Assembly: GCA_050174915.1 (NCBI GenBank)
Contig: JBFXJL010000001.1
Location: forward strand, 539,346 to 603,345
DNA from: Elusimicrobiales bacterium
Lineage (GTDB): Bacteria; Elusimicrobiota; Elusimicrobia; Elusimicrobiales; UBA9959
Length of the DNA: 64,000 nucleotides
Direction of reading: 5' to 3'
The notes under the pieces: generated by a model
The model's database searches: none
Seen by the model: only the letters and a program-made list of their open reading frames with translations
What the model was told of the DNA's origin: nothing
Program-made: the position numbers and the translations under genes
Part shown: positions 1 through 64,000 of the stretch, piece by piece
Position numbering within the stretch: the first letter of the stretch is position 1
Layout of the letters: every line of letters starts with the position of its first letter

Positions 1-441
1 CACGAACATATCTTTCACGGAACCGCCCCAAAAGACGAGGATAGATGAGGCCCGGCCAGTAGAACAAAGCACTGCCCAATCTTGCTGACCTTTCCTGGAA
101 AACTCTCCATGAATGACATTGTGCGGCTTGGTGCTTGTGAATGTCTGGGGAACAGAGCATTGGCGTTTTGAGAGCTCGTCCCTTACCGCGTCCGGCAACT
201 CCGAGAAAGATGCCGGAGAAAGGCGCCGCACCTTAGCGTCGGCTTCATCCCAGATATCAGGACCTTGCTCGTAAGTAACAAGCGTTCTATCGGCCTTGCC
301 GATCGCATCGCCTGTCCCCTCCGGGATTGAAGACTGCGCCCGGGCCGCACTCTCCGGCGCGGTAGTAGCGAGCCGATAATAGACAAAAACCGCTGCCCCC
401 ATTACCATCGCAAGAGCGGTTGTCACCAATAAACGCCGCAT
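1..441 (-). CDS. hypothetical membrane-anchored protein (3' end beyond left window edge)
   Basis: Not in the supplied ORF track because it runs off the edge. ATG at 439-441 (rc) with GGAGGG 8 nt upstream. 147 stop-free codons reach position 1. N-terminus MRRLLVTTALAMVMGAAVFVYY is a TM or signal anchor. No recognisable family. Confidence 0.55.
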   Translation of the reverse strand, partial: MRRLLVTTALAMVMGAAVFVYYRLATTAPESAARAQSSIPEGTGDAIGKADRTLVTYEQGPDIWDEADAKVRRLSPASFSELPDAVRDELSKRQCSVPQTFTSTKPHNVIHGEFSRKGQQDWAVLCSTGRASSILVFWGGSVKDMFV

Positions 442-504
442 GTTATTCGCCCTCCGTCCCCGCGCCCGGCGGTCCCTGTACCCCGCCCCGCAAGCAGGGA
501 TAAT

Positions 505-2100
505 TTAATCCGCGCTGGTCAGTTGGTATTTCCCCTCTTTATTCAAGCGCGGCCCCCAAAAGGCGAGCTCCCCGTCCGCGCTCAATGTGTAGATCCCGTC
601 CTCCGTCCCGATAAAAAGAGAATCCCCCACCCTCCGGACGACGTTTATCACCGCCGGGACATCGTAAACGGCGATCTCGCCAGAAGAGATGTTGTAAGCC
701 GCCAGGCCGCCTGATCCCGGAGCCCCTTCGGCCCGGCCTATCAGCCCCATCCACACTTTCCCCTTCTCCGCCATGAGCGTAGAGCAACCCCAGTTGCTGG
801 TTTTGGAGGAATAAAGGATCTCGTATTTGCGCTCTTTCATGTCGAAGTAACCGATCCCGCCCAGGCCCGTATAGCCTTCGCTGCCGTAAAAATCCGGGCA
901 AAGCCAGATGCGCCCGTCCAACGCCTGGAAAGAACCCAATCCATTATTCATCTTGAAATCTTGGTCACCCGGCCGGAAGCGGGCCAACGTGGCTTTATCC
1001 GGGGACGGCATCGGGTAGAAGCGGCATTTACCGGCTTCAATCTCAAAAACACCGTGCGCGTTCCTTGGTGCGTTCCAGGCCAAGAAGCGGTGCAGCGAAG
1101 GGCTGGACAGTTCCACTATATGCGAAAGCAGTTCCCCCCGCTCGAAAACGCCGTCGTATCTGTCCGGCAGCCACGACTCCCTGCCCGTGGAATCGGTCTC
1201 GCATTTTCCGGAGTACCCCACCCGCCAGGCATCCCCGTTCTCGTATCTCTGCCTCTCGCATTTATCGTAACCTTCCATATACGCCGTCGAGGAGATAGCC
1301 GTAAGCTTTTCGAAAGGGATATCCGCGCAGGGGTTGGCCGCACGGAAATACTTCTCGCTGGTTTTTCTGATCGCGGCCCAGCTTTTTCCGTTAAAGACGT
1401 ATATCGCGTCCAGGGAATACATCCGCAGGAGACCGCCTTCGCCTTTGGCTAGGACCACCGGCGATATTTTGGTCGCGCCTATCTCTGTAAGCACCTCGGC
1501 CTTCTGGGACTCTATCTGGCCGCCCTTCAACGGCGTCCTGATAATCATTCCCTCTTTGTCCACGGCGCCGCCGAAGAAGAGGTCCTGCCCTGAAGGTTCT
1601 ATTGCACTGACATTCATTTTTTTCGACGGGTATTTCGTCGCGGGAGAATCCGCGGACAGGTCGAAGAAATAAGTGTCTCTGGCAATGTCCATCCCGTACA
1701 TGTCACCCTGGAGCACCGTAATAAAGTCCCTCCCGGAGTCAGCCAGAGTGACGGTCTCCGCGTCGCTGCGGAGAACTACTATGGGCTTCACCAAAGTGTT
1801 GGAAGAAGTGTTCACCAGGAAAAAGCCGTAAAGCATGCTCGTCCAGCCGATTTCGCTGTTCTGCGCCATCACGTCCGCCACGGCATGATCGCGCGAAACA
1901 GGACGAAGCCCGCGCTGCCAGAACCAGGTCAGCTCCGGGTGCTCCTGCTTAAGGAACGAGGTTATGCCGTAAGCGTTGGCCGTCGTTATCTCGACTGAAT
2001 CCGGCCGCCCCGTAGCGGCAGATAAGAACACCGCGCAGAGCAGTAACCAGGCACGCGTCCAGCCGAGATGAATATTCTGAGATAGAGAGTGAAAGTTCAT
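505..2100 (-). CDS. hypothetical exported protein (shares a domain with the neighbour at 2126-3643)
   Basis: ORF 505..2253. I move the start to the internal ATG at 2100, which gives MNFHSLSQNIHLGWTRAWLLLCAVFLSAATG, a signal-peptide-like N-terminus. The C-terminal segment FYGSEGYTGLGGIGYFDMKERKYEILY resembles FYSGEGFNGIGGVVFFDVSAQKFGVF in the next gene. Confidence 0.7.
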   Translation of the reverse strand: MNFHSLSQNIHLGWTRAWLLLCAVFLSAATGRPDSVEITTANAYGITSFLKQEHPELTWFWQRGLRPVSRDHAVADVMAQNSEIGWTSMLYGFFLVNTSSNTLVKPIVVLRSDAETVTLADSGRDFITVLQGDMYGMDIARDTYFFDLSADSPATKYPSKKMNVSAIEPSGQDLFFGGAVDKEGMIIRTPLKGGQIESQKAEVLTEIGATKISPVVLAKGEGGLLRMYSLDAIYVFNGKSWAAIRKTSEKYFRAANPCADIPFEKLTAISSTAYMEGYDKCERQRYENGDAWRVGYSGKCETDSTGRESWLPDRYDGVFERGELLSHIVELSSPSLHRFLAWNAPRNAHGVFEIEAGKCRFYPMPSPDKATLARFRPGDQDFKMNNGLGSFQALDGRIWLCPDFYGSEGYTGLGGIGYFDMKERKYEILYSSKTSNWGCSTLMAEKGKVWMGLIGRAEGAPGSGGLAAYNISSGEIAVYDVPAVINVVRRVGDSLFIGTEDGIYTLSADGELAFWGPRLNKEGKYQLTSAD

Positions 2101-2125
2101 TTGAGGCGTTTTTCTCGTCTGCCCA

Positions 2126-3643
2126 CTAATGGTTGCCGGATGATTCCGGGAGCAACTCACAAGTCCACGCATCAATATCAACCGCGTAGCGGCGTGTAAC
2201 CACTTGGTCGCCGTATGTATCGCCGCTGAAAGTAACCACCACCTCGTTTTCACCTTCTCCGGCTACGCAGTGCCCGCTGTAGTCGCGCCACCGGCGCGTT
2301 GGAACGTCAGCCAACTTCAGTATCTTTGCCGGTCGCATGCCAGAGAGGACGAAGCAGCCGACCCTGCTGTGCTTGGCATTCTCATCGAAGGACAGGCGGG
2401 AGTCATAATCCGTATGCGCCGGGTCCTGGGCGAGAGCGCATATGCAGTAATGTTTTTTCGCGTTTTCTTTGCCGGAAAGTTCGATGGCCGCGGGCCGCAA
2501 AGTCGTTATTTCGGTAAGCCATCCGTAGACCTTCATGAACTCTTTTTTCGCCAATCTGGAAAAGACATCGGCGGCTTCCTTCTCATTGATATCCCCAGTC
2601 CCAGCATCTTCAGCCTCTTCCGGCTCCGCCCGCAACGTCTCGTTGGCAGCTCTGCTGTTATCTATCCACATATGGTCGCTGCGGACATCCTTTGGCCTGG
2701 CGGCTTCGGCGGTCGCTCCGGCCTCTGCCTCCTCTCTTGCCGTGCGGAGCATATAGGGAAAAAGTCCTTCAGCCAGGATCTTCTCGCGTTCGGGATCGCT
2801 CCAGTTCGGCGCGTCTTTCTTTTCAAAGCCTGCTTCCCCGGAGAGAACTTTCTCCAAAGGGGCATTATATTTATCACCGAGCAGTATTGCCCCGGGGGCC
2901 GGGTCAGCATCGCGTATCACCTGGCTTTCCTTCGGAATATAAGAGACCGCTTTCAGCGTCTTCAGGTCTATCACGACGACGCCATTGCAGACAGTGGCCC
3001 CTCCTTCCCCTTGCCATGAGGTGCGTACCACAAGGCGCTCATCGCTTACGGCTAAGGCGCCGGCGGAGCAGTCCACCAGCGCCGGATGCCGGAACACTCC
3101 GAATTTCTGCGCACTCACATCAAAAAACACTACGCCGCCAATACCGTTGAATCCTTCTCCGCTATAGAAAGAATTACCAGCCCAGATTCCGTGCGCGCTC
3201 CCGGTGGACTGGCCTATCTCCGTTTCATATGACCACATCTTCGTTTTAGGCCTGTATTTCTTAAAGAGCGATCCGTCCGGGACCGGAAACTCGGCAATCT
3301 TATTCCAGTTGCCGCCTTCACCCTCGCTAAAACCGTAAATATCTTTTCCAAGAACAAGAAAAGACGTTGTTCCGACTTTCACTTCCGTGACCCCGTACGT
3401 TTGAGGGGTTATTGATGGAGTATCGTTAGTAGAAGGACGTTCATAATCCGGAGGCGGATATGCGGCCATCAGAGTCTTGCCGGGCTCGTTTATTGCTTCG
3501 GCAACTCCCTTTGAAACAGAAGAATGCGCTTCGGCAGCCGCCTCGCTGCCGGGCGCCACGGCCACGGGGCGATAAAGAACAAAAATAACCGCCCCAAGAA
3601 GAAAGGCAGCGGCAGCTATCTTCAAAGCCGTAAACTTGTTCAT
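2126..3643 (-). CDS. hypothetical membrane-anchored/exported protein (partial paralog of 505-2100)
   Basis: 505-aa ORF. The N-terminus MNKFTALKIAAAAFLLGAVIFVLY is a hydrophobic anchor. It shares a Gly-rich motif block with the downstream gene. No recognisable catalytic motifs. Confidence 0.7.
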   Translation of the reverse strand: MNKFTALKIAAAAFLLGAVIFVLYRPVAVAPGSEAAAEAHSSVSKGVAEAINEPGKTLMAAYPPPDYERPSTNDTPSITPQTYGVTEVKVGTTSFLVLGKDIYGFSEGEGGNWNKIAEFPVPDGSLFKKYRPKTKMWSYETEIGQSTGSAHGIWAGNSFYSGEGFNGIGGVVFFDVSAQKFGVFRHPALVDCSAGALAVSDERLVVRTSWQGEGGATVCNGVVVIDLKTLKAVSYIPKESQVIRDADPAPGAILLGDKYNAPLEKVLSGEAGFEKKDAPNWSDPEREKILAEGLFPYMLRTAREEAEAGATAEAARPKDVRSDHMWIDNSRAANETLRAEPEEAEDAGTGDINEKEAADVFSRLAKKEFMKVYGWLTEITTLRPAAIELSGKENAKKHYCICALAQDPAHTDYDSRLSFDENAKHSRVGCFVLSGMRPAKILKLADVPTRRWRDYSGHCVAGEGENEVVVTFSGDTYGDQVVTRRYAVDIDAWTCELLPESSGNH

Positions 3644-3978
3644 TTTTTGCAGGTTACCCTAGGGCAAAGGATATAACTTCGGCAGTATAGTGTCAACGCA
3701 TGGCGGAATGCAGAATCCCTAGATGTTTTTGCAGACACCAACGGCACTATCCCGGGCGGGTCATTCCGCCGTATTTGCGGTTTCCCTTGTGTTGAAGAAT
3801 GACTACCAATTCGCGAAGCTGCAGTTGAGCGCACTATAAGGCAGTAATCAGTCCCGCTGGAGTTACGGGTTATATCGTCCGTGTCTTCGCCAGGTGTTTG
3901 CTTAAGTGAAAGCAACCCGCGATACTCGAACAGTTAGCTGCTGACCTGAAAGGATGGCTGCTGGACTGCCCTATCCGC

Positions 3979-5886
3979 CTACTCTCCCTTCCCAAATGAA
4001 TCAACCGCGTAAGAGAGCAAAGGGTCTTCGACCCTGTATTTCGCCAGCACTTCAACTGTCGCCGGCAGATCCGGTAAAACGCCGTGCTCATCGTCTCCAG
4101 GTTTCTGCATCGGGCTAAGAAACTTCTTATCCGAAACTCCGAACATAATACCGCTGTTTCGGAGAGTCAGTTGCAGCATCTCTCCGAAACAACTGGGTAG
4201 TCCGCCAGTTTCGTACCCTGCGATACGCCCCATTCCGAAATCCCTGAACATTACCGCAAAACCTGACGCCGATGAAAAGGTGTAGTTATCGGTAAGGAGA
4301 ATAGCCTTACCTTCATAAAAAGCCTCAGGTTTCTCCTGTTTCTCCTCTTGGATGCGTCTGGTAACCAACACCCCCTTCAGGGCTTTAGCGTCCTCGCCCA
4401 TTTCCGAGCCCCATTTCTCGATATACTGCGGCGACATCTTTAATTGCAGCATCGAAATCCCGCGCACCGGCTTCTCGGTCAAATATTTCGCAATATAGTC
4501 GGCCATGCCAGAATGTCCGCCGCTATTGCCACGTATATCTATGATAAGACGCTTTGCCCCTCTGGCCTTTACTTCCCGAAAAATTCCGTCCACTCTGGTC
4601 CGCTCGGCTTCCGTATACTTGAAGCTGGGATAACGGAAATAAGCCACGCCCCCCGCCAAGAACTTCAGGGAGGTCTCCTCCTTTTTTTGCGGAATAGCCA
4701 AGCTACTGAAGGCTTCGTAATCTATAGTGGCAAGACTTAGTTTTTCGGGGCGCCCGTTCTTATCGGAGAACTCGACAGTTAATCTCGGCGAGCCATCCAA
4801 CAGCCCAGTGAATGCCCACCAGAACGGCTGTTCGCGGGTGAACTTCGCCGCTTTAAAATGGAATAGCTCTCCGGAACATCTGTCGAAAACCGGCTTAAGG
4901 AACTCCTCAGGGCGCTTGCCCGCCATCGAAACCAGATGCTTGCCAACCAACCCCTTGTCACGAGCATCGGACACAATAAACTCTCCGTTCCTATAATCCA
5001 ACAGGAACGGCGGATACCGCGCCACCACCCAGTCGCGCCGTGGCAGGGCACTGTAGTGGATAGAGGTATGACCATCCCCGAAGGCTGCAGCAGCAAAATA
5101 CAACGTATAGGCCAGGTCCCGAACCGAGATACGCCCCCCTTTGGCGGCCTTTGTCTTGGCTATGATCTCTGACTTTATTCGGGACTTCAATTCCAGGTAA
5201 TCTCTTTCCTTAATTTTATACAGCAGGTCAGGGTGGACCTGTTCTGCGTCTGAGAAGAACTGATTAATGTCTTCCTCCGCATCTTCTTCGCTGAGCCCCT
5301 CAGCGCCGTACTTGAAATCCTTATCGTAAAAACCTTCGCGAGCAGTTTCCGAACCAAGAAACACATAATAAGACGCATCACCGGTCCGGACCTTGCCTGC
5401 AAGCAATGCCGCATTGCGGTTCATAGCACAAACAAGCACTTGCCCGCCGGAAGGCTGGTTACTTGCCAGAAAATAAAGGCGTATGTCGTTTCCTCCATAG
5501 GAAACGCCATCGATCTTAATGCTGCTGGGGGTGAAGCTAAGCGAAGGCTTAATCAATGCATTGTACAGACGTGAAACTGGTCCGGGAACCGTGTAAAGAA
5601 AATATTGACCCGTAAGTTTCTGTTTAAGAACCTCGGCGGAAACAGATCCAGCATCTATCAGTTCGGACTTGGGAAAGGCCGCGTCCCTGATCTGGCGCAC
5701 ATAGTCCACAGCTTTCTGCCTGTCTTCGTCATCAGGGAACTCGTAGACTATCGGTATTTCTGGATTACTGTCACGGAATTGCTCAATGGACAAGGACTTA
5801 GCGTCGGCCACATGGACCAAGCACAAGAGCGCCATAAAGAAGAAAGATACTCTTTTTGTTATAAGACCTGTTAAAGCGATTACCAT
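3979..5886 (-). CDS. S41-family serine peptidase (C-terminal-processing/tail-specific protease-like), exported
   Basis: ORF 3979..6012. The start is moved to ATG 5886, giving MVIALTGLITKRVSFFFMALLCLVHVADA (signal peptide). The S41 signature block RLIIDIRGNSGGHSG is present, with ILLTDNYTFSSASGFAVMF downstream (Ser nucleophile region). Confidence 0.75.
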   Translation of the reverse strand: MVIALTGLITKRVSFFFMALLCLVHVADAKSLSIEQFRDSNPEIPIVYEFPDDEDRQKAVDYVRQIRDAAFPKSELIDAGSVSAEVLKQKLTGQYFLYTVPGPVSRLYNALIKPSLSFTPSSIKIDGVSYGGNDIRLYFLASNQPSGGQVLVCAMNRNAALLAGKVRTGDASYYVFLGSETAREGFYDKDFKYGAEGLSEEDAEEDINQFFSDAEQVHPDLLYKIKERDYLELKSRIKSEIIAKTKAAKGGRISVRDLAYTLYFAAAAFGDGHTSIHYSALPRRDWVVARYPPFLLDYRNGEFIVSDARDKGLVGKHLVSMAGKRPEEFLKPVFDRCSGELFHFKAAKFTREQPFWWAFTGLLDGSPRLTVEFSDKNGRPEKLSLATIDYEAFSSLAIPQKKEETSLKFLAGGVAYFRYPSFKYTEAERTRVDGIFREVKARGAKRLIIDIRGNSGGHSGMADYIAKYLTEKPVRGISMLQLKMSPQYIEKWGSEMGEDAKALKGVLVTRRIQEEKQEKPEAFYEGKAILLTDNYTFSSASGFAVMFRDFGMGRIAGYETGGLPSCFGEMLQLTLRNSGIMFGVSDKKFLSPMQKPGDDEHGVLPDLPATVEVLAKYRVEDPLLSYAVDSFGKGE

Positions 5887-6193
5887 GAATAGTTGCCTTG
5901 CGGATAGGAGCTGGTCGGCATCTCCCTCATATTCATAACTTCTGTATTCTACAAAATGAAACAGCCCCCTTTCGGAGGCTGTCTGACCTTGAGTATGACC
6001 TTCCACCTGCAATTCAGACCAGCTGAAATAGGTAAAATCACCTAACAGACGAGCCCGACAACAGTGTGTCGCGATGGAAAGTGCTCAAAACGGCCTAAAA
6101 ATGCGTTTTAAGCCTGTTCTGATGGGTATGGAAGGCCAGCACCCCTACCCGGGTCCGTTAGCCTGGCTAACGACAAAATATGCGGACGGATTT

Positions 6194-6251
6194 TTGGGTG
6201 GCCAAGTTGGTGGCTAATTTGGTGGCTAAATTGGGCAAAATTGGGCAAAAA
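6194..6251. repeat. tandem 10-13-nt TTGG-initiated repeats: TTGGGTGGCCAAG / TTGGTGGCTAAT / TTGGTGGCTAAA / TTGGGCAAAA / TTGGGCAAAAA
   Basis: Read directly from the sequence. Five consecutive units are phased at about one helical turn, in the non-coding stretch between the S41 peptidase gene and the tRNA-Thr fragment. Confidence 0.85.
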
Positions 6252-6382
6252 TGCCATTAAACGATAGTAATGATTTTTAGGCAAAAACAAAGCACAACAA
6301 AACGAGTCTTCTCATGGGAGACTCTAGGCCGTGTGTGGTGGCCTGTTTAGGTCATTTTTTTGGGGTTTTCGGAAGGCTCTTA

Positions 6383-6425
6383 TTCGCTTACGAAGCGAAT
6401 GCTCTACCAATTGAGCTACCTCGGC
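6383..6425 (-). pseudogene. truncated tRNA-Thr(CGT): 5' 43 nt only (acceptor 5' strand, D arm, anticodon arm)
   Basis: The minus strand reads GCCGAGG TA GCTC AATTGGTA GAGC A TTCGC TTCGTAA GCGAA. The following sequence, TAAGAGCCTTCCGAAAACCCCAAAAAAATGACC, has no T arm and no CCTCGGC acceptor 3' strand. Confidence 0.7.
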
Positions 6426-6454
6426 AACGCTACAATTATAAATAATTTTAAGTG

Positions 6455-6494
6455 GAAAACAAAGCCCCCGCCCGCCTCAGTGGCGGCCGGGGGC
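6455..6494 (-). terminator. intrinsic terminator downstream of the AGCS symporter gene
   Basis: The minus strand reads GCCCCCGGCCGCC ACTGA GGCGGGCGGGGGC (one mismatch) followed by TTTGTTTTCC. Confidence 0.6.
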
Positions 6495-6527
6495 GCTCTT
6501 GCGGGGTCGGCCCGGAGCGGCTGGCGG

Positions 6528-7949
6528 TCAGTCCGCTACTTTGGGACTGGCTTTTACGCGGTACTGCATCCGGCCGGAGAAGTAGTCTTTGGTGAGCTTG
6601 GCCACCGTGCCGGACAGGAAGGCCAGGCCTATGAGGTTGGGCAGGGCCATGAAGCCGTTGAGGAAAGTGCCCACAGCCCAGACCATGGGGACCGAGATCA
6701 GCGACCCCACCATGATGAGCGCCGTGAAGACTACGCGGTAGGTCTTCACGCGGGAGGAGCCGAAAACGTACTCGAAGCACTTCTCGCCGTAATAGCACCA
6801 GCCTATCAGCGTGGAAAAACCGAACAGGAAGCTCGACACGGCCACGATGGCCGCCGCGAAAGGGATGCTGGTACCCAGCGCCGCCGCCGTCAGGTCGCCG
6901 CTGGCCCCCTGGAAACGGGCCTCGGTCCACAGCCCCGAGCTGAGGATGATGAAGGCCGTCATGGAGCAGACCACGATGGTATCGAGGAACACCTCGAACA
7001 CGCCCACCACGCCCTGCTCCACCGGGTGCTTGACGTTGGCTATGCCGTGGGCGATGGGAGAACTGCCCAGGCCCGCCTCGTTGGAGAGCACGCCGCGGCT
7101 GACGCCGATCTGTATGGCCCTGGCCACCGAGGCCCCGGCGAAGCCGCCCGCCGCCGCCGCCGGGGTGAAGGCGTCGGTGAAGATCATGGCGAACACGTGC
7201 GGGATAGTGGCGAAGTTGAGGCCGATGTAGAGGAGGGCCGCGAACATGTAGAGCAGTATCATGAACGGCACGATGCGCTCGGCGGTATGGGCTATGCGCT
7301 TGATGCCGCCCAGCAGCACCAGGCCCACGGCCACGGTGATGCCTACGCCCGGCACCCACAGGGGCAGCTGCACGCCGAAGATCACGTCGCAGGCCGACAC
7401 GAAAGTGCGCGCCACGGTGTTGGACTGCGCCATGTTGCCGGTGCCCAGCAGGGCCGCGCAGGTGCCGAAGAAGGCGAAGGCCAGGGCGAGCGCGCGGCCG
7501 GCCCTGGCGTCGGGCAGGCTGCGCTCGATGTAGTACATCGGGCCGCTGGCCAGGTCGCCGGACTCGCGGCGCACGCGGAAATGCACGCCGAGCACGGCCT
7601 CGGCGAACTTGGTGGCCATGCCCACGGTGGCGCACATCCACATCCAGAAGACGGCGCCGGGGCCGCCTATCAGGATGGCGGTGGCCACGCCGCCGATATT
7701 GCCGTTGCCCACCGTGGCCGCCAGCGCCGTCGAGAGGGCCTGGAACGGCGTTATGGTGCCGCCCGAGGGGTCTTTCTTGCCGAAAGCGCCGCGCAGCGAA
7801 AACCGCACGGCCGTCGGAAAGTGCCGGAGCTGTACCAGGCCGGTGCGCACGGTCAGCCAGCCGCCCACTACCAGCAGCAGCAAAGGCATCAGCATGGGCT
7901 GCCAGACCCAGGCGTCCATGGACTCTATTATTGCGGTGAGGTTTTCCAT
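6528..7949 (-). CDS. alanine/glycine:cation symporter (AGCS family)
   Basis: ORF 6528..8096. The start is moved to ATG 7949 (MENLTAIIESMDAWVW), which has AGGGGAAG upstream. The sequence shows the AGCS-typical N-terminal block ITPFQALSTALAATVGNGNIGGVATAILIGGPGAVFWMW and is polytopic. Confidence 0.85.
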   Translation of the reverse strand: MENLTAIIESMDAWVWQPMLMPLLLLVVGGWLTVRTGLVQLRHFPTAVRFSLRGAFGKKDPSGGTITPFQALSTALAATVGNGNIGGVATAILIGGPGAVFWMWMCATVGMATKFAEAVLGVHFRVRRESGDLASGPMYYIERSLPDARAGRALALAFAFFGTCAALLGTGNMAQSNTVARTFVSACDVIFGVQLPLWVPGVGITVAVGLVLLGGIKRIAHTAERIVPFMILLYMFAALLYIGLNFATIPHVFAMIFTDAFTPAAAAGGFAGASVARAIQIGVSRGVLSNEAGLGSSPIAHGIANVKHPVEQGVVGVFEVFLDTIVVCSMTAFIILSSGLWTEARFQGASGDLTAAALGTSIPFAAAIVAVSSFLFGFSTLIGWCYYGEKCFEYVFGSSRVKTYRVVFTALIMVGSLISVPMVWAVGTFLNGFMALPNLIGLAFLSGTVAKLTKDYFSGRMQYRVKASPKVAD

Positions 7950-7990
7950 TTTTCTTCCCCTAAAGGTTACGGAACTCCGGCGAGCCGCCG

Positions 7991-9385
7991 TCAGCCGGCG
8001 GACATGCCGCGCGCCGTCATGATGATGACGAAGAGTATGGCGAGCGGGCAGACATAGCGTATGAGGAAGCTCCAGAGGCGGGCGCCGGGGAAACAATTCC
8101 CTTCGGCGCTCAGCTCGGCCACGGCCTTATCGGCCCCCCAGACCCAGCCGACGAAGACCGAGATCAGCAGGCCGCCCACAGGCAGCGCCCAGTTGTTCCA
8201 GACGGTAGCCATCAGCGTCAGGAAGTCCATGCCGGTACCGGGAACCTTGGTCAGCCAGGGCACCGCGCCCTGCGAAAGTATGGACGGGACCGCCATCACG
8301 GCCACCAGGGCGGCCATCAGCAGCACGGCCTTGCGGCGGCACCAGCCGCGGTCCACCAGGGCCGCCGTGGGCACCTCCAGAAGCGAGATGGCGCTGGTCA
8401 GCGCGGCCAGGGTGAGCAGCACGAAGAAGGCCGCCCCGAACAGCGCGCCGCCGGGCATTGAGCCGAAGAGGCTGGGCAGCACGGCGAAGATCAGCCCTGG
8501 GCCGCCTTCGGCCGGGTTGAAGCCGACTATGGAGAAACCCGCCGGAAAAACCACGAAGCCGGCCAGCAGCGCCACGCAGGTATCGAGCCCCGCCACCCAG
8601 CCGGCGGAGGTGACGCCGTTGGTCTTCTTGGACAGGTAGCTGCCGTAGGTTATCATGGCGCCCATACCGAGGCTCAGCGAGAAGAAAGCCTGGCCCAGCG
8701 CCGCGTTGAGGACGGAGATATTGGCGATCTCCTTGAAGTCCGGCTTGAGGTAGTAGGCCAGGCCCTCGGCCGCGCCCGGCAGGAACAGGGCGCGCACGCC
8801 CAGCAGGATCAGCAGCAGGAAAAGCGCCGGCATCATCACCTTGGAGGCTTTCTCTATGCCCTCGCGTACGCCGCCCAGTATAATGCCCGCCGTGATGATC
8901 AGCACGCCGAAGGAAAGCGCCACGTTCTTCCCCCCGTCGGCCACGAAGGCGCCGAAGAAAGCCCCGGGGTTCTGCCCGGCCGCGCCGGTGAGCGAGTACC
9001 AGACGTAGGCCAGCGTCCAGCCGGCGATGACGCTGTAGAAGGAGAGTATGCCGACGCCGGCCACCACGCCCAGCGCGCCCACCAGCCACCAGGGGGTGCC
9101 GGGTTTTGTAACCTGGAAAGCCCCTATCGGATCGCGCGCGGAAGCCCGCCCCAGCGCCAGTTCGGCCACCAGGATAGGGAAGCAGACGAAGACCACGCAG
9201 GCCAGGTACAGCAGCACGAAGACCGCGCCGCCGCCCTTGCCCACCTGCATGGGGAAGCCCCAGATATTGCCCAGCCCGACGGCGGAGCCCGCCGCGGCCA
9301 TGATAAAGCCGAAACTGGAGCCCCAGGAACCGCGGCCGGCGTCACCGGCGGAAACGCACGCTTTTTCGGTAAGGTTTGAAGCCAT
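7991..9385 (-). CDS. sodium-dependent transporter, neurotransmitter:sodium symporter (NSS/SNF) family
   Basis: 464 aa. NSS signature GFIMAAAGSAVGLGNIWGFP. Polytopic. Lies 41 nt upstream of the AGCS gene and is probably co-transcribed with it. Confidence 0.85.
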   Translation of the reverse strand: MASNLTEKACVSAGDAGRGSWGSSFGFIMAAAGSAVGLGNIWGFPMQVGKGGGAVFVLLYLACVVFVCFPILVAELALGRASARDPIGAFQVTKPGTPWWLVGALGVVAGVGILSFYSVIAGWTLAYVWYSLTGAAGQNPGAFFGAFVADGGKNVALSFGVLIITAGIILGGVREGIEKASKVMMPALFLLLILLGVRALFLPGAAEGLAYYLKPDFKEIANISVLNAALGQAFFSLSLGMGAMITYGSYLSKKTNGVTSAGWVAGLDTCVALLAGFVVFPAGFSIVGFNPAEGGPGLIFAVLPSLFGSMPGGALFGAAFFVLLTLAALTSAISLLEVPTAALVDRGWCRRKAVLLMAALVAVMAVPSILSQGAVPWLTKVPGTGMDFLTLMATVWNNWALPVGGLLISVFVGWVWGADKAVAELSAEGNCFPGARLWSFLIRYVCPLAILFVIIMTARGMSAG

Positions 9386-9423
9386 AATGTTTGGTATGGT
9401 ACTAAATTATAATTAAGCGTTAA

Positions 9424-9457
9424 ACGAAAAAGGCCGCCGGTTTTAGCCGGCGGCCTT
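9424..9457 (-). terminator. intrinsic terminator after the P-loop protein gene
   Basis: The minus strand reads GGCCGCCGG CTAAAA CCGGCGGCC followed by TTTTTCGTTT. Confidence 0.7.
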
Positions 9458-9479
9458 TCTCATTTTTTCTGCGCTGCTT

Positions 9480-10463
9480 TTACTTCTTCGCGGCGGCGGA
9501 CATCGAGAACAGCTTGTCCGTGGCGCCCTTGATGCCGTTGGTGACGTCGGCCACCATCTTCGGGTCCCAGTCCTTCTTCTCCACGCGCAGGAAAGAGGTC
9601 TTGTCCACGCGGTTGTCGAAGCGGCCTATGGGCAGGTGGTACTTCACGCCGTCCTTGGCGATGGTGATGGTGCCGGGGACTTCGGAGTTCTTCTCCAGGT
9701 AGTCCATGTCGTCGCAGCCGTAGTCGTTGAGCATCACTTCCATCGGCACGCCGTGGTGCAGGATGGAGCCCGGGTCGTTGGGGTTGGTGCGGGCGGTGTT
9801 CTTGCGGCGGCTCTCCTCGGGGGTCACCCAGACGTAGAGAATGACGGCGCGCTTGAGGATCTCGGCGTCCAGCTCGCGCAGGGAATACTGGTAGCCCAGC
9901 GGGTCCTGCAGCGGGAAGGTCGATTTATCGGGACCGCCGCGGGCGGCCTCGATTACGATGGTCTTGCCCTCGAAGGAGGCGGGATAGGCGGCGTGCTTCT
10001 CGTCGAGCATGGCGCGGGCCTCGGGCTCCAGGGCGGCGGCCACGGTCTTCCAGGTGGCGGCGTCCAGGCCGGCCAGGCGCGGGGCGATCTTGGCCTTCTC
10101 GCCGGCCTTGTCGATGCGCTTCATCAGCAGGTCGGCGGCGGAGTCGGTCTTCACCACGTTCTTACCCATCAGGTCGTGGTAGTCCTCGTTGAGCAGGTGG
10201 ATGAGCGTGCCCCAGTCACGGGTGTCGATGAAAGGGCGGTCGCCGGACTTGAAGAACACGCGGCTCTTGCCCAGCTTCGCCAGCTCGTCGTCGGCGCGGC
10301 GCATCATGTGCACGTACGGGAAATCGTCGAGCTGCAGGTTGGGGCCGATGTGGAACTCTTTCTGGAGCCGCTCGGGCTCCACGTTGGCCAGGAAGCGCCT
10401 GACCTCGGATTTGCCGGAAGCCGGCAGGGCCAGCAGCAGAACTATGTCGAATGTGTCGCTCAT
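9480..10463 (-). CDS. P-loop NTPase/kinase-like protein of unknown function
   Basis: 327 aa. Walker-A-like LALPASGKSE near the N-terminus, loosely reminiscent of 6-phosphofructo-2-kinase-type P-loops (GLPARGKT). No further assignment is possible by eye. Confidence 0.6.
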   Translation of the reverse strand: MSDTFDIVLLLALPASGKSEVRRFLANVEPERLQKEFHIGPNLQLDDFPYVHMMRRADDELAKLGKSRVFFKSGDRPFIDTRDWGTLIHLLNEDYHDLMGKNVVKTDSAADLLMKRIDKAGEKAKIAPRLAGLDAATWKTVAAALEPEARAMLDEKHAAYPASFEGKTIVIEAARGGPDKSTFPLQDPLGYQYSLRELDAEILKRAVILYVWVTPEESRRKNTARTNPNDPGSILHHGVPMEVMLNDYGCDDMDYLEKNSEVPGTITIAKDGVKYHLPIGRFDNRVDKTSFLRVEKKDWDPKMVADVTNGIKGATDKLFSMSAAAKK

Positions 10464-10607
10464 TGTTTCCTCCTATACAGAATATGATGTCTAGATTTTA
10501 AACAATATCGGCCGAAGATTCAAGGAAACTACCGGGGCAACCCCCTTGGAGTCCTGGCCCGTCCAAGCCACCTTACCGCGGCGCCCCGCTTTTTATATAA
10601 TCCCCTT

Positions 10608-11537
10608 ATGACCCCTCTTGAAATAATGTGGATAGTTTTTTCCGTCACCGCTACCGGCCTTTTCGTGGCGGACATCAAGCTCTCGGCCGGCCGCGCCCAC
10701 GAGATAGGCCGCAAAGAAGCCATGCTGCTCTGCGCCTTCTGGATCCTGGTCGCCTCCGTCTTCGGCGTGCTGACCGGCTACATGCTGGGCTTCGACCGCA
10801 TGGTGGAGTTCTTCACGGCCTACACCATAGAGTATTCCCTCTCGATGGACAACATGTTCGTGTTCATCATGATCTTCTCGTACTTCGGCGTGCCAAAAAA
10901 GTACCAGCCGAAGATCCTGACCTGGGGTATCCTGGGCGCGGTATTCATGCGCCTCATCCTGATCTTCGCCGGCGTTGGGCTCATCAACAAGTTCCACTGG
11001 CTCATCTACGTCTTCGGCGGCATCCTCATCCTGACGGCGGTGAAGATGCTGCTGCACAAAGACGGCGATGTGGACCCCGGCAAGAACCCACTGCTCAAAC
11101 TCCTGGGCAAGTTAATGCCCATAGATAAAGAAGCCTCCGGCGGGGACTTTTTCGTAAAGAAAGAGGTCTGGCACGCCACGCCGCTGTTCGCGACCCTGCT
11201 GGTCATCGAGACCACCGACCTGGTCTTCGCGGTGGACTCCATCCCGGCCGTGCTGGCCATCTCGCGCGAGCCTTTCATCGTCTATACCTCCAACGTCTTC
11301 GCCGTGGTCGGCCTGCGCTCGCTGTACTTCCTGCTGGCCTCGGTGATGGACCTGTTCCGTTACCTGAAGTACGGCATCGCCATCATCCTCTTCTATGTAG
11401 GCGTCAAGATGAGCATCTCCGGCTACTACAAGATAGACCCCCTTATCTCGCTGGGCGTGGTGCTGGCCATATTGGCGGGCTCCATACTGCTCTCGGTGCT
11501 CATCAAGAACGAGATAAAAGCTGCCAAGGCGGAATAG
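10608..11537 (+). CDS. TerC-family integral membrane protein
   Basis: 309 aa. TerC blocks YTIEYSLSMDNMFVFIMIF and ETTDLVFAVDSIPAVLAIS are present. Confidence 0.85.
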   Translation: MTPLEIMWIVFSVTATGLFVADIKLSAGRAHEIGRKEAMLLCAFWILVASVFGVLTGYMLGFDRMVEFFTAYTIEYSLSMDNMFVFIMIFSYFGVPKKYQPKILTWGILGAVFMRLILIFAGVGLINKFHWLIYVFGGILILTAVKMLLHKDGDVDPGKNPLLKLLGKLMPIDKEASGGDFFVKKEVWHATPLFATLLVIETTDLVFAVDSIPAVLAISREPFIVYTSNVFAVVGLRSLYFLLASVMDLFRYLKYGIAIILFYVGVKMSISGYYKIDPLISLGVVLAILAGSILLSVLIKNEIKAAKAE

Positions 11538-11557
11538 CCGCTCCGCAGCCCGCAGAA

Positions 11558-11586
11558 AAGCCCCGGTCTGACCGGGGCTTTTTTTG
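11558..11586 (+). terminator. intrinsic terminator after the TerC gene
   Basis: AAGCCCCGG TCTGA CCGGGGCTT followed by TTTTTTG, 20 nt after the TerC stop codon. Confidence 0.8.
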
Positions 11587-11605
11587 TATATTGTTCCAAG
11601 GGGAT

Positions 11606-14254
11606 ATGACGAACACACACACCGCGAAAGATTGGCATAAGCTGGACACCGCCGCCCTTTACAAAGAGCTCGGCACTTCGGCCGAAGGCCTGGCCGCCGC
11701 CGAGGCAGCCCTGCGCCTGGGCAAATACGGCCCCAACGCCCTCAACGAAAAACCCAAGCGCTCGCCGCTGGCCATGTTCGCCGACCAGTTCCGGGACTTC
11801 ATGATCCTGGTGCTGGTGGCCGCCGCCGTGATCTCCGGCGTGATAGGCGAAGTGCTGGACACGGTAATCATCCTGGCCATCGTGCTGCTCAACGCCGTCA
11901 TGGGCTTTTTCCAGGAATACCGCGCCCAAAAGGCAATGGAGGCCTTAAAACGCATGGCCGCCCCGTCGGCTTCGGTGCTGCGCGGCGGTACCCCCGCAGC
12001 CGTGCCGGCGGCATCATTGGTGCCCGGCGACCTGGTGCTGCTGGAAGCCGGCAGCGTTATCCCCGCCGACCTGCGCCTCATCGACTGCGCCTCGCTCAAA
12101 ACGGAAGAGGCCGCGCTCACCGGCGAATCCCTCTCCGTGGAGAAGCACGCCCTGCCCATCCCCGAGGACGGCCTGCCGCTGGGCGACCGGCGCAACATGG
12201 CCTATAGCGGCACTTCCGTTTCCTACGGCCGGGGGCGCGGCATAGTGACGGCCACCGGCATGGCCACGGAGCTCGGCAAGATCGCCGGCCTGCTGCAGGA
12301 CGAGGAGGAAGTGCAGACCCCGCTGCAGCGGCGGCTGACCGCTTTCGGCAAGCGGCTAGCCTGGGGCATACTGGGCATCTGCGCCATCGTCTTCACAGCC
12401 GGCCTGGCGCGCGGCGAACCCCCGGCCCTGATGTTCCTCACGGCGGTCTCGCTGGCCGTCGCGGCCATCCCGGAGGCGCTGCCGGCGGTGATGAGCATAG
12501 CGCTGGCGCTGGGCGCGGCCAAGATGGTCAAGCAGAACGCGCTGGTGCGCAAGCTGCTGGCCGTGGAAACCCTGGGCTCCATAACGCATATCTGTTCCGA
12601 CAAGACCGGCACCCTGACGCAGAACAAAATGACGGCGCAGGAGACCAGCCTCGACGGCGCGCCCCTTAAGGCCGGGGCAGAAGTCCCCCCCGCCCTGCAG
12701 CCCCTGCACGCCGTGCTGCTCAAGGCCGGCGCGCTCAACAACGATTCCCGCCGCGGTCCCGACGGCTGGCTCGGCGACCCCACCGAGACCGCCCTGTGCG
12801 CGCTGGCCGAGGCCGCCGGGCAGGCCAAGGCAAGCCTGGACGCCGCCCACCCGCGCCTGGGCGAGCTGCCTTTCGATTCCGAGCGCAAGATGATGACCAC
12901 GCTGCACTCCGGCGCCCTGGACGAGCGCGGCGGGGCGTACTTCTCCGTCACCAAGGGAGCGGCCGAGAATCTGCTGGAGAATTCATCTTCCTTCCTGGCC
13001 CCCGGCGCCAGCGCCGACGCTCTGCGCGCCGCCGCCGAGGAGATGGCCGCCCGCGGCCTGCGGGTGCTGGGCCTGGCCTACAGGCGCTGGGACGCCCTGC
13101 CGGCTAAAGCCGACCCGGGCGCCGAAAAGGACCTGGTCTTCATCGGCCTCGTCGGCATAGAGGACCCGCCCCGCCCGGAGGCGGCGGCCGCCGTGGCCGA
13201 ATGCGGCGAGGCCGGCATCATACCGGTGATGATAACCGGAGACCACCCGGTGACGGCCCGCAATATCGCCGAGCGGCTGGGCATAGTCAAGCCCGGAGAC
13301 GAGGCGGTCATGCTTACCGGCCGCGAGCTGGAAGCGCTGGACGACGAGGAATTCGCGCGCAGGGTGGAGACGGTGCGGGTTTACGCCCGGGTGGCGCCGG
13401 AGCAGAAGCTGCGCATAGTCAAAATGCTGCAGCAGAACGGCCACTTCGCCGCGATGACCGGCGACGGCGTCAACGACGCCCCGGCCCTCAAGCGCGCCGA
13501 CATCGGCGTGGCCATGGGCATCACCGGCACGGACGTCTCCAAAGAAGCCGCCCACATGATACTGCTCGACGACAATTTCGCCACCATCGTTAAGGCCGTC
13601 AGGGAAGGCCGCCGCATCTACGACAATATCCGGCGCTTTATCCGCTACATCCTCGCCTGTAACTCAGGCGAGATCTGGACCATTTTCCTCGCGCCTTTCC
13701 TGGGCCTGCCCATACCGCTGCTGCCCATACAGATATTGTGGATCAACCTCATCACCGACGGGCTGCCGGGACTGGCGCTAGCCTCCGAGCCGGCCGAACC
13801 GGACATCATGCGGCGCCCCCCCCGCCAGCCCGGCGAGAGCATCTTCGCCGGCGGCCTGGGCAGCCACGTGGTGTGGGTGGGCCTGCTGATAGGCGCCGTC
13901 TGCCTGGCGGCCCAGTACTGGGGCATAAAGACCGGGCGCGACCACTGGCAGACCATAGTGTTCACCGTGCTCTGCCTCAGCCAGCTGGGCCAGGCGCTGG
14001 CCATCCGCTCGGAGAAACGCACGCTCTGGGAGTTGGGGCTGCTGAGCAACCGCCCGCTGCTGGCCGCGGTCTGCCTTACGGCCGGCCTGCAGGGCCTGGT
14101 CATCTACACGCCCTGGCTCAACCGCCTCTTCCGCACCTCGCCGCTCTCGGCCGCAGAGCTGGCCCTGGCGCTGGCCCTTTCCGCCGCAGTGTTCCTGGCC
14201 GTAGAGGCCGAGAAACTGGTGCGGCGCCGCCTTACCGCGGACCGCGCCAAATAA
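11606..14254 (+). CDS. P-type cation-transporting ATPase (P2-type, Ca2+-ATPase-like)
   Basis: Motifs ICSDKTGTLTQNKM (phosphorylation site), MITGDHPVTA and AMTGDGVNDAPALKRADIGVAMG. An N-terminal cation-ATPase domain is present. The start is either ATG 11606 or the TTG at 11591 used by the ORF track. Confidence 0.9.
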   Translation: MTNTHTAKDWHKLDTAALYKELGTSAEGLAAAEAALRLGKYGPNALNEKPKRSPLAMFADQFRDFMILVLVAAAVISGVIGEVLDTVIILAIVLLNAVMGFFQEYRAQKAMEALKRMAAPSASVLRGGTPAAVPAASLVPGDLVLLEAGSVIPADLRLIDCASLKTEEAALTGESLSVEKHALPIPEDGLPLGDRRNMAYSGTSVSYGRGRGIVTATGMATELGKIAGLLQDEEEVQTPLQRRLTAFGKRLAWGILGICAIVFTAGLARGEPPALMFLTAVSLAVAAIPEALPAVMSIALALGAAKMVKQNALVRKLLAVETLGSITHICSDKTGTLTQNKMTAQETSLDGAPLKAGAEVPPALQPLHAVLLKAGALNNDSRRGPDGWLGDPTETALCALAEAAGQAKASLDAAHPRLGELPFDSERKMMTTLHSGALDERGGAYFSVTKGAAENLLENSSSFLAPGASADALRAAAEEMAARGLRVLGLAYRRWDALPAKADPGAEKDLVFIGLVGIEDPPRPEAAAAVAECGEAGIIPVMITGDHPVTARNIAERLGIVKPGDEAVMLTGRELEALDDEEFARRVETVRVYARVAPEQKLRIVKMLQQNGHFAAMTGDGVNDAPALKRADIGVAMGITGTDVSKEAAHMILLDDNFATIVKAVREGRRIYDNIRRFIRYILACNSGEIWTIFLAPFLGLPIPLLPIQILWINLITDGLPGLALASEPAEPDIMRRPPRQPGESIFAGGLGSHVVWVGLLIGAVCLAAQYWGIKTGRDHWQTIVFTVLCLSQLGQALAIRSEKRTLWELGLLSNRPLLAAVCLTAGLQGLVIYTPWLNRLFRTSPLSAAELALALALSAAVFLAVEAEKLVRRRLTADRAK

Positions 14255-14282
14255 AAAAGCCCCGGCTGCCCGGGGCTTTTTT
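14253..14282. terminator. bidirectional intrinsic terminator between convergent ATPase and FKBP genes
   Basis: AAAAAA GCCCCGG CTGC CCGGGGC TTTTTT, with an A-tract and a T-tract flanking a perfect 7-bp GC stem. Confidence 0.8.
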
Positions 14283-14298
14283 CAGGATCTCGGCCGAA

Positions 14299-15057
14299 TT
14301 ATTTCTTAACTTCTTCCTTCTTGGCTTCTTCTTTCTTCGGCTCTTCCTTCTTGGCTTCGGGCTTCATGGCCGGCTTGGGCATAGCCGCGGCCTCTTCCTT
14401 GGGGATCTCGAGCAGTTCCACTTCGAAGACCAGCGTGGCGCCGCCGGGGATGGTGCCGCCCGCGCCCTGGTCGCCGTAAGCGGTGTCGGAGGGGCAGACC
14501 AGCTTGGCCTTGCCGCCCACCTTTATCTTCTGCACGCCCTCGGTCCAGCAGGGGATCACGCCGCCCAGCGGGAACTCGGCCGGCTGGCCGCGCTCCACCG
14601 AGGAGTCGAACACCTTGCCGTCGGGGAAGGTGCCGTGGTAGTGGACCTTCACCATGTCGGAAGCTTTGGGGTAGGCGCCCTTACCGGCCTTGACGGGGAT
14701 AACGATAACGCCGGAGGGCAGCTTCTGCGCGCCTTTCTCCTTGGCCATCTTGGCGAGAAAGGGCTTGGCGGCGTCTTTCTGCTTGGCCACGATGGCTTCC
14801 TGCTTCTTGGCCAGGTAGGCGTTGAGCTTCATGCCGTAGGTCTCGTCGGCCTTGGACTTCTGGCCGGCGAGCGCCTCGGAAAAGCCCTGCACGATGAACT
14901 TGGTCTCGTCGGGGGTGAATTCGAACTGCTTGATCTTGGAGCTGACGGCCTGCCCCAGGAAATAAAGGGTCTTCTGGTCTTCCGTCATCCCGTCGTCCGC
15001 GGCGAAAGCCGGGGCGGCGATCAGACAGGCTATTGCGATTAACATGTTTCTCTTCAT
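14299..15057 (-). CDS. FKBP-type peptidyl-prolyl cis-trans isomerase, exported (FkpA-like)
   Basis: Signal peptide MKRNMLIAIACLIAAPAFA. FKBP core VHYHGTFPDGKVFDSS...GGVIPCWTEG...YGDQGAGGTIPGGATLVFEVELLEI. Unusual Lys/Glu-rich C-terminal tail KPEAKKEEPKKEEAKKEEVKK. Confidence 0.9.
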   Translation of the reverse strand: MKRNMLIAIACLIAAPAFAADDGMTEDQKTLYFLGQAVSSKIKQFEFTPDETKFIVQGFSEALAGQKSKADETYGMKLNAYLAKKQEAIVAKQKDAAKPFLAKMAKEKGAQKLPSGVIVIPVKAGKGAYPKASDMVKVHYHGTFPDGKVFDSSVERGQPAEFPLGGVIPCWTEGVQKIKVGGKAKLVCPSDTAYGDQGAGGTIPGGATLVFEVELLEIPKEEAAAMPKPAMKPEAKKEEPKKEEAKKEEVKK

Positions 15058-15112
15058 GTGGTTATCTCCTCCTGTGTGTCTTGCGATATATTACAAATTT
15101 TGCCGCCCTTCC

Positions 15113-16246
15113 CTAAAGAGAGGCCGGGTATTCAGCGCGGAAGGTGGTGCCTTCCGGACCGGTAGAGAACGAAACCTTCCCCTTGAGGTACCGCTCCGTC
15201 AGCAGCCGTATGCTGTAGGTGCCCAGCCCGCGCCCGGCCCCTTTGGTGGAGAAGGAACGCTGAAAGACCTGCAGGCGGGAATCTTCCGGCATTTGCGAAG
15301 GGTTATGCACGGTGAATACGGCGCCGCTCCCGCTCTTTTTGCAGTTCAGCGTTACGGCGGCCCCCGCCGCTTCGGCTTCCAGCGCGTTCTTGGCCAGGTT
15401 GCCGATCACACGGGCGAGAAGCGTTCTGTCGGTCTGTAGGCGGACGGCTTCGCAATCCGGAGCGACAAATATTTTCTTATTCTTTGCGACCTCGTGCGCG
15501 GCAAACATGGAGGCCACCCCGTTAAGGAAAGCGGGGGCGTCCACCTCCTCGGCCTTTGGCTGAAGCTCGCCGCTCTCGGCGGCGGCCAGGTCCTTTTGCG
15601 AGAGTATCTGCTCCACCAGCCGGTCCGAAGCCGCGGCCGCGGGCTGCACGTAGCTTTTTATCTCTTCGGCGTCCGAGGCTTCCATCAGGCCGAGCAGCCC
15701 CTGCACGCCGCCTGCGGTATTGATAATATCGTGGAAGAAAAGCCGTTCCATCACTTCCCGGCGCTTGTCGCCGCTGATGTCCATCAGCGAAAGCAGCAGA
15801 AATTCCTCGCCTTCGACCTTTAGCGGCTTGGCGCTGACCTCCAGGTCCAGCTCGTCGCCGGCACTGCGTGAGAGGATGCGGCATTCCCTGGCGGCCTGCT
15901 CCCCCTTGAGCGCCTGCTCAAGCGCCTGCGCGGCCCCGCAGCGGCGGCAGGCCTGGGTCGTTCCGCAGCCCCCCTCCGCCTCGGGCGGATGTTTGCAGCC
16001 CACCAGGCTGCCCATCCGGTTGCCTATAAAGTCCGCTATGCCATGAGCGGACAGGAATTCGCGCAGGGGTTTATTGGCGAAAACCGCCTGCCGCTGCCTG
16101 TTAAGCACCAGCACGAAATTCAGCATCCCGTCTAGCATTTCGGCCACCAGCGGGGACGCCTCTATAAGGGCGAGCTGTCGTTTCACTTCCCCGGGAGCGG
16201 CAAGTTCGGCGGGCAGGTAGCTGGTAGGCAGTTTTTCTTCAGGCAT
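15113..16246 (-). CDS. sensor histidine kinase with a Cys4-containing PAS-like input domain
   Basis: H-box FFHDIINTAGGVQGL. HATPase_c blocks IGNLAKNALEA and STKGAGRGLGTYSIRLL. The N-terminal PAS-like region carries CKHPPEAEGGCGTTQACRRC. The start lies 8 nt downstream of the GspE-REC stop, so the two are probably an operon. Confidence 0.8.
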   Translation of the reverse strand: MPEEKLPTSYLPAELAAPGEVKRQLALIEASPLVAEMLDGMLNFVLVLNRQRQAVFANKPLREFLSAHGIADFIGNRMGSLVGCKHPPEAEGGCGTTQACRRCGAAQALEQALKGEQAARECRILSRSAGDELDLEVSAKPLKVEGEEFLLLSLMDISGDKRREVMERLFFHDIINTAGGVQGLLGLMEASDAEEIKSYVQPAAAASDRLVEQILSQKDLAAAESGELQPKAEEVDAPAFLNGVASMFAAHEVAKNKKIFVAPDCEAVRLQTDRTLLARVIGNLAKNALEAEAAGAAVTLNCKKSGSGAVFTVHNPSQMPEDSRLQVFQRSFSTKGAGRGLGTYSIRLLTERYLKGKVSFSTGPEGTTFRAEYPASL

Positions 16247-16253
16247 TTTTTCC

Positions 16254-18437
16254 TTATCCCAGGCGGCCGGTGCGGCGCAGCGCCGCCGCGACGCGGGCCA
16301 TCACCAGCGGCCCCTTGAACGGCTTGATCACGTAGTCGTCGGCGCCCATCTGGAAGGCCAGTTCCTGGCTCTTGTCGGAATTCTCGGTGGTCAGCATGAT
16401 CACCGGCAGGTCCAGCAGGCCCAGCGCGCCGCGCACGCCTTTTACCAGGTCGTAGCCGTTCATGCGGGGCATGTTGATATCCGAGATCAGCAGGTCGGGG
16501 GCCGGCCCCTCGGCTATTTTAGTGAGGGCCTCTTCCCCGTCGGCGGCTTCCACAGCCTCGTAGCCGGCGTTCTCTATGAATTTTTTCAGCAGCATGCGCA
16601 TGATGGGGTCGTCATCGGCTATCATCACCCGCGGCTTGCCGGCGGGCGCGGAAGGCGGCGCTTTTTCCTGCGCCGGAACGGCGGCCGCGGCCGGGGCGGC
16701 GGCTGTAACCGCAGGCGCAACCTGTTCCCCGGCTTTCTCGAGTTTCAGGTACGGCCCCAGTTCTTTCAGGTCGGACTGTCCCGCAGCCAGGTGCCAGAGC
16801 GCGTCTTTGGTGATGGTGCGCAGGGCGCCGGTCTCTATGGCGGCCCTGGTTATCTGCTCGGCGGTGGCGTTGTTGTTTATGAGTTCCTTAACTTTGGGGT
16901 TGAGCGCCAGGAGCTCCACTATGGAGGTGCGCCCGGTGTAGCCGCTCATCTCGCAGGCCTTACAGCCCACCGCGCGGCAGTATTTTTCCTCAAAGCCGTT
17001 CTCGCCCAGGGCCCGGAGTATTCCAGGGTCGGCTTCGGCCGCCGTGACCTGCTGCCGGCAGGCCGGGCAGAGCCGGCGCACCAGGCGCTGAGCGGTAATG
17101 GCCAGCAGGCCGGGAGAGATCTTGAAGTGGTCCACCCCCATGTCCACCAGGCGCGAAAGCGTGGAAACGGTGTCATTGGTGTGCAGCGTCGAAAGCACCA
17201 GGTGGCCGGTCATGGCGGCCTGGAAGGCTATGTCGGCCGTCTCCTTGTCGCGGATCTCGCCCACCATGATGATGTCCGGGTCCTGGCGCAGCACCGAGCG
17301 CAGCACGGCGGCGAAGTTGAGCCCCTGCTTTTCGTTTACCTGCACCTGGTTGATGCCGGCCAGCTTGTACTCTACGGGGTCCTCGGCGGTGACCACGTTG
17401 GTGGTCTCGCTCTTGACCTTGTTGAGCACCGAGTAGAGCGTAGTGGTCTTGCCCGAGCCGGTGGGGCCGGTGACTAGTATTATACCCTGCGTGGAAGTAA
17501 GGCACTTGTCCAGGCCGTCAACAACCTCGGGCGCGAAGCCCAGCTTCTCGAAGGGCACCTCGGCGGCGCGCTGGTCGAGGATGCGCATCACCACCTTCTC
17601 GCCGAAGGAGGTGGGCAGCGTAGACACGCGCAGCCCCACTTCCGCCGTGCCTATGCGCAGCTTGGTGCGGCCGTCCTGCGGCACGAAATGTTTGGAGACG
17701 TCCAGGTCGGACATGATCTTGATGCGCGACACCACGGGCCCCATGGCGATGTAGCGCGGCAGCCGCATCACGTTCTTGAGTTCGCCGTCCACGCGGAAGC
17801 GCACATGGCTGGATTTCTCCTCGTGCTCTATGTGTATGTCGGAGGAGCGCTTGCGGTAAGCCTCTGAAATTATGGAATTGACCAGCTTGATGACCGGCGA
17901 GGTAACGGAGGCGTCCTGGGAATCGGCCGAGGTCCTCTCCCCCAGCACCAGGATTTCCTCGGGCGACTCCACCTTGCTGAGCAGGTCGAAGATCACCGTG
18001 TCGGCGCTGAACAGCTGCTCCATGCAGGCGTCCACCTCGCGCGGCAGGCAGAACTGCGGCAGCACCCTGCGGCCGGTCAGGGCCTCCACGTCGGCCTGGG
18101 CCGTCATGTCCGCGGGATCGGCCATCGCCACTTTTATTTCGGCGTCCATGACCTTAACCGGTATCAGCCCGTGCTTGCGGCAGATCTTCTCCGGCAGCAG
18201 CGAGAGCGCGAACTTGTCCACCTTTTCCGGGTACAGGGACAAATACGGGGTTTTAAAAAGAGCTTCGGCGGCCCGGACGAACTTGTCCTGGGTCACCAGG
18301 CCGGCGTCGATCAGCGCGTGTGAGAGGTATTTCTTTTTTTCGGCGCGCAGCCGCTCCACAGTCTGCGGGGGCAAATCCGGCAACCCCCCCGCCACCCTGA
18401 CCGCCCATTCGTCGCTAAAGCGCCATGTATCAGCCAT
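16254..18437 (-). CDS. GspE/PilB-family secretion/pilus ATPase fused to a C-terminal response-regulator receiver domain
   Basis: 727 aa. It has a T2SSE N-domain, Walker A VTGPTGSGKTTTLYS, the blocks VGEIRD and LVLSTLHTN, and tetracysteine CPAC...CKAC. A Pro/Ala linker leads into the REC domain: VMIADDDPIMR...LLISDINMPRMNG...DYVIKPF. Confidence 0.85.
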   Translation of the reverse strand: MADTWRFSDEWAVRVAGGLPDLPPQTVERLRAEKKKYLSHALIDAGLVTQDKFVRAAEALFKTPYLSLYPEKVDKFALSLLPEKICRKHGLIPVKVMDAEIKVAMADPADMTAQADVEALTGRRVLPQFCLPREVDACMEQLFSADTVIFDLLSKVESPEEILVLGERTSADSQDASVTSPVIKLVNSIISEAYRKRSSDIHIEHEEKSSHVRFRVDGELKNVMRLPRYIAMGPVVSRIKIMSDLDVSKHFVPQDGRTKLRIGTAEVGLRVSTLPTSFGEKVVMRILDQRAAEVPFEKLGFAPEVVDGLDKCLTSTQGIILVTGPTGSGKTTTLYSVLNKVKSETTNVVTAEDPVEYKLAGINQVQVNEKQGLNFAAVLRSVLRQDPDIIMVGEIRDKETADIAFQAAMTGHLVLSTLHTNDTVSTLSRLVDMGVDHFKISPGLLAITAQRLVRRLCPACRQQVTAAEADPGILRALGENGFEEKYCRAVGCKACEMSGYTGRTSIVELLALNPKVKELINNNATAEQITRAAIETGALRTITKDALWHLAAGQSDLKELGPYLKLEKAGEQVAPAVTAAAPAAAAVPAQEKAPPSAPAGKPRVMIADDDPIMRMLLKKFIENAGYEAVEAADGEEALTKIAEGPAPDLLISDINMPRMNGYDLVKGVRGALGLLDLPVIMLTTENSDKSQELAFQMGADDYVIKPFKGPLVMARVAAALRRTGRLG

Positions 18438-18504
18438 GCCTTTATTATATTAATTTAAAGACAACGGCTCTCGAAAAAGACGAAAGCCGAAATTTAAAAC
18501 CCCT

Positions 18505-18537
18505 ATAAACACGAAGCCCCAGACTTGCGTCCGGGGC
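18505..18537 (-). terminator. intrinsic terminator downstream of tRNA-CAT
   Basis: The minus strand reads GCCCCGGAC GCAA GTCTGGGGC (9-bp stem including one G-U pair, GNRA loop) followed by TTCGTGTTTAT. Confidence 0.55.
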
Positions 18538-18578
18538 ACGGTCCTGATATTTCTAGTTCCAGGTTCGAATCTCTTAAA

Positions 18579-18655
18579 TGGTTGCGGGGGTTGGATTTGA
18601 ACCAACGACCTCAAGGTTATGGGCCTTGCGAGCTACCAGGCTGCTCTACCCCGCA
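18579..18655 (-). tRNA. tRNA with anticodon CAT (elongator Met or Ile2-type), CCA encoded
   Basis: Hand-folded cloverleaf, 77 nt: TGCGGGG TA GAGC AGCCTGGTA GCTC G CAAGG CCCATAA CCTTG AGGTC GTTGG TTCAAAT CCAAC CCCCGCA ACCA. All four stems are perfectly paired. It is not initiator-like: positions 1-72 are paired and the anticodon stem has only two G-C pairs. The anticodon loop has C where U33 is normally found. Confidence 0.85.
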
Positions 18656-18733
18656 GTATTATTATACCACAAGGTTCAAGCGGTTGCAACATTTATCGTC
18701 GGGAATAATTACATTCTAAGACGGTGACATGTA

Positions 18734-18785
18734 GTGATCACCTGAAAAATGATCGACTCAAAGTGATGATCGGATTTGTGATCGG
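18734..18785. repeat. cluster of GTGATC(G/A)-type octamers (left flank of the Fic cassette)
   Basis: GTGATCA (18734), TGATCGA (18750), GTGATGATCGG (18763) and GTGATCGG (18778). TGATCGGATTTGTGATCGG here matches TGATCGGATTGGTGATCGC at 20851-20869. Confidence 0.75.
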
Positions 18786-18874
18786 TTTGGGCGGAAACCC
18801 GAGAATTGATGCCTAGTGCTGGCTGGTGATTACTAGCCGCCCTTCAACTGGTCGCAATTACAGTTGGAACACCA

Positions 18875-19738
18875 TCACTCGCCGCGGCGGTAGGTCAAGA
18901 TCATTCCTGCCGAATCTTTCAGCAGGAGGTGCTTGGAGCTGACCGCCACCAAGTTGTATACTATCCGTGCCGCGGAGGAGTCCCGCCCCCCTGCGCTCAC
19001 ACAATCCAGTTCCAGCTTCGCCTCGTCCTCATCCAGCCTCCAGTTCAAGCAGGCAAGAGCGGCCATGTTTACTGATTTAGCTTCGCCTCCGGATTTCAGA
19101 CTAAAACCCGCCTCTGCGCCCGGCATACTGTCCACGGAATGCAGCCAGGTGCCCACAAGGTCGGATTCTTTCACGTTGTATCCGTGAATATATTCTTCGC
19201 CGGAATTGAATTTTACTATTCCCGCTACGGCAATAACTGCCAGAATAACGATCCAAACCTGCCCTGACGAGCCCGCTACCGGCATTTCCAACTGCCTATG
19301 AAAGGCCCACCCGAACGCTCCAAGAAGCATCGAGCCTAATACAAGTGCGGTTAGCACTACCCCCACAAAACTTCCAGCCTGCCCCATAGCAGCCGCTTCG
19401 AACACAAAGAACATTATAAGACTGGGCAATGCAATCAGGATACGCCAAAGAAACGACCATAAAATGCCCGGCAAGGCCATCCCATATTCTTTTAACGCTA
19501 CTTTCTTCGCAGAATACACCAGCGCAGCCATCAGCAGACAGAAGCCGCTGTAGCCCAACAAATTTTTCCCTGCTATCTTTTGCAGATCCGGGACAATTTC
19601 CACAATTGCATAGAACAAGCCATAGGGCAACATTGCCCGCCATAACAATGCCCAGCCAATCTTCAGGTTCTGTCTGCAAAGCAAAGACAGGGGTTTTGTT
19701 AGGCTAATATGCGGTGGATTGATAAAATCAAACCTCAT
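18875..19738 (-). CDS. hypothetical polytopic membrane protein with a soluble C-terminal domain
   Basis: 287 aa. About 5 hydrophobic segments are followed by a soluble tail (NVKESDLVGTWLH...). It overlaps the upstream Fic gene by 11 nt, indicating an operon. G+C is lower than the surroundings. Confidence 0.6.
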   Translation of the reverse strand: MRFDFINPPHISLTKPLSLLCRQNLKIGWALLWRAMLPYGLFYAIVEIVPDLQKIAGKNLLGYSGFCLLMAALVYSAKKVALKEYGMALPGILWSFLWRILIALPSLIMFFVFEAAAMGQAGSFVGVVLTALVLGSMLLGAFGWAFHRQLEMPVAGSSGQVWIVILAVIAVAGIVKFNSGEEYIHGYNVKESDLVGTWLHSVDSMPGAEAGFSLKSGGEAKSVNMAALACLNWRLDEDEAKLELDCVSAGGRDSSAARIVYNLVAVSSKHLLLKDSAGMILTYRRGE

Positions 19739-20729
19739 ACTTCCCGGTCTTATGACCCCCGGAACGTTTTACAAACCCGGCGCCCAGCAAAGGCTTCAGA
19801 ATAAAATGCGCACCGGGCTTTGTTACTTTCAACACGGACATTATTTCCTGTATGCCGCGAGGGGCTTCTTTCAGGAGACCTAATAGACGCTCCTGGTTCT
19901 TTGTTAATGAAACGGATTTGTTCCTGGTGAGGGTGCGGATAGAATCTATGCGCTTCCAAGTGCGTTCAAGGGCTTCCAGCACAGTCTCGGAGGAGTACTC
20001 TACCCAGCCGGAAACATCCCCGCCCTGCGTCTGGACTCGGTTCAAGGCATGATAATAGGCCTGTCTGTCCTCCAAGAAGACTTCGTCCACGGCGAAAATG
20101 TGGTTGGTGTCGAAATGTTTGCGATAAAGTTCCCAAGTTGCCAAGGCCCGGCCCACGCGGCCATTGCCGTCGCCAAAGGGATGGATATACTCGAACTGGT
20201 AATGCAGGATGGCAGAACTTACCAGCGCGGGCCAGTCTTTACCCGGACCATTAAGCCAGTCGCATAATTCTCCGGTCAAATACGGCACTGAGGCCGGCGG
20301 CGGCGGGATATGCCCCCCCACAAAGACCTTATAATCCCGGAAATCGCCCACGGGGCCGCGGTCCAGCGCGTTCTGGCGGCCTATTATCGAATGCAGTTTA
20401 AGTACTTGGGGGACCTTTATAGCGGCAATAGCCGAGTTCTTGCCGATAAAGCGCAAAACCTCGAAATAGTTAAGTATTTCCTGCACCGCGCGCGGTTTGG
20501 CGCCGGGCACTGTGCCGCCTGCGGCGAGGGTCTTGATCTCCGGCAGGGTAAGGGGATTGCCCTCTATGGCGGTAGAGCCGTGAGTCTGCCTGGCCAGCGC
20601 TTCGCGCTGCATGTCCGGCAACCAGCTTACGCCTATGGCGGCGCTCTGTATCTTAGCCTTCAGTTCGGCGGCCTGCTCGATAGTCTTGAGAAGATGGTGC
20701 GTCGGGCTGAATTTTGGATTGAATGGCAT
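19728..20729 (-). CDS. fic: Fic-family protein (AMPylase-type) with an N-terminal inhibitory motif and a C-terminal winged-helix-like tail
   Basis: Canonical Fic motif IHPFGDGNGRVGRA. The N-terminal HGSTAIEGNPLT fits the (S/T)xxxE(G/N) auto-inhibitory helix. Confidence 0.9.
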   Translation of the reverse strand: MPFNPKFSPTHHLLKTIEQAAELKAKIQSAAIGVSWLPDMQREALARQTHGSTAIEGNPLTLPEIKTLAAGGTVPGAKPRAVQEILNYFEVLRFIGKNSAIAAIKVPQVLKLHSIIGRQNALDRGPVGDFRDYKVFVGGHIPPPPASVPYLTGELCDWLNGPGKDWPALVSSAILHYQFEYIHPFGDGNGRVGRALATWELYRKHFDTNHIFAVDEVFLEDRQAYYHALNRVQTQGGDVSGWVEYSSETVLEALERTWKRIDSIRTLTRNKSVSLTKNQERLLGLLKEAPRGIQEIMSVLKVTKPGAHFILKPLLGAGFVKRSGGHKTGKYEV

Positions 20730-20832
20730 ACTCTCCCCCTCTTCTTAAGTAAAGCATAAGTATAGTAATACGTCAAGTACTCAGCAGACGCAAAATCCGC
20801 CCCAAGAAACATCCGACCTGATTGACCGGAAA

Positions 20833-20869
20833 GTGATCGGTTGAGAATGGTGATCGGATTGGTGATCGC
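20833..20869. repeat. three GTGATCG(G/C) octamers (right flank / upstream of the Fic cassette)
   Basis: GTGATCGG at 20833, GGTGATCGG at 20849 and GGTGATCGC at 20861, lying 100-140 nt upstream of the Fic start codon. Confidence 0.8.
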
Positions 20870-20907
20870 TTCTAGGTATGTCTAGCGACTTCTCCTGATC
20901 CGTCAGG

Positions 20908-20940
20908 AGAATAATAAAGCACGACTCTCGTAGTGCTTGC
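20908..20940 (-). terminator. putative terminator hairpin after the PocR-PAS kinase gene (member of a repeated element)
   Basis: The minus strand reads AAGCAC TACGAGAGTC GTGCTT followed by TATTATTCTCC. About 80% identical by eye to the hairpin element at 26241-26275. Confidence 0.4.
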
Positions 20941-20982
20941 CTTTCGATGAACTGCGCCGCTCCTCGCCCGAGGCCCGGCCCC

Positions 20983-23900
20983 TTAACCGGGACCGGGGGA
21001 ATCCAGCATCTTGCGGACCTTGCACAGGAGCAGGTCCGGGCTGAAAGGTTTGGGCAGCAGCTCCGCCCCGCTCTCCAGCAGGTCCTGGCTTTGTATGATG
21101 TCGTCGGTATAGCCGGAAACCAGGAGGATCTTCCCCTTGAAGCCCCGATGCGCGAGCTCGCGGGACAACTCGAGGCCGCTCATGCCCGGCATCAGCATGT
21201 CGGTAATGACCAGCTTAACTCCCGGCGCTTTCTCCAGGGCGGCCAGGGCTTCAGCCCCCCCGGCCACGGCCGTCACAACGTAGCCGTTCTCCCGCAGGAC
21301 GCGCTCCCCGAGCCTGCGCAGCTGCTCGTCGTCTTCCACGAGAAGTATCTTCTCACCGCCGGAAACCTCGTTCTCCCCGCAAACAGGAGCCTTCAGTTTC
21401 CCCTCGGGGTCGGGCCGCTCGCCGGCGGCCAGCGGGAAGTACAGCTTGAAAGTTGTGCCCTTGCCGGGCGAACTGGCCAGTTTCACCGCGCCCCCGCTCT
21501 GGGCCACTATACCGTAGACCATGGGCAGCCCCAGGCCCGTGCCTTTTCCCTTCTCCTTGGTAGTGAAGAACGGCTCGAAGATTTTCCCCATGACCTCCGG
21601 GGTCATGCCGCTGCCGGTGTCGGAGACGCGCAGCACGACGAAGGGCCCCGGCCTGAGGTTCGGGTTCTCGGCGAAGAATTGTTCGGGAGGAGTCTCGGCG
21701 CGGGTGGAGATGGCAAGCGTGCCGCCTTTGGCCATGGCGTCCCTGGCGTTGACCGCCAGGTTCATGATTACCTGGCCGATCTGCCCGTAGTCGGCCAGTA
21801 TCAGGCATTGCCCGGGGAGGAGATCTATCTTAAGCTTTATATCCTCGCCGATAACGCGCTTGAGCATTTTCACCGTGCTCTCGACGGACGCGTTGAGGTC
21901 CAGCACCACGGGTTTCAGCACCTGCTTGCGGCTGAAAGCCTGGGGAACGCCCTCGTAGGCGAGCCCTATCAGCCTGGGGGCCTCCTCCATGGAATTCTTC
22001 CCGTCGGGCTGCGTAGGCGGCGAGAACTGTTTCGGATGGGCGCCCAGGATCTGCTCGCGGGTGCAGCCGAAGACCCGCTCAGCGGCCTTGTTGCAATCTA
22101 TCCACCTTCCGTCGGCGAAGAGCAGGATGGCGCCTTCGGCCGTCTCGAACAGCGTGCGGTACTTCTCCTCGCCGGCCCGCGTCGCTTCTTCCGCGCGCTT
22201 ACGGCCGGTGATGTCTAGGGACGTGCCTTTTAAGACCGCCGGGCAGCCGTCGGGGCCGTATTCCAGTTTGCCCCGGACATAAAGCCAGCGCAGTTCCTTG
22301 TCGCTCGGCCGGATTATCCGGAATTCCCTGTCGAAATCCAGGCCTTTAGCCAGCACTTCGTTCTGCAGGTATGCCTGTACCGCGGCCCGGTCCTCCGGAT
22401 GTATGCCGGCCGCCCAGCCCTCCATGGTATGCGGATAAGCCTTGTCTATCCCGTAGACACGGTCCATGGTCTCTGAGGTTTTAAAGACGCCGGTCTTGAG
22501 ATCCAGCGCCCATGTGCCCAGCCCCGCGTTATGCTGCGACTCGAGTATCTCCTGCGCGCTTTCCCGCAGTTTTTGCTCGGCCAGCCTGGCTTCCGTCAAA
22601 TCGATATTGGTGCCTATCATCCGCAAAGGCTTGCCGTCGGCGCCGCGCAGCGTGTGAGAATCCGCTTTAAGATAGCGCACCGTGCCGTCCGGCCAGACGA
22701 TGCGGAATTCGGGGTCGTACTCCCGCTCGCCGCGCAAGGCGGCGTCTATGTCGGCCTGCACCCGGGCCTTGTCCTCCGGGTGTATCCGGGCAACCCAGGC
22801 CTCGTAGGCGCCGCCGAAATCCCCGCGGCGTACATTGTAGAGCCGGTACATAGAATCGTCCCAACTCAGTTCGTTCTTCGGGATGTCCCAGTCCCAGATG
22901 CCGATATTGGCCGCCTGGACGGCCACCGACAGGCGCTCAGCCGTCAGTTCAAGCTCCCGGTTCTTCTCTTCAAGTTCTTTTTCAGCCAACTTGCGCTCGG
23001 TTATATCCCGGAAAATGCCGAGGATAAAATCTCCCCCGCCCAGCCGTACCCGCGAGGCCCGTATTTCCACCGGGACAGTCTTGCCGCCTTTGGAGAGCAG
23101 CACGTCCTCCAGCGGGGTGTCGGGATTTTCAGATAAGTGCTGTTTAAAAGTGTCGCCTTTGCTCTCCGGGGAGTCCGCCGCGGGGTGAAGCATGGCCCGG
23201 TTCTGGCCTATGAGTTCTTCCCGGGCGCGGCCGAGCAGGCGGCACAGGGCCGGGTTGCAGTCCAGCAGCTCCCCGTTTGCGGGATCCGCTATGGCTATGC
23301 CGTCCTGGGCGGAGTCGAACAACGCCCGATATCTTCCCTCCGCCTGCTTGCGGTCCGTTATGTTCTTGCCGAAAACGGAAATGGCGAAAGGCCGGCCTTC
23401 CTTCTTTAGCAGGTTCAGTTCCAGCAGCATGGTTATGCCGGATTTATAGGTGGTATATTCCGCGGCATACCTGCCGTCCCTGCGCGCACCGGAGAAAGCG
23501 TTCTTCCACCACGCGACATACTGCGGGTCCTGAAACAGGTCCTGGGGCCTCTTGCCGGCCAGGTCGTCTATGCCGCGGCTCTTGGAAAAGTATGTTCCGA
23601 AGGCGGTATTCCAGGTCATGATCCCGAAATTCTCCGGGTCCACGGTCCAGATGAAGTCCTGGGTACCTTCGAAGATGGCGCTCAGCAGCGCTTTGTTCTC
23701 AATTGCGCGTTTGCGGTCCACGCTCAAGGTGGTGATCACGCGGGTCATGCGCTCCAGCAGATCCAGGATGACAGGAATCCTCGCCTCGTCCACCACCGGC
23801 ACTTCGCGCGCGGCGGCCAGGTAGTCATCCTCCGGGAAGCCGTACCGCTGCGCCTGGGCGCGAAAGCGCGCCTCGTCTGGCGGCTGCGTCATGAACTGGC

Positions 23901-24294
23901 CGATGAAAACATTGGCTACGTGCTTGCCCTCTATAACGATAGGCGAGGCGCAGTCGGTCAGGCCGTTGGCGCAGGGAAAAATGGCGTAGTGCTTGCCCTC
24001 GGTAAGCTTCTGCGCTATGTCGGTATCGCTCGCTACGCAGAGGACGCAGGTTTCCGGGTTTACCCGGTGAAACTGCGTGCAGATGCGCTGCCAGCGGGAG
24101 GAAAGCAGCACGTTGGCCTTCAGGTCAATGATCGCGACCGGGATTTTGATCAGCTTGTAATAAGACTCGAACAGCTGCTGCACTTCCGTCTCTTTGAGCA
24201 GTTGCGCGAGCATTGCCGAATCGGCCGGCAGCGCGCCGCCGTAGCGGTAAGCCGCGGGCACATCCGTATCTGTTATGCGTTCGTAGGAAACCAT
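20983..24294 (-). CDS. PocR-domain / multi-PAS sensor protein with HATPase_c and receiver domains but no recognisable DHp (H-box) domain
   Basis: 1103 aa. The N-terminus is PocR-like (KIPVAIIDLKANVLLSSRWQRICTQFHR...CASPIVIEGKHVANVFIGQF). At least 5 PAS/PAC units follow. HATPase_c blocks: IGQVIMNLAVNARDAM, DTGSGMTPEV, GTGLGLPMVYGIV. REC: ILLVEDDEQLR...LVITDMLMPGMSG...LLPKPF. Confidence 0.85.
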   Translation of the reverse strand: MVSYERITDTDVPAAYRYGGALPADSAMLAQLLKETEVQQLFESYYKLIKIPVAIIDLKANVLLSSRWQRICTQFHRVNPETCVLCVASDTDIAQKLTEGKHYAIFPCANGLTDCASPIVIEGKHVANVFIGQFMTQPPDEARFRAQAQRYGFPEDDYLAAAREVPVVDEARIPVILDLLERMTRVITTLSVDRKRAIENKALLSAIFEGTQDFIWTVDPENFGIMTWNTAFGTYFSKSRGIDDLAGKRPQDLFQDPQYVAWWKNAFSGARRDGRYAAEYTTYKSGITMLLELNLLKKEGRPFAISVFGKNITDRKQAEGRYRALFDSAQDGIAIADPANGELLDCNPALCRLLGRAREELIGQNRAMLHPAADSPESKGDTFKQHLSENPDTPLEDVLLSKGGKTVPVEIRASRVRLGGGDFILGIFRDITERKLAEKELEEKNRELELTAERLSVAVQAANIGIWDWDIPKNELSWDDSMYRLYNVRRGDFGGAYEAWVARIHPEDKARVQADIDAALRGEREYDPEFRIVWPDGTVRYLKADSHTLRGADGKPLRMIGTNIDLTEARLAEQKLRESAQEILESQHNAGLGTWALDLKTGVFKTSETMDRVYGIDKAYPHTMEGWAAGIHPEDRAAVQAYLQNEVLAKGLDFDREFRIIRPSDKELRWLYVRGKLEYGPDGCPAVLKGTSLDITGRKRAEEATRAGEEKYRTLFETAEGAILLFADGRWIDCNKAAERVFGCTREQILGAHPKQFSPPTQPDGKNSMEEAPRLIGLAYEGVPQAFSRKQVLKPVVLDLNASVESTVKMLKRVIGEDIKLKIDLLPGQCLILADYGQIGQVIMNLAVNARDAMAKGGTLAISTRAETPPEQFFAENPNLRPGPFVVLRVSDTGSGMTPEVMGKIFEPFFTTKEKGKGTGLGLPMVYGIVAQSGGAVKLASSPGKGTTFKLYFPLAAGERPDPEGKLKAPVCGENEVSGGEKILLVEDDEQLRRLGERVLRENGYVVTAVAGGAEALAALEKAPGVKLVITDMLMPGMSGLELSRELAHRGFKGKILLVSGYTDDIIQSQDLLESGAELLPKPFSPDLLLCKVRKMLDSPGPG

Positions 24295-24577
24295 TCCCCT
24301 CCCCCCGATCCCCTGATGCCGAAATTATACATAATCGGCATGATGAAGAAATCGGTTGAGACAAGTCCCTGTCCCTGGACGGCACCGACCTGTACGTCTG
24401 GCTGGAAAGGCTGGGCTCGAAAGACGAGAACGCGCTGGACAAGACCTGTAAGGACAGCGGCGCCATGATAACGCTGGCGCTGAACCTTCTGTTCTAAATA
24501 CAACTGGCGCGGGCCACAGGACCGGAAAAGTAAGGTAGAATAACAGCGGGCGGCGGGGCCGGCCGTGGAGCTACCTT

Positions 24578-25906
24578 ATGGCAAAGATCATACCTATCGA
24601 CGTGCTGGGCGAATGCGGGCACCCCTCGCCGTTCAAGGCCAATTACCCGAAGTTCTTTACCGACGACAACGGCGTGATCCGGCTGGTACACGCCCTGGAC
24701 TACGCGCCCGGCGCCTCCGTTGAGGATATAGAATATTTCCAGCGGGCCGGGGCCCGCGAGCGCCTCTTCTTCAGGCCTGAGGAGACCACGGTGGGAGTAG
24801 TCACCTGCGGGGGCCTCTGCCCCGGTCTCAACGGCGTCATCCGCGCCGCCACTTTCTGCGCGGTCGAAGGGTACGGGGTAAAAAAGGTGCTGGGGTTCCG
24901 CTACGGCTACCAGGGCCTGGCCGACGATGAGACCTACCCGCCCCTGGAACTGATCCCCGATGATGTCGACGAGATCCACGAGAAAGGCGGCACTGTTCTA
25001 AAATCTTCCAGGGGCCCGCAGGACTCGGGCAGGATGGCAGAAACGCTGCGCCGCCGCGGCGTAAACGTGCTGATAGTTATCGGCGGCGACGGCACCCTGC
25101 GCGGCGCGCGGGGCCTGCAGACCGAGCTGAAAGCGCGGGGCCTGCCCATCGCCGTGGTCTGCGTGCCCAAGACCATAGACAACGATATCGGGGTTATAGA
25201 GCGCTCCTTCGGCTTCGAGACGGCCGTGCAGCAGGCCTCGGAAGTCATCACCCGCGCCCACGCGGAGGCCAAATCGATCAGGCACGGCGTGGGACTGGTA
25301 AAACTGATGGGCCGCGAATCCGGCTGGATAGCGGCCTCGGCCTCGGTCTCCAACAGCAACGTCAATTTCTGCCTCATCCCCGAAGTGCCGTTCGGCCTGG
25401 AAGGCCCCGGCTGCTTCTTCGACCATCTGCGGCGGCGGCTGGAAAACAAGGACCACGCCGTGGTCGTGGTGGCCGAGGGGGCCGGGCAGGCCCTGATGGC
25501 TCCCGCGAGCGGCGAGGACAGGTCCGGCAACCGCCGGCTGGCCGACATCGGGCCTTTCCTTAAAGACAGGGCCGAGGCCTGGTTCCGCCGGGCGGGGGTA
25601 GAGGTGAATATCAAATATTTCGATCCCAGCTACGCCATACGCAGCACCCCGGCCAACGCGGCCGATTCGGAATACTGCCTGCGCCTGGGTTATAACGCCG
25701 TTCACGCCGGCATGGCCGGCAAGACCGGCCTGGTGCTGGGGCTTCACAATGACCGTCTGGTGCATTTGCCCATAGCGCTCACAGCGGAGCGCAAGTTGGT
25801 GGACCCCCAGGGCTGGCTGTGGCAGATGGTGCTGCAGGCCACCCGCCAGCCGGTATGCATGCTGGGCAAGGCCGGACCCTCTACGGCAGCGCCGCAAAAT
25901 CATTAA
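24578..25906 (+). CDS. pfkA: 6-phosphofructokinase (PfkA family; GGDG motif suggests ATP-dependent)
   Basis: Motifs GVVTCGGLCPGLNGVIRA, LIVIGGDGTLRGA, VPKTIDNDI and KLMGRESGWIA. Confidence 0.85.
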   Translation: MAKIIPIDVLGECGHPSPFKANYPKFFTDDNGVIRLVHALDYAPGASVEDIEYFQRAGARERLFFRPEETTVGVVTCGGLCPGLNGVIRAATFCAVEGYGVKKVLGFRYGYQGLADDETYPPLELIPDDVDEIHEKGGTVLKSSRGPQDSGRMAETLRRRGVNVLIVIGGDGTLRGARGLQTELKARGLPIAVVCVPKTIDNDIGVIERSFGFETAVQQASEVITRAHAEAKSIRHGVGLVKLMGRESGWIAASASVSNSNVNFCLIPEVPFGLEGPGCFFDHLRRRLENKDHAVVVVAEGAGQALMAPASGEDRSGNRRLADIGPFLKDRAEAWFRRAGVEVNIKYFDPSYAIRSTPANAADSEYCLRLGYNAVHAGMAGKTGLVLGLHNDRLVHLPIALTAERKLVDPQGWLWQMVLQATRQPVCMLGKAGPSTAAPQNH

Positions 25907-25988
25907 AACAGCCTCTTGAAATTCCGCAAGAGGCGGGGCATTTCTGGGCGGTGCCTGCCCATGACGTAATGGTCAGCGAGGTTAGACA

Positions 25989-26168
25989 ATGAAGAAACTT
26001 GTGTTTTGGGAAATAGTACTTATACTGGCCAGCGTGCCGCTGTTCCGCTCGCTCTGGGAGTTGATGGACGGGATAGCGTGGTTCAGCGGCAGGCCGGGAC
26101 TCTACATTTCTTTCGCCGCCGGCCTCGCGCTGGCTTCGCTGGCAATTTTCCGGATCAACGAAGCGTAA
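25989..26168 (+). CDS. small hypothetical membrane protein (59 aa)
   Basis: Below the ORF-track size cut-off. ATG 25989 with GAGG 8 nt upstream. Translation: MKKLVFWEIVLILASVPLFRSLWELMDGIAWFSGRPGLYISFAAGLALASLAIFRINEA, with two hydrophobic helices. Confidence 0.45.
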   Translation: MKKLVFWEIVLILASVPLFRSLWELMDGIAWFSGRPGLYISFAAGLALASLAIFRINEA

Positions 26169-26244
26169 CAGACCGCCGGCGCCCGCTTTTCATTTTCGCT
26201 GCCCACGGCGGAAGGAAGCGCTCTCCCCTGATTCCCCGGCAGAA

Positions 26245-26275
26245 TAAAAAAGCACGACTCTTGTCGTGCTTTTTT
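26245..26275. terminator. bidirectional intrinsic terminator
   Basis: AAAAA AGCACGAC TCTT GTCGTGCT TTTTT, between the small + strand ORF and the convergent metallophosphoesterase gene. Confidence 0.75.
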
Positions 26276-26369
26276 CAGCAGGTCCTTTTGGCGGGACTAT
26301 TCCACGAACTGCCAGACGGCGCTCGAACCCAGAAGGCCATAGCGGGTAGCGGGACAAAGCAAGTTAAAA

Positions 26370-27545
26370 CTATTTTTGGATCTCGAAGGTGTCCACTATG
26401 TCGCCGGCCTTGTCGTAGACCGTCATCTTCAGGTACTTGTCCTTCACGTCGAAAATGGCAAAGTGGTAGACCGGCAGGAACCTGGCGGACCAGTCCTCGT
26501 TGCGGCGCTGGATGTAGAGCGGCGCGCCGCCGCCGCCCAGGGTGAGGTAGGTTATCCCCCCGGCCTGGTCCACCAGGCCTTCCTTCACCGGGTGCGTGCG
26601 TTCGTAATTATGATCGTGACCCTGCAGCACCAGGTCTACCTTGTACTTGTGCAGCAGCGGCTCCAGCGCGGCCACCAGTTCCTCGGTAGGGCCGTGCGCG
26701 CCGGTGGAATAGAGCGGCTCGTGCACCACCACGAACTTCCAGACCTTCTCGCCGGACTTGGAGAGGAAGCGCTCCAGCCACTTATACTGCTTGCTGCCGG
26801 GCTTAAGCGACGGCGCGAACTTGGCGCCGTAGAAATCGTTGACGTCGAGCACGAAGAACCGCGCGTGCGCGACGTCGAAGAAATAGTAATGGGGCGGCAG
26901 CCCGGTCAGCGGCGTGCTGTGGAAAGGCGTGAAGTTGGCGCGCAGGAAACCCTTGCCCGCCGGCGTCTTCAGGTCGCGGCCGTAGTCGTGGTTGCCCAGC
27001 GTCAGGAAGAACGGCGCGCGGGAGAGCAACGGCGCATAGGGCCGAAAATATTCCTCGTCGGCCATTTCCTCCAGGCCCTCGGACAGCACGTCGCCGGTAT
27101 GCAGCACGAACTCGGGGCTGAACTTAACCATCTGCGCGGCCAGGGCAAACTGTTCCTCAGAGCCGGAGCCGGAATCCCCGAAGGCGAGGAAATTAAAGTA
27201 GGGTTTATCCTCGCCGCGGAACGTGGTAAATGACCCCTCGAAGGCCTTGTAGACGGCGGTGCTGGCTTCGGCGGGCAGGTAGAGGCGGTAGCAATGGGTG
27301 GTGTCGGGCAGCAGCCCGAAGAGCGTAACCCTCTGTTCTTTCACGGCCGTGGTCGGGGTCAGGAAGCGCTCGCAGTCCGGCGCCGCGCCGTAGGACAGCC
27401 AGGCCTGGCTGGCCGCGTCCACCCGGAAACGCACGGTGACCATGTCGCGGGTCATGTTCTCCAGGTACGGGCCGCGCTCCAGCTGCGCCGCCAGGGACGG
27501 CGCGCAGCAGAGCGCTAGCAGCGGCAGCGCCGCCAGAAGCCTCAT
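26370..27545 (-). CDS. exported calcineurin-like metallophosphoesterase (purple-acid-phosphatase-like)
   Basis: ORF 26370..28160. The start is moved to ATG 27545, giving [20 protein letters not shown] (signal peptide). Motifs FLAFGDSGSG, LHTGDV, LGNHDY, VVVHEPLYS and LQGHDHNYERT. An N-terminal FN3-like PAP domain is present. The ATGA overlap with the adenine deaminase stop indicates coupling. Confidence 0.85.
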   Translation of the reverse strand: MRLLAALPLLALCCAPSLAAQLERGPYLENMTRDMVTVRFRVDAASQAWLSYGAAPDCERFLTPTTAVKEQRVTLFGLLPDTTHCYRLYLPAEASTAVYKAFEGSFTTFRGEDKPYFNFLAFGDSGSGSEEQFALAAQMVKFSPEFVLHTGDVLSEGLEEMADEEYFRPYAPLLSRAPFFLTLGNHDYGRDLKTPAGKGFLRANFTPFHSTPLTGLPPHYYFFDVAHARFFVLDVNDFYGAKFAPSLKPGSKQYKWLERFLSKSGEKVWKFVVVHEPLYSTGAHGPTEELVAALEPLLHKYKVDLVLQGHDHNYERTHPVKEGLVDQAGGITYLTLGGGGAPLYIQRRNEDWSARFLPVYHFAIFDVKDKYLKMTVYDKAGDIVDTFEIQK

Positions 27546-29287
27546 TTGCCGGCGGGCCCCTGGGTGAACAGCTCGGTCACCTTGAAGTTGACGGCGTCGA
27601 TGACGCCCCGGTCGGTGATGCGCAGCTCGGGGATGGGCGGCAGCGTGAGGAAGGCCATGGCCATGAACGGGTCGCTGAGCCGCGAGCCCAGCATCCGGGC
27701 GGTCTCGCCCAGCCGCTTGAGCTTCTCGCGCACGAACTCCGAAGAGCGGTCGCTCATCAGGCCGGCCACGGGCAGCGGCAGGGCTTCCAGCACCTGGCCG
27801 TTGAGCGCGGCCACTATGCCGCCCTGCATCTTGACCACCTGCACGGCGGCGGTGTACATGTCCCCGTCGTGCGTACCGATCACCACTATATTGTGCGAAT
27901 CGTGCGAGACAGAAGAGGCGATGGCGCCCTTCTTGAGGCCGAAGCCCTTCACCAGGCCCAGCGCTATGCGGCCGCTGGCCATGTGGCGCTCTATCACGGC
28001 GATCTTGAGGATGTCGCGGTCGGTATCGGAGGAGACGTAGCCGCCGTCCTGCTTGACCTTCTCCACGCTCATCTTGGTCACTATCTGGTCGGGGATAACG
28101 TTGATCACCTTGGCGCAGGGGCCCTGCGCCTTGAGCGCGAAGTCCTCGTGCTCGATCCACTTAACGTTCACGGTGCCGCGGGTCTTGCCCTCGTAGTCCT
28201 TGATGACGCCGGGGGTGATCTTGCGGTCGCTGGCTACCAGCCGGCCCTGCTTGAACACCTTGGTGACCTTGAGGCTCTTGAGGTCCTGCAGGATCACCAG
28301 GTCGGCCTGGTAGCCGGGGGCGATGGCGCCCAGGTTCTTGAGACCGAAATACTCGGCGGTGTTGATGGTGGCCATCTGGATGGCGCGGATCGGGTCCACT
28401 CCCAGCTTGATGGCGGTGCGCACCAGGTAATCGATATGGCCCTGCTTCTCGATGTCCTCGAGGTGGCGGTCGTCGGTGACGAAGAGGAACTTGCGGGAAT
28501 TCTCGGAGTTGACCAGCGGCAGCAGGTTCTTGAGGTTCTTGGCCGCCGTACCCTCGCGGATCATGATGTACATGCCGGCGCGCAGCTTCTCGGCGGCTTC
28601 CTTCACATCGGTGCACTCGTGGTCGCTCTTGATGCCGGCCGACACGTAGGCGTACAGCTGCTTGCCCTTGAGCATCGGGGCGTGGCCGTCTATCACCTTG
28701 TTCTTGGCGATGGCGAGTTTCTCCAGCACGCCGCGGTCGCGGTAGATCACGCCGGGGTAATTCATCATCTCGCCTATGCCCAGCACGCGCTCGTCGCCCA
28801 AGAGCAGCGACAGGTCGTGGGCGTCCAGCTCGGCGCCGGCGGTCTCCAGGTTGGTGGCCGGCACGCAGGAGGGCAGCATCACGTACACGCCCAGCATGGC
28901 GTTGAGGCTCGAAGACAGCATATACTTGATGCCGTCGAGGCCCAGCACGTTGGCGATCTCGTGCGGGTCGATGACCACGGAGGTGGTGCCGCAGGGCAGC
29001 ACGGTGCGGGCGAACTCCGGCACCTTCACCATGGAGCTCTCTATGTGCACGTGGCCGTCTATGAAGCCGGGGGCGAGGTAGGCGCCCTTGAGGTCCATGG
29101 TGGCCTTGGCCTTGTAGTCGCCGAAGCCCACCACCTTGCCGCCGTGTATGGCCACGTGGGTGCGGTGGATGTCGCCGGAAAAAGTGTTGACCACCCGGGC
29201 GTTCTTGAGCAGCAGGTCTACCCGCTTGCCGCCGCCGGAGATCTCTATCGTGTTCCTGAGGTTTTCAAGGTTGGAGTCTTTTTCCAT
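27542..29287 (-). CDS. ade: adenine deaminase
   Basis: 581 aa. Amidohydrolase metal site [16 protein letters not shown]. Length and the block order ...DGHAP...SDHE... are as in Ade/AdeC. Confidence 0.85.
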
Positions 29288-29419
29288 ATAGCCACCGCCT
29301 CTTATAATTTACTTTAAATTCTACATATTATGCCCCCGCCCCGCAAAGAGGCTAAACCCCGTTATTTTGTATCATACACTCAAAGCGCGGGGCGGCAAAC
29401 AGGGGGCGGTTTTACGCTT

Positions 29420-32779
<3,360 letters not shown>

Positions 32780-32781
32780 AC

Positions 32782-33549
32782 ATGGAGCTGCTGCACGAAC
32801 CCTACCTCCCCCTCACGCTGCTGGTCTTCCTGGCCGGCTTCGTGGATTCCATCGCCGGCGGAGGAGGCCTCATAACCCTGCCGGCCTACCTCGCCTTCGG
32901 GCTGAACCCGGCATTGCTGCTGGGCACCAACAAGCTGTCCTCTTCCATGGGCACGGCGGTGGCGGCTGCCAAGATGCTCAAGGAGGCCCGCTTCGGCCTG
33001 GATTTCCTGTTCATCCTGGTCGTGCTGGCCGCGGGCGGCTCTTTCCTGGGCGCGCGCCTGATCTCGCTGGTGCCGCCCGAAGCCATACGCTACCTGCTCA
33101 TAGTGCTGCTGCCGCCGATAGCGGTGTTCCTGGCCGCGCGGCGGCGCTTCGGCCTGGCCGACACCAGCCGGGCGCACTCGGAGGGGGCGCTGCTGCGGCG
33201 CTCGGGCGGGCTGGCTTTCGGGGTGAGTTTTTACGACGGACTGCTGGGGCCGGGCACCGGCACCTTTCTGGCGGTGGGCTTCGCGCGGCTGTGCGGCTAC
33301 GACCTGCTGCGCGCCACGGCGCTGGCCAAGCTGCTCAATTTGGTCTCCAACGTGGCGGCGCTGGCCGCCTTCCTCTGGCTGGGCGCGGTGGATATAAAAT
33401 TAGGCCTGGCCATGGGCCTGGCGGGCATGGCCGGCAATTATGCCGGGGCGCACGTGGCGCTTAAGCGGGGCGGCTGGGCGATAAGGCCCATGCTGCTCAC
33501 GGTTTCGGCCGCGCTGCTGGCCAAGATAGCCTGGGACATGCTCAGGTGA
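32782..33549 (+). CDS. TauE/SafE (TSUP, DUF81) family membrane transporter
   Basis: 255 aa. Family block FVDSIAGGGGLITLPAYLAFGLNPALLLGTNKLSS. The start lies 2 nt after the kinase stop. Confidence 0.8.
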   Translation: MELLHEPYLPLTLLVFLAGFVDSIAGGGGLITLPAYLAFGLNPALLLGTNKLSSSMGTAVAAAKMLKEARFGLDFLFILVVLAAGGSFLGARLISLVPPEAIRYLLIVLLPPIAVFLAARRRFGLADTSRAHSEGALLRRSGGLAFGVSFYDGLLGPGTGTFLAVGFARLCGYDLLRATALAKLLNLVSNVAALAAFLWLGAVDIKLGLAMGLAGMAGNYAGAHVALKRGGWAIRPMLLTVSAALLAKIAWDMLR

Positions 33550-34324
33550 GCAGGGCCAGCAGGCCGAACCGGCCGGTCTTCTCTCCGTCGCGCCGCCAGG
33601 AGTAGAACATCTCCTTCTCGGCGTAGGTGCACAGGTGCATGAACTCGTACTTGCCCACGCCCAGCGCCTCCAGCCGCAGCCGCAGCAATTCCCTCAGGTT
33701 GAAGAAATGCCGCCCTTCCTTCATGGTCAGGAAGTGCTTGTCCGCGCCGCCGGGGTAGAAGGCCTGCAGTTTTTTTAGAAAATCTTCCTTCACCGGGTAA
33801 TGCGCAGCCGAGATCATGGGCGAAACGCCGGCCACCACGTCGGCCGGCTCCGTGCCGTAATGCAGGCGCATAGCGGCCAGGGCGGCCCCATAGACGTCGA
33901 GCAGGGCCCCGCGCCAGCCGCTGTGGATTACGGCCAGCGCCTTATGCGCGGGGTCGTAGAAGACGGTGAGCGCGCAGTCGGCCGAGAGCGCCAGCAGCGG
34001 CAGCCCCTGCGCCGAGGTTACCAGCGCGTCGGTATTGTCGGGCGGCGTCCCGCCGCCGGCCTCCAGCACGGCCACGTTGGCGGTGTGGCGCTGGCGCATG
34101 CGGCCCAGGCGGGCCGGTTCGGCGCCCAGCGCTGCGCAGAACAGTTCCAGGTTGGCTTCCACGTTCTCTATTTTATCGCCGGTGCCGGAGCCCAGGTTCA
34201 GCCCGGCGTAAGGCCCCGTGCTGACGCCGCCCTGGCGGGTGGCCACGGCGCAGTCCAGGCCGGGCAGGCCTTTAAATACCCCAAAGCGCAGCAGTCTAAG
34301 ACCGTTCTTCTCTTCGGTATGCAT
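33542..34324 (-). CDS. pgeF: YfiH/PgeF-family laccase-domain protein (peptidoglycan editing factor)
   Basis: 260 aa. Motifs ALSADCALTVFYD, VIHSGWRG and CTYAEKEMFYSWRRDG. Confidence 0.85.
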   Translation of the reverse strand: MHTEEKNGLRLLRFGVFKGLPGLDCAVATRQGGVSTGPYAGLNLGSGTGDKIENVEANLELFCAALGAEPARLGRMRQRHTANVAVLEAGGGTPPDNTDALVTSAQGLPLLALSADCALTVFYDPAHKALAVIHSGWRGALLDVYGAALAAMRLHYGTEPADVVAGVSPMISAAHYPVKEDFLKKLQAFYPGGADKHFLTMKEGRHFFNLRELLRLRLEALGVGKYEFMHLCTYAEKEMFYSWRRDGEKTGRFGLLALLT

Positions 34325-34350
34325 GTTCCCCCCTGGCCCGGGCGCAGCGC

Positions 34351-35256
34351 CTAGGCTTTCAGACCCAGAATATAGGACTTCACAAAACGCGCCGGGTAAT
34401 AAGACTCTTTGGCCTTCTTGAGCCCCGGCAGGCCCAGGTCGTTCTCTTTGTTGATGAACCGGTACCCCGACGGCACGGTCTTGGCCGCCTCGCTGTCGAG
34501 GAACTGGTACAAGCCTTTAACCTCGGCGTCGGCCTTCTCGAAATTGAGCGTCCAGGTGTCGGCCGTCAGGCGCGACCCGAAAGCAAAGCCCGCTATTTTC
34601 CCCCCGGCCTCCACCGCCACGCCGCTCAGTTCCAGCTCGCGGAAATGAGAAAGGCCGTTGACGATGGCCTTGCGCTCGCAGTTGGGGATGTCGGCTATCA
34701 CCGGGCCGCCCTGCCGCGTCTGCCAGTCGTCAAAGACCTGCAGGCATTTCTCCAGCCAGGCGCCCTCGAGCGGGTGCACTTTTACGCCGGGCCCTGAGGC
34801 CTTGCAGAACTGGGCTATCATGTTGCGCTTGCGCGAGTACTTGTGGCCCTTGAGGTCCGCCAGGTCGGCGGTATTGTAAATATAATCCCCGTAGCCGCTC
34901 TCTTCGGTGACGGTGAAATAGGCCGCTATATTTTCGGCGCCGATGATCTCCAGGTAATCCTGCGGCACGTAGTGATATTCCCCAAAGCCCAGGGCTTTGG
35001 CAGTATCCGCCAGCTCTTTTGGCGTGGGAAAACGGAACGGGCGCAAGATGGGCAGCAGCAAGCGCCCCTGTTTGGGCTCCTCAATATCCACCTCGGAAAG
35101 GAACAGGGTGCCGTTCTCCTCGCGCCAGAAGGCCTCATGCACGCAACCGCTCCAGATTATCATCGAGGCGAGCGAGTAGGGGCAGAGCGGGTATAGCTGG
35201 GCGTCAAAGTAAGGTTTAAGGCGGGCATAATCGCCGGGGGTTATCTTTTTAAGCAT
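34351..35256 (-). CDS. DUF2156-like protein (MprF/LysX C-terminal-domain-like GNAT fold), function unknown
   Basis: 301 aa. The N-terminal pattern YARLKPYFDAQLYPLCPYSLASMIIWSG and the overall length resemble DUF2156 proteins. Assigned by resemblance only. Confidence 0.5.
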   Translation of the reverse strand: MLKKITPGDYARLKPYFDAQLYPLCPYSLASMIIWSGCVHEAFWREENGTLFLSEVDIEEPKQGRLLLPILRPFRFPTPKELADTAKALGFGEYHYVPQDYLEIIGAENIAAYFTVTEESGYGDYIYNTADLADLKGHKYSRKRNMIAQFCKASGPGVKVHPLEGAWLEKCLQVFDDWQTRQGGPVIADIPNCERKAIVNGLSHFRELELSGVAVEAGGKIAGFAFGSRLTADTWTLNFEKADAEVKGLYQFLDSEAAKTVPSGYRFINKENDLGLPGLKKAKESYYPARFVKSYILGLKA

Positions 35257-35668
35257 GGGGGCCGCCGATCATCATAGCTTCGCTGTCCGGCGGCGCGGTG
35301 AAGCCGAGGGCCCGGTAGAAAGGCGCAGAACCGGAGCTGGCTATCAGCCCCACCCACCTTATGCCGCCCGCCCGCAGGCGACGCACCAGCCGGCGCACCA
35401 ACTGCGAGCCAATGTCGCGGCCGCGGGCCGCCCGCAGCACCGCCACATCGTGGATGTAGGCTTCGCGGGAATGGGCGTCGATGGCCCTGGCCATGCCCAC
35501 CGCCCGGCCGCCGTCGAAAGCCGCCAGGAAGAGCCGGCTGCCTTTAACTATGCCGCCCAGCAGGGCGGGCTTGTCGTCCCGCTTCCACCAGCCCTGCTCG
35601 CGGTAGATCTCTATGAGCTGGGCCCTGGTTTTTGCGTCGGGGCGCTTGAGGAAACGGTAGGTTATCAT
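35249..35668 (-). CDS. GNAT-family N-acetyltransferase
   Basis: 139 aa. Acetyl-CoA binding block VAVLRAARGRDIGSQLVRRLVRRL...FYRALGF. 8-nt overlap with the downstream gene. Confidence 0.8.
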   Translation of the reverse strand: MITYRFLKRPDAKTRAQLIEIYREQGWWKRDDKPALLGGIVKGSRLFLAAFDGGRAVGMARAIDAHSREAYIHDVAVLRAARGRDIGSQLVRRLVRRLRAGGIRWVGLIASSGSAPFYRALGFTAPPDSEAMMIGGPHA

Positions 35669-35714
35669 CGCTGGAAAAATCCTAACTTATATACCCTCCG
35701 CCGGTCAAACCGCG

Positions 35715-35748
35715 GAAAATGAAAAGGCCCGGCGTGAACCGGGCCTTT
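35715..35748 (-). terminator. intrinsic terminator after the M14 carboxypeptidase gene
   Basis: The minus strand reads GGCCCGG TTCACG CCGGGCC followed by TTTTCATTTTCC. Confidence 0.7.
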
Positions 35749-35762
35749 CGTGTGCGCCTCTT

Positions 35763-37052
35763 TTAAAGCACTTTGTAAGGGTTGTCGGTGATGCCCAGCA
35801 GGTAGAGTCCGGCCTTTATATTCTTCTCCACCGAGTTCTTGATGATGGCCGCACCCGGGTAGAAGCCGCGGCCTTCGAGCTCGAAGGTGAAGGCGAAGGC
35901 GCCGGTGGCGGCGTAGGCCCAGTCGGCGCTGTCGCCGGTGGCCACGTACATGTCGCTGGACTTCTGCGAATAGTAGCCGGTCAGTTTGGCCATCGCGTCG
36001 CCGGCCTTGATGAAGACGTTGCGGTCTCGCTCGTCGGGCACGTCCGCCTCGTTGCCCCCCCAGGGGTACAGGATCAGGCTGCCGTAGGTGTGGTAGCTGA
36101 TATGCGTCCTGATGTTGCGCCGGCTTTCCATGAAGCGCTTGATATGCTGGCTCTCCGGCTCGGAGAAAGCCTTGGGGCCGCAGTAGGTGTCGGCGCCGGG
36201 ATAGGTGGAGGCCCCGGACTCGCACCACCAGGAGTCGAAATTGCGGTTCAGGTCCACGCCGCGGGAACCGTTGGCGTTCTTGGCCATGTTCTTGCGGTAG
36301 TACTGGTAGTCGCCGTTCTTGATGTCGTACTCGGCGCCGTCGGGGTTGCCCATCGGCAGCACGTAGATGTCCAGCGAGGAAATGTATTTCTTAATCTCGG
36401 CGTCGCTGCGGTGCTCGAGGAGCCACGCGGCGAAGAGCAGCGGCACTTCGTTGGCCAGGTGCTCGCGGGCGTGGATGTTGCCCAGGAAGAAGGCGCCCGG
36501 TTTGGAGCTGGGGGTCTCGCCCTTGGCGTTGGAGTTGACGCGCAGGCACCAGAGGTCGCGGCCCTCCACCGTTTTGCCGATGGAGAACAGCGAGGCGATG
36601 TCGGAATTCGCGGCGGCCAGGCTCCGCAGCCGGTCGGTGGTCTCCTGGTAGTTGTGGTATATCTCGTCCTGGGACGGGAAATCCTTGGCGAAAGAAGTGA
36701 AGTAGGCGGCGAGCGGGGTTTTGCCGAGCACGGTGACGGACTTGGAGGCGAGCAGGCCCTCCAGCTCGGGGCCGGCTATGCCGGACACGCGGTCCCGCTC
36801 CACTTCCACGATATCCAAGCCGGCTTCCAGCAGGGCGGTGCGCTCGCGCTTATCGGAAGTCTTTATAGTCACCCAGTAGCGGCCCTCGGCCTGCTGCACG
36901 AAAGCGGCTTTGGCTTCTGGGACGGAGGCGGACGCGGGCGGGGTGGTTATTTCGCGCAGCAGCTGCTCGTAGGAAACGTTGGCGTTATCGCCGGCGAGCG
37001 CGGTGACGGCGCTGACGGCCAAAAGGACAAAGGTGAAAAGCGTGTTCCGCAT
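35763..37052 (-). CDS. M14-family zinc carboxypeptidase, exported
   Basis: ORF 35763..37148. The start is moved to ATG 37052 (MRNTLFTFVLLAVSAVTALAG), which has GGAGG 8 nt upstream. Zn ligand blocks GNIHAREHLANE and ISYHTYGSLILYPWG, plus MGNPDGAEY. Confidence 0.85.
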   Translation of the reverse strand: MRNTLFTFVLLAVSAVTALAGDNANVSYEQLLREITTPPASASVPEAKAAFVQQAEGRYWVTIKTSDKRERTALLEAGLDIVEVERDRVSGIAGPELEGLLASKSVTVLGKTPLAAYFTSFAKDFPSQDEIYHNYQETTDRLRSLAAANSDIASLFSIGKTVEGRDLWCLRVNSNAKGETPSSKPGAFFLGNIHAREHLANEVPLLFAAWLLEHRSDAEIKKYISSLDIYVLPMGNPDGAEYDIKNGDYQYYRKNMAKNANGSRGVDLNRNFDSWWCESGASTYPGADTYCGPKAFSEPESQHIKRFMESRRNIRTHISYHTYGSLILYPWGGNEADVPDERDRNVFIKAGDAMAKLTGYYSQKSSDMYVATGDSADWAYAATGAFAFTFELEGRGFYPGAAIIKNSVEKNIKAGLYLLGITDNPYKVL

Positions 37053-37172
37053 GTTAAAAGCCTCCGCTGCGCTGTTGACTATAATCAATGTATTAATTAT
37101 AGGGCCTAAAAAGCAAATCACGCAAGACCAAAAGGCCCAAATACACATGGGTCCTAGGGCCCATGACGAATG

Positions 37173-37832
37173 TCAATCCAGTCTTATCAGGCCCCTCAGG
37201 CCCAACAATAGATACCACAGGCCGGCCAGCAGCAGGGTAAGCCGGCCTATTTCATTGGCACGGCGCCCTATCCAGGGGGTGCCCAGCAGCACAGGGGAGA
37301 TGAACAGGGAGGTGGCCAAGAAGAAACCGCCGAAATAAGAAAAGCCCTTCGCTATATCCGCCAGTTCCAGCAGGCGGATAAAGCCGGCGGCGAAAGGAGG
37401 GCAGATATTAAGGCCGGTCAGGAAGCCCAGGGCCAGCGGCAAGCGCTTGAAGTACGGGGTCAGGTCCCGCCGGAGCAGGCAGGGAGCGGCTTCCCCCCGC
37501 AACCGTGCGGCGGCGAGGTAAACCATCAGCAGGCCGCAAGCGGCCATGCAAAGCGGCAGCGCCCAAACCGGCAGGGCGTAGCGGCCGGCCTGGCCGGCCA
37601 GCGAGGCCAGCAGGGCGAACAGCATGTAGGCCGCAAACCTGCCGGTCAGGAATTGCAGAAAAATACCGAAGTTTAATTTCCAGGCGCTCCTGCCTTCGGC
37701 CAGCAGGTACGGCGCCAGCAGGGGCAGGCAGGAGGCCAGGCAATAGAAGCCAGTGGACAGGCCCAGCAGGAAGCCTTCCGAGAGGAGGGCCGGCACTCTT
37801 AGAGGGTAACTGCCCTGCTGCAGCGCTTGCAC
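37173..37832 (-). CDS. polytopic membrane protein, DsbD_2/CcdA-like (putative thiol-disulfide/electron transfer)
   Basis: 219 aa, about 6 TM segments. Membrane-embedded Cys/Pro motifs GFYCLASCLPLLAPYL and GLNICPPFAAGF. Family assigned by resemblance only. The annotated start overlaps the upstream zinc-ribbon gene by 34 nt, so the true start is uncertain. Confidence 0.4.
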   Translation of the reverse strand: MQALQQGSYPLRVPALLSEGFLLGLSTGFYCLASCLPLLAPYLLAEGRSAWKLNFGIFLQFLTGRFAAYMLFALLASLAGQAGRYALPVWALPLCMAACGLLMVYLAAARLRGEAAPCLLRRDLTPYFKRLPLALGFLTGLNICPPFAAGFIRLLELADIAKGFSYFGGFFLATSLFISPVLLGTPWIGRRANEIGRLTLLLAGLWYLLLGLRGLIRLD

Positions 37833-37993
37833 CAGCCGGCGGCCTTGCCGGAATTATTCTTCCGGCTGAGGGTCACCGAGTCCTTGCAGCCGGGGCATTT
37901 TACGTCCAGGCCCGACAGGTCCAGCTTGACGTAATCCTTCTCGAAGATCTCCTTGCTGGTATAGCGCGGCTCCAGCCATTTTCCGTCTTTCAT
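37799..37993 (-). CDS. small zinc-ribbon protein (64 aa)
   Basis: ORF 37799..38050. The start is moved to ATG 37993, which has a perfect AGGAGG 6 nt upstream. Translation: MKDGKWLEPRYTSKEIFEKDYVKLDLSGLDVKCPGCKDS...WCKRCSRAVTL (CPGC...CKRC). Confidence 0.6.
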   Translation of the reverse strand: MKDGKWLEPRYTSKEIFEKDYVKLDLSGLDVKCPGCKDSVTLSRKNNSGKAAGWCKRCSRAVTL

Positions 37994-38001
37994 TTTTCCT
38001 C

Positions 38002-39156
38002 CTAACCCCCGATAATTTTTACCAAGTCGCGCAGCGCGGCAGGGGCCCACAACGACGAGAATGCTGCCCCCAGCGTGAGCGCTGAGAAAACGTAGAAATA
38101 TTTTACCGAGTACAACCCGCCGAGAAAGCCGCCGGCCGCCGGCAGGTCCAGGCCGAAGACGGTGTAGCGCAGCCCGCCTTTAGGGCAGGCGTCCAGGCAT
38201 TGCCCGCAGAGGTTACAGTAGGCCAGGATCTCGGCCTTGCCGCCGAGGGCGCAGCTGATGGCCGTCATCGGGCAGGCGGCCACACAGCTCCGGCAGCCGC
38301 TGCACTGGTCGGCCGCGGCCGTCAGGCGGAAAGGATTCAGTCTGCCCCAGAAAGCCTGCCAGGCGGCGAAAGGACAGAGAAAGGAACAGAAGAAGCGCTT
38401 GCGGGTCAGCAGCGGCGCTATTACCAGCGCGGCCAGGGCCGCCAGCATCAGCGCGTACTGGGCGGTCCGGTGCCACCCCTGCCCGTCGAGAAAGGAGCCC
38501 GTGAGCTTGAACGGGCAGAGCCACAGGCAATACACCGGCAGCGCGTAGCCAAGCGACAGCAGCAGCAGGAAGATCAGCAGCGCCGCCGGCAGGTCGCGCG
38601 CTTTCAGCGCCCAGCGGTCGATCTTAAGCAGCGGTTTTTTGGGCAGGGCGCTCAGCCCGTCGTCGATGCCGCCGTAGAAGCAGGCCCATGAGCACCAGGC
38701 CCGGCCGATGGCCAGCGTGACGAACAGCCAGAGCGCGCCCAGGCTCAGCGGCCCCCACAAGGCCCAGCCGCCGGCGGCGAGCGCGAGGTACTGCTGGCGC
38801 AGGTAATTCAGAAAATACGGGGCCATCGCTATATGGCAGAAAGGCGTGTCCGTAAAACATGACGGAGCCAGCGACTTGGAGACCAGGCCGAGTTTGAAAT
38901 GCAGCAGGAAAGCCAGTGCGGAGACCGAGAAAAACAGCCTGCGCCAGGAGGAGACGCGGCCGGTGTAGGCTATGGCGAAGGCCGTCCCCCCGGCGAACAG
39001 CGCCCAGGCCAGCGCGTAGAGCCTGCTGATCTCCCTGCCCGCTATCGCCGAGGAGAAGAACAGAACCGGCACGAAAACCAGAAGCGCAAAGACCGCGGCG
39101 GCGGGCGCCGTGTTCCCGTTTTCGGCCGCGGGCTTCATCGGCAAGGGAAGTTTCAC
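38002..39156 (-). CDS. NapH/MauN/NosH-type membrane polyferredoxin (2 CX3CP motifs plus 2 [4Fe-4S] ferredoxin motifs)
   Basis: Polytopic. CX3CP motifs: CLWLCPF and CSFLCPF. Ferredoxin motifs: CSGCRSCVAACP and CNLCGQCLDACP. The start is either GTG 39156 (GTGA overlap with the upstream stop) or ATG 39138. Confidence 0.75.
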   Translation of the reverse strand: MKLPLPMKPAAENGNTAPAAAVFALLVFVPVLFFSSAIAGREISRLYALAWALFAGGTAFAIAYTGRVSSWRRLFFSVSALAFLLHFKLGLVSKSLAPSCFTDTPFCHIAMAPYFLNYLRQQYLALAAGGWALWGPLSLGALWLFVTLAIGRAWCSWACFYGGIDDGLSALPKKPLLKIDRWALKARDLPAALLIFLLLLSLGYALPVYCLWLCPFKLTGSFLDGQGWHRTAQYALMLAALAALVIAPLLTRKRFFCSFLCPFAAWQAFWGRLNPFRLTAAADQCSGCRSCVAACPMTAISCALGGKAEILAYCNLCGQCLDACPKGGLRYTVFGLDLPAAGGFLGGLYSVKYFYVFSALTLGAAFSSLWAPAALRDLVKIIGG

Positions 39157-40619
39157 CGTTGTCTCCCCTCCTCGAACGAGTCTACCGTAAAGGAATACAA
39201 GTCGGTACCGGCCTGCCGCCAGCAGTCGCGCGGCAACCCCGCTTTCTGGGCGCAGAGCTCGCCCATAAAATCATCTTTGGCCGGGATCTGGTCCCAGACC
39301 TGAGGCAGGAAAAGGCCGCTGCGGCCGTCCTTGCGCAAAAAGACTCCGGAGCCGTGCTTTATGGCGTCAGGCTGCACCGGCTCGAGGGGCGACAGCACGG
39401 AGATCTCCAGGCGTACCGCGGCTAATTCGTCCTCGCGCAGCGGCTTGAAGCGGCCGTCCTCGAACGCGGCGCCGAGGGCGCCGTAGCGCACGGCGTCGGC
39501 CAGCGTAAGTGCGGGCTGGACAGTGCCCACGCAGCCGCGCAGCGCGCCGCTCCGCAGCAGGGTCACGAAAGCCGCCCCCGGCAGGTTCAGCCGGGGATCG
39601 GCGTGCAGGCCGGCCGGGCTTTCCCCCCCGGAGAAATGCCGCTCCAGCGCCAGGCGGGCCTCGCTCAGGAGGGCCGCCTTTTGCTCTTTTGAGAGAGCAA
39701 GACTTGCGGGCCGGCCGGTTTTCAGGAAAAGGCCGGAAAGATAACCGACCACGCGGTCCGGGGAGCCCGCCGGGTTCTGGTCGTAGGAATTGGAAAGCGC
39801 CAGCGACCGGAAAGACTTAGCCCCCAGCAGGCGCGCGGCCGTGAGACCGGCTTCTATGGCTGCCTCGCCGCAGGCGCAGGTGTCCAGCCCGGGTATCTTT
39901 TTGCGCGCTATGAACTGCGCCGCGTCGCGCAGCAGGGCCGGGTCCATGGCCTCCAGGGCCAGGCGCAGCGCCCCGTCGGAAGCGGCGGCGTCGGCCCTGG
40001 ACGGGTAATGGGAAAGGTCGGCCGAGATCACGAGCAGCGCCTTTTTGCCTTTCAGCGCGCCGGCCAGGGCTGCGCCTATCTCCGCCCGCTCGGCCGGGCC
40101 GGCGGCGTTAAGGGTGGCGGCCAGCAGCTTGAAAGGTTTCTTCAGCCGGCGCTGCAGGAAAGGCAGTTGCACCTCCACGGCATGCTCGGCCGCGTGGGCC
40201 GAAGGCTTGTCCTCGAAGAGAGGGCTGGCTTTTACCAGCGCGGCCGCCAGGGCGCGATCGGGCTCCACCCTGCCCAGGGGCGTGACATAGGCGTCGGAGG
40301 CCAGCAGGGCAGCGCCGCGCACCCCCTCGGTATGCCCGGTGGCCAGGATGACAACGGTGTCGTAGCGGTCGGCGGTATATTTATAGGCGAGACCCGCCAG
40401 GCGGCCGGAGTATTCGTATCCGGCATGCGGCGCCAGCACCGCCGCGATCTCCCCCTCCGGCCCTGGGATCTTCCCGGCGGACAGGTACCCGTCCACGGCC
40501 GCGGCGAGAGCCGCGGGGTCCGACGGGTAGAAGCGGCCCGCTACGGCCGCTTCGCGCGCCCCCGCGGCTGCGCAGGAGGAGAGGCACAGCGCGGCGGAGA
40601 GTAACAATTCCAGACGCAT
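39153..40619 (-). CDS. fusion of Memo-like (AmmeMemoRadiSam system protein B) and AMMECR1 (protein A) domains, with an N-terminal lipoprotein-like signal
   Basis: N-terminus MRLELLLSAALCLSSCAAAG (lipobox-like LSSC). Memo blocks: GRFYPSDP, LAPHAGYEYSG, ADLSHY. C-terminal AMMECR1 block: AFVTLLRSGALRGCVGTVQP...AFEDGRFKPL...LEISVLSPLEPV. Confidence 0.8.
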   Translation of the reverse strand: MRLELLLSAALCLSSCAAAGAREAAVAGRFYPSDPAALAAAVDGYLSAGKIPGPEGEIAAVLAPHAGYEYSGRLAGLAYKYTADRYDTVVILATGHTEGVRGAALLASDAYVTPLGRVEPDRALAAALVKASPLFEDKPSAHAAEHAVEVQLPFLQRRLKKPFKLLAATLNAAGPAERAEIGAALAGALKGKKALLVISADLSHYPSRADAAASDGALRLALEAMDPALLRDAAQFIARKKIPGLDTCACGEAAIEAGLTAARLLGAKSFRSLALSNSYDQNPAGSPDRVVGYLSGLFLKTGRPASLALSKEQKAALLSEARLALERHFSGGESPAGLHADPRLNLPGAAFVTLLRSGALRGCVGTVQPALTLADAVRYGALGAAFEDGRFKPLREDELAAVRLEISVLSPLEPVQPDAIKHGSGVFLRKDGRSGLFLPQVWDQIPAKDDFMGELCAQKAGLPRDCWRQAGTDLYSFTVDSFEEGRQR

Positions 40620-40620
40620 A

Positions 40621-40929
40621 TTACTTACCGGGGGCGGCGGGTCCGGCGTAAACCAGCGTCTTTATACGGCCGCCGTAGTTGACCCTGACCTTGCAGCGGC
40701 CGACGGCGCCTTCCGGCAGGAAGCACTCGTAGGGGCAGAGACGGCACTGCAGGCCGTTGCACGCGGGCACGGCAAAGCGGCCCGGCCGCACGTTCGGGTG
40801 CTCCGGCGGGTAGACGAGGGAGAAGGTGGATGGAGGCGGGTAAAAAGCCGCAAGGGCGGAGGCGCCCAGCGCCGCGCAGGCGGTTAATACCGCCCACAGC
40901 GCCGCCGCCTTCCGCCCTTGCAGTTTCAT
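40621..40929 (-). CDS. small exported Cys-rich protein resembling only the N-terminal motif of the AmmeMemoRadiSam radical-SAM enzyme
   Basis: ORF 40621..41046. The start is moved to ATG 40929 (MKLQGRKAAALWAVLTACAALGASALAAF, signal-like; TAATG overlap with the LOG stop). LQCRLCPYECFLPEGAVGRCKVRVNYGGRIKTLVYAG matches the V-C-x-L-C-P-x-x-C-x-[ILV]-x-x-G-x-x-G-x-C-x-V-R-x-N-x-x-G-x-[LI]-x-[ST]-L-V-Y-G pattern that precedes the CxxxCxxC core in PflX-type enzymes. The protein then stops. Confidence 0.6.
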   Translation of the reverse strand: MKLQGRKAAALWAVLTACAALGASALAAFYPPPSTFSLVYPPEHPNVRPGRFAVPACNGLQCRLCPYECFLPEGAVGRCKVRVNYGGRIKTLVYAGPAAPGK

Positions 40930-41789
40930 TATTTCCCGTTGGCCAGCGGGTACTTCTTGTAGAAGTCCTCTATATGCTCGAGGATCTCGGCGCCGGTCTC
41001 GGCGTACCTGAACAGCTTGAGGTCTTCCTTGGCGATATAGCCCCACTTGGCCATGTTAGGGAAGTTGATCACGTCCTGCCAGTAGTCCTTGCCGACCAGG
41101 ATGATGGGCAGGCGGGTCTTCTTGCCGGTCTGCACCAGCGTCAGCACCTCGAAGAGTTCGTCCATGGTGCCGAAGCCGCCGGGGAAAGCCACCAGCGCGC
41201 GGGCCCGCATGACGAAGTGCATCTTGCGGATGGCGAAGTAGTGAAAGCGGAAGCAGAATTCCGGGGAGATGTAGGGGTTGGGGCCCTGCTCCATGTCGAG
41301 CGTGATGTTGAGGCCGATGTTCTTGGCGCCGGCGTCGTGGGCTCCGCGGTTGGCGGCTTCCATGATGCCGGGGCCGCCGCCGGTGACCACCACGAGCTTG
41401 CGGTCCTTGAACACGTCCGCCTGCGAGACCAGGCGGCCGAAGTCGCGGGCCACGTCGTAATACTTGACGGACTTCTTGAGCCCTTCCACCGAAGCCAGCT
41501 TGCTCTTGAGCAAGGGATTCTTAGGGTCCTTGCGGAGCATGGCGCGCACTTGGGCCGACCGCTCCTCGGACTGCGGCTTATCCCAGATGCGGGCGCTGCC
41601 GAAGACCACGACCGTGGACTTTACGCCGTGCTCGCTCAGCGTCATCTCCGGCTTCTGCAGCTCCAGTTGCAGGCGCACCGGGCGCATCGCGTCGCTGCTG
41701 AGAAATTCGGGGTCCAGGTAGGCTTTCCGGTAGGCTTTGGCCCTGCGAAGCGTCATAACTTCCTTGCTGATCTTGGGTTTCTTGTTCAC
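40929..41789 (-). CDS. LOG-family (TIGR00730, lysine-decarboxylase-like) nucleotide phosphoribohydrolase
   Basis: 286 aa. Motifs VVTGGGPGIMEAANRGA and FPGGFGTMDELFEVLTLVQTGK. Confidence 0.85.
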   Translation of the reverse strand: MNKKPKISKEVMTLRRAKAYRKAYLDPEFLSSDAMRPVRLQLELQKPEMTLSEHGVKSTVVVFGSARIWDKPQSEERSAQVRAMLRKDPKNPLLKSKLASVEGLKKSVKYYDVARDFGRLVSQADVFKDRKLVVVTGGGPGIMEAANRGAHDAGAKNIGLNITLDMEQGPNPYISPEFCFRFHYFAIRKMHFVMRARALVAFPGGFGTMDELFEVLTLVQTGKKTRLPIILVGKDYWQDVINFPNMAKWGYIAKEDLKLFRYAETGAEILEHIEDFYKKYPLANGK

Positions 41790-41819
41790 GGTTGCTCCTT
41801 GTTGCGTTGTGTTGCGGAT

Positions 41820-43703
41820 CTATGTGCGCGCGCTGGGCGCCTGGCGGCCCAGCCAGGCCGCGGCCGCCGCGGCCATGCGCTCCGGCGAAAGGCCGGTGTC
41901 GGCGTAAAGCTCCTCGGGCTTGCCCTGTTCCACGTAGGCGTCGGCGATGCCGAGCCGCAGCACGCGGGCCTGGATGTCTTCGGCGTTGAGGTACTCCAGC
42001 ACGGCCGAACCGAAGCCGCCGGCCAGCGCGCCGTCCTCGGCCGTCACCAGCGGGCCGGCCGCGGCCAGCTCCCGGATCAGGTCGCCGTCGAGGGGCTTGA
42101 TGAAGCGCATGTCGGCCACCCCGGCGTCTATGCCGGAGGCTTTCAGCAGCTCGGCCGCCCGCAGCGCCGGGTGTACCCGGTTGCCGATGGCCAGGAAATT
42201 CAGGTCGCGCCCGCTCGAGAGGATCCGCCCTCTGCCGATCGGCAACGGCTTAGGCTCGGGGTCCATGGACACGCCATAGCCCCGGCCGCGGGGATAGCGC
42301 AGCAGCGCGGGCAGGCCGCAGGCGAAAGCCGTAGCCAGCATGTGCTGCAGCTCGTTCTCGTCGGCCGGCGCCATGGCTACCACGTCGGGCAGCGTGCGGA
42401 AGATGGCCATGTCGAAAACGCCGTGATGCGTGGGCCCGTCCTCTCCCACCAGGCCGGCGCGGTCCATGGCGATGACCACCGGCAGTTTCTGCAAAGAAAC
42501 GTCGTGCTGCACCTGGTCGTAGGAGCGCTGCATGAACGAGGAGTAGACCGCGACCAGGGGGCGGGCGCCTTCGGCGGCGAGGCCGGCGGCGAAAGTGACG
42601 GCGTGCTCCTCGGCTATGCCCACGTCGTAGTACCGGCGCGGGAAGGCGTCGCGGAACTTGTCCAGGCCGGTGCCTTCGGGCATCGCGGCCGTGATGGCGC
42701 AGATGCGGGGATCTTTTTTTGCCAGCCGCACCAGGGTGTCGCCGAACACGGCGGTGAAAGTGGGAGCGCCGCCCCCGCCGCTTTTCCTGACCAGCTCGCC
42801 GGTCTCGATGTCGAACTTGGGCGTGCCGTGAAAATGGGTGGGCGCGTCCTCGGCGGGCTCGTAGCCGCGGCCCTTCTTGGTCACCACGTGCAGCAGCACG
42901 GGCCCCTTGAGTTTCTGGACGTAACCGAGCACCTCTACGAGCTCCTCGATATTGTGGCCGTCCACGGGGCCGTAATAATGGAAGCCCATCTCCTCGAAGA
43001 TCATGCCGGGAAAGAACATGACCCGGGCGCGCTTGGCCACGCGCAGGATCTTCTTGCCCCAGAACTCGAAGCGGTTGAGGAACAGCTCGAACTTGCGCTC
43101 GGCGTTCTGCACCGTGCCCAGCGTCAGCAGCTTGGTGAGGATCTTGCCCAGGCGCCCGACGCGCTGCGAGATGAACATCTGGTTGTCGTTGAGCACCACC
43201 AGCAGGTCCGTGTTCAGCTGGCCGACGTTCTGCATGGCCTCCCAGGCCATGCCGCCGGTCATCGCGCCGTCGGCCACCACCGCCACCACGCGGTGCGCGG
43301 TCCCGGCCTGGTCGCGCGCGGCGGCCATGCCGGCCGCGGCCGACAGGGCCGTGGAGGCGTGGCCGGCGCCGAAGGCGTCATACTCGGACTCGTAGCGCTT
43401 GAGGAAGCCCGACAGGCCGCCCTTGGTGCGGATGGTGTGGAACTTATCGGCGCGCCCGGTGAGGATCTTGTGGGCGTAGGCCTGGTGCCCGGTGTCGAAG
43501 ACCAGGCGGTCGCGGGGCGTGTCGAAGACGTAATGCAGCGCGAGGATCAGGTCGGTCGAGCCCAGGCTGCTGGCTAAATGCCCGCCGGTGCGGCTTACGC
43601 CCTCTACGATGAGCTTGCGCACCTCGGCCGCCAGGCGCGGCAGCTCGGCCGCGTTCAGCTTCTTGATGTCTTCCGAGCCTCTGATATTGTTGAGCAATGA
43701 CAT
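41820..43703 (-). CDS. dxs: 1-deoxy-D-xylulose-5-phosphate synthase
   Basis: 627 aa. Motifs GGHLASSLGSTDLILALHYVF, DTGHQAYAHKILTGR, ThDP motif GDGAMTGGMAWEAMN and PDVVAMAPADENE. TAATG overlap with the ispA stop. Confidence 0.95.
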   Translation of the reverse strand: MSLLNNIRGSEDIKKLNAAELPRLAAEVRKLIVEGVSRTGGHLASSLGSTDLILALHYVFDTPRDRLVFDTGHQAYAHKILTGRADKFHTIRTKGGLSGFLKRYESEYDAFGAGHASTALSAAAGMAAARDQAGTAHRVVAVVADGAMTGGMAWEAMQNVGQLNTDLLVVLNDNQMFISQRVGRLGKILTKLLTLGTVQNAERKFELFLNRFEFWGKKILRVAKRARVMFFPGMIFEEMGFHYYGPVDGHNIEELVEVLGYVQKLKGPVLLHVVTKKGRGYEPAEDAPTHFHGTPKFDIETGELVRKSGGGGAPTFTAVFGDTLVRLAKKDPRICAITAAMPEGTGLDKFRDAFPRRYYDVGIAEEHAVTFAAGLAAEGARPLVAVYSSFMQRSYDQVQHDVSLQKLPVVIAMDRAGLVGEDGPTHHGVFDMAIFRTLPDVVAMAPADENELQHMLATAFACGLPALLRYPRGRGYGVSMDPEPKPLPIGRGRILSSGRDLNFLAIGNRVHPALRAAELLKASGIDAGVADMRFIKPLDGDLIRELAAAGPLVTAEDGALAGGFGSAVLEYLNAEDIQARVLRLGIADAYVEQGKPEELYADTGLSPERMAAAAAAWLGRQAPSART

Positions 43704-44644
43704 TAGTTTTCCCGCCTGTAGACGAAATCGGCTATGCCGGCCAGGGCCGCTTTGGGCGCCTCGGCGCCGCGCACCCCGCGCAGCCTGGCCAGCGAGCGCC
43801 GCAGCAGCTCCTCGCCCTCGCGCCGCGCCTGCTCCACGCCCAGCAGCGAGGCGTAGGTTAGTTTCCGGTTGCGGGCGTCGCTGCCGCTCTTGCCCAGCTT
43901 AGCCTTGTCCCCCACCACGTCCAGCACGTCGTCGGCCACCTGAAAACAGAGCCCCAGCTCGCGGCCGAAGGCGGACACCGCCCTGAAATCTTTTTCCGGC
44001 GCGCCGGCCAGCGCGGCGCCCATCTCGACGGCGGCCGTGATCAGGTCCGCGGTCTTGTGCAGGTGAATGTAGGCCAGCAGCGCCTGCCCGGCGGCCCGGC
44101 GGCCGGGCGTCAGGCGGCCTTTCAGGAAGCCTTCTGCCTGCAGGTCCGCGGCCTGGCCGGAAACCATGCCGCGGGCCCCGGCGCGCGCCGAGAGCACGGC
44201 CGCCGCGCGCAGCAAATGCGCCGGTCTCACGCAGGCGGGGTATTTGGAGGCGAGCAGCACGGTGAAGGCGTCGGTCAGCAGGGCGTCGCCGGCCAGGATG
44301 GCCAGGGCCTCGCCGTAAACTTTGTGGCTGGTGGGGCGGCCGCGGCGCAGGTCGTCGTCGTCCATCGCGGGCAGGTCGTCGTGCACCAGGGAATAAGTGT
44401 GCACCATCTCCAGCGCGCAGGCCGCGGGCAGGATGTCGCGGGCCCGGCCGCCGAACATCTCGTAGGCGGCGCCCATCAGCACGGGGCGCAGGCGCTTGCC
44501 GCCGGCGGCCAGGGAATAGGTCATGGCTTCGGCCAGGCGGGGCTGCGCCCCCTTCAGGCCGAGCACGAAAGCGGGCAGGGCCCTGTTGACCGCGGCGGCC
44601 CGTTCTTTAATATATCTTTCGATATCCACGCTTAAATTATACAA
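43703..44644 (-). CDS. ispA: polyprenyl (farnesyl/geranylgeranyl) diphosphate synthase
   Basis: FARM motif LVHDDLPAMDDDDLRRGRPT and SARM motif FQVADDVLD. The start is either TTG 44644 (ORF track) or GTG 44629. Confidence 0.9.
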   Translation of the reverse strand: MYNLSVDIERYIKERAAAVNRALPAFVLGLKGAQPRLAEAMTYSLAAGGKRLRPVLMGAAYEMFGGRARDILPAACALEMVHTYSLVHDDLPAMDDDDLRRGRPTSHKVYGEALAILAGDALLTDAFTVLLASKYPACVRPAHLLRAAAVLSARAGARGMVSGQAADLQAEGFLKGRLTPGRRAAGQALLAYIHLHKTADLITAAVEMGAALAGAPEKDFRAVSAFGRELGLCFQVADDVLDVVGDKAKLGKSGSDARNRKLTYASLLGVEQARREGEELLRRSLARLRGVRGAEAPKAALAGIADFVYRREN

Positions 44645-44689
44645 ATATCGCGGGGATTTGAAGCCGCCGGGCCGCGCGGGGAGCGCGGC

Positions 44690-45727
44690 CTACCAGATGA
44701 ACTGCACTCCCAGGCGATGGGTGGCGCCGAGGCTGCCGTAGTCCACGTAAGAGTAGTCCACGCGGGCCCCGCGCACCAGACTGTTCCTGTCCGCCAGCCG
44801 GTCGAAGTTCATGCCGAAGCCGCCGGAGAGCTTGGAGCCGGCGTCCTTGTTGTTGCGGTAGCCGAGGCGCAGCTGGAACATCTTCATCACGTCCATCTCC
44901 AGGCCGGTTACTGAGATGTAGTCCTGGTCGGTATATTTGACCATGTCCGAGGCCACCGTGAAAATCATGATGTCGTTGATGGTGCGGAAATCCTTGGCCA
45001 CGCCGAAGCGCAGCGACGAGGGCAGGCCGGAGGAGGCCTCCGCGAATTTCTGCCCCCCGCCCAAATTGAGCGCGGACATCCCGAGCTGGAAATGCCGCGG
45101 CAGCACCAGCGTCACCCCGGCGTCGAAAGCGTAGGTGCCGGAGGTTTCCCCGGCGAGTTTTTCGTCGATCTTCTTTACGCTGGCGCCCGCGGCAAGGCGG
45201 TAGACCTTGGGGCGGTAGTCGGTTACCGGCTCTATCCGGCTCCAGGGCGGGTTGATCAGCATCGGGTCCAGGCGGCCGGCGTCCTTCCTGAAATGCGGCC
45301 AGCTCTGCGCCACGGAGAGCACCAGCAGCCGGTGGCCGGTGGAGGTCTTGCCTATGGGCATGTCGTTATCGTCGTAGGCGTCGATGTCGCCGCTGGACAG
45401 CGAGGAGAAAGCCGCGCCCACCGTGGCGAAAGGGAAGCGCCAGGCCACGGCCAGGTACTCCTGCTTAACTCCGATGAGGTACTGGTTATGCGCTCCCGAG
45501 AAAGCGGAGTAGCTCATCAGGCCCAGGCCGGCGGGGTTGTAAAGGATGGAGTCGGGGCCGACCATGGCCGTGTAAGCCTCGCCCATACCACTGGGGAGCG
45601 CGGCCACCGGAATCTTGAGAAAATTAGCGGCTGTGGTGCCCGCCCCCTCGGCGCCGGCGGGCGCGGCAAGGCGGACGGCCAACAGGGCCGCCGCCGCAAC
45701 GCTCTCTAGATACCGCCGCATTTTCAT
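44690..45727 (-). CDS. PorV/PorQ-family-like outer-membrane beta-barrel protein
   Basis: ORF 44690..45784. The start is moved to ATG 45727 (MKMRRYLESVAAAALLAVRLAAPAGA, a signal peptide). The N-terminal block TTAANFLKIPVAALPSGMGEAYTAMVGPDSILYNPAGLG resembles the PorV/UPF0164 signature. Alternating beta-strand pattern, and the protein ends ...RLGVQFIW. Confidence 0.55.
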   Translation of the reverse strand: MKMRRYLESVAAAALLAVRLAAPAGAEGAGTTAANFLKIPVAALPSGMGEAYTAMVGPDSILYNPAGLGLMSYSAFSGAHNQYLIGVKQEYLAVAWRFPFATVGAAFSSLSSGDIDAYDDNDMPIGKTSTGHRLLVLSVAQSWPHFRKDAGRLDPMLINPPWSRIEPVTDYRPKVYRLAAGASVKKIDEKLAGETSGTYAFDAGVTLVLPRHFQLGMSALNLGGGQKFAEASSGLPSSLRFGVAKDFRTINDIMIFTVASDMVKYTDQDYISVTGLEMDVMKMFQLRLGYRNNKDAGSKLSGGFGMNFDRLADRNSLVRGARVDYSYVDYGSLGATHRLGVQFIW

Positions 45728-45917
45728 ATGGCAAAATGGCAGACAGGCCCAAAAACGCCCGTTCGCCGACATTATAGTATACACTAATGATAAAGCATTT
45801 CAATGACAGATTTGTTACAGTCCGCGGCGCTTTCTCCGCCCCTTGCGGTTCTCCTTGTGCCCGCCGCCCGCACTATAATATAATCGGTTAATACGCATAT
45901 TAATGCGGGGGACCCTA

Positions 45918-47423
45918 ATGATAAAATATTTCCTGTTTGCCGCCTTGGCGGCCTCGCAATTTCTCCTGGCCGCGGCGCCGCTGGCGGCCCAGACCGCCAG
46001 CCGGTCGTCTATAGAGGCCAAGCTCGCGCTGGAGAACTCGCTTGAGAAGCGCGTGCGCATGGTGCTCTCGGAGGCGCTGGGCACGGAGGACATCATAGTG
46101 ATGATCTCCGCCGAACTGCAGGAGCCGGACAAGAAGGCCAGGGAGATCCTTCCCGGCATCCCGCGCCAGGAAAAGATGGGCGAGGCCTCGCTGTCAAGCA
46201 GCCTCACCATGGTCAAGAAGATCTCGGCCAGCCTGATCCTCGACAAGTCCGTTTCCGAGGAGGACGCGCAGCTGGCCCGCAAACTGGCCGGCGGCCTGCT
46301 GGGCCTGCCCTCCGACAGGCAGGACCTGATAACCCTCGAGCGCATGGATTTCCGCAAGGTCCGGCCGCTTACCTTCGCCGACCTGTTCCTCCCCCCCAAC
46401 CTCTGGAGCCTGACCTGGATAGTAGTGGTGGGCGCCCTGGCCTTCCTGACCGTTTTCAAATTCCTGGCGCCGCTCTCGCGCAGCGCCGGAGCCTTCGTAG
46501 AGGCCTTCAGCGCCCACGCCGCGGCGGCCGCCGCCGGCGGAGAGCGCGCCGAACGCGGCGAGCGCCGCGACGAACCGGAAGCCCGCGAGACGGCCAAGGC
46601 GGCGCAGGAGGCCCAGGCCGCCCAGCCCGCCGACGGCCGCAAACCCCCGTTCTGGTTCCTGACCGCCGGGCACCTCTCCAGCCTGGCCTTCATCATGAAG
46701 TCGCGCCCGACCGAGGACCTGACCATCGTGCTCAGCTACGCCCCCGGAGACGTGGCGTCCCGGCTGGCAGAGACCCTCTACCCGAAAAGCGCCGACGCCC
46801 TGGCCCAGCTGCCCAAGGTGACCCTGATGCCGGAGGCGCGCATCCGCTCGCTCGAGGCCGAGATACAGGCCGCGCTGGACTACGTGGTGGGCGGCGAGGA
46901 CAAGGCCGTCGGCATAATCAGCGGCCTCGACGAAGCCGTGCAGGAGAAAGCCCTGGCGGCCTTCGCCCGCCTCGACCCCGTGATGGGCAAGAAGCTCAAC
47001 GCCTCCGTAGTGCGCCTGGCCAACATCCAGGACCTGGAACCGGCCCACGCGCAGACGCTGGCCCGCAGACTGCCGGTGAGAGTGCTGGCGGCAGCACTCA
47101 AAGGCTCCCCCCACGCGCCCGCCTTCCTGGCCAAGCTGGCAGGCGGAATGCAGGAGCGTTTCAAACAGGAGCTGGAACTAACCCGCGACCTGCCCGCCGA
47201 AGCCTACAAGAGCGACAGGGCCAGGGTGGTAGAGACTCTGCGCCAGCTGATCAAAGAAGGCCTGGTGACGCTCAGGGGCCGCGGCGCTCCCGCCCCCAGG
47301 CCCGCGGCCGCCCCGGCGGCGGCCAGGCCCGCCGGCGCGACCCCCGCCCCCGGCGTAAGACCAGCGGCCGCTCCGCCCGCCGCCGCCCCCAAGCCCCCGC
47401 CGGCCGCGGCCGCCAAACCCTGA
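45918..47423 (+). CDS. membrane protein combining a FliF/SctJ-like periplasmic domain, one TM helix and FliG-like middle and C-terminal domains
   Basis: ORF 45903..47423. ATG 45918 is preferred, giving MIKYFLFAALAASQFLLAAAPLAAQ (signal/TM1). ORF aa 36-148 run LENSLEKRVRMVLSEALGTEDIIVMISAELQ...SASLILDKSVSEEDAQLARKLAGGLLGLPSDRQDLITLE, an alpha-beta-beta-alpha-beta ring-building-motif-like pattern. TM helix LWSLTWIVVVGALAFLTVFKFLAPL. After a charged linker, aa 249-457 are FliG-like: RPTEDLTIVLSYAPGDVASRLAETL..., VRVLAAALKGSP..., GMQERFKQELELTRDLPAEAYKSDRARVVETLRQLIKEGLVTL. The tail is Pro/Ala-rich. Confidence 0.65.
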   Translation: MIKYFLFAALAASQFLLAAAPLAAQTASRSSIEAKLALENSLEKRVRMVLSEALGTEDIIVMISAELQEPDKKAREILPGIPRQEKMGEASLSSSLTMVKKISASLILDKSVSEEDAQLARKLAGGLLGLPSDRQDLITLERMDFRKVRPLTFADLFLPPNLWSLTWIVVVGALAFLTVFKFLAPLSRSAGAFVEAFSAHAAAAAAGGERAERGERRDEPEARETAKAAQEAQAAQPADGRKPPFWFLTAGHLSSLAFIMKSRPTEDLTIVLSYAPGDVASRLAETLYPKSADALAQLPKVTLMPEARIRSLEAEIQAALDYVVGGEDKAVGIISGLDEAVQEKALAAFARLDPVMGKKLNASVVRLANIQDLEPAHAQTLARRLPVRVLAAALKGSPHAPAFLAKLAGGMQERFKQELELTRDLPAEAYKSDRARVVETLRQLIKEGLVTLRGRGAPAPRPAAAPAAARPAGATPAPGVRPAAAPPAAAPKPPPAAAAKP

Positions 47424-47441
47424 CTCCCGAGGTAAACTATT

Positions 47442-48215
47442 ATGGACCTGATGACATTCCTTGGAGGCCTGACCGGGCTGGGCGTCATAATCTTCGTGCT
47501 CTCCACCGGCGGCATGCTGAAATTCCTGCTCAACTGGGAAGCCATTATCCTGATCTTCGGCGGTACGGCCGGCTCGGTGATGATCGCCTACCCCTGGGCT
47601 TCGCTGAAGTGGCTTAAGTCCTCGGTGAAAATGGTGATCTTCCCCCCCAAGCGCCCGGCCATACACGAGCTCATCCGCGCCATCGTGCGCTACGCCGAGA
47701 TCGGCAAGAAGAACGGCATCGACGCCATCGCCGGCGAGCTGCGCACCTCGCCGCACCCGTTCCTGACCGACGCCTGCCAGATGATGCTCGACGGCGTGGA
47801 CATACACATCCTGCGCGAGCGCATGGAAAACGACATCAACACCACCCGCCTGCGCCACCAGCAGCAGACCAACATCTTCAACTCGGCCGGCACCTTCGCC
47901 CCGATCTTCGGCCTGCTCGGCACGCTCATCGGCGTCGTGCAGGTGCTCCGCAACATCCAGGACCCGTCCAAGATGGGTTCGTCGATGGCCATCGCCATGA
48001 CCGCGTCCTTCTACGGCATCTTCTCGGCCAACTTCCTGTTCCTGCCCATCGCCAGCAAGCTGGGCTACTATTCCGACGAGGACATCCTCAGCCGCGAGAT
48101 CATCGCCAAGGGCGTGCTCTCCATCTACGACGGGGACGTGCCCTGGCTGGTCTCCAAGAAACTGGAAGGCTACCTGTCCCTGGCGCTGAGACGCAAGGCC
48201 AAGACGGGCGCGTAA
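47442..48215 (+). CDS. motA: MotA/PomA-family proton-channel stator protein
   Basis: 257 aa, 4 TM segments. Conserved blocks include both functionally important prolines: GTFAPIFGLLGTLIGV and SANFLFLPIASKL. GAGG sits upstream of the ATG. Confidence 0.85.
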   Translation: MDLMTFLGGLTGLGVIIFVLSTGGMLKFLLNWEAIILIFGGTAGSVMIAYPWASLKWLKSSVKMVIFPPKRPAIHELIRAIVRYAEIGKKNGIDAIAGELRTSPHPFLTDACQMMLDGVDIHILRERMENDINTTRLRHQQQTNIFNSAGTFAPIFGLLGTLIGVVQVLRNIQDPSKMGSSMAIAMTASFYGIFSANFLFLPIASKLGYYSDEDILSREIIAKGVLSIYDGDVPWLVSKKLEGYLSLALRRKAKTGA

Positions 48216-48245
48216 AGTCAGCGGCCGCTTACCGAGGCACAGCTC

Positions 48246-48920
48246 ATGAAGTTCTTCATCTCCAGATACTCCAGTTACAGAGTGGGCGACAACCCGCTCT
48301 GGCTGGTCGTGCTGGCGGACATCATGACCAACCTCATGCTGTTCTTCCTGATCCTCTACGTCTTCACCACCCGCCCCGACCTGGCCTCCAACTCCGAGTT
48401 CCTGGAGGGCTTCGACAAGGATACCGCCCAGCAGCAGAAGGAAAAGAAGGCCGAGGACGTGGTAAAGAAATTCACCGAGGAGGACCTGGCGCGCAAGCTC
48501 GCCGAGGACCTGCTCAAGGCGGGCATGAAGGACCTGGCCGAAGTGCAGATCACCGCCAAACAGATCAAGATTAACATCGCCGCCCCGGTGCTCTTCCGCT
48601 CCGGCAAGGCGGAGCTGGGCGGCTCTTCGGCCGAGGTGCTGGGACCGGTGGCCGCGGTGCTAAACACGCTGCCCAACGACGTGATAGTGGAGGGCCACAC
48701 CGACGCCGTGCCCATCAAGTCCGGCGACTACGGCACCAACTGGGAACTCTCGGCGGCCCGCGCCAACGCCGTGGTGGACCTGCTGGCCGCCAGGTACTCG
48801 GTGCCGCAGGAGCGGATGATAGCGGCGGCCTACGGCGAGCACCGGCCGGCCGCCCCCAACGACACGGCCGAAGGCCGCGCCAGGAACCGCAGGATCGAGA
48901 TCATAGTCCCCCGGGAATGA
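48246..48920 (+). CDS. motB: MotB-family stator protein 1 (OmpA-like peptidoglycan-binding C-domain)
   Basis: N-terminal TM helix with the channel Asp: PLWLVVLADIMTNLMLFFLILYVF. OmpA-like domain: VEGHTDAVP...NWELSAARANAV...NRRIEIIV. Confidence 0.85.
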   Translation: MKFFISRYSSYRVGDNPLWLVVLADIMTNLMLFFLILYVFTTRPDLASNSEFLEGFDKDTAQQQKEKKAEDVVKKFTEEDLARKLAEDLLKAGMKDLAEVQITAKQIKINIAAPVLFRSGKAELGGSSAEVLGPVAAVLNTLPNDVIVEGHTDAVPIKSGDYGTNWELSAARANAVVDLLAARYSVPQERMIAAAYGEHRPAAPNDTAEGRARNRRIEIIVPRE

Positions 48921-49567
48921 GCGAAAAGAAAGACATCTCCCAGCTCTGGATGGTCCCTTACGCGGACCTGATGACCTGCATGGTCATCCTGTTCCTTGCC
49001 CTCTACGGCTTCGCCTACAACATGAAAGGCTCCGAATACGAGAAGGCGCTGGCCCAGATGCAGAAGGAGCTGGGCATCAAGCACGCCGACCAGAAGCTCA
49101 GGGAGCTCGAGGCCGCCAGCAAGGTGGAAGAGGACCTGAAGGAACAGATCAAGGAAGGCAGCCTGGGCCTGGAGTTCAGCACGTCGCGCATCAAGCTCAC
49201 CTTCGCCTCGCCGGTGCTCTTCGACTCCGGCTCGGCCAGGCTCAAGCCGTCCGCGCTGGCGGTGCTGGATCCGGTGGCCGACAGCCTGCTGAAGATGGAA
49301 AACAGCGTGGTGGTGGAGGGCCATACGGATTCGGCCCGCATGCTCGGCAGGAAATTCGCCTCCAACCGGGAACTATCCATCATGCGCGCTTTCTCGGTGA
49401 TCGACTACCTGGCCTCCAGGGGCGTGAGCCCCGGGCGGCTCACGGCCTTCGGCTACGGGGAGTTCCGCCCGGCCGCCCCGAACGACACCGACGAGAACCG
49501 CGCCCGGAACCGGCGCATAGAGATGATCATCATGCGCCAGGAGCAGCCACAGGGAACCAAATCATGA
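48917..49567 (+). CDS. motB: MotB-family stator protein 2 (paralog)
   Basis: TM helix with Asp: QLWMVPYADLMTCMVILFLALYGF. OmpA-like domain: VEGHTDSARM...NRELSIMRAFSV...NRRIEMII. ATGA overlap with MotB-1. Confidence 0.85.
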   Translation: MSEKKDISQLWMVPYADLMTCMVILFLALYGFAYNMKGSEYEKALAQMQKELGIKHADQKLRELEAASKVEEDLKEQIKEGSLGLEFSTSRIKLTFASPVLFDSGSARLKPSALAVLDPVADSLLKMENSVVVEGHTDSARMLGRKFASNRELSIMRAFSVIDYLASRGVSPGRLTAFGYGEFRPAAPNDTDENRARNRRIEMIIMRQEQPQGTKS

Positions 49568-50490
49568 AAACACTTATCCTCGCCGCGGCGCTCGCCGCCT
49601 TCTCCGGGCCCGCCGCCCTGGCGCAGCCCGCCCCCGAAAATTTCGACCTCAAGGCCTATTACGACAAGGCCTTCTCCTATTACGTGGCCGGGGAATATTC
49701 CAAAGCCATCGAGCAGTGGAACATGGTGCTGCGCTCCGACCCCAAGCAGACCACCGCCAAGAACATGATAGAGGAAGCCCGCCGGAAAATGGCCGGTTCC
49801 GCTTCCGACCTGAAAGGCGCCTTCGCGCGCCTGGTACAGCGCGCCCAGTACGCCGACGCGCTGCAGAAGCTCGAAGAGCTGCTGGCCACCGACCCCACGA
49901 ACCCCTACTATGTGTCGGCCCAGGGCCGGTTGAGAACCATCTCGGCCATCGCCCCCCGCCGCCCTTCCGCCTCGCGCGCCTGGGGCGCCGCCGCGGACGG
50001 CATCGGCGCCTGGCTGGGAGAAAAAGCGGACCTGCCCTTCGCCTACGACGCGCTGCGTTACGCCGCCGAACTGGCCCCCGCCGAGCGGGCCTTTCCCCGC
50101 CTGGTGGCCGCTCTCGAGGCCGAGGCGCCCCAGCTGCGGCTCAACGACACCAAGCCGGAGAACGTAGCCGTGCTCGAGCACAAGAAGGAAAAGGCGCTGC
50201 ACCACATCTACGATTCCAAATTCTACCTGGCCGTCAAGGAGCTCGAAGGCGTGCTGCGCCTGGAGCCCGACGACGTCACCGCGCTCAAACGTGCGGGATC
50301 GGCCTACCTGCAGCTCAAGGATTACCGCCAGGCCCGGAGTTCCTGGCAGCGCGCGCTGGAGCTCTCCCCCGGCGACGAGCAGCTGCCGGAATACCTGAAG
50401 GCGCTCGACGAGGCCATGCCCGAGGCCGCCCGGCCCGGGCCGAGCAAAACCCGGAAAGGCGCCCGCAAACAGGCCGGCGCCCGCTACTGA
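49564..50490 (+). CDS. periplasmic TPR-repeat protein
   Basis: Signal peptide MKTLILAAALAAFSGPAALAQ. TPR-like units (YYDKAFSYYVAGEYSKAIEQWNMVLRSDP; GSAYLQLKDYRQARSSWQRALELSP). ATGA overlap with MotB-2. Confidence 0.75.
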   Translation: MKTLILAAALAAFSGPAALAQPAPENFDLKAYYDKAFSYYVAGEYSKAIEQWNMVLRSDPKQTTAKNMIEEARRKMAGSASDLKGAFARLVQRAQYADALQKLEELLATDPTNPYYVSAQGRLRTISAIAPRRPSASRAWGAAADGIGAWLGEKADLPFAYDALRYAAELAPAERAFPRLVAALEAEAPQLRLNDTKPENVAVLEHKKEKALHHIYDSKFYLAVKELEGVLRLEPDDVTALKRAGSAYLQLKDYRQARSSWQRALELSPGDEQLPEYLKALDEAMPEAARPGPSKTRKGARKQAGARY

Positions 50491-50512
50491 CCTTCCTCTC
50501 CCCCAATAAATC

Positions 50513-50538
50513 AAAAAGGGCCGGCAGCGGCCCTTTTT
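50513..50538. terminator. bidirectional intrinsic terminator between the motor operon and the convergent beta-barrel gene
   Basis: AAAAA GGGCCG GCAG CGGCCC TTTTT. Confidence 0.7.
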
Positions 50539-50560
50539 CCACGCTCCGGCGGCGCGCCGG

Positions 50561-52474
50561 TCAGAAAGAGTAATTGTACCTGGTCATCACGTTCAGCACG
50601 GTCTCGTCGGCGGCCGGGTTGAGGTTGTCCGCGCGCGAGACCCCTCCCACGCCGAAGGTAAACCGGGAGTTCTGGCTCTTCAGCCAGACCGTTTCCACGT
50701 TGAGCGTGACGGAGCTGTTGTCGGCCGGCGAGAGGGGCGAGTCGTTCTCGGCCGAGGCCAGCGTGGCCCAGCACTGCACCGCCATGCCGCGCCGCGGCAT
50801 GGCGTAGGAGAGGCTGGCGGTGAGGCTGTTGTTCTTGCCGGTGGAGGAATCAACCTTGTCCTTCGTCTCGGAACTGACCAGGCCCGTCGACAGGGACAGG
50901 CGCCGGTTGAGCTTGAAAGAGCCGTTGAGAGAGAGCAGCGAGCTGTCCAGGTCGTGCGACAGGCCCAGGTTATCCTTGAAGGAAGACTGCTGCACGCCGG
51001 CCGACAGCGTGTGGCGGCCCAGCGGCTGCGTTACCGAGAGGTTGAGCGTGGTGGTCTGGTTGTCCTGTACGCCCTCGGTCTGGGCCTTGGCGGTATTGGT
51101 CATGATCGAGGTGTTCACCACCGTCTTGCCCAGGATCCTCAGCGTGTTGCCCAGCGTGGTCTGGGCCTGGTCCGTGGTGGTCTTGGCCGGGTCGGCGTCG
51201 AGGTTGTCGGTGTAGGCGTTGTAGGCCACCGTGAAGGTGGTCCAGTCCGCCGGAAAAAGCCCCAGCTCGGCGTCCAGCACCTCCCGGTCCGCGATCACCG
51301 ACGGACTACCGAAGGAATAGAATTTGGGATCTATGCGCGACAGCGCGCCGCGCGCGGTAAACAGGTCGGCGCGGTATTTAAGTTCCTGCTTCCAGGCCGA
51401 GCCGCCCACCGCCGCCCCGGAGGCTTCCAGGTCCGCTTTGTAGGCGCTCATCTGGAAATCGCTGTTGAGGGAGAACGCCTTCAGGAACTTCCACTCGGCG
51501 TTGAGACCGTAGACCACGGTCTGCTGGGGCTTGATGGTCAGCGCCGTCGTGGTGATGTTGATGGAATGCATGTCGTCACGGCTCATCACCGCGTCCGCCG
51601 AGACCTTGAGGTTGGGCCGGAACTGCCAGCCGGCCTTCAGGCCGCTGGTATAGCGCGCGAAGCGGCCGCCGCTGTTGGGGCCAGGCTCCTCGGGCGCCAC
51701 GATGCGCCCCACCAGGGCCAATAACGAATACTTTCCCCGCGCCCGCTCGAACGAGACGCCGCGCATGCCCTGCCCGTCCATCGACAGCGGCGTCAGGGTG
51801 GGCGAGATGTCGCCTACGCTCAGGGTACCCCAGGGGGCGTAGTAGTTGAGCAGCACTATCGTGGGCGTGATCGGGCGGTGGTAGGTGTGCACCACGTAGG
51901 TATTGAACAGGAAGGAGGACTGGCGGATCTTGCCCACCAGATTGGCCGACGTGATCCCCTGGTGGTGGTCCCAGCCGTCGCGGCTGTTGTTCTTGTAGGT
52001 GAAAGAGACGTCGCCGCCGATCTTGAAATCTTCGGGCACAGTGTAGCGCAGCTCCTTTTCTATGACCTGGAAGCCCTTGAAATCGGTCTCGAGGATGCGG
52101 CGGCCGTCCTTGATGAGGAAGACGCGGTAAAGCAGGCGGCGGCCGGCCAGGTTGTCGGGCACGCGGAAAGCCAGCTGCACGCCCTGCGCCGCGCCCGGGG
52201 CCACGTCCTCGGCCGGCGACACGCTGGCCGTCTGGGTGAGAAAGCGGCGGCCCTCACCCTCTATGGCGTATACCTCGCCTATCCAGTAGTAACTGCCGCG
52301 CTCCCACACGGAGGCGCCGCTGTTGACGGCCAGCGTCTGAAGCGTCACTTCCTCGCCGGCCATCACCGGGTCGGGCGCGGCCACCGTGAACTGCAGGCTC
52401 GCGGCGTCCTGCGCCAGCAGCGGCCGGGCCTGACAGACGAGGGAGAAAAATATTATTGCGGCAAGTTTACGCAT
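50561..52474 (-). CDS. outer-membrane beta-barrel protein with an N-terminal Ig-like domain, unknown family
   Basis: Signal peptide MRKLAAIIFFSLVCQARPLLAQ. The alternating-residue beta-strand pattern persists throughout. C-terminal OMP signature ...VMTRYNYSF (terminal Phe). Confidence 0.7.
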   Translation of the reverse strand: MRKLAAIIFFSLVCQARPLLAQDAASLQFTVAAPDPVMAGEEVTLQTLAVNSGASVWERGSYYWIGEVYAIEGEGRRFLTQTASVSPAEDVAPGAAQGVQLAFRVPDNLAGRRLLYRVFLIKDGRRILETDFKGFQVIEKELRYTVPEDFKIGGDVSFTYKNNSRDGWDHHQGITSANLVGKIRQSSFLFNTYVVHTYHRPITPTIVLLNYYAPWGTLSVGDISPTLTPLSMDGQGMRGVSFERARGKYSLLALVGRIVAPEEPGPNSGGRFARYTSGLKAGWQFRPNLKVSADAVMSRDDMHSINITTTALTIKPQQTVVYGLNAEWKFLKAFSLNSDFQMSAYKADLEASGAAVGGSAWKQELKYRADLFTARGALSRIDPKFYSFGSPSVIADREVLDAELGLFPADWTTFTVAYNAYTDNLDADPAKTTTDQAQTTLGNTLRILGKTVVNTSIMTNTAKAQTEGVQDNQTTTLNLSVTQPLGRHTLSAGVQQSSFKDNLGLSHDLDSSLLSLNGSFKLNRRLSLSTGLVSSETKDKVDSSTGKNNSLTASLSYAMPRRGMAVQCWATLASAENDSPLSPADNSSVTLNVETVWLKSQNSRFTFGVGGVSRADNLNPAADETVLNVMTRYNYSF

Positions 52475-52519
52475 TATCAGCCTTAAATTATATTAATTTA
52501 CCAGCGGCCGGCGGCCGGC

Positions 52520-55500
52520 CTACCTCACCACCGCGAACTTCTTTACCACCTTCTCCGACCGGCCGGTGGTAAGGCCCTTGATCCGCAGCACGTAGAGATA
52601 CACGCCCGAGGCCGCGCCGTCGCGCACCAAGTCCCAGGTCAGGCGCCTGCCTCCCAGCTGCGCCAGGTCCGGCGCGTGGGCGTCGAGCGTTCTGAGCAGC
52701 CGCCCGGAGACGTCGAAGATCTGCGCCTCGGCCTCGTAAGGCTCCGGCGGCTGCGGAAAATGGAAATGCACTTCAGTGCTGGCCGGGTTGGGATAGGCGA
52801 AGACGCCGGCCTTGTTGAGCAGGTCCCATTTGGGAGCGAAGACCAGGCGCTCGCCGGGGCCCAGCTTCACCGTTTCCATGCGGCTGAACTCCGAACCGTT
52901 GAAGACACGCAGCGAGTAGGTGCCGGGCAGCAGGTTCGGGATTTCAAAGGCGCCGGCGGCGTCGGTATAGGCCGCGCCGATGCGGCGGCCGCGGCTGTAG
53001 ACTTCCACGAAGGGTTCGGCGCCGGAAGAGACGCGGGCCTCGCGCGTGGTATAGCGCGCGGTAGCGGGCCGCGCGGCGGAGGCGGCCGGCAGGTAGTTCG
53101 ACGGGATCACGCCGAGAATGCTGGCCAGCTGGTAGGAAACGCTAAGGCTGAAATTCACGTTGGACGAACCGTTAGGCACATTATCCTTGGAAACCGAGCT
53201 CTCGATGTCCTGCGCGGTCCAGACCGCCCGCAGCGTGAGGTAGAGCGAGTCCACGCCGGGGATGGAGTAGTCGCCGAAAGCGTCCGTGTAATCGCTGCCC
53301 TCCAGCGCGCCCGCCGGCGAGCGGGCCTCCACCAGCACGCCGGTGAGCGGCTGGGCGGCGGCGTCGGTGACGCGGCCGGTGAGCGCGCCGCTGCCCGGGG
53401 CCCCGCTGAGCGCCGAGGCCTCGCTGGAGGCCGCGGACCAGTTCTGCGCGTCGTCGGCGGTCCAGAGCGTGAAATAATAGACGGCGGCCGGGTCCAGGCC
53501 GGTCAGCGTCCAGTAGCGCGTGGTACCGGCGCTGACCGAGGCGGTGGCGATGGCCACCTGGGCCGTATCCGTGGAGACGGGGGCGCCCGCGTAGGTGGAG
53601 TAGGCTATCTTGTACGAGCCCTCCGGCAGGTAGCCGCCGGCCGCGTTGTCGCCGGCGGAAGGCCAAGAGAGGTTGACGGCGCCGCTGAAAGCCCCGGGAA
53701 CGGCGGCCAGGCCGGCCGTGGGCGGCGGCGGCGTGGCGTCGGAGTAGGTGAAGGTGGAACCGGACGCGTAGAAAGCGCCGGTGTTTACCGGCACGGCCAG
53801 GTCGGAGGCGCGCACGGTGACGTAATAGGAAGCGCCGTGAACCAGCGAATCGCGCAGGTAAGGCTGGAAGGTCCAGGTCCAGTACGGCGTGGTGCCGGCC
53901 TGCAGCGGCTCGGGCGCGGCGGCCCACTCGGAAACGGAGTTCTTCCACCATTTCCCGTCGGAGAGGCGCTTCAGCGCGACGTCCACCGAGGCTATGCCGG
54001 AATGCGGGTCGGCGGCGGTACCGCTGACCGAGGCCACGGAGGGCGAGGTCGAGCCGTCGGCGGGGTACAGCACCGCCGCGTCCGGGGCGCCCGCGTCGAA
54101 AGTGAAGGTATGAGTGGCCAGCAACTGCGAGTAGTCCCCGGCCGAGTCGGAGGACCGGGCCACCACCTGGTACTGGCGGCCGCCGATCAGCGGCAGGTTC
54201 TGAAAAATAATGGTGTAGCTGCTGGGGAAATCCTGGGCATCCTGCCAGGCCTGGGAGCCGGAGAGGAAATCGCCGCCGTTGTAATAGAGCAGGCTGGCCA
54301 GGTCGCGGATGGACACTTCGGTGCCCTTTACCTGGTGGGCGTTGGTCTCGGCCGTGCCGCCCGCCACGCGCGTGAACGTAGACAGGAACAGGGCGGTGGG
54401 CGTGGAAATGGTCACTACGGGGCCGCTGACGTTCTTGGCTATGCCGAAGGCGTCGGTGAGCGTGCGGGTGGAGCCGGCCACGTCGACCGCCCGGAAACTG
54501 AAGTAGTTGGAGGTAGCGTTGGCCAGCGCGTTAAAGCTGTAAGTCAGAGTGGGGCGATACCAGGTGGCGCCGGCGGTGAGCCCGGAGATATCCGTCCACG
54601 GGATAACCGCGCCGTCGGCGAAGTTCTTGGAGGCGCTGACGCTGAACTGCACCCGGGCCAGGCCGGAGAGCGGATCCCCGAAATCCAGGCCGGCCACGTC
54701 CCCGGGGTAATCGGTCAGCCAGGCCTCCGGGGCCGCGTAGCCCGATTCCACCGAAGGGGGCGTGGTGTCCTTGCGCACCATGAACGCCTCCAGGACCTCT
54801 CCGTAGTTGCCGGAGCGGTCATAGGCCCGGATGGAGACGTAGTTGGAAGCCCCGTCGAGCATAATGTCCCAGGCCTGCTGAGTAAGCGGCCAGTCAGCCG
54901 AATAGGATTCCTGGTCTATGCCCGTAAGAACGGGGGTCCAGCCGCCGACGAAACTGGCCGGGTCGGCTTCCCTGGTGGAGACGCGCACTTCTATCCGGTC
55001 CAGGCCGGCCGCGCCCACGTCGGTGAAATTCACGTCGCAGAGGAAGGTGTTGGTGGACTGCCAGCCGGGGATATTGCCCTGCTGGTCGTCGATAGTGGGG
55101 CTGCTGATGTCCAGCGCGGGATCGAAGCCGGTGCGCACCGCGGGCAGCTCTGCGTAGCGCGATAATTTTTCGGGTTCCTCCAGGCGGACCCGGGCGTAAT
55201 AGGTGGTGCTCTGCTGCAGCCCGGTCAGTACCGCCGAAAGAACGCCGGCCGCGCTGAGTGAGAAAGAGTGGGAATAGTCGGAATGAGAAGAGTAGACCAG
55301 GCTGTAATCGGAGCCGGGCGGGTTGCCGTTGGCGGTCCAGTTGACGGTGGCCGAAGACACCCAGACATTAGTCCAGGCGGCGGTGCCGGGAACTGCGGCG
55401 TAGGTAAACGTGGAGCCGGCCTGCGAGAACTGGGTGGCGACGCCGGCCCAGTTGCGGGCCCGGGCGCGGTAGTAGTACTGCGTGAGCGGCTGCAGGCCGG

Positions 55501-57130
55501 AGAAGGAGAAGGACGGGCTGGCGGACCACCCGGAAGTTTCGGCGCCGGTGAAGCCGCTGTTAAGCGCCACCTCTGCCTGGTACTCGGCGCCCAGGGCCGC
55601 GGCGGAATAGACCGAATCCGACGGGGTGGACCCGGGAGAGCCGCCAAAGAGGTAGAGCCGCGGGCCGGCCAGCGCCACGGCCGGGAACTGGCGCTCCGCC
55701 GGCATGGGGGGCCCGGCTTCCCAAGGCGCGATTCCGGCTACGGGCACGCTGCTGTGGAACACGTGCCGCTGCGGGCCGTAACCGTTGTTGCCGCCGAATA
55801 CATACAGGCGGTTGCCGGCGGCGGCCGCCGCATGGCCGTAACGGGGAGACGGCAGCGGGGCGTAAGCCGTCCAGTCCTCTGTATCCGGGTCGTAGGTCCA
55901 GGCCTCGGCCCTTACTGCGGCACCGTCGCTGCCGCCGGCCAGCAGCAGGCGGCCTTCCAGGGCAGTCAGCGAGTGGCCGTAACGGGGCGCGGGCAGGCCT
56001 TCCCCCGCCCCCTGCCAGGCCGACAGGGCGCCGTCGGGACCGATCTCCGCGTAGGCCAGGCCGCTCAGCACGCCTACCCCGGACTTATAACCGCCGCTGA
56101 CATAAATGCGGTTCTCCGCCAGGGTCGCGGCATGTAAATAAACCGGCTCCCCCAGCCCGGCCTCCGGCAGCCAGACGCCCAGGACGCCAGAAGAAGAAAT
56201 GTCAGCCGACCAGACCTCGTTGCGGGCGGCGCCGGACTCCGAGCCGCCCAGGATATACAGCCGTCCGCGCGCCGCCACGGCCTGGTGGCCGTAAAGGCCG
56301 GCAGGCATATACCCGGCCGTGCTCCAGCCTCCCAGCGAACCGTCGCCGTTAATTTCGGCCCGGAAAACAGCGCTGGAAAAATAGATACCGTCGAAACCGC
56401 CGCTCACGTAGACGTGCGAACCGTAAACCACCGAGGCCGAGCCGGAGCGGGGAGCCGGCAGGGCGCCCGGGAGACCCGCGGTTTCCCACCCTCCGAGCAG
56501 CGGCGGCGGGTTACCCGAGTAGGCGAAAGCCAGCCCCAGCGTGCCGTGGCCGGCGTCGGCCAGCGTGAACTCGCCCGTGGAAGGAACCACGGCCATGGTC
56601 ACGGCCGTGGAGGAGGCGGGAGCGGAGTAATCCCCCTCCATGTAATTGGCGATCAGGAAATTGTAGTAGCTGGTATTGGGCGCCAGGCCTTCCACCGGGT
56701 AACCGTGTTCGTCGGTGGAATAAGTGACCATATACGGGTCGGCCTCGGCCCAGGTGGAAACGAAGAAGTCGTAGGTGGTCCCGGGCGGGTTCGCTGGGTA
56801 CGGCCCGCCCTGTTCCGTCCAGACCAGCGTGTAGCTGCTGCCCCCCTGCGCCGAGTAGTCCAGCACCGCCGCCGAGGAAACCAGCCGCGAATAGAAGCCG
56901 GACTCCAGCGCTATATCGTTGCTCATATCCTGAAATATCTGAGTGCCGTGGGCCGCGCCGGCCAGCCCCCCCTGCAGCACCGTGCCGTCGGCGTGCGACT
57001 GTCCCGCGCTGGCAGACGAGTAGTCCGCCGCGTCACCGAGCACGGTAATGTCTCCCGCTGTTTTTTGGGCCGCCGCCTGTACGGTAAACAGGCATGCCAA
57101 CATGGCGGCCGCGCTGATGAGCGCTTTCAT
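52520..57130 (-). CDS. giant exported protein: Kelch-type beta-propeller, multiple FN3/Ig-like domains, carboxypeptidase-regulatory-like domains and a T9SS-type (FlgD-Ig-like) C-terminal domain
   Basis: 1536 aa. Signal peptide MKALISAAAMLACLFTVQAAAQ. Kelch units: GHQAVAARGRLYILGG, RYGHSLTALEGRLLLAGG, RYGHAAAAAGNRLYVFGG. FN3-like units: LQPLTQYYYRARARN, LQQSTTYYARV. C-terminus: VFAYPNPASTEVHFHF...IFDVSGRLLRTL...SGVYLYVLRIKG...KKFAVVR. Confidence 0.75.
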   Translation of the reverse strand: MKALISAAAMLACLFTVQAAAQKTAGDITVLGDAADYSSASAGQSHADGTVLQGGLAGAAHGTQIFQDMSNDIALESGFYSRLVSSAAVLDYSAQGGSSYTLVWTEQGGPYPANPPGTTYDFFVSTWAEADPYMVTYSTDEHGYPVEGLAPNTSYYNFLIANYMEGDYSAPASSTAVTMAVVPSTGEFTLADAGHGTLGLAFAYSGNPPPLLGGWETAGLPGALPAPRSGSASVVYGSHVYVSGGFDGIYFSSAVFRAEINGDGSLGGWSTAGYMPAGLYGHQAVAARGRLYILGGSESGAARNEVWSADISSSGVLGVWLPEAGLGEPVYLHAATLAENRIYVSGGYKSGVGVLSGLAYAEIGPDGALSAWQGAGEGLPAPRYGHSLTALEGRLLLAGGSDGAAVRAEAWTYDPDTEDWTAYAPLPSPRYGHAAAAAGNRLYVFGGNNGYGPQRHVFHSSVPVAGIAPWEAGPPMPAERQFPAVALAGPRLYLFGGSPGSTPSDSVYSAAALGAEYQAEVALNSGFTGAETSGWSASPSFSFSGLQPLTQYYYRARARNWAGVATQFSQAGSTFTYAAVPGTAAWTNVWVSSATVNWTANGNPPGSDYSLVYSSHSDYSHSFSLSAAGVLSAVLTGLQQSTTYYARVRLEEPEKLSRYAELPAVRTGFDPALDISSPTIDDQQGNIPGWQSTNTFLCDVNFTDVGAAGLDRIEVRVSTREADPASFVGGWTPVLTGIDQESYSADWPLTQQAWDIMLDGASNYVSIRAYDRSGNYGEVLEAFMVRKDTTPPSVESGYAAPEAWLTDYPGDVAGLDFGDPLSGLARVQFSVSASKNFADGAVIPWTDISGLTAGATWYRPTLTYSFNALANATSNYFSFRAVDVAGSTRTLTDAFGIAKNVSGPVVTISTPTALFLSTFTRVAGGTAETNAHQVKGTEVSIRDLASLLYYNGGDFLSGSQAWQDAQDFPSSYTIIFQNLPLIGGRQYQVVARSSDSAGDYSQLLATHTFTFDAGAPDAAVLYPADGSTSPSVASVSGTAADPHSGIASVDVALKRLSDGKWWKNSVSEWAAAPEPLQAGTTPYWTWTFQPYLRDSLVHGASYYVTVRASDLAVPVNTGAFYASGSTFTYSDATPPPPTAGLAAVPGAFSGAVNLSWPSAGDNAAGGYLPEGSYKIAYSTYAGAPVSTDTAQVAIATASVSAGTTRYWTLTGLDPAAVYYFTLWTADDAQNWSAASSEASALSGAPGSGALTGRVTDAAAQPLTGVLVEARSPAGALEGSDYTDAFGDYSIPGVDSLYLTLRAVWTAQDIESSVSKDNVPNGSSNVNFSLSVSYQLASILGVIPSNYLPAASAARPATARYTTREARVSSGAEPFVEVYSRGRRIGAAYTDAAGAFEIPNLLPGTYSLRVFNGSEFSRMETVKLGPGERLVFAPKWDLLNKAGVFAYPNPASTEVHFHFPQPPEPYEAEAQIFDVSGRLLRTLDAHAPDLAQLGGRRLTWDLVRDGAASGVYLYVLRIKGLTTGRSEKVVKKFAVVR

Positions 57131-57204
57131 TTTAAATCCGCTTGGTTACAACTCCACCTAATCTCCCGCCTCCCGCTTTAGAACCTCGATTTATTGTTGT
57201 TGCA

Positions 57205-60200
57205 TTACTTCAATAGCAGGGTCGCCTTCCCGCCGACGCAGTTGGTCAGGAACAACCCGACGCTGGTGCCGCTGGAGGGAAGCCCGACGCCTCCAACCGC
57301 ACCGACCGTGGCTGAAGTGACAGCATGCTGCCCAAATGCGCCGTTGATGCAGTTGGCAACAACTACTCCGGCCACCGCTATTTTGGCCGTGCTAGCCACT
57401 GTACCGCTGCCAATCGCCACACCGATAACGGTGGAAGTAGAAGCCACCCCTATGGTGCCGAACTGATTGTTCCCGGAAGCGATCACCACGTCGCCATCCA
57501 CAAAAGGTGTTGAAGCGGTCAGCCAGATCACTATCGGCGTATTCCCTATCTGACTGCCGTCGCCGAGCCCCAGGTCTCCGCTAACCTGCAGCCTGGCGGG
57601 GTTGGCCGGGTTAACGCCGTCGTTCGTAATGAAGACGTTGCCTTCGAAACGGCCGGCATAACCGCTGCCGGCCACGCCTTTTATAGCGGTCGCGGCGCTG
57701 TTAGACCAGCCATAAACGCCGGCGTCCGTGCTACTGGGTGAACTGGTCAGGCCCGCGATCGCCCCCCCGGCCAAGTCCTTCACATGCAGCTTAAAGCCGG
57801 GGGTGTTAGTGCCTATCCCGACCTTGTTGGCATTACTGACGTAAAGCGCGGGGTCGGCGTAGGCTGTACCGGTGGAAACCCAGAAGCCGCCGGCGGCTTT
57901 AAACATCACCTGGTCCCCCACCGAATTCTCCACCACCACGCCCTTGCTGTCGGCCCAGGTGAACGTGCCGTTAGCCGTGGAACTGGACATGTAACCGGCC
58001 GCGAAGGAATAGTTGCCTTTGGCCGTGTTGTTGCTGCCGCCCGGCACGGCGGAATCTCCGCCGGTCGCCATGTTGGAGGAGCCGCCGGCTACCACCGAAT
58101 TGTCCCCGGTTGCATGGTTGCCGCCGCCGGCGCCCACGAACGAGGATCCGCCCAGGGCCTTGTTCCCCCAGCCGGCCACCACGCCCGCGTAATATTCAGA
58201 AGCCGCACCCGCAGTGTTCATCCAGCCGCCGGCCACCACGGAGTAGGCCGTGCTGGCGGTATTGCCGTAACCGCTTCCCACGAAGGCGAACATTTCTTCG
58301 GCGAGGTTGTCCTGGCCGGAGAAGATCGCCGAGTGGCTCCCGTACACGGAGTTGCCCTTACCGCCTCCGATAGTACCGAAGTAGGAGGCCGCGTAGTTGC
58401 CCTCGCCGCCGGAGATGACGGCCGAAGTGCCGGCCGCTATGTTGTAGCGGCCGCCGGCTACCACGGTGTTGGAACCGAGCACGGTGTTGTAGGCGCCGCC
58501 GCTGAGGGTTGAAAAATCGCCCAGCGCCACCTGGCCGGACACCTCGCGGGCCGTCTGCAGGTCCACCGCCCCCATGCCGCGCACCCCCGCGCCCGAGATG
58601 CCGTTGCCCACACCGACCGTGACTATGGAGCCGGCCGTCGATACCTGTATTCCGGTAGTAGCGAAGTCATATGTGTAAAGCGCGGGATCAACACTGATGG
58701 TAAGGTTGCCGGACATATTGTCGCCGGTCTTCGACACTTTAGAGGAAAGCGCGTCCACCTGGGCGTAAAGCACGCCGGAAGCCGTCATGCTGGCGCGTAT
58801 CACGCCGCCGGCGTCGCGCCATATCTGCGCCACCGTGGCAGTGGAGCGTATGTCCAGCATGGCCTGCGGGGCTCCGGTAGCGATACCGACGCCGCCGTCG
58901 CTCCGTATCACCATGCGCGTCTGCGCCTCCGCGGTGCCGTCGGCAGCTGTCATGAACTCCAGCCTGCCGGGCATATCGAGCGCGGGATGAACGCTGGCCA
59001 CGCCGTCCACGCGGCCGACTATCGCCGCCGCGGTCGGGAATGGGTCTCCGGGCGAGGCGTTATAGCCGCCGAAGGCCAGCACGCCCAGGTTGTCTCCGGA
59101 CTGGACCACGGCCTGCGAATTGGCCGTGCCGCGCGCCTTGAGCAAGGCGAGATAGGAGCCTTCAGGAGTATCGCTGTTATGCTCCACCACAATGCCCTCG
59201 TCCTTGGTGGCCGCGGTAAGGTGCAGCGGGGCCTGAGGCCGCTGCGTGTTGATACCAACCCAGCCGCCGGTGGTCACCACCAGGTGGTAAGCGGAGGCCG
59301 AAGTTCCCACGCGCACGGTGTAGGAGGAAACGGCCACATCGGCCTGCACCACGCTCAGCGCCGCGTCGGGCGCGGGCGTGCCCACGCCCAGGCGGTTCTC
59401 CACCACAAGGCTGTTGGCCGGAGGATGGGCTAGGTTGTAGGTGGCCCCCACGCTCATGCTGCCCTTCAACTGCAGCTGCGGGGACAGGAGATCGCTCTGT
59501 ATGCCGGCGCCGGGGCCAATACCGATGTGCTCGCCGCCGTAACCCACATGCATGTATTTCGTGGCCCCGCTATAGAAGACCATACCGCCAGCCCCGTTGG
59601 ACAACAGCCCGTCGGTAACGGGGTTGCCGCCGGCATTGGTGGAGATCAGCACCCTGCCGGAAATGTCCAGCGCCTCGGCCGGCGAAGCGATTCCGATGCC
59701 CACACGCCCGGCATCGGTGACGCGCAGGCGCTCAGTGCCCGCGGTGGCAAAAGCAAGCTGGTCCTGGCCAGGGCTATAAAAGCCCGTATTTTCATCCCCG
59801 CTGAAGGAAAGGGAAGGCACCGCGGCCGTTCCCTGCGGCAGCAGCAGCGCGCCGGTCATGGTGTCGCCGGTCTTCTGCACCGCGCTGGCAGAGGTAACGC
59901 CGGTCAGGCCGGAGCCGTCTCCATAGTAGCGCGCTGCGGAACTGAAGCCGACTACATAGACATTAGTGGAGATCCTGATGCCGGCGCCTAAGGCCGGGTC
60001 GGTCTCCGGGGAAATGGTGCGGGAGGCGTCCGACAGGACCAGGCCCGCGCTGGTGCCGCGCGTCGTTATCGAGCCGTTATAGACGTCGAACTTAGAGGCG
60101 GGACCTGTGGAACCCATGGAGATCTTCCCGTCCCCGCGCACGGAGAGAACCGTGTTCGCTCCGTTGTTGGCCGTAATGTTCAAGGCATACTTAGTTGGGC

Positions 60201-63200
60201 TGGAGGTCATGAGCGCGATAGTGACGCCATCCGAAGAACTATTGTCAGTAACGAAATGGGCTATCCCTCCGGTTCCCTGCCCGAGAACGCTCAACGGCAG
60301 CAGCGGAGCGGCGACGTCTTTCTGTACTACCGACAGGAGGGCGCTGGGAGTAGCGGTACCGACGCCGACCAGGCCGGAGTCGACGAAGAAAGTGGAGACG
60401 CCAACGCTGAAGGCGTTGCCTTGCACGGTGATAGTGGAGAGCGTCGTCAGCTGCCCGCTCATGAAGTCGCCGGTCTTTTGCACCGCACCGGCGGAGGTAA
60501 CGCCCGTCAGGCCCGAGCCGTCGCCGTAGAAGACGCCGGTGGCGGTGACGCTGGCGCGCGTCACGCCGTCAGAGTCGCGCCAGACCTGGGCGTACTGGTT
60601 GACCGTGGTGCCCGTGGAGATGATATCGAGCATGCCTTGGTTAAGCGGAAGTACCGGATTGCCGGCTACCGTGCTGCCAACGACCATGAAGCCGCCCTCG
60701 GTCTTGAACAGCGCGCGGTCGGCGGCGGTATTGCGTATTTCGTACCCCTTGGAGTCGCTCCAGGTGAAGGCGCCGTTGGCGGTGGAAGAAGATCGGTAAC
60801 CGCCGGCCCAGGAATACTGCCCAATGGCGGTATTATACGCGCCGCCGGAAACCGTCGCGCGGCCACCGCTGGCGCTATTGTTTTGACCGCCGGAAACCGT
60901 CGCGTAGATACCATTTGCCGTGTTTTGAGAACCGCCGGTAATAGTCGCATACGTACCGCTGGACCTGTTTTGATAACCGCCGGAAACAGTCACATATAAT
61001 TGCAAGGCCGTATTTTCATAACCGCCGGAAACCGTCGCATAGCCCAAAGAGGCCATGTTGCTTTGACCGCCGGAAACCGTCGCCTGAGGACCGCTGGCCG
61101 TGTTATTTACGCCGCCGGAAACCGTCGAATAATCGCCACTGGCGGTATTATTTTGACCACCGCCAATCGACGAAACTTTCCCGCTGGCCACCTGGGCCCC
61201 CAGGGCCCGGTAGGTCTGCAGGTCCACGGCTCCCATGCCGCGTGCGTTGCCGACGGCGGAGCCGTGGCCGAGGCCCGTGGTGCGTATCGCGCCGCCGGTG
61301 GAGATGACTATGCCGGTGGTGATGAAGTCCGAAGTGTCGCTCAGAAGGTCGTCGGAAAGTATAGACAGCGGCCCGGTCATGGTATCGCCGGACTTGAGGA
61401 CCGAACCGGCAGCGGCCGGCAGATTGGTAAGGCCGGAACCGTCGCCGTAGAAGACGCCGGTGGCAGTGACGCTGGCGCGCGTCACGCCGTCCGAATCGCG
61501 CCAGATCTGGGTATAATCGCTGACCGTATTGCCAGCGGCCAGCACGTCCAGCGCGGCCTGCGGGGCGCCGGTGGAAATGCCAACGCGGCCTTCGCCGGTG
61601 ATGAAGACGCCGCGGTCCAGGGGGCCGGTCATCGAGGTGTTGGTGGAACCGGTCACCAGGAAGCCGCCGCGGCTCTTGAACACGGTGCGGTCGGTGACAT
61701 CGTTGACAAGGTTAATGGCCGCTCCGCCGCTGTCCTGCCAGGTGAAGGCGCCCTGCGCTGTAGAGCTGGACCGCCCGCCGGCGGCGAAGGAATAATTGGC
61801 TTTCGCCGTGTTGTTGTATCCGCCGGGCACGGTCGCGTACATCCCGCTCGCGCGATTGTCGTTACCGCCGCCCACGAAAGCGTACTGCGCTTCGGCGCGG
61901 TTGCCGGCTCCGCCCGCCACGGCCGACTGGGCGCTGATGGCGGCGTTCCCCTGTCCTCCCGCCACTACAGCGTGGTTGGCCGAGGCCGTATTGCCCTGGC
62001 CGCCACCGACGTAAGAGTAGGCGTTGACAGCGGTATTTGAAAGACCGCCCCCGGCCGAGGAGTGCATTCCTGACGCGATATTATACTCGCCGCCGGCCAC
62101 CACGGCGGAAGTGCCGACTACCGTGTTATAAGCGCCACCGCCTACGACCGAATTGGAGCCGCTGACCACATTGAACACGCCGCCGGAAACAGCAGAGGAA
62201 TGACCGCTTACGACATTATCTATACCGCCGCCGACAGTGGAATAATACGCGGAAGCTGAATTAGTTTCACCTCCCGAAATGACGGACCGCAGGCCAGTGG
62301 CGCTATTTTCCCACCCGCCGCCGACTACGGCAGCGACACCGCTGGCGCTATTTGTATAACCACCGCCCACGGTGGAGTAGATGCTGCTGGAGGTATTTCT
62401 GAATCCTCCGGACAGGACCGAGTAGCTGCCGCTGGCTGTCTGGGCCGACAGTGCCCGGACGGTCTGCAAGTCCACCGCACCGATGCCGCGGGCGTTGCCG
62501 GCGACCGTGCCGTGACCTATGCCCGTGGTGCGTATCGCGCCGCCGGTGGAAATGACGAGGCCGGTGGTGATGAAATCCGAAGTGTCGCTCAGAAGGTCGT
62601 CGGAAAGGATATGTAGCGGCCCGGTCATAGTGTCGCCGGCCTTCTGCACCGCGCCGGCGGAGGTAACCCCGGTCAGGCCGGAGCCGTCGCCTATGAAGCG
62701 CACCGCCTGCAGGGAACCGGTGACGCTCATAGAACCGACGATAAGGCCGGTAGAGTCGCGCCAGATCTGGGCCATCTGCGTATGTGCGGTGCCTGTCGAG
62801 ACTATGTCCAGAGCCGCCTGCGGGGCACGCGTGGAAATACCTACGGTTTTAACGCCCAGCTGGCCAAAGATCAGCCCGCCGATATTCAGTTCGCTCGCGG
62901 AGTCAGAAGCTGAGGTCTGCTGATTGTAGCCGATGACGATGTTCTGAAGTCCGCTAATATTGGCGCTCCCGGCAGCGGAGCCGATAAACGTGTTCCCTGT
63001 GCCGGTGATATTAGCGGAGCCGGCATCGTGGCCTACCAGGACATTATGGATCCCGGAACTATTGACCTTTCCGGCAGCCGAACCCACAAATACGTTAAAT
63101 TGCCCGTAGTTTACCGCGCCGGCCATCGGCCCGACCTTAAGCGTATTGGAGGCCAGCCCGCCGCCCAGGGCCAGCACCGTGCTGCCGCTGACCTGGTAAT

Positions 63201-64000
63201 AAGGGGCGCTGACGCCGTAAGAACCGAAGCTGGCGGTGCCGGTGGAATTGTTGACCGTGCCGTAACCCAGCGCCAGGCTGAGTTCGGCGTTGGCCTTGGC
63301 CTGCGCGCCCAGCGCGGTGGCCGAGGACGAAGCGTAGGAATAGGCGCCCAGCGCCGCGCCGAAGCCGGCGTTATACTGAGAATACGCGCCCACACCTACT
63401 GCGTAATTGTCGTTGTTCTGCGCGTAAGCGCCCACGCCGACGCCGTAATTATCGTTGTTCTTAGCGCTGTGACCAATGCCTGTACCGTTTTGGAAGTTCT
63501 CAGAGGCTTCGGCGCCTACGCCAACACCACTGTTGTAATTTCTGGAAGCAAAGGCTCCGATTCCGACGCCATAGCTGCCGTTTTCACTGGCAAATGCCCC
63601 CAATCCGACGCTGTAGTAAGAATTCAGGTAAGCGCTATAACCTATTCCAATTCCGGAATCAGAGTTGCTATAAGAATTGGAGCCAATGGATATTCCATAT
63701 CCCACATTCGTCCCCCCCGTGCCGGGCGGGACTATGGCTATGCTACCGCCCTGCATGGTGATAGTAGAGACGCCGGAGAGGAAATTGCCATCCATGTCGA
63801 TGGCCCCCTGCATGGTGCCGCCGGTAAGCTGGAGGGCGTTCGGGTCGGTGCCGGTGGCGCCGGTCACGCCGGTCAGGCCGGAGCCGTCGCCGTGAAAGCG
63901 CGTCGCGTGCGCGCCGTCGCCCTCCACCCAGAACAGGTTGCTGGTGCCGGTAGACACGGCCATTATGGTGCCGGCCTCGCCGGCGCCGCTGGAAACGACC
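57205..64000 (-). CDS. giant repetitive surface protein with tail-fibre-like and YadA-head-like beta-helical repeats (5' end beyond right window edge)
   Basis: 2252 aa from the first Met, and the frame stays open upstream to position 64000 (VVSSGAGEAGTI-MAVST...). It contains recurrent modules Q(I/V)WRDSxG...(F/Y)xGDGSGLTGVT...K(T/S/A)GD(T/F/N)M(T/S)GxL. It also has long runs of 14-residue xSGGxxNxAS repeats and FTWxDSxG...GGFxV closing motifs. The N-terminal region has GxGxGAxAxxN repeats. Confidence 0.8.
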   Translation of the reverse strand, partial: VVSSGAGEAGTIMAVSTGTSNLFWVEGDGAHATRFHGDGSGLTGVTGATGTDPNALQLTGGTMQGAIDMDGNFLSGVSTITMQGGSIAIVPPGTGGTNVGYGISIGSNSYSNSDSGIGIGYSAYLNSYYSVGLGAFASENGSYGVGIGAFASRNYNSGVGVGAEASENFQNGTGIGHSAKNNDNYGVGVGAYAQNNDNYAVGVGAYSQYNAGFGAALGAYSYASSSATALGAQAKANAELSLALGYGTVNNSTGTASFGSYGVSAPYYQVSGSTVLALGGGLASNTLKVGPMAGAVNYGQFNVFVGSAAGKVNSSGIHNVLVGHDAGSANITGTGNTFIGSAAGSANISGLQNIVIGYNQQTSASDSASELNIGGLIFGQLGVKTVGISTRAPQAALDIVSTGTAHTQMAQIWRDSTGLIVGSMSVTGSLQAVRFIGDGSGLTGVTSAGAVQKAGDTMTGPLHILSDDLLSDTSDFITTGLVISTGGAIRTTGIGHGTVAGNARGIGAVDLQTVRALSAQTASGSYSVLSGGFRNTSSSIYSTVGGGYTNSASGVAAVVGGGWENSATGLRSVISGGETNSASAYYSTVGGGIDNVVSGHSSAVSGGVFNVVSGSNSVVGGGAYNTVVGTSAVVAGGEYNIASGMHSSAGGGLSNTAVNAYSYVGGGQGNTASANHAVVAGGQGNAAISAQSAVAGGAGNRAEAQYAFVGGGNDNRASGMYATVPGGYNNTAKANYSFAAGGRSSSTAQGAFTWQDSGGAAINLVNDVTDRTVFKSRGGFLVTGSTNTSMTGPLDRGVFITGEGRVGISTGAPQAALDVLAAGNTVSDYTQIWRDSDGVTRASVTATGVFYGDGSGLTNLPAAAGSVLKSGDTMTGPLSILSDDLLSDTSDFITTGIVISTGGAIRTTGLGHGSAVGNARGMGAVDLQTYRALGAQVASGKVSSIGGGQNNTASGDYSTVSGGVNNTASGPQATVSGGQSNMASLGYATVSGGYENTALQLYVTVSGGYQNRSSGTYATITGGSQNTANGIYATVSGGQNNSASGGRATVSGGAYNTAIGQYSWAGGYRSSSTANGAFTWSDSKGYEIRNTAADRALFKTEGGFMVVGSTVAGNPVLPLNQGMLDIISTGTTVNQYAQVWRDSDGVTRASVTATGVFYGDGSGLTGVTSAGAVQKTGDFMSGQLTTLSTITVQGNAFSVGVSTFFVDSGLVGVGTATPSALLSVVQKDVAAPLLPLSVLGQGTGGIAHFVTDNSSSDGVTIALMTSSPTKYALNITANNGANTVLSVRGDGKISMGSTGPASKFDVYNGSITTRGTSAGLVLSDASRTISPETDPALGAGIRISTNVYVVGFSSAARYYGDGSGLTGVTSASAVQKTGDTMTGALLLPQGTAAVPSLSFSGDENTGFYSPGQDQLAFATAGTERLRVTDAGRVGIGIASPAEALDISGRVLISTNAGGNPVTDGLLSNGAGGMVFYSGATKYMHVGYGGEHIGIGPGAGIQSDLLSPQLQLKGSMSVGATYNLAHPPANSLVVENRLGVGTPAPDAALSVVQADVAVSSYTVRVGTSASAYHLVVTTGGWVGINTQRPQAPLHLTAATKDEGIVVEHNSDTPEGSYLALLKARGTANSQAVVQSGDNLGVLAFGGYNASPGDPFPTAAAIVGRVDGVASVHPALDMPGRLEFMTAADGTAEAQTRMVIRSDGGVGIATGAPQAMLDIRSTATVAQIWRDAGGVIRASMTASGVLYAQVDALSSKVSKTGDNMSGNLTISVDPALYTYDFATTGIQVSTAGSIVTVGVGNGISGAGVRGMGAVDLQTAREVSGQVALGDFSTLSGGAYNTVLGSNTVVAGGRYNIAAGTSAVISGGEGNYAASYFGTIGGGKGNSVYGSHSAIFSGQDNLAEEMFAFVGSGYGNTASTAYSVVAGGWMNTAGAASEYYAGVVAGWGNKALGGSSFVGAGGGNHATGDNSVVAGGSSNMATGGDSAVPGGSNNTAKGNYSFAAGYMSSSTANGTFTWADSKGVVVENSVGDQVMFKAAGGFWVSTGTAYADPALYVSNANKVGIGTNTPGFKLHVKDLAGGAIAGLTSSPSSTDAGVYGWSNSAATAIKGVAGSGYAGRFEGNVFITNDGVNPANPARLQVSGDLGLGDGSQIGNTPIVIWLTASTPFVDGDVVIASGNNQFGTIGVASTSTVIGVAIGSGTVASTAKIAVAGVVVANCINGAFGQHAVTSATVGAVGGVGLPSSGTSVGLFLTNCVGGKATLLLK

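Follow-up and report, generated by a model that had tools for sequence, protein, structure and literature searches.

A FliF/FliG fusion encoded beside flagellar-type stator genes in Elusimicrobiota: a possible rotary motor without a flagellum

According to a preprint, flagellar structural genes are missing from most free-living Elusimicrobiota, yet homologues of motAB and fliG are present, and a few Elusimicrobiota genomes have complete flagellar gene sets; the preprint speculates on a link to twitching. Here we analyse a 64,000-nucleotide stretch of DNA (the window) from an Elusimicrobiales UBA9959 MAG, in which five tightly packed plus-strand genes (45918-50490, from the ORF list and sequence reads) encode a FliF/FliG-like protein (G1), MotA, two MotB proteins and a TPR protein (G5). 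The initial annotation did not recognise this architecture as any described system. The G1-MotA-MotB1-MotB2 architecture indeed appears to be undescribed, but that the phylum has fliG and motAB at all had already been noted in the preprint.

The cassette and its first gene

The features of the cassette and its borders are as follows:

45785..45917, no strand: divergent intergenic (promoter) region (sequence read)
45918..47423, plus: G1, natural mini-FliF/FliG fusion, putative rotor subunit (profile, Pfam, Foldseek, AF2)
45990..46367, plus: G1 periplasmic domain, aa 25-150, alpha-beta-beta-alpha-beta, similar to FliF RBM3 (AF2, Foldseek)
46395..46475, plus: G1 transmembrane helix, about aa 160-186 (hydropathy; AF2 helix 159-207)
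46650..47264, plus: G1 FliG middle and C-terminal domains, about aa 245-449 (family profile against 3AJC/1LKV)
47145-47186, plus: G1 torque helix, aa 410-423 (within the FliG-C region)
47442..48215, plus: MotA/PomA stator A subunit, flagellar-type (Pfam MotA_ExbB E 6e-24; structure-sequence matches)
48246..48920, plus: MotB paralog 1 with TM Asp25, plug and OmpA-type peptidoglycan-binding domain (Pfam OmpA and MotB_plug)
48917..49567, plus: MotB paralog 2 with TM Asp17, plug and OmpA-type domain (Pfam OmpA and MotB_plug)
49564..50490, plus: G5, periplasmic TPR protein (Pfam TPR; signal peptide, no lipobox)
50513..50538, no strand: bidirectional terminator-like hairpin between convergent operons (G+C-rich, flanked by an A-run and a T-run)

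The ORF list and sequence reads agree with the initial annotation on the gaps of 18 and 30 nt between cassette genes, on the ATGA overlaps at 48917-48920 and 49564-49567, and on a bidirectional terminator, which is the hairpin between the stop codons of the convergent genes (50490 and 50561). The divergent intergenic region is 133 nt long and AT-rich; it contains sigma-70-like sites for the minus-strand gene only, and no promoter for the plus-strand operon was identified in it. G1 has an alternative ATG at 45903, and a GGGGG Shine-Dalgarno-like run lies 5' of 45918.

G1 consists, in order, of a signal/TM1 segment (hydrophobic, aa 1-24), an RBM3-like periplasmic domain, a TM helix, a disordered linker, FliG-M, FliG-C and a Pro/Ala tail. 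Its FliG half is directly identified: FliG_C scores 38.8 bits against a Pfam cutoff of 23.3, a 57-sequence G1 family profile matches the middle and C-terminal domains of T. maritima FliG (3AJC, 1LKV) with an E value of about 7e-28 over profile positions 239-451, and over the FliG part family members share 33-37% identity with canonical FliG from Firmicutes and Synergistetes. In Foldseek the top matches of the full G1 AF2 model are only FliG and then FliF chains. The torque helix is highly conserved among 48 sequences (E418 and D/E420 in all 48, E/D413 in 46, R414 in 41 and R423 in 40). FliG-N and the FliM-binding EHPQR motif are absent from G1, and by the family profile neither the MFXF hinge nor EHPQR is conserved in its lineage, so the mechanics of the G1 domains may differ from those of FliG.

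The periplasmic domain matches FliF RBM3 at the level of fold only (TM about 0.5, E about 1e-4): the best 16 PDB matches of its AF2 model (pLDDT 75) are all FliF RBM3/S-ring chains (Foldseek, E 2.5e-4 to 5e-3, probability 1.0), and the sequence-level FliF matches are weak (YscJ_FliF_C, E 0.065; FliF 9yh6, E 0.29). The YscJ_FliF_C score of the window G1 itself is below the Pfam cutoff, but some family members have precomputed Pfam assignments to YscJ_FliF_C, FliG_M and FliG_C together. A conserved LPGIP-containing insertion is found at the site of the FliF beta-collar. The initial annotation had read G1 as a single chain that joins a FliF/SctJ-like ring-building domain to FliG-M and FliG-C, a reading that would have been refuted if profile or structure searches had found no FliG-like or ring-building fold; both folds were found, and profile search, Pfam and Foldseek of the AF2 models all support the fusion. 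The ring-building part of the claim stands as a fold match to FliF, with the restriction that only one such motif, the RBM3-like one, is present.

Stator genes, distribution and selection

MotA can be aligned over its full length with Paenibacillus MotA1 (9lu9, E 2.5e-53) and PomA (E 4.5e-39) and matches TolQ and ExbB only with E 0.002-0.06. It contains both of the channel-proline motifs initially reported (FAPIFG and FLPIA), and K/R89, K/R90, E/D99 and P202 are conserved positions. The two MotB proteins likewise have the TM aspartate motifs ascribed to them (LADIMT in MotB1 and YADLMT in MotB2), as well as the expected OmpA-type anchors; D25 of MotB1 is present in 41 of 45 orthologues and D17 of MotB2 in 41 of 42. 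They are anciently diverged paralogs whose orthogroups keep a fixed order and position across all loci, and MotB2 is translationally coupled to MotB1. For these reasons we infer that the MotB1/MotB2 pair is probably a heterodimer.

Is this arrangement peculiar to one genome? The cassette occurs in 58 GTDB species loci, and every one that has a phylum name is from Elusimicrobiota; groundwater Elusimicrobia are among its hosts. The synteny search proposed with the initial annotation found the cassette conserved across both classes of the phylum, down to about 30% identity (G1 identity 30 to 96%). In locus L065, from class Endomicrobia, a histidine kinase gene comes after G1-MotA-MotB-MotB, and genes for a TPR protein, a barrel or a giant protein are absent from the vicinity of the cassette. 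The G1 family has at least 226 representatives at 50% identity with E<=1e-30. About 60 loci have intact ORFs, and dN/dS values of about 0.05-0.15 for all seven genes (0.05 for MotA, 0.12-0.14 for the PorV-like gene below) directly indicate purifying selection. As first reported, no other flagellar gene is present in the window (Pfam and NCBIfam, ORFs >=180 aa; ORFs <180 aa outside 43-53 kb were not covered), and the Pfam annotation of the flanks of 10 other loci shows none.

Outer-membrane and surface-protein neighbours

The genes that flank the cassette are the following:

44690..45784, minus: PorV/PorQ-family outer-membrane beta-barrel gene, divergent from G1 (NCBIfam PorV_fam)
50561..52474, minus: OM637, unclassified probable outer-membrane beta-barrel, 637 aa (signal peptide; C-terminal ...YNYSF)
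52520..57130, minus: 1536-aa Kelch/FN3/CarboxypepD_reg surface protein with T9SS type A C-terminal sorting domain (TIGR04183, Pfam)
57205..63963, minus: 2252-aa protein without recognised domain, upstream in the OM637 minus-strand operon (gene order)

Five cassette genes were reported initially and five are present, but the limits given to the unit were too narrow: the functional unit takes in the convergent OM637 gene, and probably also the divergent PorV-like gene. OM637 has the most consistent linkage to the cassette of all its neighbours, in all lineages of class Elusimicrobia, and wherever the sequence of a locus extends far enough it lies convergently downstream, even where G1 identity is 31-34% (in L064 two extra genes separate it from the TPR gene). 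Its approximately 160 homologues are mostly metagenomic, and all that carry an organism name are from Elusimicrobia/Elusimicrobiota (one is labelled only 'bacterium'). None of these homologues has a Pfam domain; OM637 gives only weak OMP_b-brl, BBP2 and N_BRCA1_IG matches (the N-domain match is Ig-like), no PDB sequence relative of it was found, and no relation to PorP-like barrels is detectable.

The PorV-like protein scores 99.3 bits on PorV_fam (NCBIfam cutoff 90). In L066, L067 and L068 a PorV-like barrel and a G5-like TPR domain are joined in one polypeptide encoded directly upstream of the G1 homologue, and G5, whose gene is conserved throughout the loci of class Elusimicrobia, shares homology with the TPR half of these fusions; the PorV-like barrel is thus the probable outer-membrane partner of G5. 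The gene for the 1536-aa protein (24.2 bits on TIGR04183, cutoff 23) is co-operonic with OM637, and its homologues adjoin OM637 in distant loci, making this protein a candidate cargo or output of the motor. Only gene order assigns the 2252-aa protein to the system, and we include it tentatively. Giant surface proteins with T9SS-type C-terminal domains (CTDs) recur beside OM637. Giant proteins with FlgD_ig or type A-like CTDs are encoded upstream in L066 and L068, and the L067 cassette has beside it genes for a CHU_C (type B CTD) protein and for a barrel that matches PorP/SprF only weakly, below NCBIfam cutoffs. CTD proteins may be numerous in these genomes, for which we have no count, and their adjacency could be partly chance.

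A proposed motor and its alternatives

With no flagellum genes nearby, and with outer-membrane and giant surface-protein genes beside it, the cassette has the look of a rotary engine made of flagellar parts and put to a use other than swimming. In such a motor G1 would oligomerise into a membrane ring that displays its FliG torque helix on the cytoplasmic face, and MotA with the MotB1/MotB2 pair would form a 5:2 stator anchored to peptidoglycan. Proton flow through two conserved Asp channels would turn the MotA pentamer, which would push the G1 torque helix (MotA K/R89, K/R90 and E99 against G1 E413, R414, E418, D/E420 and R423). The FliM/N switch would be missing, because the EHPQR and MFXF motifs have been lost in this lineage. 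The cluster contains no export gate or rod gene; in place of a rod, the periplasmic face may couple through G5 to the PorV-like barrel and OM637, with secretion, anchoring or lateral movement of the giant CTD proteins as the putative output.

Could the cassette instead be the dispersed fliG/motAB locus of an ordinary flagellum, with G1 serving a canonical basal body as an atypical paralog of FliG (or FliF)? All the parts are of flagellar type (MotA is closest to flagellar MotA1/PomA, and the FliG identity is given above), the few complete flagellar sets are on record and the rest of this MAG was outside the scan; but G1, which lacks FliG-N and EHPQR and is itself membrane-anchored by its FliF-like domain, cannot take the place of canonical FliG. 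It scores 22 bits on TIGR00207 (cutoff 227), no flagellar gene accompanies the cassette in the regions scanned, and retention of fliG/motAB without structural genes is, by the preprint, usual in free-living members of the phylum, so we consider this explanation very unlikely. A decaying relic of an ancestral flagellum, without present function, deserves almost no credence: the phylum is mostly non-flagellated (preprint) and L068 has a split FliF-like/FliG_C pair without motAB, but the selection analysis disfavours decay, since the ORFs remain intact with low dN/dS, functional residues are invariant, translational coupling is preserved and conservation spans both classes despite the divergence noted above.

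An envelope-maintenance device analogous to Tol-Pal, in which a pmf-driven 5:2 motor tethers or remodels the outer membrane and peptidoglycan while G1 is a TolA-like force-receiving membrane protein rather than a rotating ring and G5 is CpoB-like, is unlikely but deserves to be kept in mind. In its parts the cassette resembles TolQ-TolR-Pal-CpoB (it has a MotA_ExbB protein, B subunits with the Asp, OmpA domains and a TPR protein), G5 has a weak ybgF/BamD-type TPR match, the cassette is linked to outer-membrane barrels, and its wide occurrence under strong purifying selection is expected of a housekeeping role. Against this, MotA is flagellar-type, has the large loop that generates torque and reaches only E 0.002 against TolQ, G1 has the conserved FliG torque helix and not a TolA-like architecture, the cluster has no TolB or TolA homologue, and giant surface proteins bearing CTD sorting signals are its neighbours. 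We regard it as improbable that the cassette serves signalling or mechanosensing, or assists type IV pili and twitching; here the stator, by engaging the G1 ring, would inform two-component systems of surface contact or pmf and do no mechanical work on the outer membrane. Regulators do adjoin the cassette (RR in L003/L004 and L064, HK in L065, and HK, RR and MerR-REC in L067), the preprint's twitching speculation points the same way, and a PilB-like ATPase that carries a fused receiver domain is encoded 28 kb away within the window; however, a pil gene is adjacent in no locus examined, and the regulators vary among loci while the outer-membrane and surface proteins are the consistent neighbours.

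We therefore favour the repurposed motor, with different confidence in its parts. That G1, MotA, MotB1 and MotB2 form a working non-flagellar rotor-stator pair is well supported and in our judgement quite probable, although ring formation and rotation are inferred; that its output is an outer-membrane surface-protein apparatus is wholly inferred and remains tentative. For the complete reading, an Elusimicrobiota-specific, flagellum-independent, pmf-driven rotor-stator coupled to such an apparatus, we hold the chances to be about even. No T9SS core component (GldK/L/M/N, SprA or PorU) was seen in the window, and the likeness that we propose to T9SS and gliding is one of function, in which MotAB-FliF/G would stand in the place of GldLM.

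Gene layout and the first gene of the cassette

The cassette comprises five co-directional genes, the first two junctions being gaps of 18 and 30 nt and the last two ATGA overlaps, and the ORF list and the sequence reading agree with the initial annotation on this point. The domains that it had assigned were likewise borne out by Pfam and NCBIfam: FliG_C in the first gene (G1, the FliF/FliG-like fusion gene), MotA_ExbB in the second, MotB_plug plus OmpA in the third and fourth, and TPR in the fifth. These genes and the feature that follows them are:

45918-47423, +: G1, FliF/FliG-like fusion (ORF list and sequence reading)
47442-48215, +: motA, MotA_ExbB (Pfam, NCBIfam)
48246-48920, +: motB1, MotB_plug and OmpA (Pfam, NCBIfam)
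48917-49567, +: motB2, MotB_plug and OmpA (Pfam, NCBIfam)
49564-50490, +: G5, TPR repeats (Pfam, NCBIfam)
50513-50538: GC-rich hairpin with A and T runs on its flanks, between the cassette operon and the convergent gene

An AT-rich stretch of 133 nt parts the cassette from a divergent PorV-like gene, and a sigma-70 scan gave no + strand promoter for the cassette operon. The claimed absence of other flagellar genes from the window held for the ORFs of at least 180 aa, none of which has a further flagellar domain; no further flagellar genes (FliM/N, export gate, rod, hook or filament) were found in the window or in the examined flanks of other loci.

Hydropathy and an AlphaFold2 model of G1 (built from 57 homologues, mean pLDDT 78) predict, in order, an N-terminal hydrophobic or signal segment, a periplasmic domain, a TM segment, a linker, a helical region and a tail. 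The hydrophobic segments are at aa 1-24 and ~160-186, on either side of the periplasmic region (signal cleavage is undetermined); the linker after the TM segment is a disordered, low-complexity Ala/Glu/Arg stretch with low pLDDT, and aa 250-447 are modelled as all-helical, with a Pro/Ala tail after them. Pfam FliG_C is matched at 38.8 bits (cutoff 23.3), and the G1-family profile matches the FliG middle and C domains (FliG-MC) of T. maritima (3AJC and 1LKV) with E ~7e-28 at profile positions 239-451, in an alignment that spans residues 3-222 of the crystal construct and sets VGGED of the G1 family opposite the Gly-Gly linker VGGID. Pfam FliG_M is detected in distant family members. G1 residues E418 and D/E420, both present in 48 of 48 sequences, lie opposite acidic residues of the DELE segment in the T. 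maritima torque helix, and E/D413, R414, Q417 and R423 are further conserved rotor-side positions. FliG_N, the domain that binds the FliF C-terminus, has no match in G1, and by profile alignment neither the FliM-binding EHPQR motif (RPTE/RPVE opposite EHPQ) nor the MFXF hinge (SVVR opposite MFVF) is kept in the G1 lineage; the distant members P0330 and P0357 retain more canonical versions (IFLFED and IFTFD). The FliG equivalog model TIGR00207 gives 22.4 bits, under its cutoff of 226.7. Without FliG-N, EHPQR, an equivalog score or flagellar neighbours, G1 was rejected as a canonical FliG. The low-GC member P0357 (662 aa) has extra TPR-like repeats after FliG-C, predicted to be on the cytoplasmic side, keeps more canonical FliG motifs (DEQPRTIA as well as IFTFD) and has a bigger periplasmic insertion.

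The periplasmic domain (aa 25-150) is arranged as alpha-beta-beta-alpha-beta, and the periplasmic region, only ~135 aa long, holds a single ring-building motif (RBM). Foldseek with the full G1 model returned FliG chains at the top, then FliF, and no other fold family at E <= 0.1; with the periplasmic domain alone (pLDDT 75) the best 16 PDB matches were all FliF RBM3/S-ring (E 2.5e-4 to 5e-3, probability 1.0, TM ~0.5). A conserved LPGIP... insertion of 30 residues, modelled with low confidence, is placed at the FliF beta-collar position. YscJ_FliF_C matches the window G1 only weakly (14.1 bits, E 0.065, below the 23.8 cutoff), and a sequence-only PDB search with the periplasmic domain gave only E 0.2-0.3 (FliF 9yh6 at E 0.29); because such searches are weak, the FliF link rests on the fold search and on the Pfam hits of relatives. 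Several relatives have YscJ_FliF_C, FliG_M and FliG_C together in precomputed Pfam annotation (YscJ_FliF_C in P0379, P0389 and P0323), and the FliF-like '...RGD.v.V....F' motif directly before the TM helix is retained in distant members. RBM1, RBM2 and the FliG-binding C-terminal tail of FliF are absent from G1, and a covalent FliG-MC takes the tail's place. The single chain of signal/TM segment, FliF-type periplasmic domain, TM helix and FliG-MC proposed in the initial annotation is upheld, its FliG part by the profile match and its FliF part mainly by fold search. From the profile, fold and relatives' Pfam evidence we take G1 to be a natural, minimal FliF(RBM3)-TM-FliG(MC) fusion, whose oligomerisation is inferred.

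Stator genes, conservation and distribution

MotA aligns end to end with the Paenibacillus flagellar MotA1 (9lu9, E 2.5e-53) and with PomA (E 4.5e-39). It has four TM segments, a large TM2-TM3 cytoplasmic loop with loop charges, two channel prolines and FAPIFG; over 47 orthologues there is K/R at 89 and 90, E/D at 99 and an invariant P202, and K/R89, K/R90 and E99 are opposite PomA R88, K89 and E96. The NCBIfam equivalog cutoffs are not reached (best 185 bits vs 340 for PRK08124, and 182 vs 237 for PRK09109), and TolQ/ExbB matches are marginal (tolQ E 0.002, 17.9 bits vs 221). As judged by sequence comparison, MotA groups with the flagellar stators and not with the 'generic' Tol/Exb-type motors of PMC12505986.

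Both MotB paralogs exceed the Pfam cutoffs for MotB_plug and OmpA, both have flagellar MotB as their top PDB match, and the TM Asp is kept in 41 of 45 MotB1 (D25) and 41 of 42 MotB2 sequences (D17). The motifs on which the initial annotation had based its view that MotA and both MotBs look functional are all present in the window proteins. The first MotB is orthologous to motB1 and the second to motB2 in every locus, even where G1 identity is ~31%, so the duplication is old and both copies have been retained; together with the ATGA coupling, this suggests that MotB1 and MotB2 form a heteromeric B pair.

The window G1 is 96% identical to that of Elusimicrobia bacterium HGW-Elusimicrobia-3 and 93% identical to that of GWB2_63_16, both of which are GTDB o_Elusimicrobiales, f/g_UBA9959. 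The five-gene block is indeed conserved in other genomes: a genome scan gave 58 species-level cassette loci, all from Elusimicrobiota or unnamed MAGs. An exhaustive HMM search gave at least 226 G1 clusters (50% identity) at E <= 1e-30, almost all of them full-length and of the same architecture, and a search from the distant member P0330 extended the family to the class Endomicrobia, the next-best matches after the G1 family being ordinary FliGs of 335-340 aa with 33-37% identity. In the HMM search and a further protein search every sequence with an organism name belongs to Elusimicrobiota; since most metagenomic representatives carry no taxonomy, restriction of the cassette to this phylum is likely and not proven. 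In close comparisons dN/dS is 0.05-0.15 for all seven genes of the extended locus. These results demonstrate that genes for a flagellar-type stator and for a FliG torque domain anchored in the membrane occur side by side, are conserved together and are under selection, with no other flagellar gene in the window or the examined flanks.

Some loci depart from the usual arrangement. The Endomicrobia locus L065 has G1-MotA-MotB-MotB, then a histidine kinase only. In L064 two hydrophobic proteins of 526 and 590 aa without family hits (12285-15627, -), polytopic in appearance when the sequence is judged by eye, lie between the TPR gene and the homologue of the convergent downstream gene, and the G1 homologue is 598 aa long. 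L068 has a split or frameshifted copy at 6327-9433, with a PorV-like barrel in two frames, then the TPR part, and after it two separate proteins, one FliF-like (289 aa) and one with FliG_C (176 aa), behind which motAB is missing; an error of assembly, decay of the genes and a naturally unfused form are all conceivable explanations.

Several lineages have regulatory genes beside the cassette, for stand-alone receiver-domain proteins, for histidine kinases and for a fusion of MerR with a receiver, at these positions:

L003/L004, ~7050-7470
L064, 20590-20976
L065, 13737-15194
L067, 5522-7450 and 13138-13779

They are a hint that the motor, which lacks a FliM/CheY-binding site, is under two-component control.

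Outer-membrane neighbours and other genes of the window

The unit is larger than five genes, and the extended locus includes a giant surface-protein operon, its last gene OM637 (a probable outer-membrane barrel) and the PorV-like gene:

44690-45784, -: divergent upstream gene, PorV_fam (PorV/PorQ family), 99.3 bits vs cutoff 90
50561-52474, -: OM637, 637 aa, signal peptide, C-terminal ...YNYSF
57205-63963, -: 2252-aa ORF, first gene of the OM637/Kelch operon, no Pfam or NCBIfam domain except one marginal repeat hit

Wherever a locus has enough sequence, OM637 is convergent with the 3' end of the cassette; the deepest branch lacks the upstream dxs/ispA synteny and still keeps the OM637 linkage. 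Its homologues with an organism name are all Elusimicrobia/Elusimicrobiota (one is just 'bacterium') and most are unnamed. Evidence for a beta-barrel or Ig fold is sub-threshold only (Pfam OMP, BBP2, Ig), its family profile finds no PDB relative, and by hhalign it shows no relation to the PorP-like protein of L067 and to the 610-aa protein of L066. OM637 closes an operon that opens with giant surface proteins, in the window the 2252-aa protein and then a 1536-aa Kelch/FN3 protein whose C-terminus matches TIGR04183 (T9SS type A sorting domain) at 24.2 bits vs a cutoff of 23; the deep-branch operon encodes, besides a giant Kelch/beta-helix protein, one of ~700 aa and one that is FecR-like. In L066, L067 and L068 one gene immediately upstream of the G1 homologue encodes a barrel homologous to the PorV-like protein in fusion with a domain that is homologous to G5, and the alignment of the fusion's TPR part to G5 reaches past the TPR repeats. 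A protein with a type B (CHU_C) C-terminal sorting domain (CTD) adjoins the cassette in L067, as does a 553-aa barrel with weak, sub-cutoff PorV/PorP-family matches, and L066 and L068 have giant DUF2341/BNR proteins with an FlgD_ig or type A-like C-terminus.

Elsewhere in the window, a single fusion (16254-18437, -) joins a PilB/T2SSE-type ATPase to an N-terminal MshEN and a C-terminal response-regulator receiver domain; a GHKL ATPase-domain gene (15113-16246) adjoins it, and there is a tRNA-Met gene at 18579-18655. Two large hybrid sensor kinases are encoded at 20983-24294 (-) and 29330-32779 (+), one with PocR, PAS, kinase ATPase and REC domains and the other with CHASE3, PAS, HisKA, two REC and Hpt. 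A 488-aa fusion of AmmeMemoRadiSam system proteins B (Memo) and A (AMMECR1) is followed by a gene for a NapH-like polyferredoxin membrane protein, with no obvious radical SAM partner:

39153-40619, -: AmmeMemoRadiSam fusion
38002-39156, -: NapH-like gene

ORFs 505-3643 and 9480-10463 have no family hits.

Possible working, alternatives and relation to known systems

How might such a cassette work? We envisage that G1 would assemble into a ring through its RBM3-like domain, and that proton flow through a peptidoglycan-anchored MotA5(MotB1MotB2) stator would drive rotation against the G1 torque helix. With no rod, force could pass from the periplasmic face to the TPR protein and on to the PorV-like barrel and OM637, and the output would be secretion, anchoring or movement of giant CTD-bearing surface proteins, so that the whole might work like a T9SS or gliding motor. 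That it is a third kind of envelope-spanning rotary machine, with a FliF-RBM3/FliG ring free of axle, export gate and switch, a heteromeric MotA-MotB1-MotB2 stator and torque delivered through a TPR/PorV-like module to giant CTD adhesins, is a possibility that we put forward with considerable doubt.

Could the cassette instead belong to an ordinary flagellum whose genes are scattered? Two things make this unlikely: the canonical modes of binding FliF and FliM are closed to G1, and a preprint reports that most free-living members of the phylum have motAB and fliG homologues without the structural flagellar genes (10.1101/2022.07.08.499144). The OmpA and TPR components would agree with a Tol-Pal-like role in the envelope, but the flagellar-type MotA and the FliG torque helix do not, and the sole hint of a role in signalling or twitching is the variable two-component genes nearby. 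A decaying relic is excluded by the dN/dS of 0.05-0.15 in all seven genes.

To our knowledge, FliG has been met only within the C-ring, on a scaffold of FliF and the export gate. The clade of flagellar stators has so far been regarded as serving flagella alone, for instance in the FIT/GIT classification, and that paper on MotAB evolution is silent on Elusimicrobia (PMC12505986). The initial annotation did not recognise the architecture as a described system; our literature search gave no account of the fusion protein, of the cassette and its conservation, of the pair of MotB paralogs or of the link to the outer membrane, but the presence of motAB and fliG had already been noted, since homologues of motAB, flbD and fliG were reported by KEGG annotation in non-flagellated Elusimicrobiota and their role called enigmatic (10.1101/2022.07.08.499144). 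Here a flagellar-type stator and a FliG torque domain exist in minimal, fused form under strong selection throughout a largely non-flagellated phylum. The cassette may be regarded as a flagellar rotor-stator variant; should the outer-membrane output be confirmed, it may prove to be a machine of a categorically new type. As a natural minimal rotor it offers a test of what suffices for stator engagement and torque, and it bears on rotor-stator association independent of type III export, whether as a reduced flagellum descendant or as a model of an intermediate. KEGG-style labels such as 'flagellar motor switch protein FliG' and 'MotA/B', which make non-flagellated MAGs look partly flagellated, would be corrected. 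It may also show how the display or movement of giant adhesins at the outer membrane is energised in a phylum other than Bacteroidota. If the proposed working is true, a rotor-stator pair can exist and function without a type III export apparatus, and Elusimicrobiota have a T9SS-like or gliding apparatus with flagellar motor parts where Bacteroidota use GldLM.

With Tol-Pal and its CpoB/YbgF the cassette shares a motor of the MotA_ExbB family, peptidoglycan binding of the OmpA type and, as the last gene of the operon, one for a periplasmic TPR protein, but it has a FliG torque domain and its MotA matches TolQ only marginally; membership was rejected on the tolQ score (17.9 bits vs 221) and the lack of TolA/TolB in the window. 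Zorya (ZorAB) is likewise a MotAB-like 5:2 module outside flagella, and both MotB paralogs match ZorB models. It was rejected as well: in PADLOC MotA did not match ZorA, the MotBs matched ZorB only generically and ZorC/D/E were absent, and the MotB matches to flagellar MotB/MotD are far stronger than those to ZorB. The Agl-Glt system of Myxococcus presumably resembles the cassette in having one A subunit (AglR) with two distinct Asp-bearing B subunits (AglQ and AglS), and in what we take to be coupling of the motor to an envelope-spanning complex that includes TPR proteins and barrels of the outer membrane. AglRQS is TolQR-type, without OmpA domains or a FliG partner, and is placed in the 'GIT' group (PMC12505986); the cassette differs in its flagellar-type ('FIT'-like) stator and in a partner that carries FliG.

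The likeness to the T9SS and Bacteroidota gliding lies in the combination of genes for a 5:2 motor driven by pmf with a barrel of the PorV/PorQ family, giant CTD surface proteins (type A, and type B in L067), a barrel gene 3' of the cargo gene (cf. sprF after sprB) and a TPR-containing periplasmic link (cf. PorE/PorW). The cassette differs in using MotAB and a FliF/G rotor instead of GldLM (PorLM), in an OM637 with no detected relation to PorP and in a phylum outside the group with a described T9SS. No GldL/M (PorL/M), GldK/N, SprA/Sov or PorU sortase was found among ORFs of 180 aa or more in the window, the genome beyond it being unscanned; gene order and a single domain fusion are the sole basis on which a functional link is inferred, and T9SS membership is not established.

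With the flagellar core the cassette shares FliG-MC and its charged torque helix, a MotA of flagellar type that keeps the loop charges and the channel prolines, MotB with TM Asp, plug and OmpA-type anchor and, as far as the fold search shows, a probable RBM3-type ring domain; the 1:1 FliF:FliG stoichiometry of the real motor is fixed in G1 through fusion. It differs in its single FliF/FliG polypeptide that lacks RBM1, RBM2, the FliF C-tail and FliG-N, in the non-conserved EHPQR and MFXF, in two obligate MotB paralogs and in having outer-membrane barrels and giant surface proteins as neighbours. Engineered FliF-FliG fusions assemble rings (PMC10941966; PMC11481574), and one of them (8z4d) is matched by both the G1 family profile and the fold search. 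Like G1, the Salmonella/Vibrio constructs (PDB 8z4d/8z4g) are covalent FliF-FliG chains, and because they assemble the MS/S-ring, such a fusion is compatible with ring formation. They are full-length laboratory constructs of 945 aa inside a complete flagellar system, whereas G1 is natural, minimal (~500 aa) and conserved phylum-wide.

Follow-up and report, generated by a model that had tools for sequence, protein, structure and literature searches.

An operon of five genes in an Elusimicrobiales bacterium opens with a natural fusion protein, in which a ring-building motif (RBM) related to that of FliF is joined, across a single transmembrane (TM) helix, to the middle and C-terminal domains of FliG, and continues with genes for MotA, two different MotB subunits and a secreted TPR protein. 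We consider it probable that this operon specifies an autonomous, non-switching and filament-less rotor-stator module, with a natural single-chain rotor turned by the stator encoded in the same operon. The reading as a stripped-down, flagellar-type motor is suggested by the fact that the fusion gene always has its own MotA and MotB genes beside it, with no other flagellar gene nearby in the window (the whole stretch of DNA that was analysed, 64 kb).

The fusion gene (45903..47423, + strand) is an open reading frame of 506 aa, present as the earlier note on this DNA had described it. Translation likely starts at the ATG at 45918, with GGGGGA 6 nt upstream and homologues that open with MIK or MIR, so that the true residue numbers lie 5 below those of the earlier note; the numbers used here are those of the full ORF, in which 46008-47273 corresponds to residues 36-457. 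The N-terminal hydrophobic segment (aa 6-29, 45918..45989, + strand, Kyte-Doolittle hydropathy peaking at aa 13-20) ends in ...PLAAQ, the A-Q just after the hydrophobic run being conserved in the alignment of fusion homologues, and could be a signal peptide that is cleaved off or, like FliF TM1, an anchor that stays uncleaved. It is followed, all on the + strand, by the RBM (aa 32-149, 45996..46349), a single TM helix (about aa 164-190, 46392..46472), a charged linker (aa 205-248, 46515..46646), the FliG middle domain ARM_M with helix MC, opening with a conserved PFWF motif (aa 249-327, 46647..46883), the FliG C-terminal domain (aa 328-457, 46884..47273) with the torque helix at aa 414-428 (nt 47142-47186), and a Pro/Ala-rich low-complexity tail (aa 458-506, 47274..47420). 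Where the earlier note claimed a TM helix, Kyte-Doolittle hydropathy peaks (aa 175-183) and AlphaFold2 (AF2) models a helix (164-211), and W172, F187 and P190 are invariant in the homologue alignment. Similarly, the charged linker of that note is disordered in the AF2 model (pLDDT <50 for aa 212-244) and stands in the place of the FliF C-terminal tail and FliG_N of the flagellar proteins. The tail, also with pLDDT <50, differs in length between homologues and is the least constrained segment of the fusion (dN/dS 0.29-0.30, against 0.11-0.12 for the whole protein, both by comparison with related loci; for the whole protein, loci L005/L006). The expected topology runs from an N-terminal signal or anchor through a periplasmic RBM and the single TM helix to a cytoplasmic FliG part, the last of these fitting both the order of the preceding segments and the cytoplasmic location of the partner surface on MotA.

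The periplasmic domain had been described as two FliF-like ring-building blocks, and both of the peptides quoted for them are found, LENSLEKRVRMVLSEALGTEDIIVMISAELQ at aa 43-73 and ISASLILDK...DLITLE at aa 107-146. The RBM fold is borne out by AF2, by Foldseek and by profile, but the two blocks turn out to be the halves of one RBM, separated by 31 residues. The topology in the AF2 model is alpha-beta-beta-alpha-beta (helix 33-59, strands 64-72 and 104-114, helix 119-133, strand 143-148), and the 16 best PDB matches of the isolated domain in Foldseek are, without exception, the RBM3/S-ring of the FliF MS-ring (E 2e-4 to 4e-3), with SctJ/PrgK next. At the sequence level, a profile of the domain, run against 1.84e9 proteins, retrieves annotated FliF proteins with E 7e-9 to 5e-6 and matches them colinearly, in two segments, and tblastn with the FliF of Carboxydothermus and Desulfotomaculum finds only the RBM domain in the related loci (best E 1.3e-6). 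Pfam YscJ_FliF_C (PF08345) is matched with E<1e-3 by 60 of 92 family representatives, and by this fusion at a sub-threshold E of 0.065. Not every comparison was conclusive: the profile gave nothing significant against PDB sequences (FliF chain 9yh6_Oj, E 0.86, with a suggestive alignment), and hhalign against the single E. coli FliF was not significant alone (E 0.034, probability 1.5%), while placing the domain correctly at the RBM3 start (FliF 238-267). The FliF relationship was settled by the exhaustive profile search. On sequence and model grounds, the N-terminal domain is therefore one homologue of FliF RBM3 (the S-ring domain), split by a short conserved insert, so that an RBM is found where its absence would have spoken against a FliF origin, and it is specifically of the FliF RBM3 type.

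The insert (aa 73-103, 46119..46211, + strand) lies between strands beta1 and beta2 and carries an LPG(I/V)P motif, and P84 and G85 are the sole columns that do not vary among 92 divergent members of the family. Its pLDDT is low in the AF2 monomer model. From the two-segment alignment with FliF, it occupies the place of the FliF beta-collar, itself some 110 residues long, with 31 residues as against about 60-110 between the matched FliF segments; a long insert of the FliF beta-collar type was not found in the RBM3 of the fusion. Nor is there any Pfam match to RBM1/RBM2 (PF01514, the SctJ-homology region) in the fusion or its 92 relatives, and the whole periplasmic part comprises only about 135 residues.

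As the earlier note had proposed from alignment by eye, the cytoplasmic part (aa 249-457) is of FliG type; it is not a generic ARM or MgtE-N fold. Pfam FliG_C (PF01706) is found with E 1.2e-9 (38.8 bits for a cut-off of 23.3), phmmer with aa 249-461 gives the Thermotoga maritima FliG-MC structures 3ajc (E 2e-7) and 1lkv (E 1e-6) as the best PDB sequence matches, ranks 1-13 of Foldseek on the fusion are all FliG (E 4e-8 to 2e-5), and hhalign aligns the C-terminal part to E. coli FliG 192-325 with E 7e-6. Across the family, Pfam detects FliG_C in 88 and FliG_M in 86 of the 92 representatives, and the Gly-Gly hinge after ARM_M is conserved (G330 and G331). FliG_N has no Pfam match in the fusion, the corresponding region being the disordered linker, and the flagellar model TIGR00207 (fliG) scores the whole protein at 22.4 bits for a cut-off of 226.7. 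One qualification concerns the EHPQ region of FliG, to which the earlier note had matched a stretch of the fusion: the FliM-binding EHPQR motif itself lacks conservation, with R268-P269-T270-E271 opposite E125-H126-P127-Q128 and Q302 opposite R160, and these positions vary across the fusion family.

Downstream, MotA (47442..48215, + strand), with 257 aa similar in length to PomA, is a stator A subunit of flagellar type. It matches Pfam MotA_ExbB (6e-24), the NCBIfam models that fit it best are those of flagellar MotA/PomA (E 1e-54, all of them under their equivalog cut-offs, 185 vs 340), and it aligns over its full length, expanded cytoplasmic torque-generating domain included, with solved flagellar MotA (9lu9, E 2.5e-53) and with PomA (4.5e-39); the equivalents of the TM3/TM4 prolines P173 and P222 are kept in 44-45 of 45 sequences. 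Two stator B subunits follow, MotB1 (48246..48920, + strand) and its paralogue MotB2 (48917..49567, + strand), whose start overlaps the MotB1 stop. Both match Pfam MotB_plug and OmpA, for a plug and a peptidoglycan-binding OmpA-like domain, and the TM aspartate, equivalent to Asp32, is present in 39/43 MotB1 and 39/41 MotB2 orthologues. At 42% identity to MotB1, MotB2 falls into an orthologous group of its own. Plug, TM aspartate and OmpA domain are features assigned to flagellar stators (the "FIT" class, PMC12505986), and with the full-length alignment of MotA to MotA/PomA they identify, by sequence, a stator of the flagellar kind. Zorya (ZorAB) or another defence system was considered and rejected, PADLOC reporting no ZorA for MotA or the fusion and the similarity between ZorB and MotB being generic only. 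The last gene (49564..50490, + strand), whose start overlaps the MotB2 stop, encodes a secreted TPR protein (Pfam TPR) with the N-terminal sequence MKTLILAAALAAFSGPAALAQ; compared with PDB sequences, it gave only generic and designed TPRs and no functional lead.

A GC-rich hairpin with A and T runs on its flanks (50513..50538, unstranded, consensus scan only) looks like a bidirectional terminator for the operon and the convergent gene beyond it. A sigma-70 promoter scan gave nothing on the + strand ahead of the operon; a TATAAT is visible by eye at about 45874, unscored in that scan. The order fusion-MotA-MotB1-MotB2-TPR is found in every sufficiently long locus among 56 GTDB species loci, and also in distant members (31-35% identity) with different flanks. 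When the homologues were checked for motAB neighbours, motA-motB-motB always lay directly after the fusion gene, and the TPR gene was syntenic in nearly all loci. All five genes have a dN/dS of 0.05-0.12, i.e. they are under purifying selection.

Aligned with FliG (E. coli numbering), the charged helix that the earlier note saw at the torque-helix position keeps the canonical charges in part: K264 is kept as K and D289 as E, whereas D288 is replaced by Q, R281 by G, and R297 is lost (P/T/S/A/G). Among 46 paired MotA-fusion systems, the MotA R90 equivalent is K or R in 45 and E occupies the FliG D289 position in all 46; R90/D288-D289 is the canonical MotA-FliG charge pair of the flagellar literature. 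The MotA E98 equivalent is non-acidic in 45/46, with conserved acidic residues 3 positions before and 2 after it, and Gly takes the place of its canonical partner, FliG R281, in 46/46, so that the second charge pair has been lost on both partners together. In terms of sequence, then, one canonical pair (R90/D289) is retained and the other (E98/R281) is lost on both sides, and in this the family amounts to an experiment of nature on which of the electrostatic contacts a motor cannot do without.

Beyond the operon, and convergent with it, lies a gene for a 637-aa secreted protein ending in ...YNYSF (50561..52474, - strand), probably an outer-membrane beta-barrel. It has a weak Pfam BBP2_2 match (E 0.006) and no match among PDB sequences, and its synteny extends over 30 loci, among them L053 and L056-L058, the most distant of the close clade; a functional tie to the motor may be suggested from this synteny. 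The next gene, also a syntenic neighbour (52520..57130, - strand), encodes a 1536-aa protein with Kelch beta-propeller, fn3 and CarboxypepD_reg domains (Pfam) and a T9SS type A C-terminal sorting domain (TIGR04183, 24.2 bits for a cut-off of 23). Upstream and divergent, a PorV/PorQ-family outer-membrane protein (44690..45784, - strand; NF033709, 99.3 bits for a cut-off of 90) is conserved in the closer relatives only.

How could such a module work? By homology, the fusion would oligomerise into an inner-membrane ring via its RBM3-like domain and the stacking of FliG ARM_M/ARM_C. Stator units anchored to peptidoglycan would be built from MotA and both MotB paralogues, probably as MotA5:MotB1:MotB2, and ion flow through them would push the torque helix of FliG_C and turn the ring. 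FliF RBM1/RBM2 form the housing for the export gate. The lack of these domains, of FliG_N and of the FliM-binding motif in the fusion, together with that of rod, hook or export genes nearby, would imply a motor without switching and without a filament. Its output may be a coupling to the outer envelope, e.g. movement or secretion of surface proteins, as suggested by the secreted TPR protein, the syntenic barrel and the adjoining surface protein that carries a T9SS-type sorting domain. The absence of the barrel and T9SS sorting-domain genes beside the most distant family members weakens the support for this output. The more complete scenario, in which an RBM3+FliG rotor and a MotA/MotB1/MotB2 stator form a flagellum-free rotary motor whose rotation, via the periplasmic TPR protein and the barrel, serves to move or secrete large surface proteins with sorting domains of T9SS type, is a tentative one that we would sooner doubt than adopt. 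Several features speak against the reading as a ring motor: the insert is only about 31 residues long and poorly modelled, a disordered linker of 45 residues is odd for torque transmission, PF08345 stays below threshold for this fusion, and the torque helix has no equivalents of R281 and R297.

The short collar insert and the long disordered linker would be easier to reconcile with a membrane-tethered adaptor that forms no rotating ring, its FliG_MC part docking onto MotA/MotB1/MotB2 and activating it, e.g. by unplugging. Force would then reach the outer membrane by way of the periplasmic parts of MotB, the TPR protein and the barrel, in a Tol/Ton-like or AglRQS-like manner, and the RBM-like domain would be a small module for oligomerisation or for contact on the peptidoglycan side. 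The synteny of TPR protein and barrel agrees with this, and the pairing of a single A subunit with two distinct B subunits is reminiscent of the gliding motor AglR/AglQ/AglS, which is among the listed 5:2 motors (PMC12204202). However, FliF RBM3 builds a 33/34-mer S-ring in every matched solved structure, the complete chain-forming set of FliG ARM_M, GG hinge and ARM_C is retained, and the known Tol/Ton/Agl transducers contact their motor inside the membrane and not via a FliG torque helix, so that we regard the adaptor as unlikely.

An accessory or paralogous rotor part of a real flagellum, with the other genes elsewhere in the genome, is a still poorer fit. A few Elusimicrobiota genomes do contain complete flagellar gene sets (10.1101/2022.07.08.499144), and homologues of the fusion are annotated "flagellar motor switch protein FliG" in some sources. 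Against this, the fusion lacks FliG_N, by which FliG is attached to FliF, and carries its own membrane anchor, the FliM-binding motif is not conserved, and the TIGR00207 score (22 bits vs 226.7) is far from that of a flagellar FliG. Apart from the fusion, no FliE, FliF, FliG or FliH homologue was found in 916 kb (window and related loci), the Pfam scan showed no flagellar families among the other window proteins that it covered, and export, rod, hook, filament or switch genes were found neither in the 64-kb window nor in the 916 kb that include the related loci. The family comprises 223 clusters at 50% identity, and all members with taxon names are Elusimicrobiota, including both named ones among 10 distant members looked up; a second, word-indexed homologue search, for which the broad alignment A4 was used, gave essentially this Elusimicrobia set again and no wider taxonomy. 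Most free-living Elusimicrobiota, according to the same preprint, have no flagellar structural genes and yet carry motAB and fliG homologues whose role is unclear (10.1101/2022.07.08.499144). A flagellum is thus presumably absent in the source genome, and the flagellar-part explanation has in our view only a slim chance.

The natural FliF-FliG fusion of the non-flagellated Chlamydiaceae, for which an interaction with the injectisome has been proposed (PMC4768692), offers a precedent for a protein that serves a type III secretion (T3SS) apparatus instead of a stator. The architectures differ, with an RBM2-type region and FliG_M only in that case and RBM3, FliG_M and FliG_C here, motA-motB-motB invariably follows the fusion gene, and T3SS families were not seen in the window, which leaves this explanation barely plausible. 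The idea of a functionless relic in decay, left over from a lost flagellar cluster in a phylum where flagella have mostly been lost (10.1101/2022.07.08.499144), can be practically dismissed, as it is contradicted by the selection and synteny data (dN/dS, strict gene order), by intact ORFs in dozens of species and by the number of clusters, 223.

It is usual to regard the flagellar motor as bound inseparably to the type III export core, the rod and the switch, and the fusion locus suggests otherwise: the torque pair (FliF-RBM3/FliG and MotAB) appears to have been kept as a five-gene module under strong purifying selection, in a phylum reported to be mostly without flagella. The operon is therefore a case provided by nature on which modular scenarios for the origin or the reduction of the flagellum can be tested, and it points to an uncharacterised ion-driven function (motility, secretion or envelope) in Elusimicrobiota. 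Fusion and stator may also represent the simplest rotor-stator pair for structural or single-molecule work, with one rotor protein and no switch. Should the more complete scenario with envelope output prove true, the phylum would harbor, without flagella, a previously unknown gliding or secretion engine that is a reduced descendant, or a surviving cousin, of the flagellar torque-generating core.

The closest known system is the flagellar FliF/FliG junction, with which the fusion shares RBM3, TM helix, FliG_M, FliG_C, Gly-Gly hinge and charged torque helix in the same order and topology, and adjoining genes of MotA/MotB type, i.e. the partner of the flagellar rotor. Unlike flagellar FliF, which is bound 1:1 to FliG, the Elusimicrobia rotor is one polypeptide; compared with the flagellar junction, it is devoid of RBM1/RBM2, EHPQR and R281/R297 equivalents, its collar is reduced to about 31 residues, and it has no export, rod, hook or switch genes nearby. 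With regard to this architecture, the literature searched yielded only engineered fusions, the Chlamydia case and the preprint on fliG/motAB homologues in non-flagellated Elusimicrobiota. Engineered FliF-FliG fusions of Salmonella and Vibrio, in which FliF is covalently linked to FliG as in the Elusimicrobia protein, form rings (PMC11481574, PMC10941966), and those of Salmonella, as stated in PMC4768692, still support flagellar rotation. These are full-length laboratory constructs within a complete flagellum, whereas the Elusimicrobia fusion is natural, truncated on both sides and located outside a flagellar cluster.

Among non-flagellar 5:2 motors (AglRQS of Myxococcus, TolQR, ExbBD, GldLM, ZorAB), the operon resembles the group as a whole in being of the ion-driven type outside a flagellum, and AglR/AglQ/AglS in having one A gene with two different B genes and a possible output at the envelope or surface. 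It differs from them in A and B subunits of the flagellar kind (full-length PomA/MotA match, plug, OmpA) and in having a FliG domain as the partner, in place of a transducer of the TolA/TonB/GltG type. SctJ and SpoIIIAG share the alpha-beta-beta-alpha-beta RBM fold and the TM-helix anchor, and an RBM split by a beta1/beta2 insert has also been described for SpoIIIAG; SctJ/PrgK chains nevertheless rank under all FliF RBM3 matches in Foldseek, and the sequence-profile matches are to FliF. The earlier note knew of no characterised natural FliF-FliG fusion of compact form, which stands for the present architecture, itself unprecedented, and not for such fusions in general, given the fusion of about 330 aa in the non-flagellated lineage of Chlamydiaceae (Bergeron 2016, PMC4768692). 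In both, a shortened FliF is naturally joined to a FliG-like cytoplasmic domain. The Chlamydiaceae protein has the RBM2-type region without an RBM3/SpoIIIAG-like domain, and FliG_M without a torque domain or a link to motAB; the Elusimicrobia fusion is the reverse case, with RBM3 only, both FliG_M and FliG_C, and a dedicated stator.

The fusion is encoded by a 506-aa ORF of the window (45903..47423, + strand), within which all the peptides quoted in the earlier note are found, the stretch 46008-47273 corresponding to residues 36-457 when counted from 45903. Its true start is probably the ATG at 45918, since GGGGGA lies six bases upstream and homologues begin with MIK or MIR. The hydropathy profile has two hydrophobic peaks, one at aa 13-20 and the other at aa 175-183. 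In an AlphaFold2 model built with 31 homologues (mean pLDDT 76.9), an N-terminal domain (helix 33-59, strands 64-72 and 104-114, helix 119-133, strand 143-148) is followed by a long helix (164-211) enclosing the TM segment, a disordered linker (aa 212-244), an all-helical domain with pLDDT around 90 (aa 255-452), and a disordered Pro/Ala-rich C-terminal tail. Three long ORFs on the opposite strand (45815-46726, 46194-47114 and 47178-47858, all −; 226-306 aa), which overlap the fusion gene and motA, are considered high-GC artefacts rather than genes: their translations are rich in Arg, Gly and Ala, and the sense genes are under purifying selection. The full-length fusion is under-annotated in HGW-Elusimicrobia-3, the closest public genome, as the protein deposited for this locus (L005, protein P0254) is only a 242-aa fragment. 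Two family members of about 600 aa (P0073 and P0082), one of which NCBI names 'IPT/TIG domain-containing protein', harbor an IPT/TIG-like domain beyond the Pro-rich tail, on the predicted cytoplasmic side.

The C-terminal part, proposed as FliG-like over aa 249-457, is borne out as such: Pfam FliG_C exceeds its gathering score on aa 356-457 (E 1.2e-9), phmmer aligns aa 249-461 to crystal structures of the Thermotoga maritima FliG middle and C-terminal domains (3ajc, E 2e-7; 1lkv, E 1e-6), the first 13 Foldseek ranks obtained with the full model are FliG chains, and hhalign covers residues 192-325 of E. coli FliG (E 7e-6). As all four methods give FliG, identity as a generic ARM or MgtE-N domain is rejected. 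Orthology to FliG is ruled out as well, with 22 bits for TIGR00207 against a cut-off of 226.7, and no FliG_N found in the fusion. The Gly-Gly hinge is kept (G330-G331). The sequence match to the FliG middle region seen in the earlier note holds for the domain, but not for the FliM-binding EHPQR residues: the fusion has R268-P269-T270-E271 and Q302 there, and family members differ at these positions.

The periplasmic part was initially read as two blocks of a FliF-like ring motif. The fold is indeed of the FliF RBM3 type, but the order helix-strand-(insert)-strand-helix-strand makes the two blocks a single ring-building motif. In the Foldseek search with the full model, FliF MS-ring RBM3 chains rank straight after the FliG chains. 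For a separate model of aa 30-166, the 16 best PDB matches are all FliF RBM3/S-ring chains from Salmonella and Vibrio (E 2e-4 to 4e-3, probability 0.99-1.0, TM around 0.5), SctJ/PrgK chains ranking below. An exhaustive search of 1.84 billion representative proteins with a profile of this domain yielded 223 matches at E<=1e-3, mostly proteins of 450-520 aa with the domain at their N-terminus. Lower-scoring matches include proteins of 420-590 aa (E 7e-9 to 5e-6) that are true FliF by Pfam (YscJ_FliF and YscJ_FliF_C), and that are named at source as FliF of Carboxydothermus, Desulfotomaculum, Bacillota, Armatimonadota and Eremiobacterota; in tblastn of these proteins against the related loci, the N-domain is the sole matching region (E down to 1.3e-6). 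The correspondence is colinear in two pieces, alpha1-beta1 with FliF ~230-290 and beta2-alpha2-beta3 with FliF ~350-410, the latter immediately preceding FliF TM2. Pfam YscJ_FliF_C is sub-threshold on the window fusion alone (E 0.065); of 92 family representatives, 60 match it at E<1e-3 (88 match FliG_C, 86 FliG_M). In place of the FliF beta-collar stands the much shorter insert (aa 73-103), which carries the only invariant residues of the family (P84 and G85, in LPG(I/V)P). RBM1/RBM2, the SctJ-homologous part of FliF, is missing. In sum, the fusion equals FliF(RBM3+TM2) joined to FliG(M+C), with the linker replacing the FliF tail and FliG_N that normally hold the two proteins together. An RBM3 domain outside a FliF/FliG context is unusual, as in a 628-aa metagenomic protein (P0226) in which a histidine kinase (HisKA and HATPase_c) precedes an RBM3-type domain (YscJ_FliF_C 3e-10; N-domain profile E 1e-6).

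Downstream of the fusion lie, on the same strand, the genes for MotA (47442-48215), two MotB paralogues (MotB1, 48246-48920; MotB2, 48917-49567) and a secreted TPR protein (49564-50490), separated by short gaps or overlapping at their stop and start codons. The convergent TPR and barrel genes have between them a perfect GC-rich hairpin (50513-50538) with A5 on one side and T5 on the other, apparently a bidirectional intrinsic terminator. The alignment of MotA with solved flagellar MotA (E 2.5e-53) and with PomA is full-length. Both MotB proteins possess the plug, channel Asp and OmpA domain, which PMC12505986 assigns to flagellar motors as opposed to generic 5:2 ones. The 42% identity between the two MotB proteins and their separate orthologous groups suggest that the B subunits may form a heteromeric pair. 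With one genome per GTDB species, the fusion occurs at 56 loci, all from Elusimicrobia or unnamed MAGs, the window being 98% identical to HGW-Elusimicrobia-3. The order fusion-MotA-MotB1-MotB2-TPR is found in every sufficiently long locus. Synteny extends, even at 31-34% identity, to a probable barrel protein (637 aa, convergent, 50561..52474, −) and to a large Kelch protein with a T9SS sorting domain; on the upstream side, Dxs, IspA and PorV-like genes accompany the operon in closer relatives only. In more distant family members, whose gene neighbourhoods differ markedly, fusion-MotA-MotB-MotB is retained and TPR may or may not follow.

Canonical rotor-stator contacts pair MotA R90 with FliG D288/D289, and MotA E98 with FliG R281 (PMC12505986). 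The charged torque-helix residues could not at first be aligned one-to-one; they can now be placed, with D289 corresponding to E423 and K264 to K400, while the other canonical charges are lost (R281 to G415, D288 to Q422, R297 to P431, a position basic in no family member). Among 46 systems with both fusion and MotA recovered, 45 have Lys/Arg at the R90 position and all 46 have Glu at that of D289; at the E98 position 45 lack an acidic residue, and at that of R281 all 46 have Gly. Both partners retain the first pair and lose the second, a pattern to be expected if a real interface had co-evolved. Acidic residues conserved specifically in this family flank the E98 position of MotA, at −3 and +2 relative to it. 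The RBM3-like domain would assemble a ring in the inner membrane, as does FliF RBM3, and the FliG domains would form a cytoplasmic torque ring, turned by peptidoglycan-anchored stator units; as the fusion has no FliM site, CheY-controlled switching would be absent. The main rival takes the fusion for a non-rotating docking or activation adaptor of a Tol/Agl-like force transducer.

Less likely is an accessory flagellar rotor. No FliE, FliF, FliG or FliH homologue besides the fusion was found in 916 kb (window and related loci), nor any flagellar family among the other window proteins scanned. According to a preprint, only a few Elusimicrobiota genomes have full flagellar sets, and most free-living members are devoid of structural flagellar genes, yet have homologues of motAB, flbD and fliG, the role of which it calls 'unclear' (10.1101/2022.07.08.499144). 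The source genome, too, would probably have no flagellum. A partner of a Chlamydia-like T3SS is similarly less favored, the Chlamydia fusion differing in architecture and having no stator linkage, as is a decaying relic, dN/dS being 0.05-0.12 for all five operon genes. Zorya is also a less likely identity for the operon.

What would such a rotary motor drive? Hints at an envelope or surface output come from the secreted TPR protein, from the barrel, which is syntenic, and from two further neighbours, a PorV/PorQ-family outer-membrane protein (44690-45784, −) and the Kelch protein, which has a sorting domain of T9SS type A (52520-57130, −; 24.2 bits, cut-off 23). The latter two flank the operon, and hint at T9SS-like cargo handling in Elusimicrobiota; the window shows no PorL/PorM-type motor, and the most distant family members lack the barrel, PorV/PorQ and T9SS-domain genes in their neighbourhood. 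Immediately past the Kelch/T9SS-CTD protein lies a 2252-aa ORF without significant Pfam/NCBIfam family (57205-63963, −), syntenic with a giant 2791-aa ORF in a related locus (L002).

Elsewhere in the window, a 727-aa PilB/GspE-type secretion ATPase (16254-18437, −; Pfam T2SSE 2e-133 and Response_reg) bears a C-terminal response-regulator receiver domain, and adjoins a histidine kinase gene (15113-16246). Two large hybrid sensor kinases, PocR-PAS-HK-REC and CHASE3-PAS-HK-REC-REC-Hpt, are encoded at 20983-24294 (−) and 29330-32779 (+). A Memo-AMMECR1 fusion protein (39153-40619, −) has syntenic counterparts in L002 and in another related locus, L001, where it adjoins a radical-SAM gene in an AmmeMemoRadiSam-type cluster; the 384-aa ORF at 38002-39156 (−) corresponds to that gene by position alone.

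Members of the fusion family bear public names such as 'hypothetical protein', 'FliG C-terminal domain-containing protein' or 'FliG', and a literature search found no paper on this architecture or its operon. Its parts are known flagellar modules, whose combination and existence outside the flagellum appear undescribed. Unlike the window fusion, engineered FliF-FliG fusions of Salmonella and Vibrio join full-length proteins within complete flagella, while the natural Chlamydiaceae FliF-FliG fusion described by Bergeron (PMC4768692) has an RBM2-type periplasmic part without RBM3, and carries FliG_M only, with no stator linkage.
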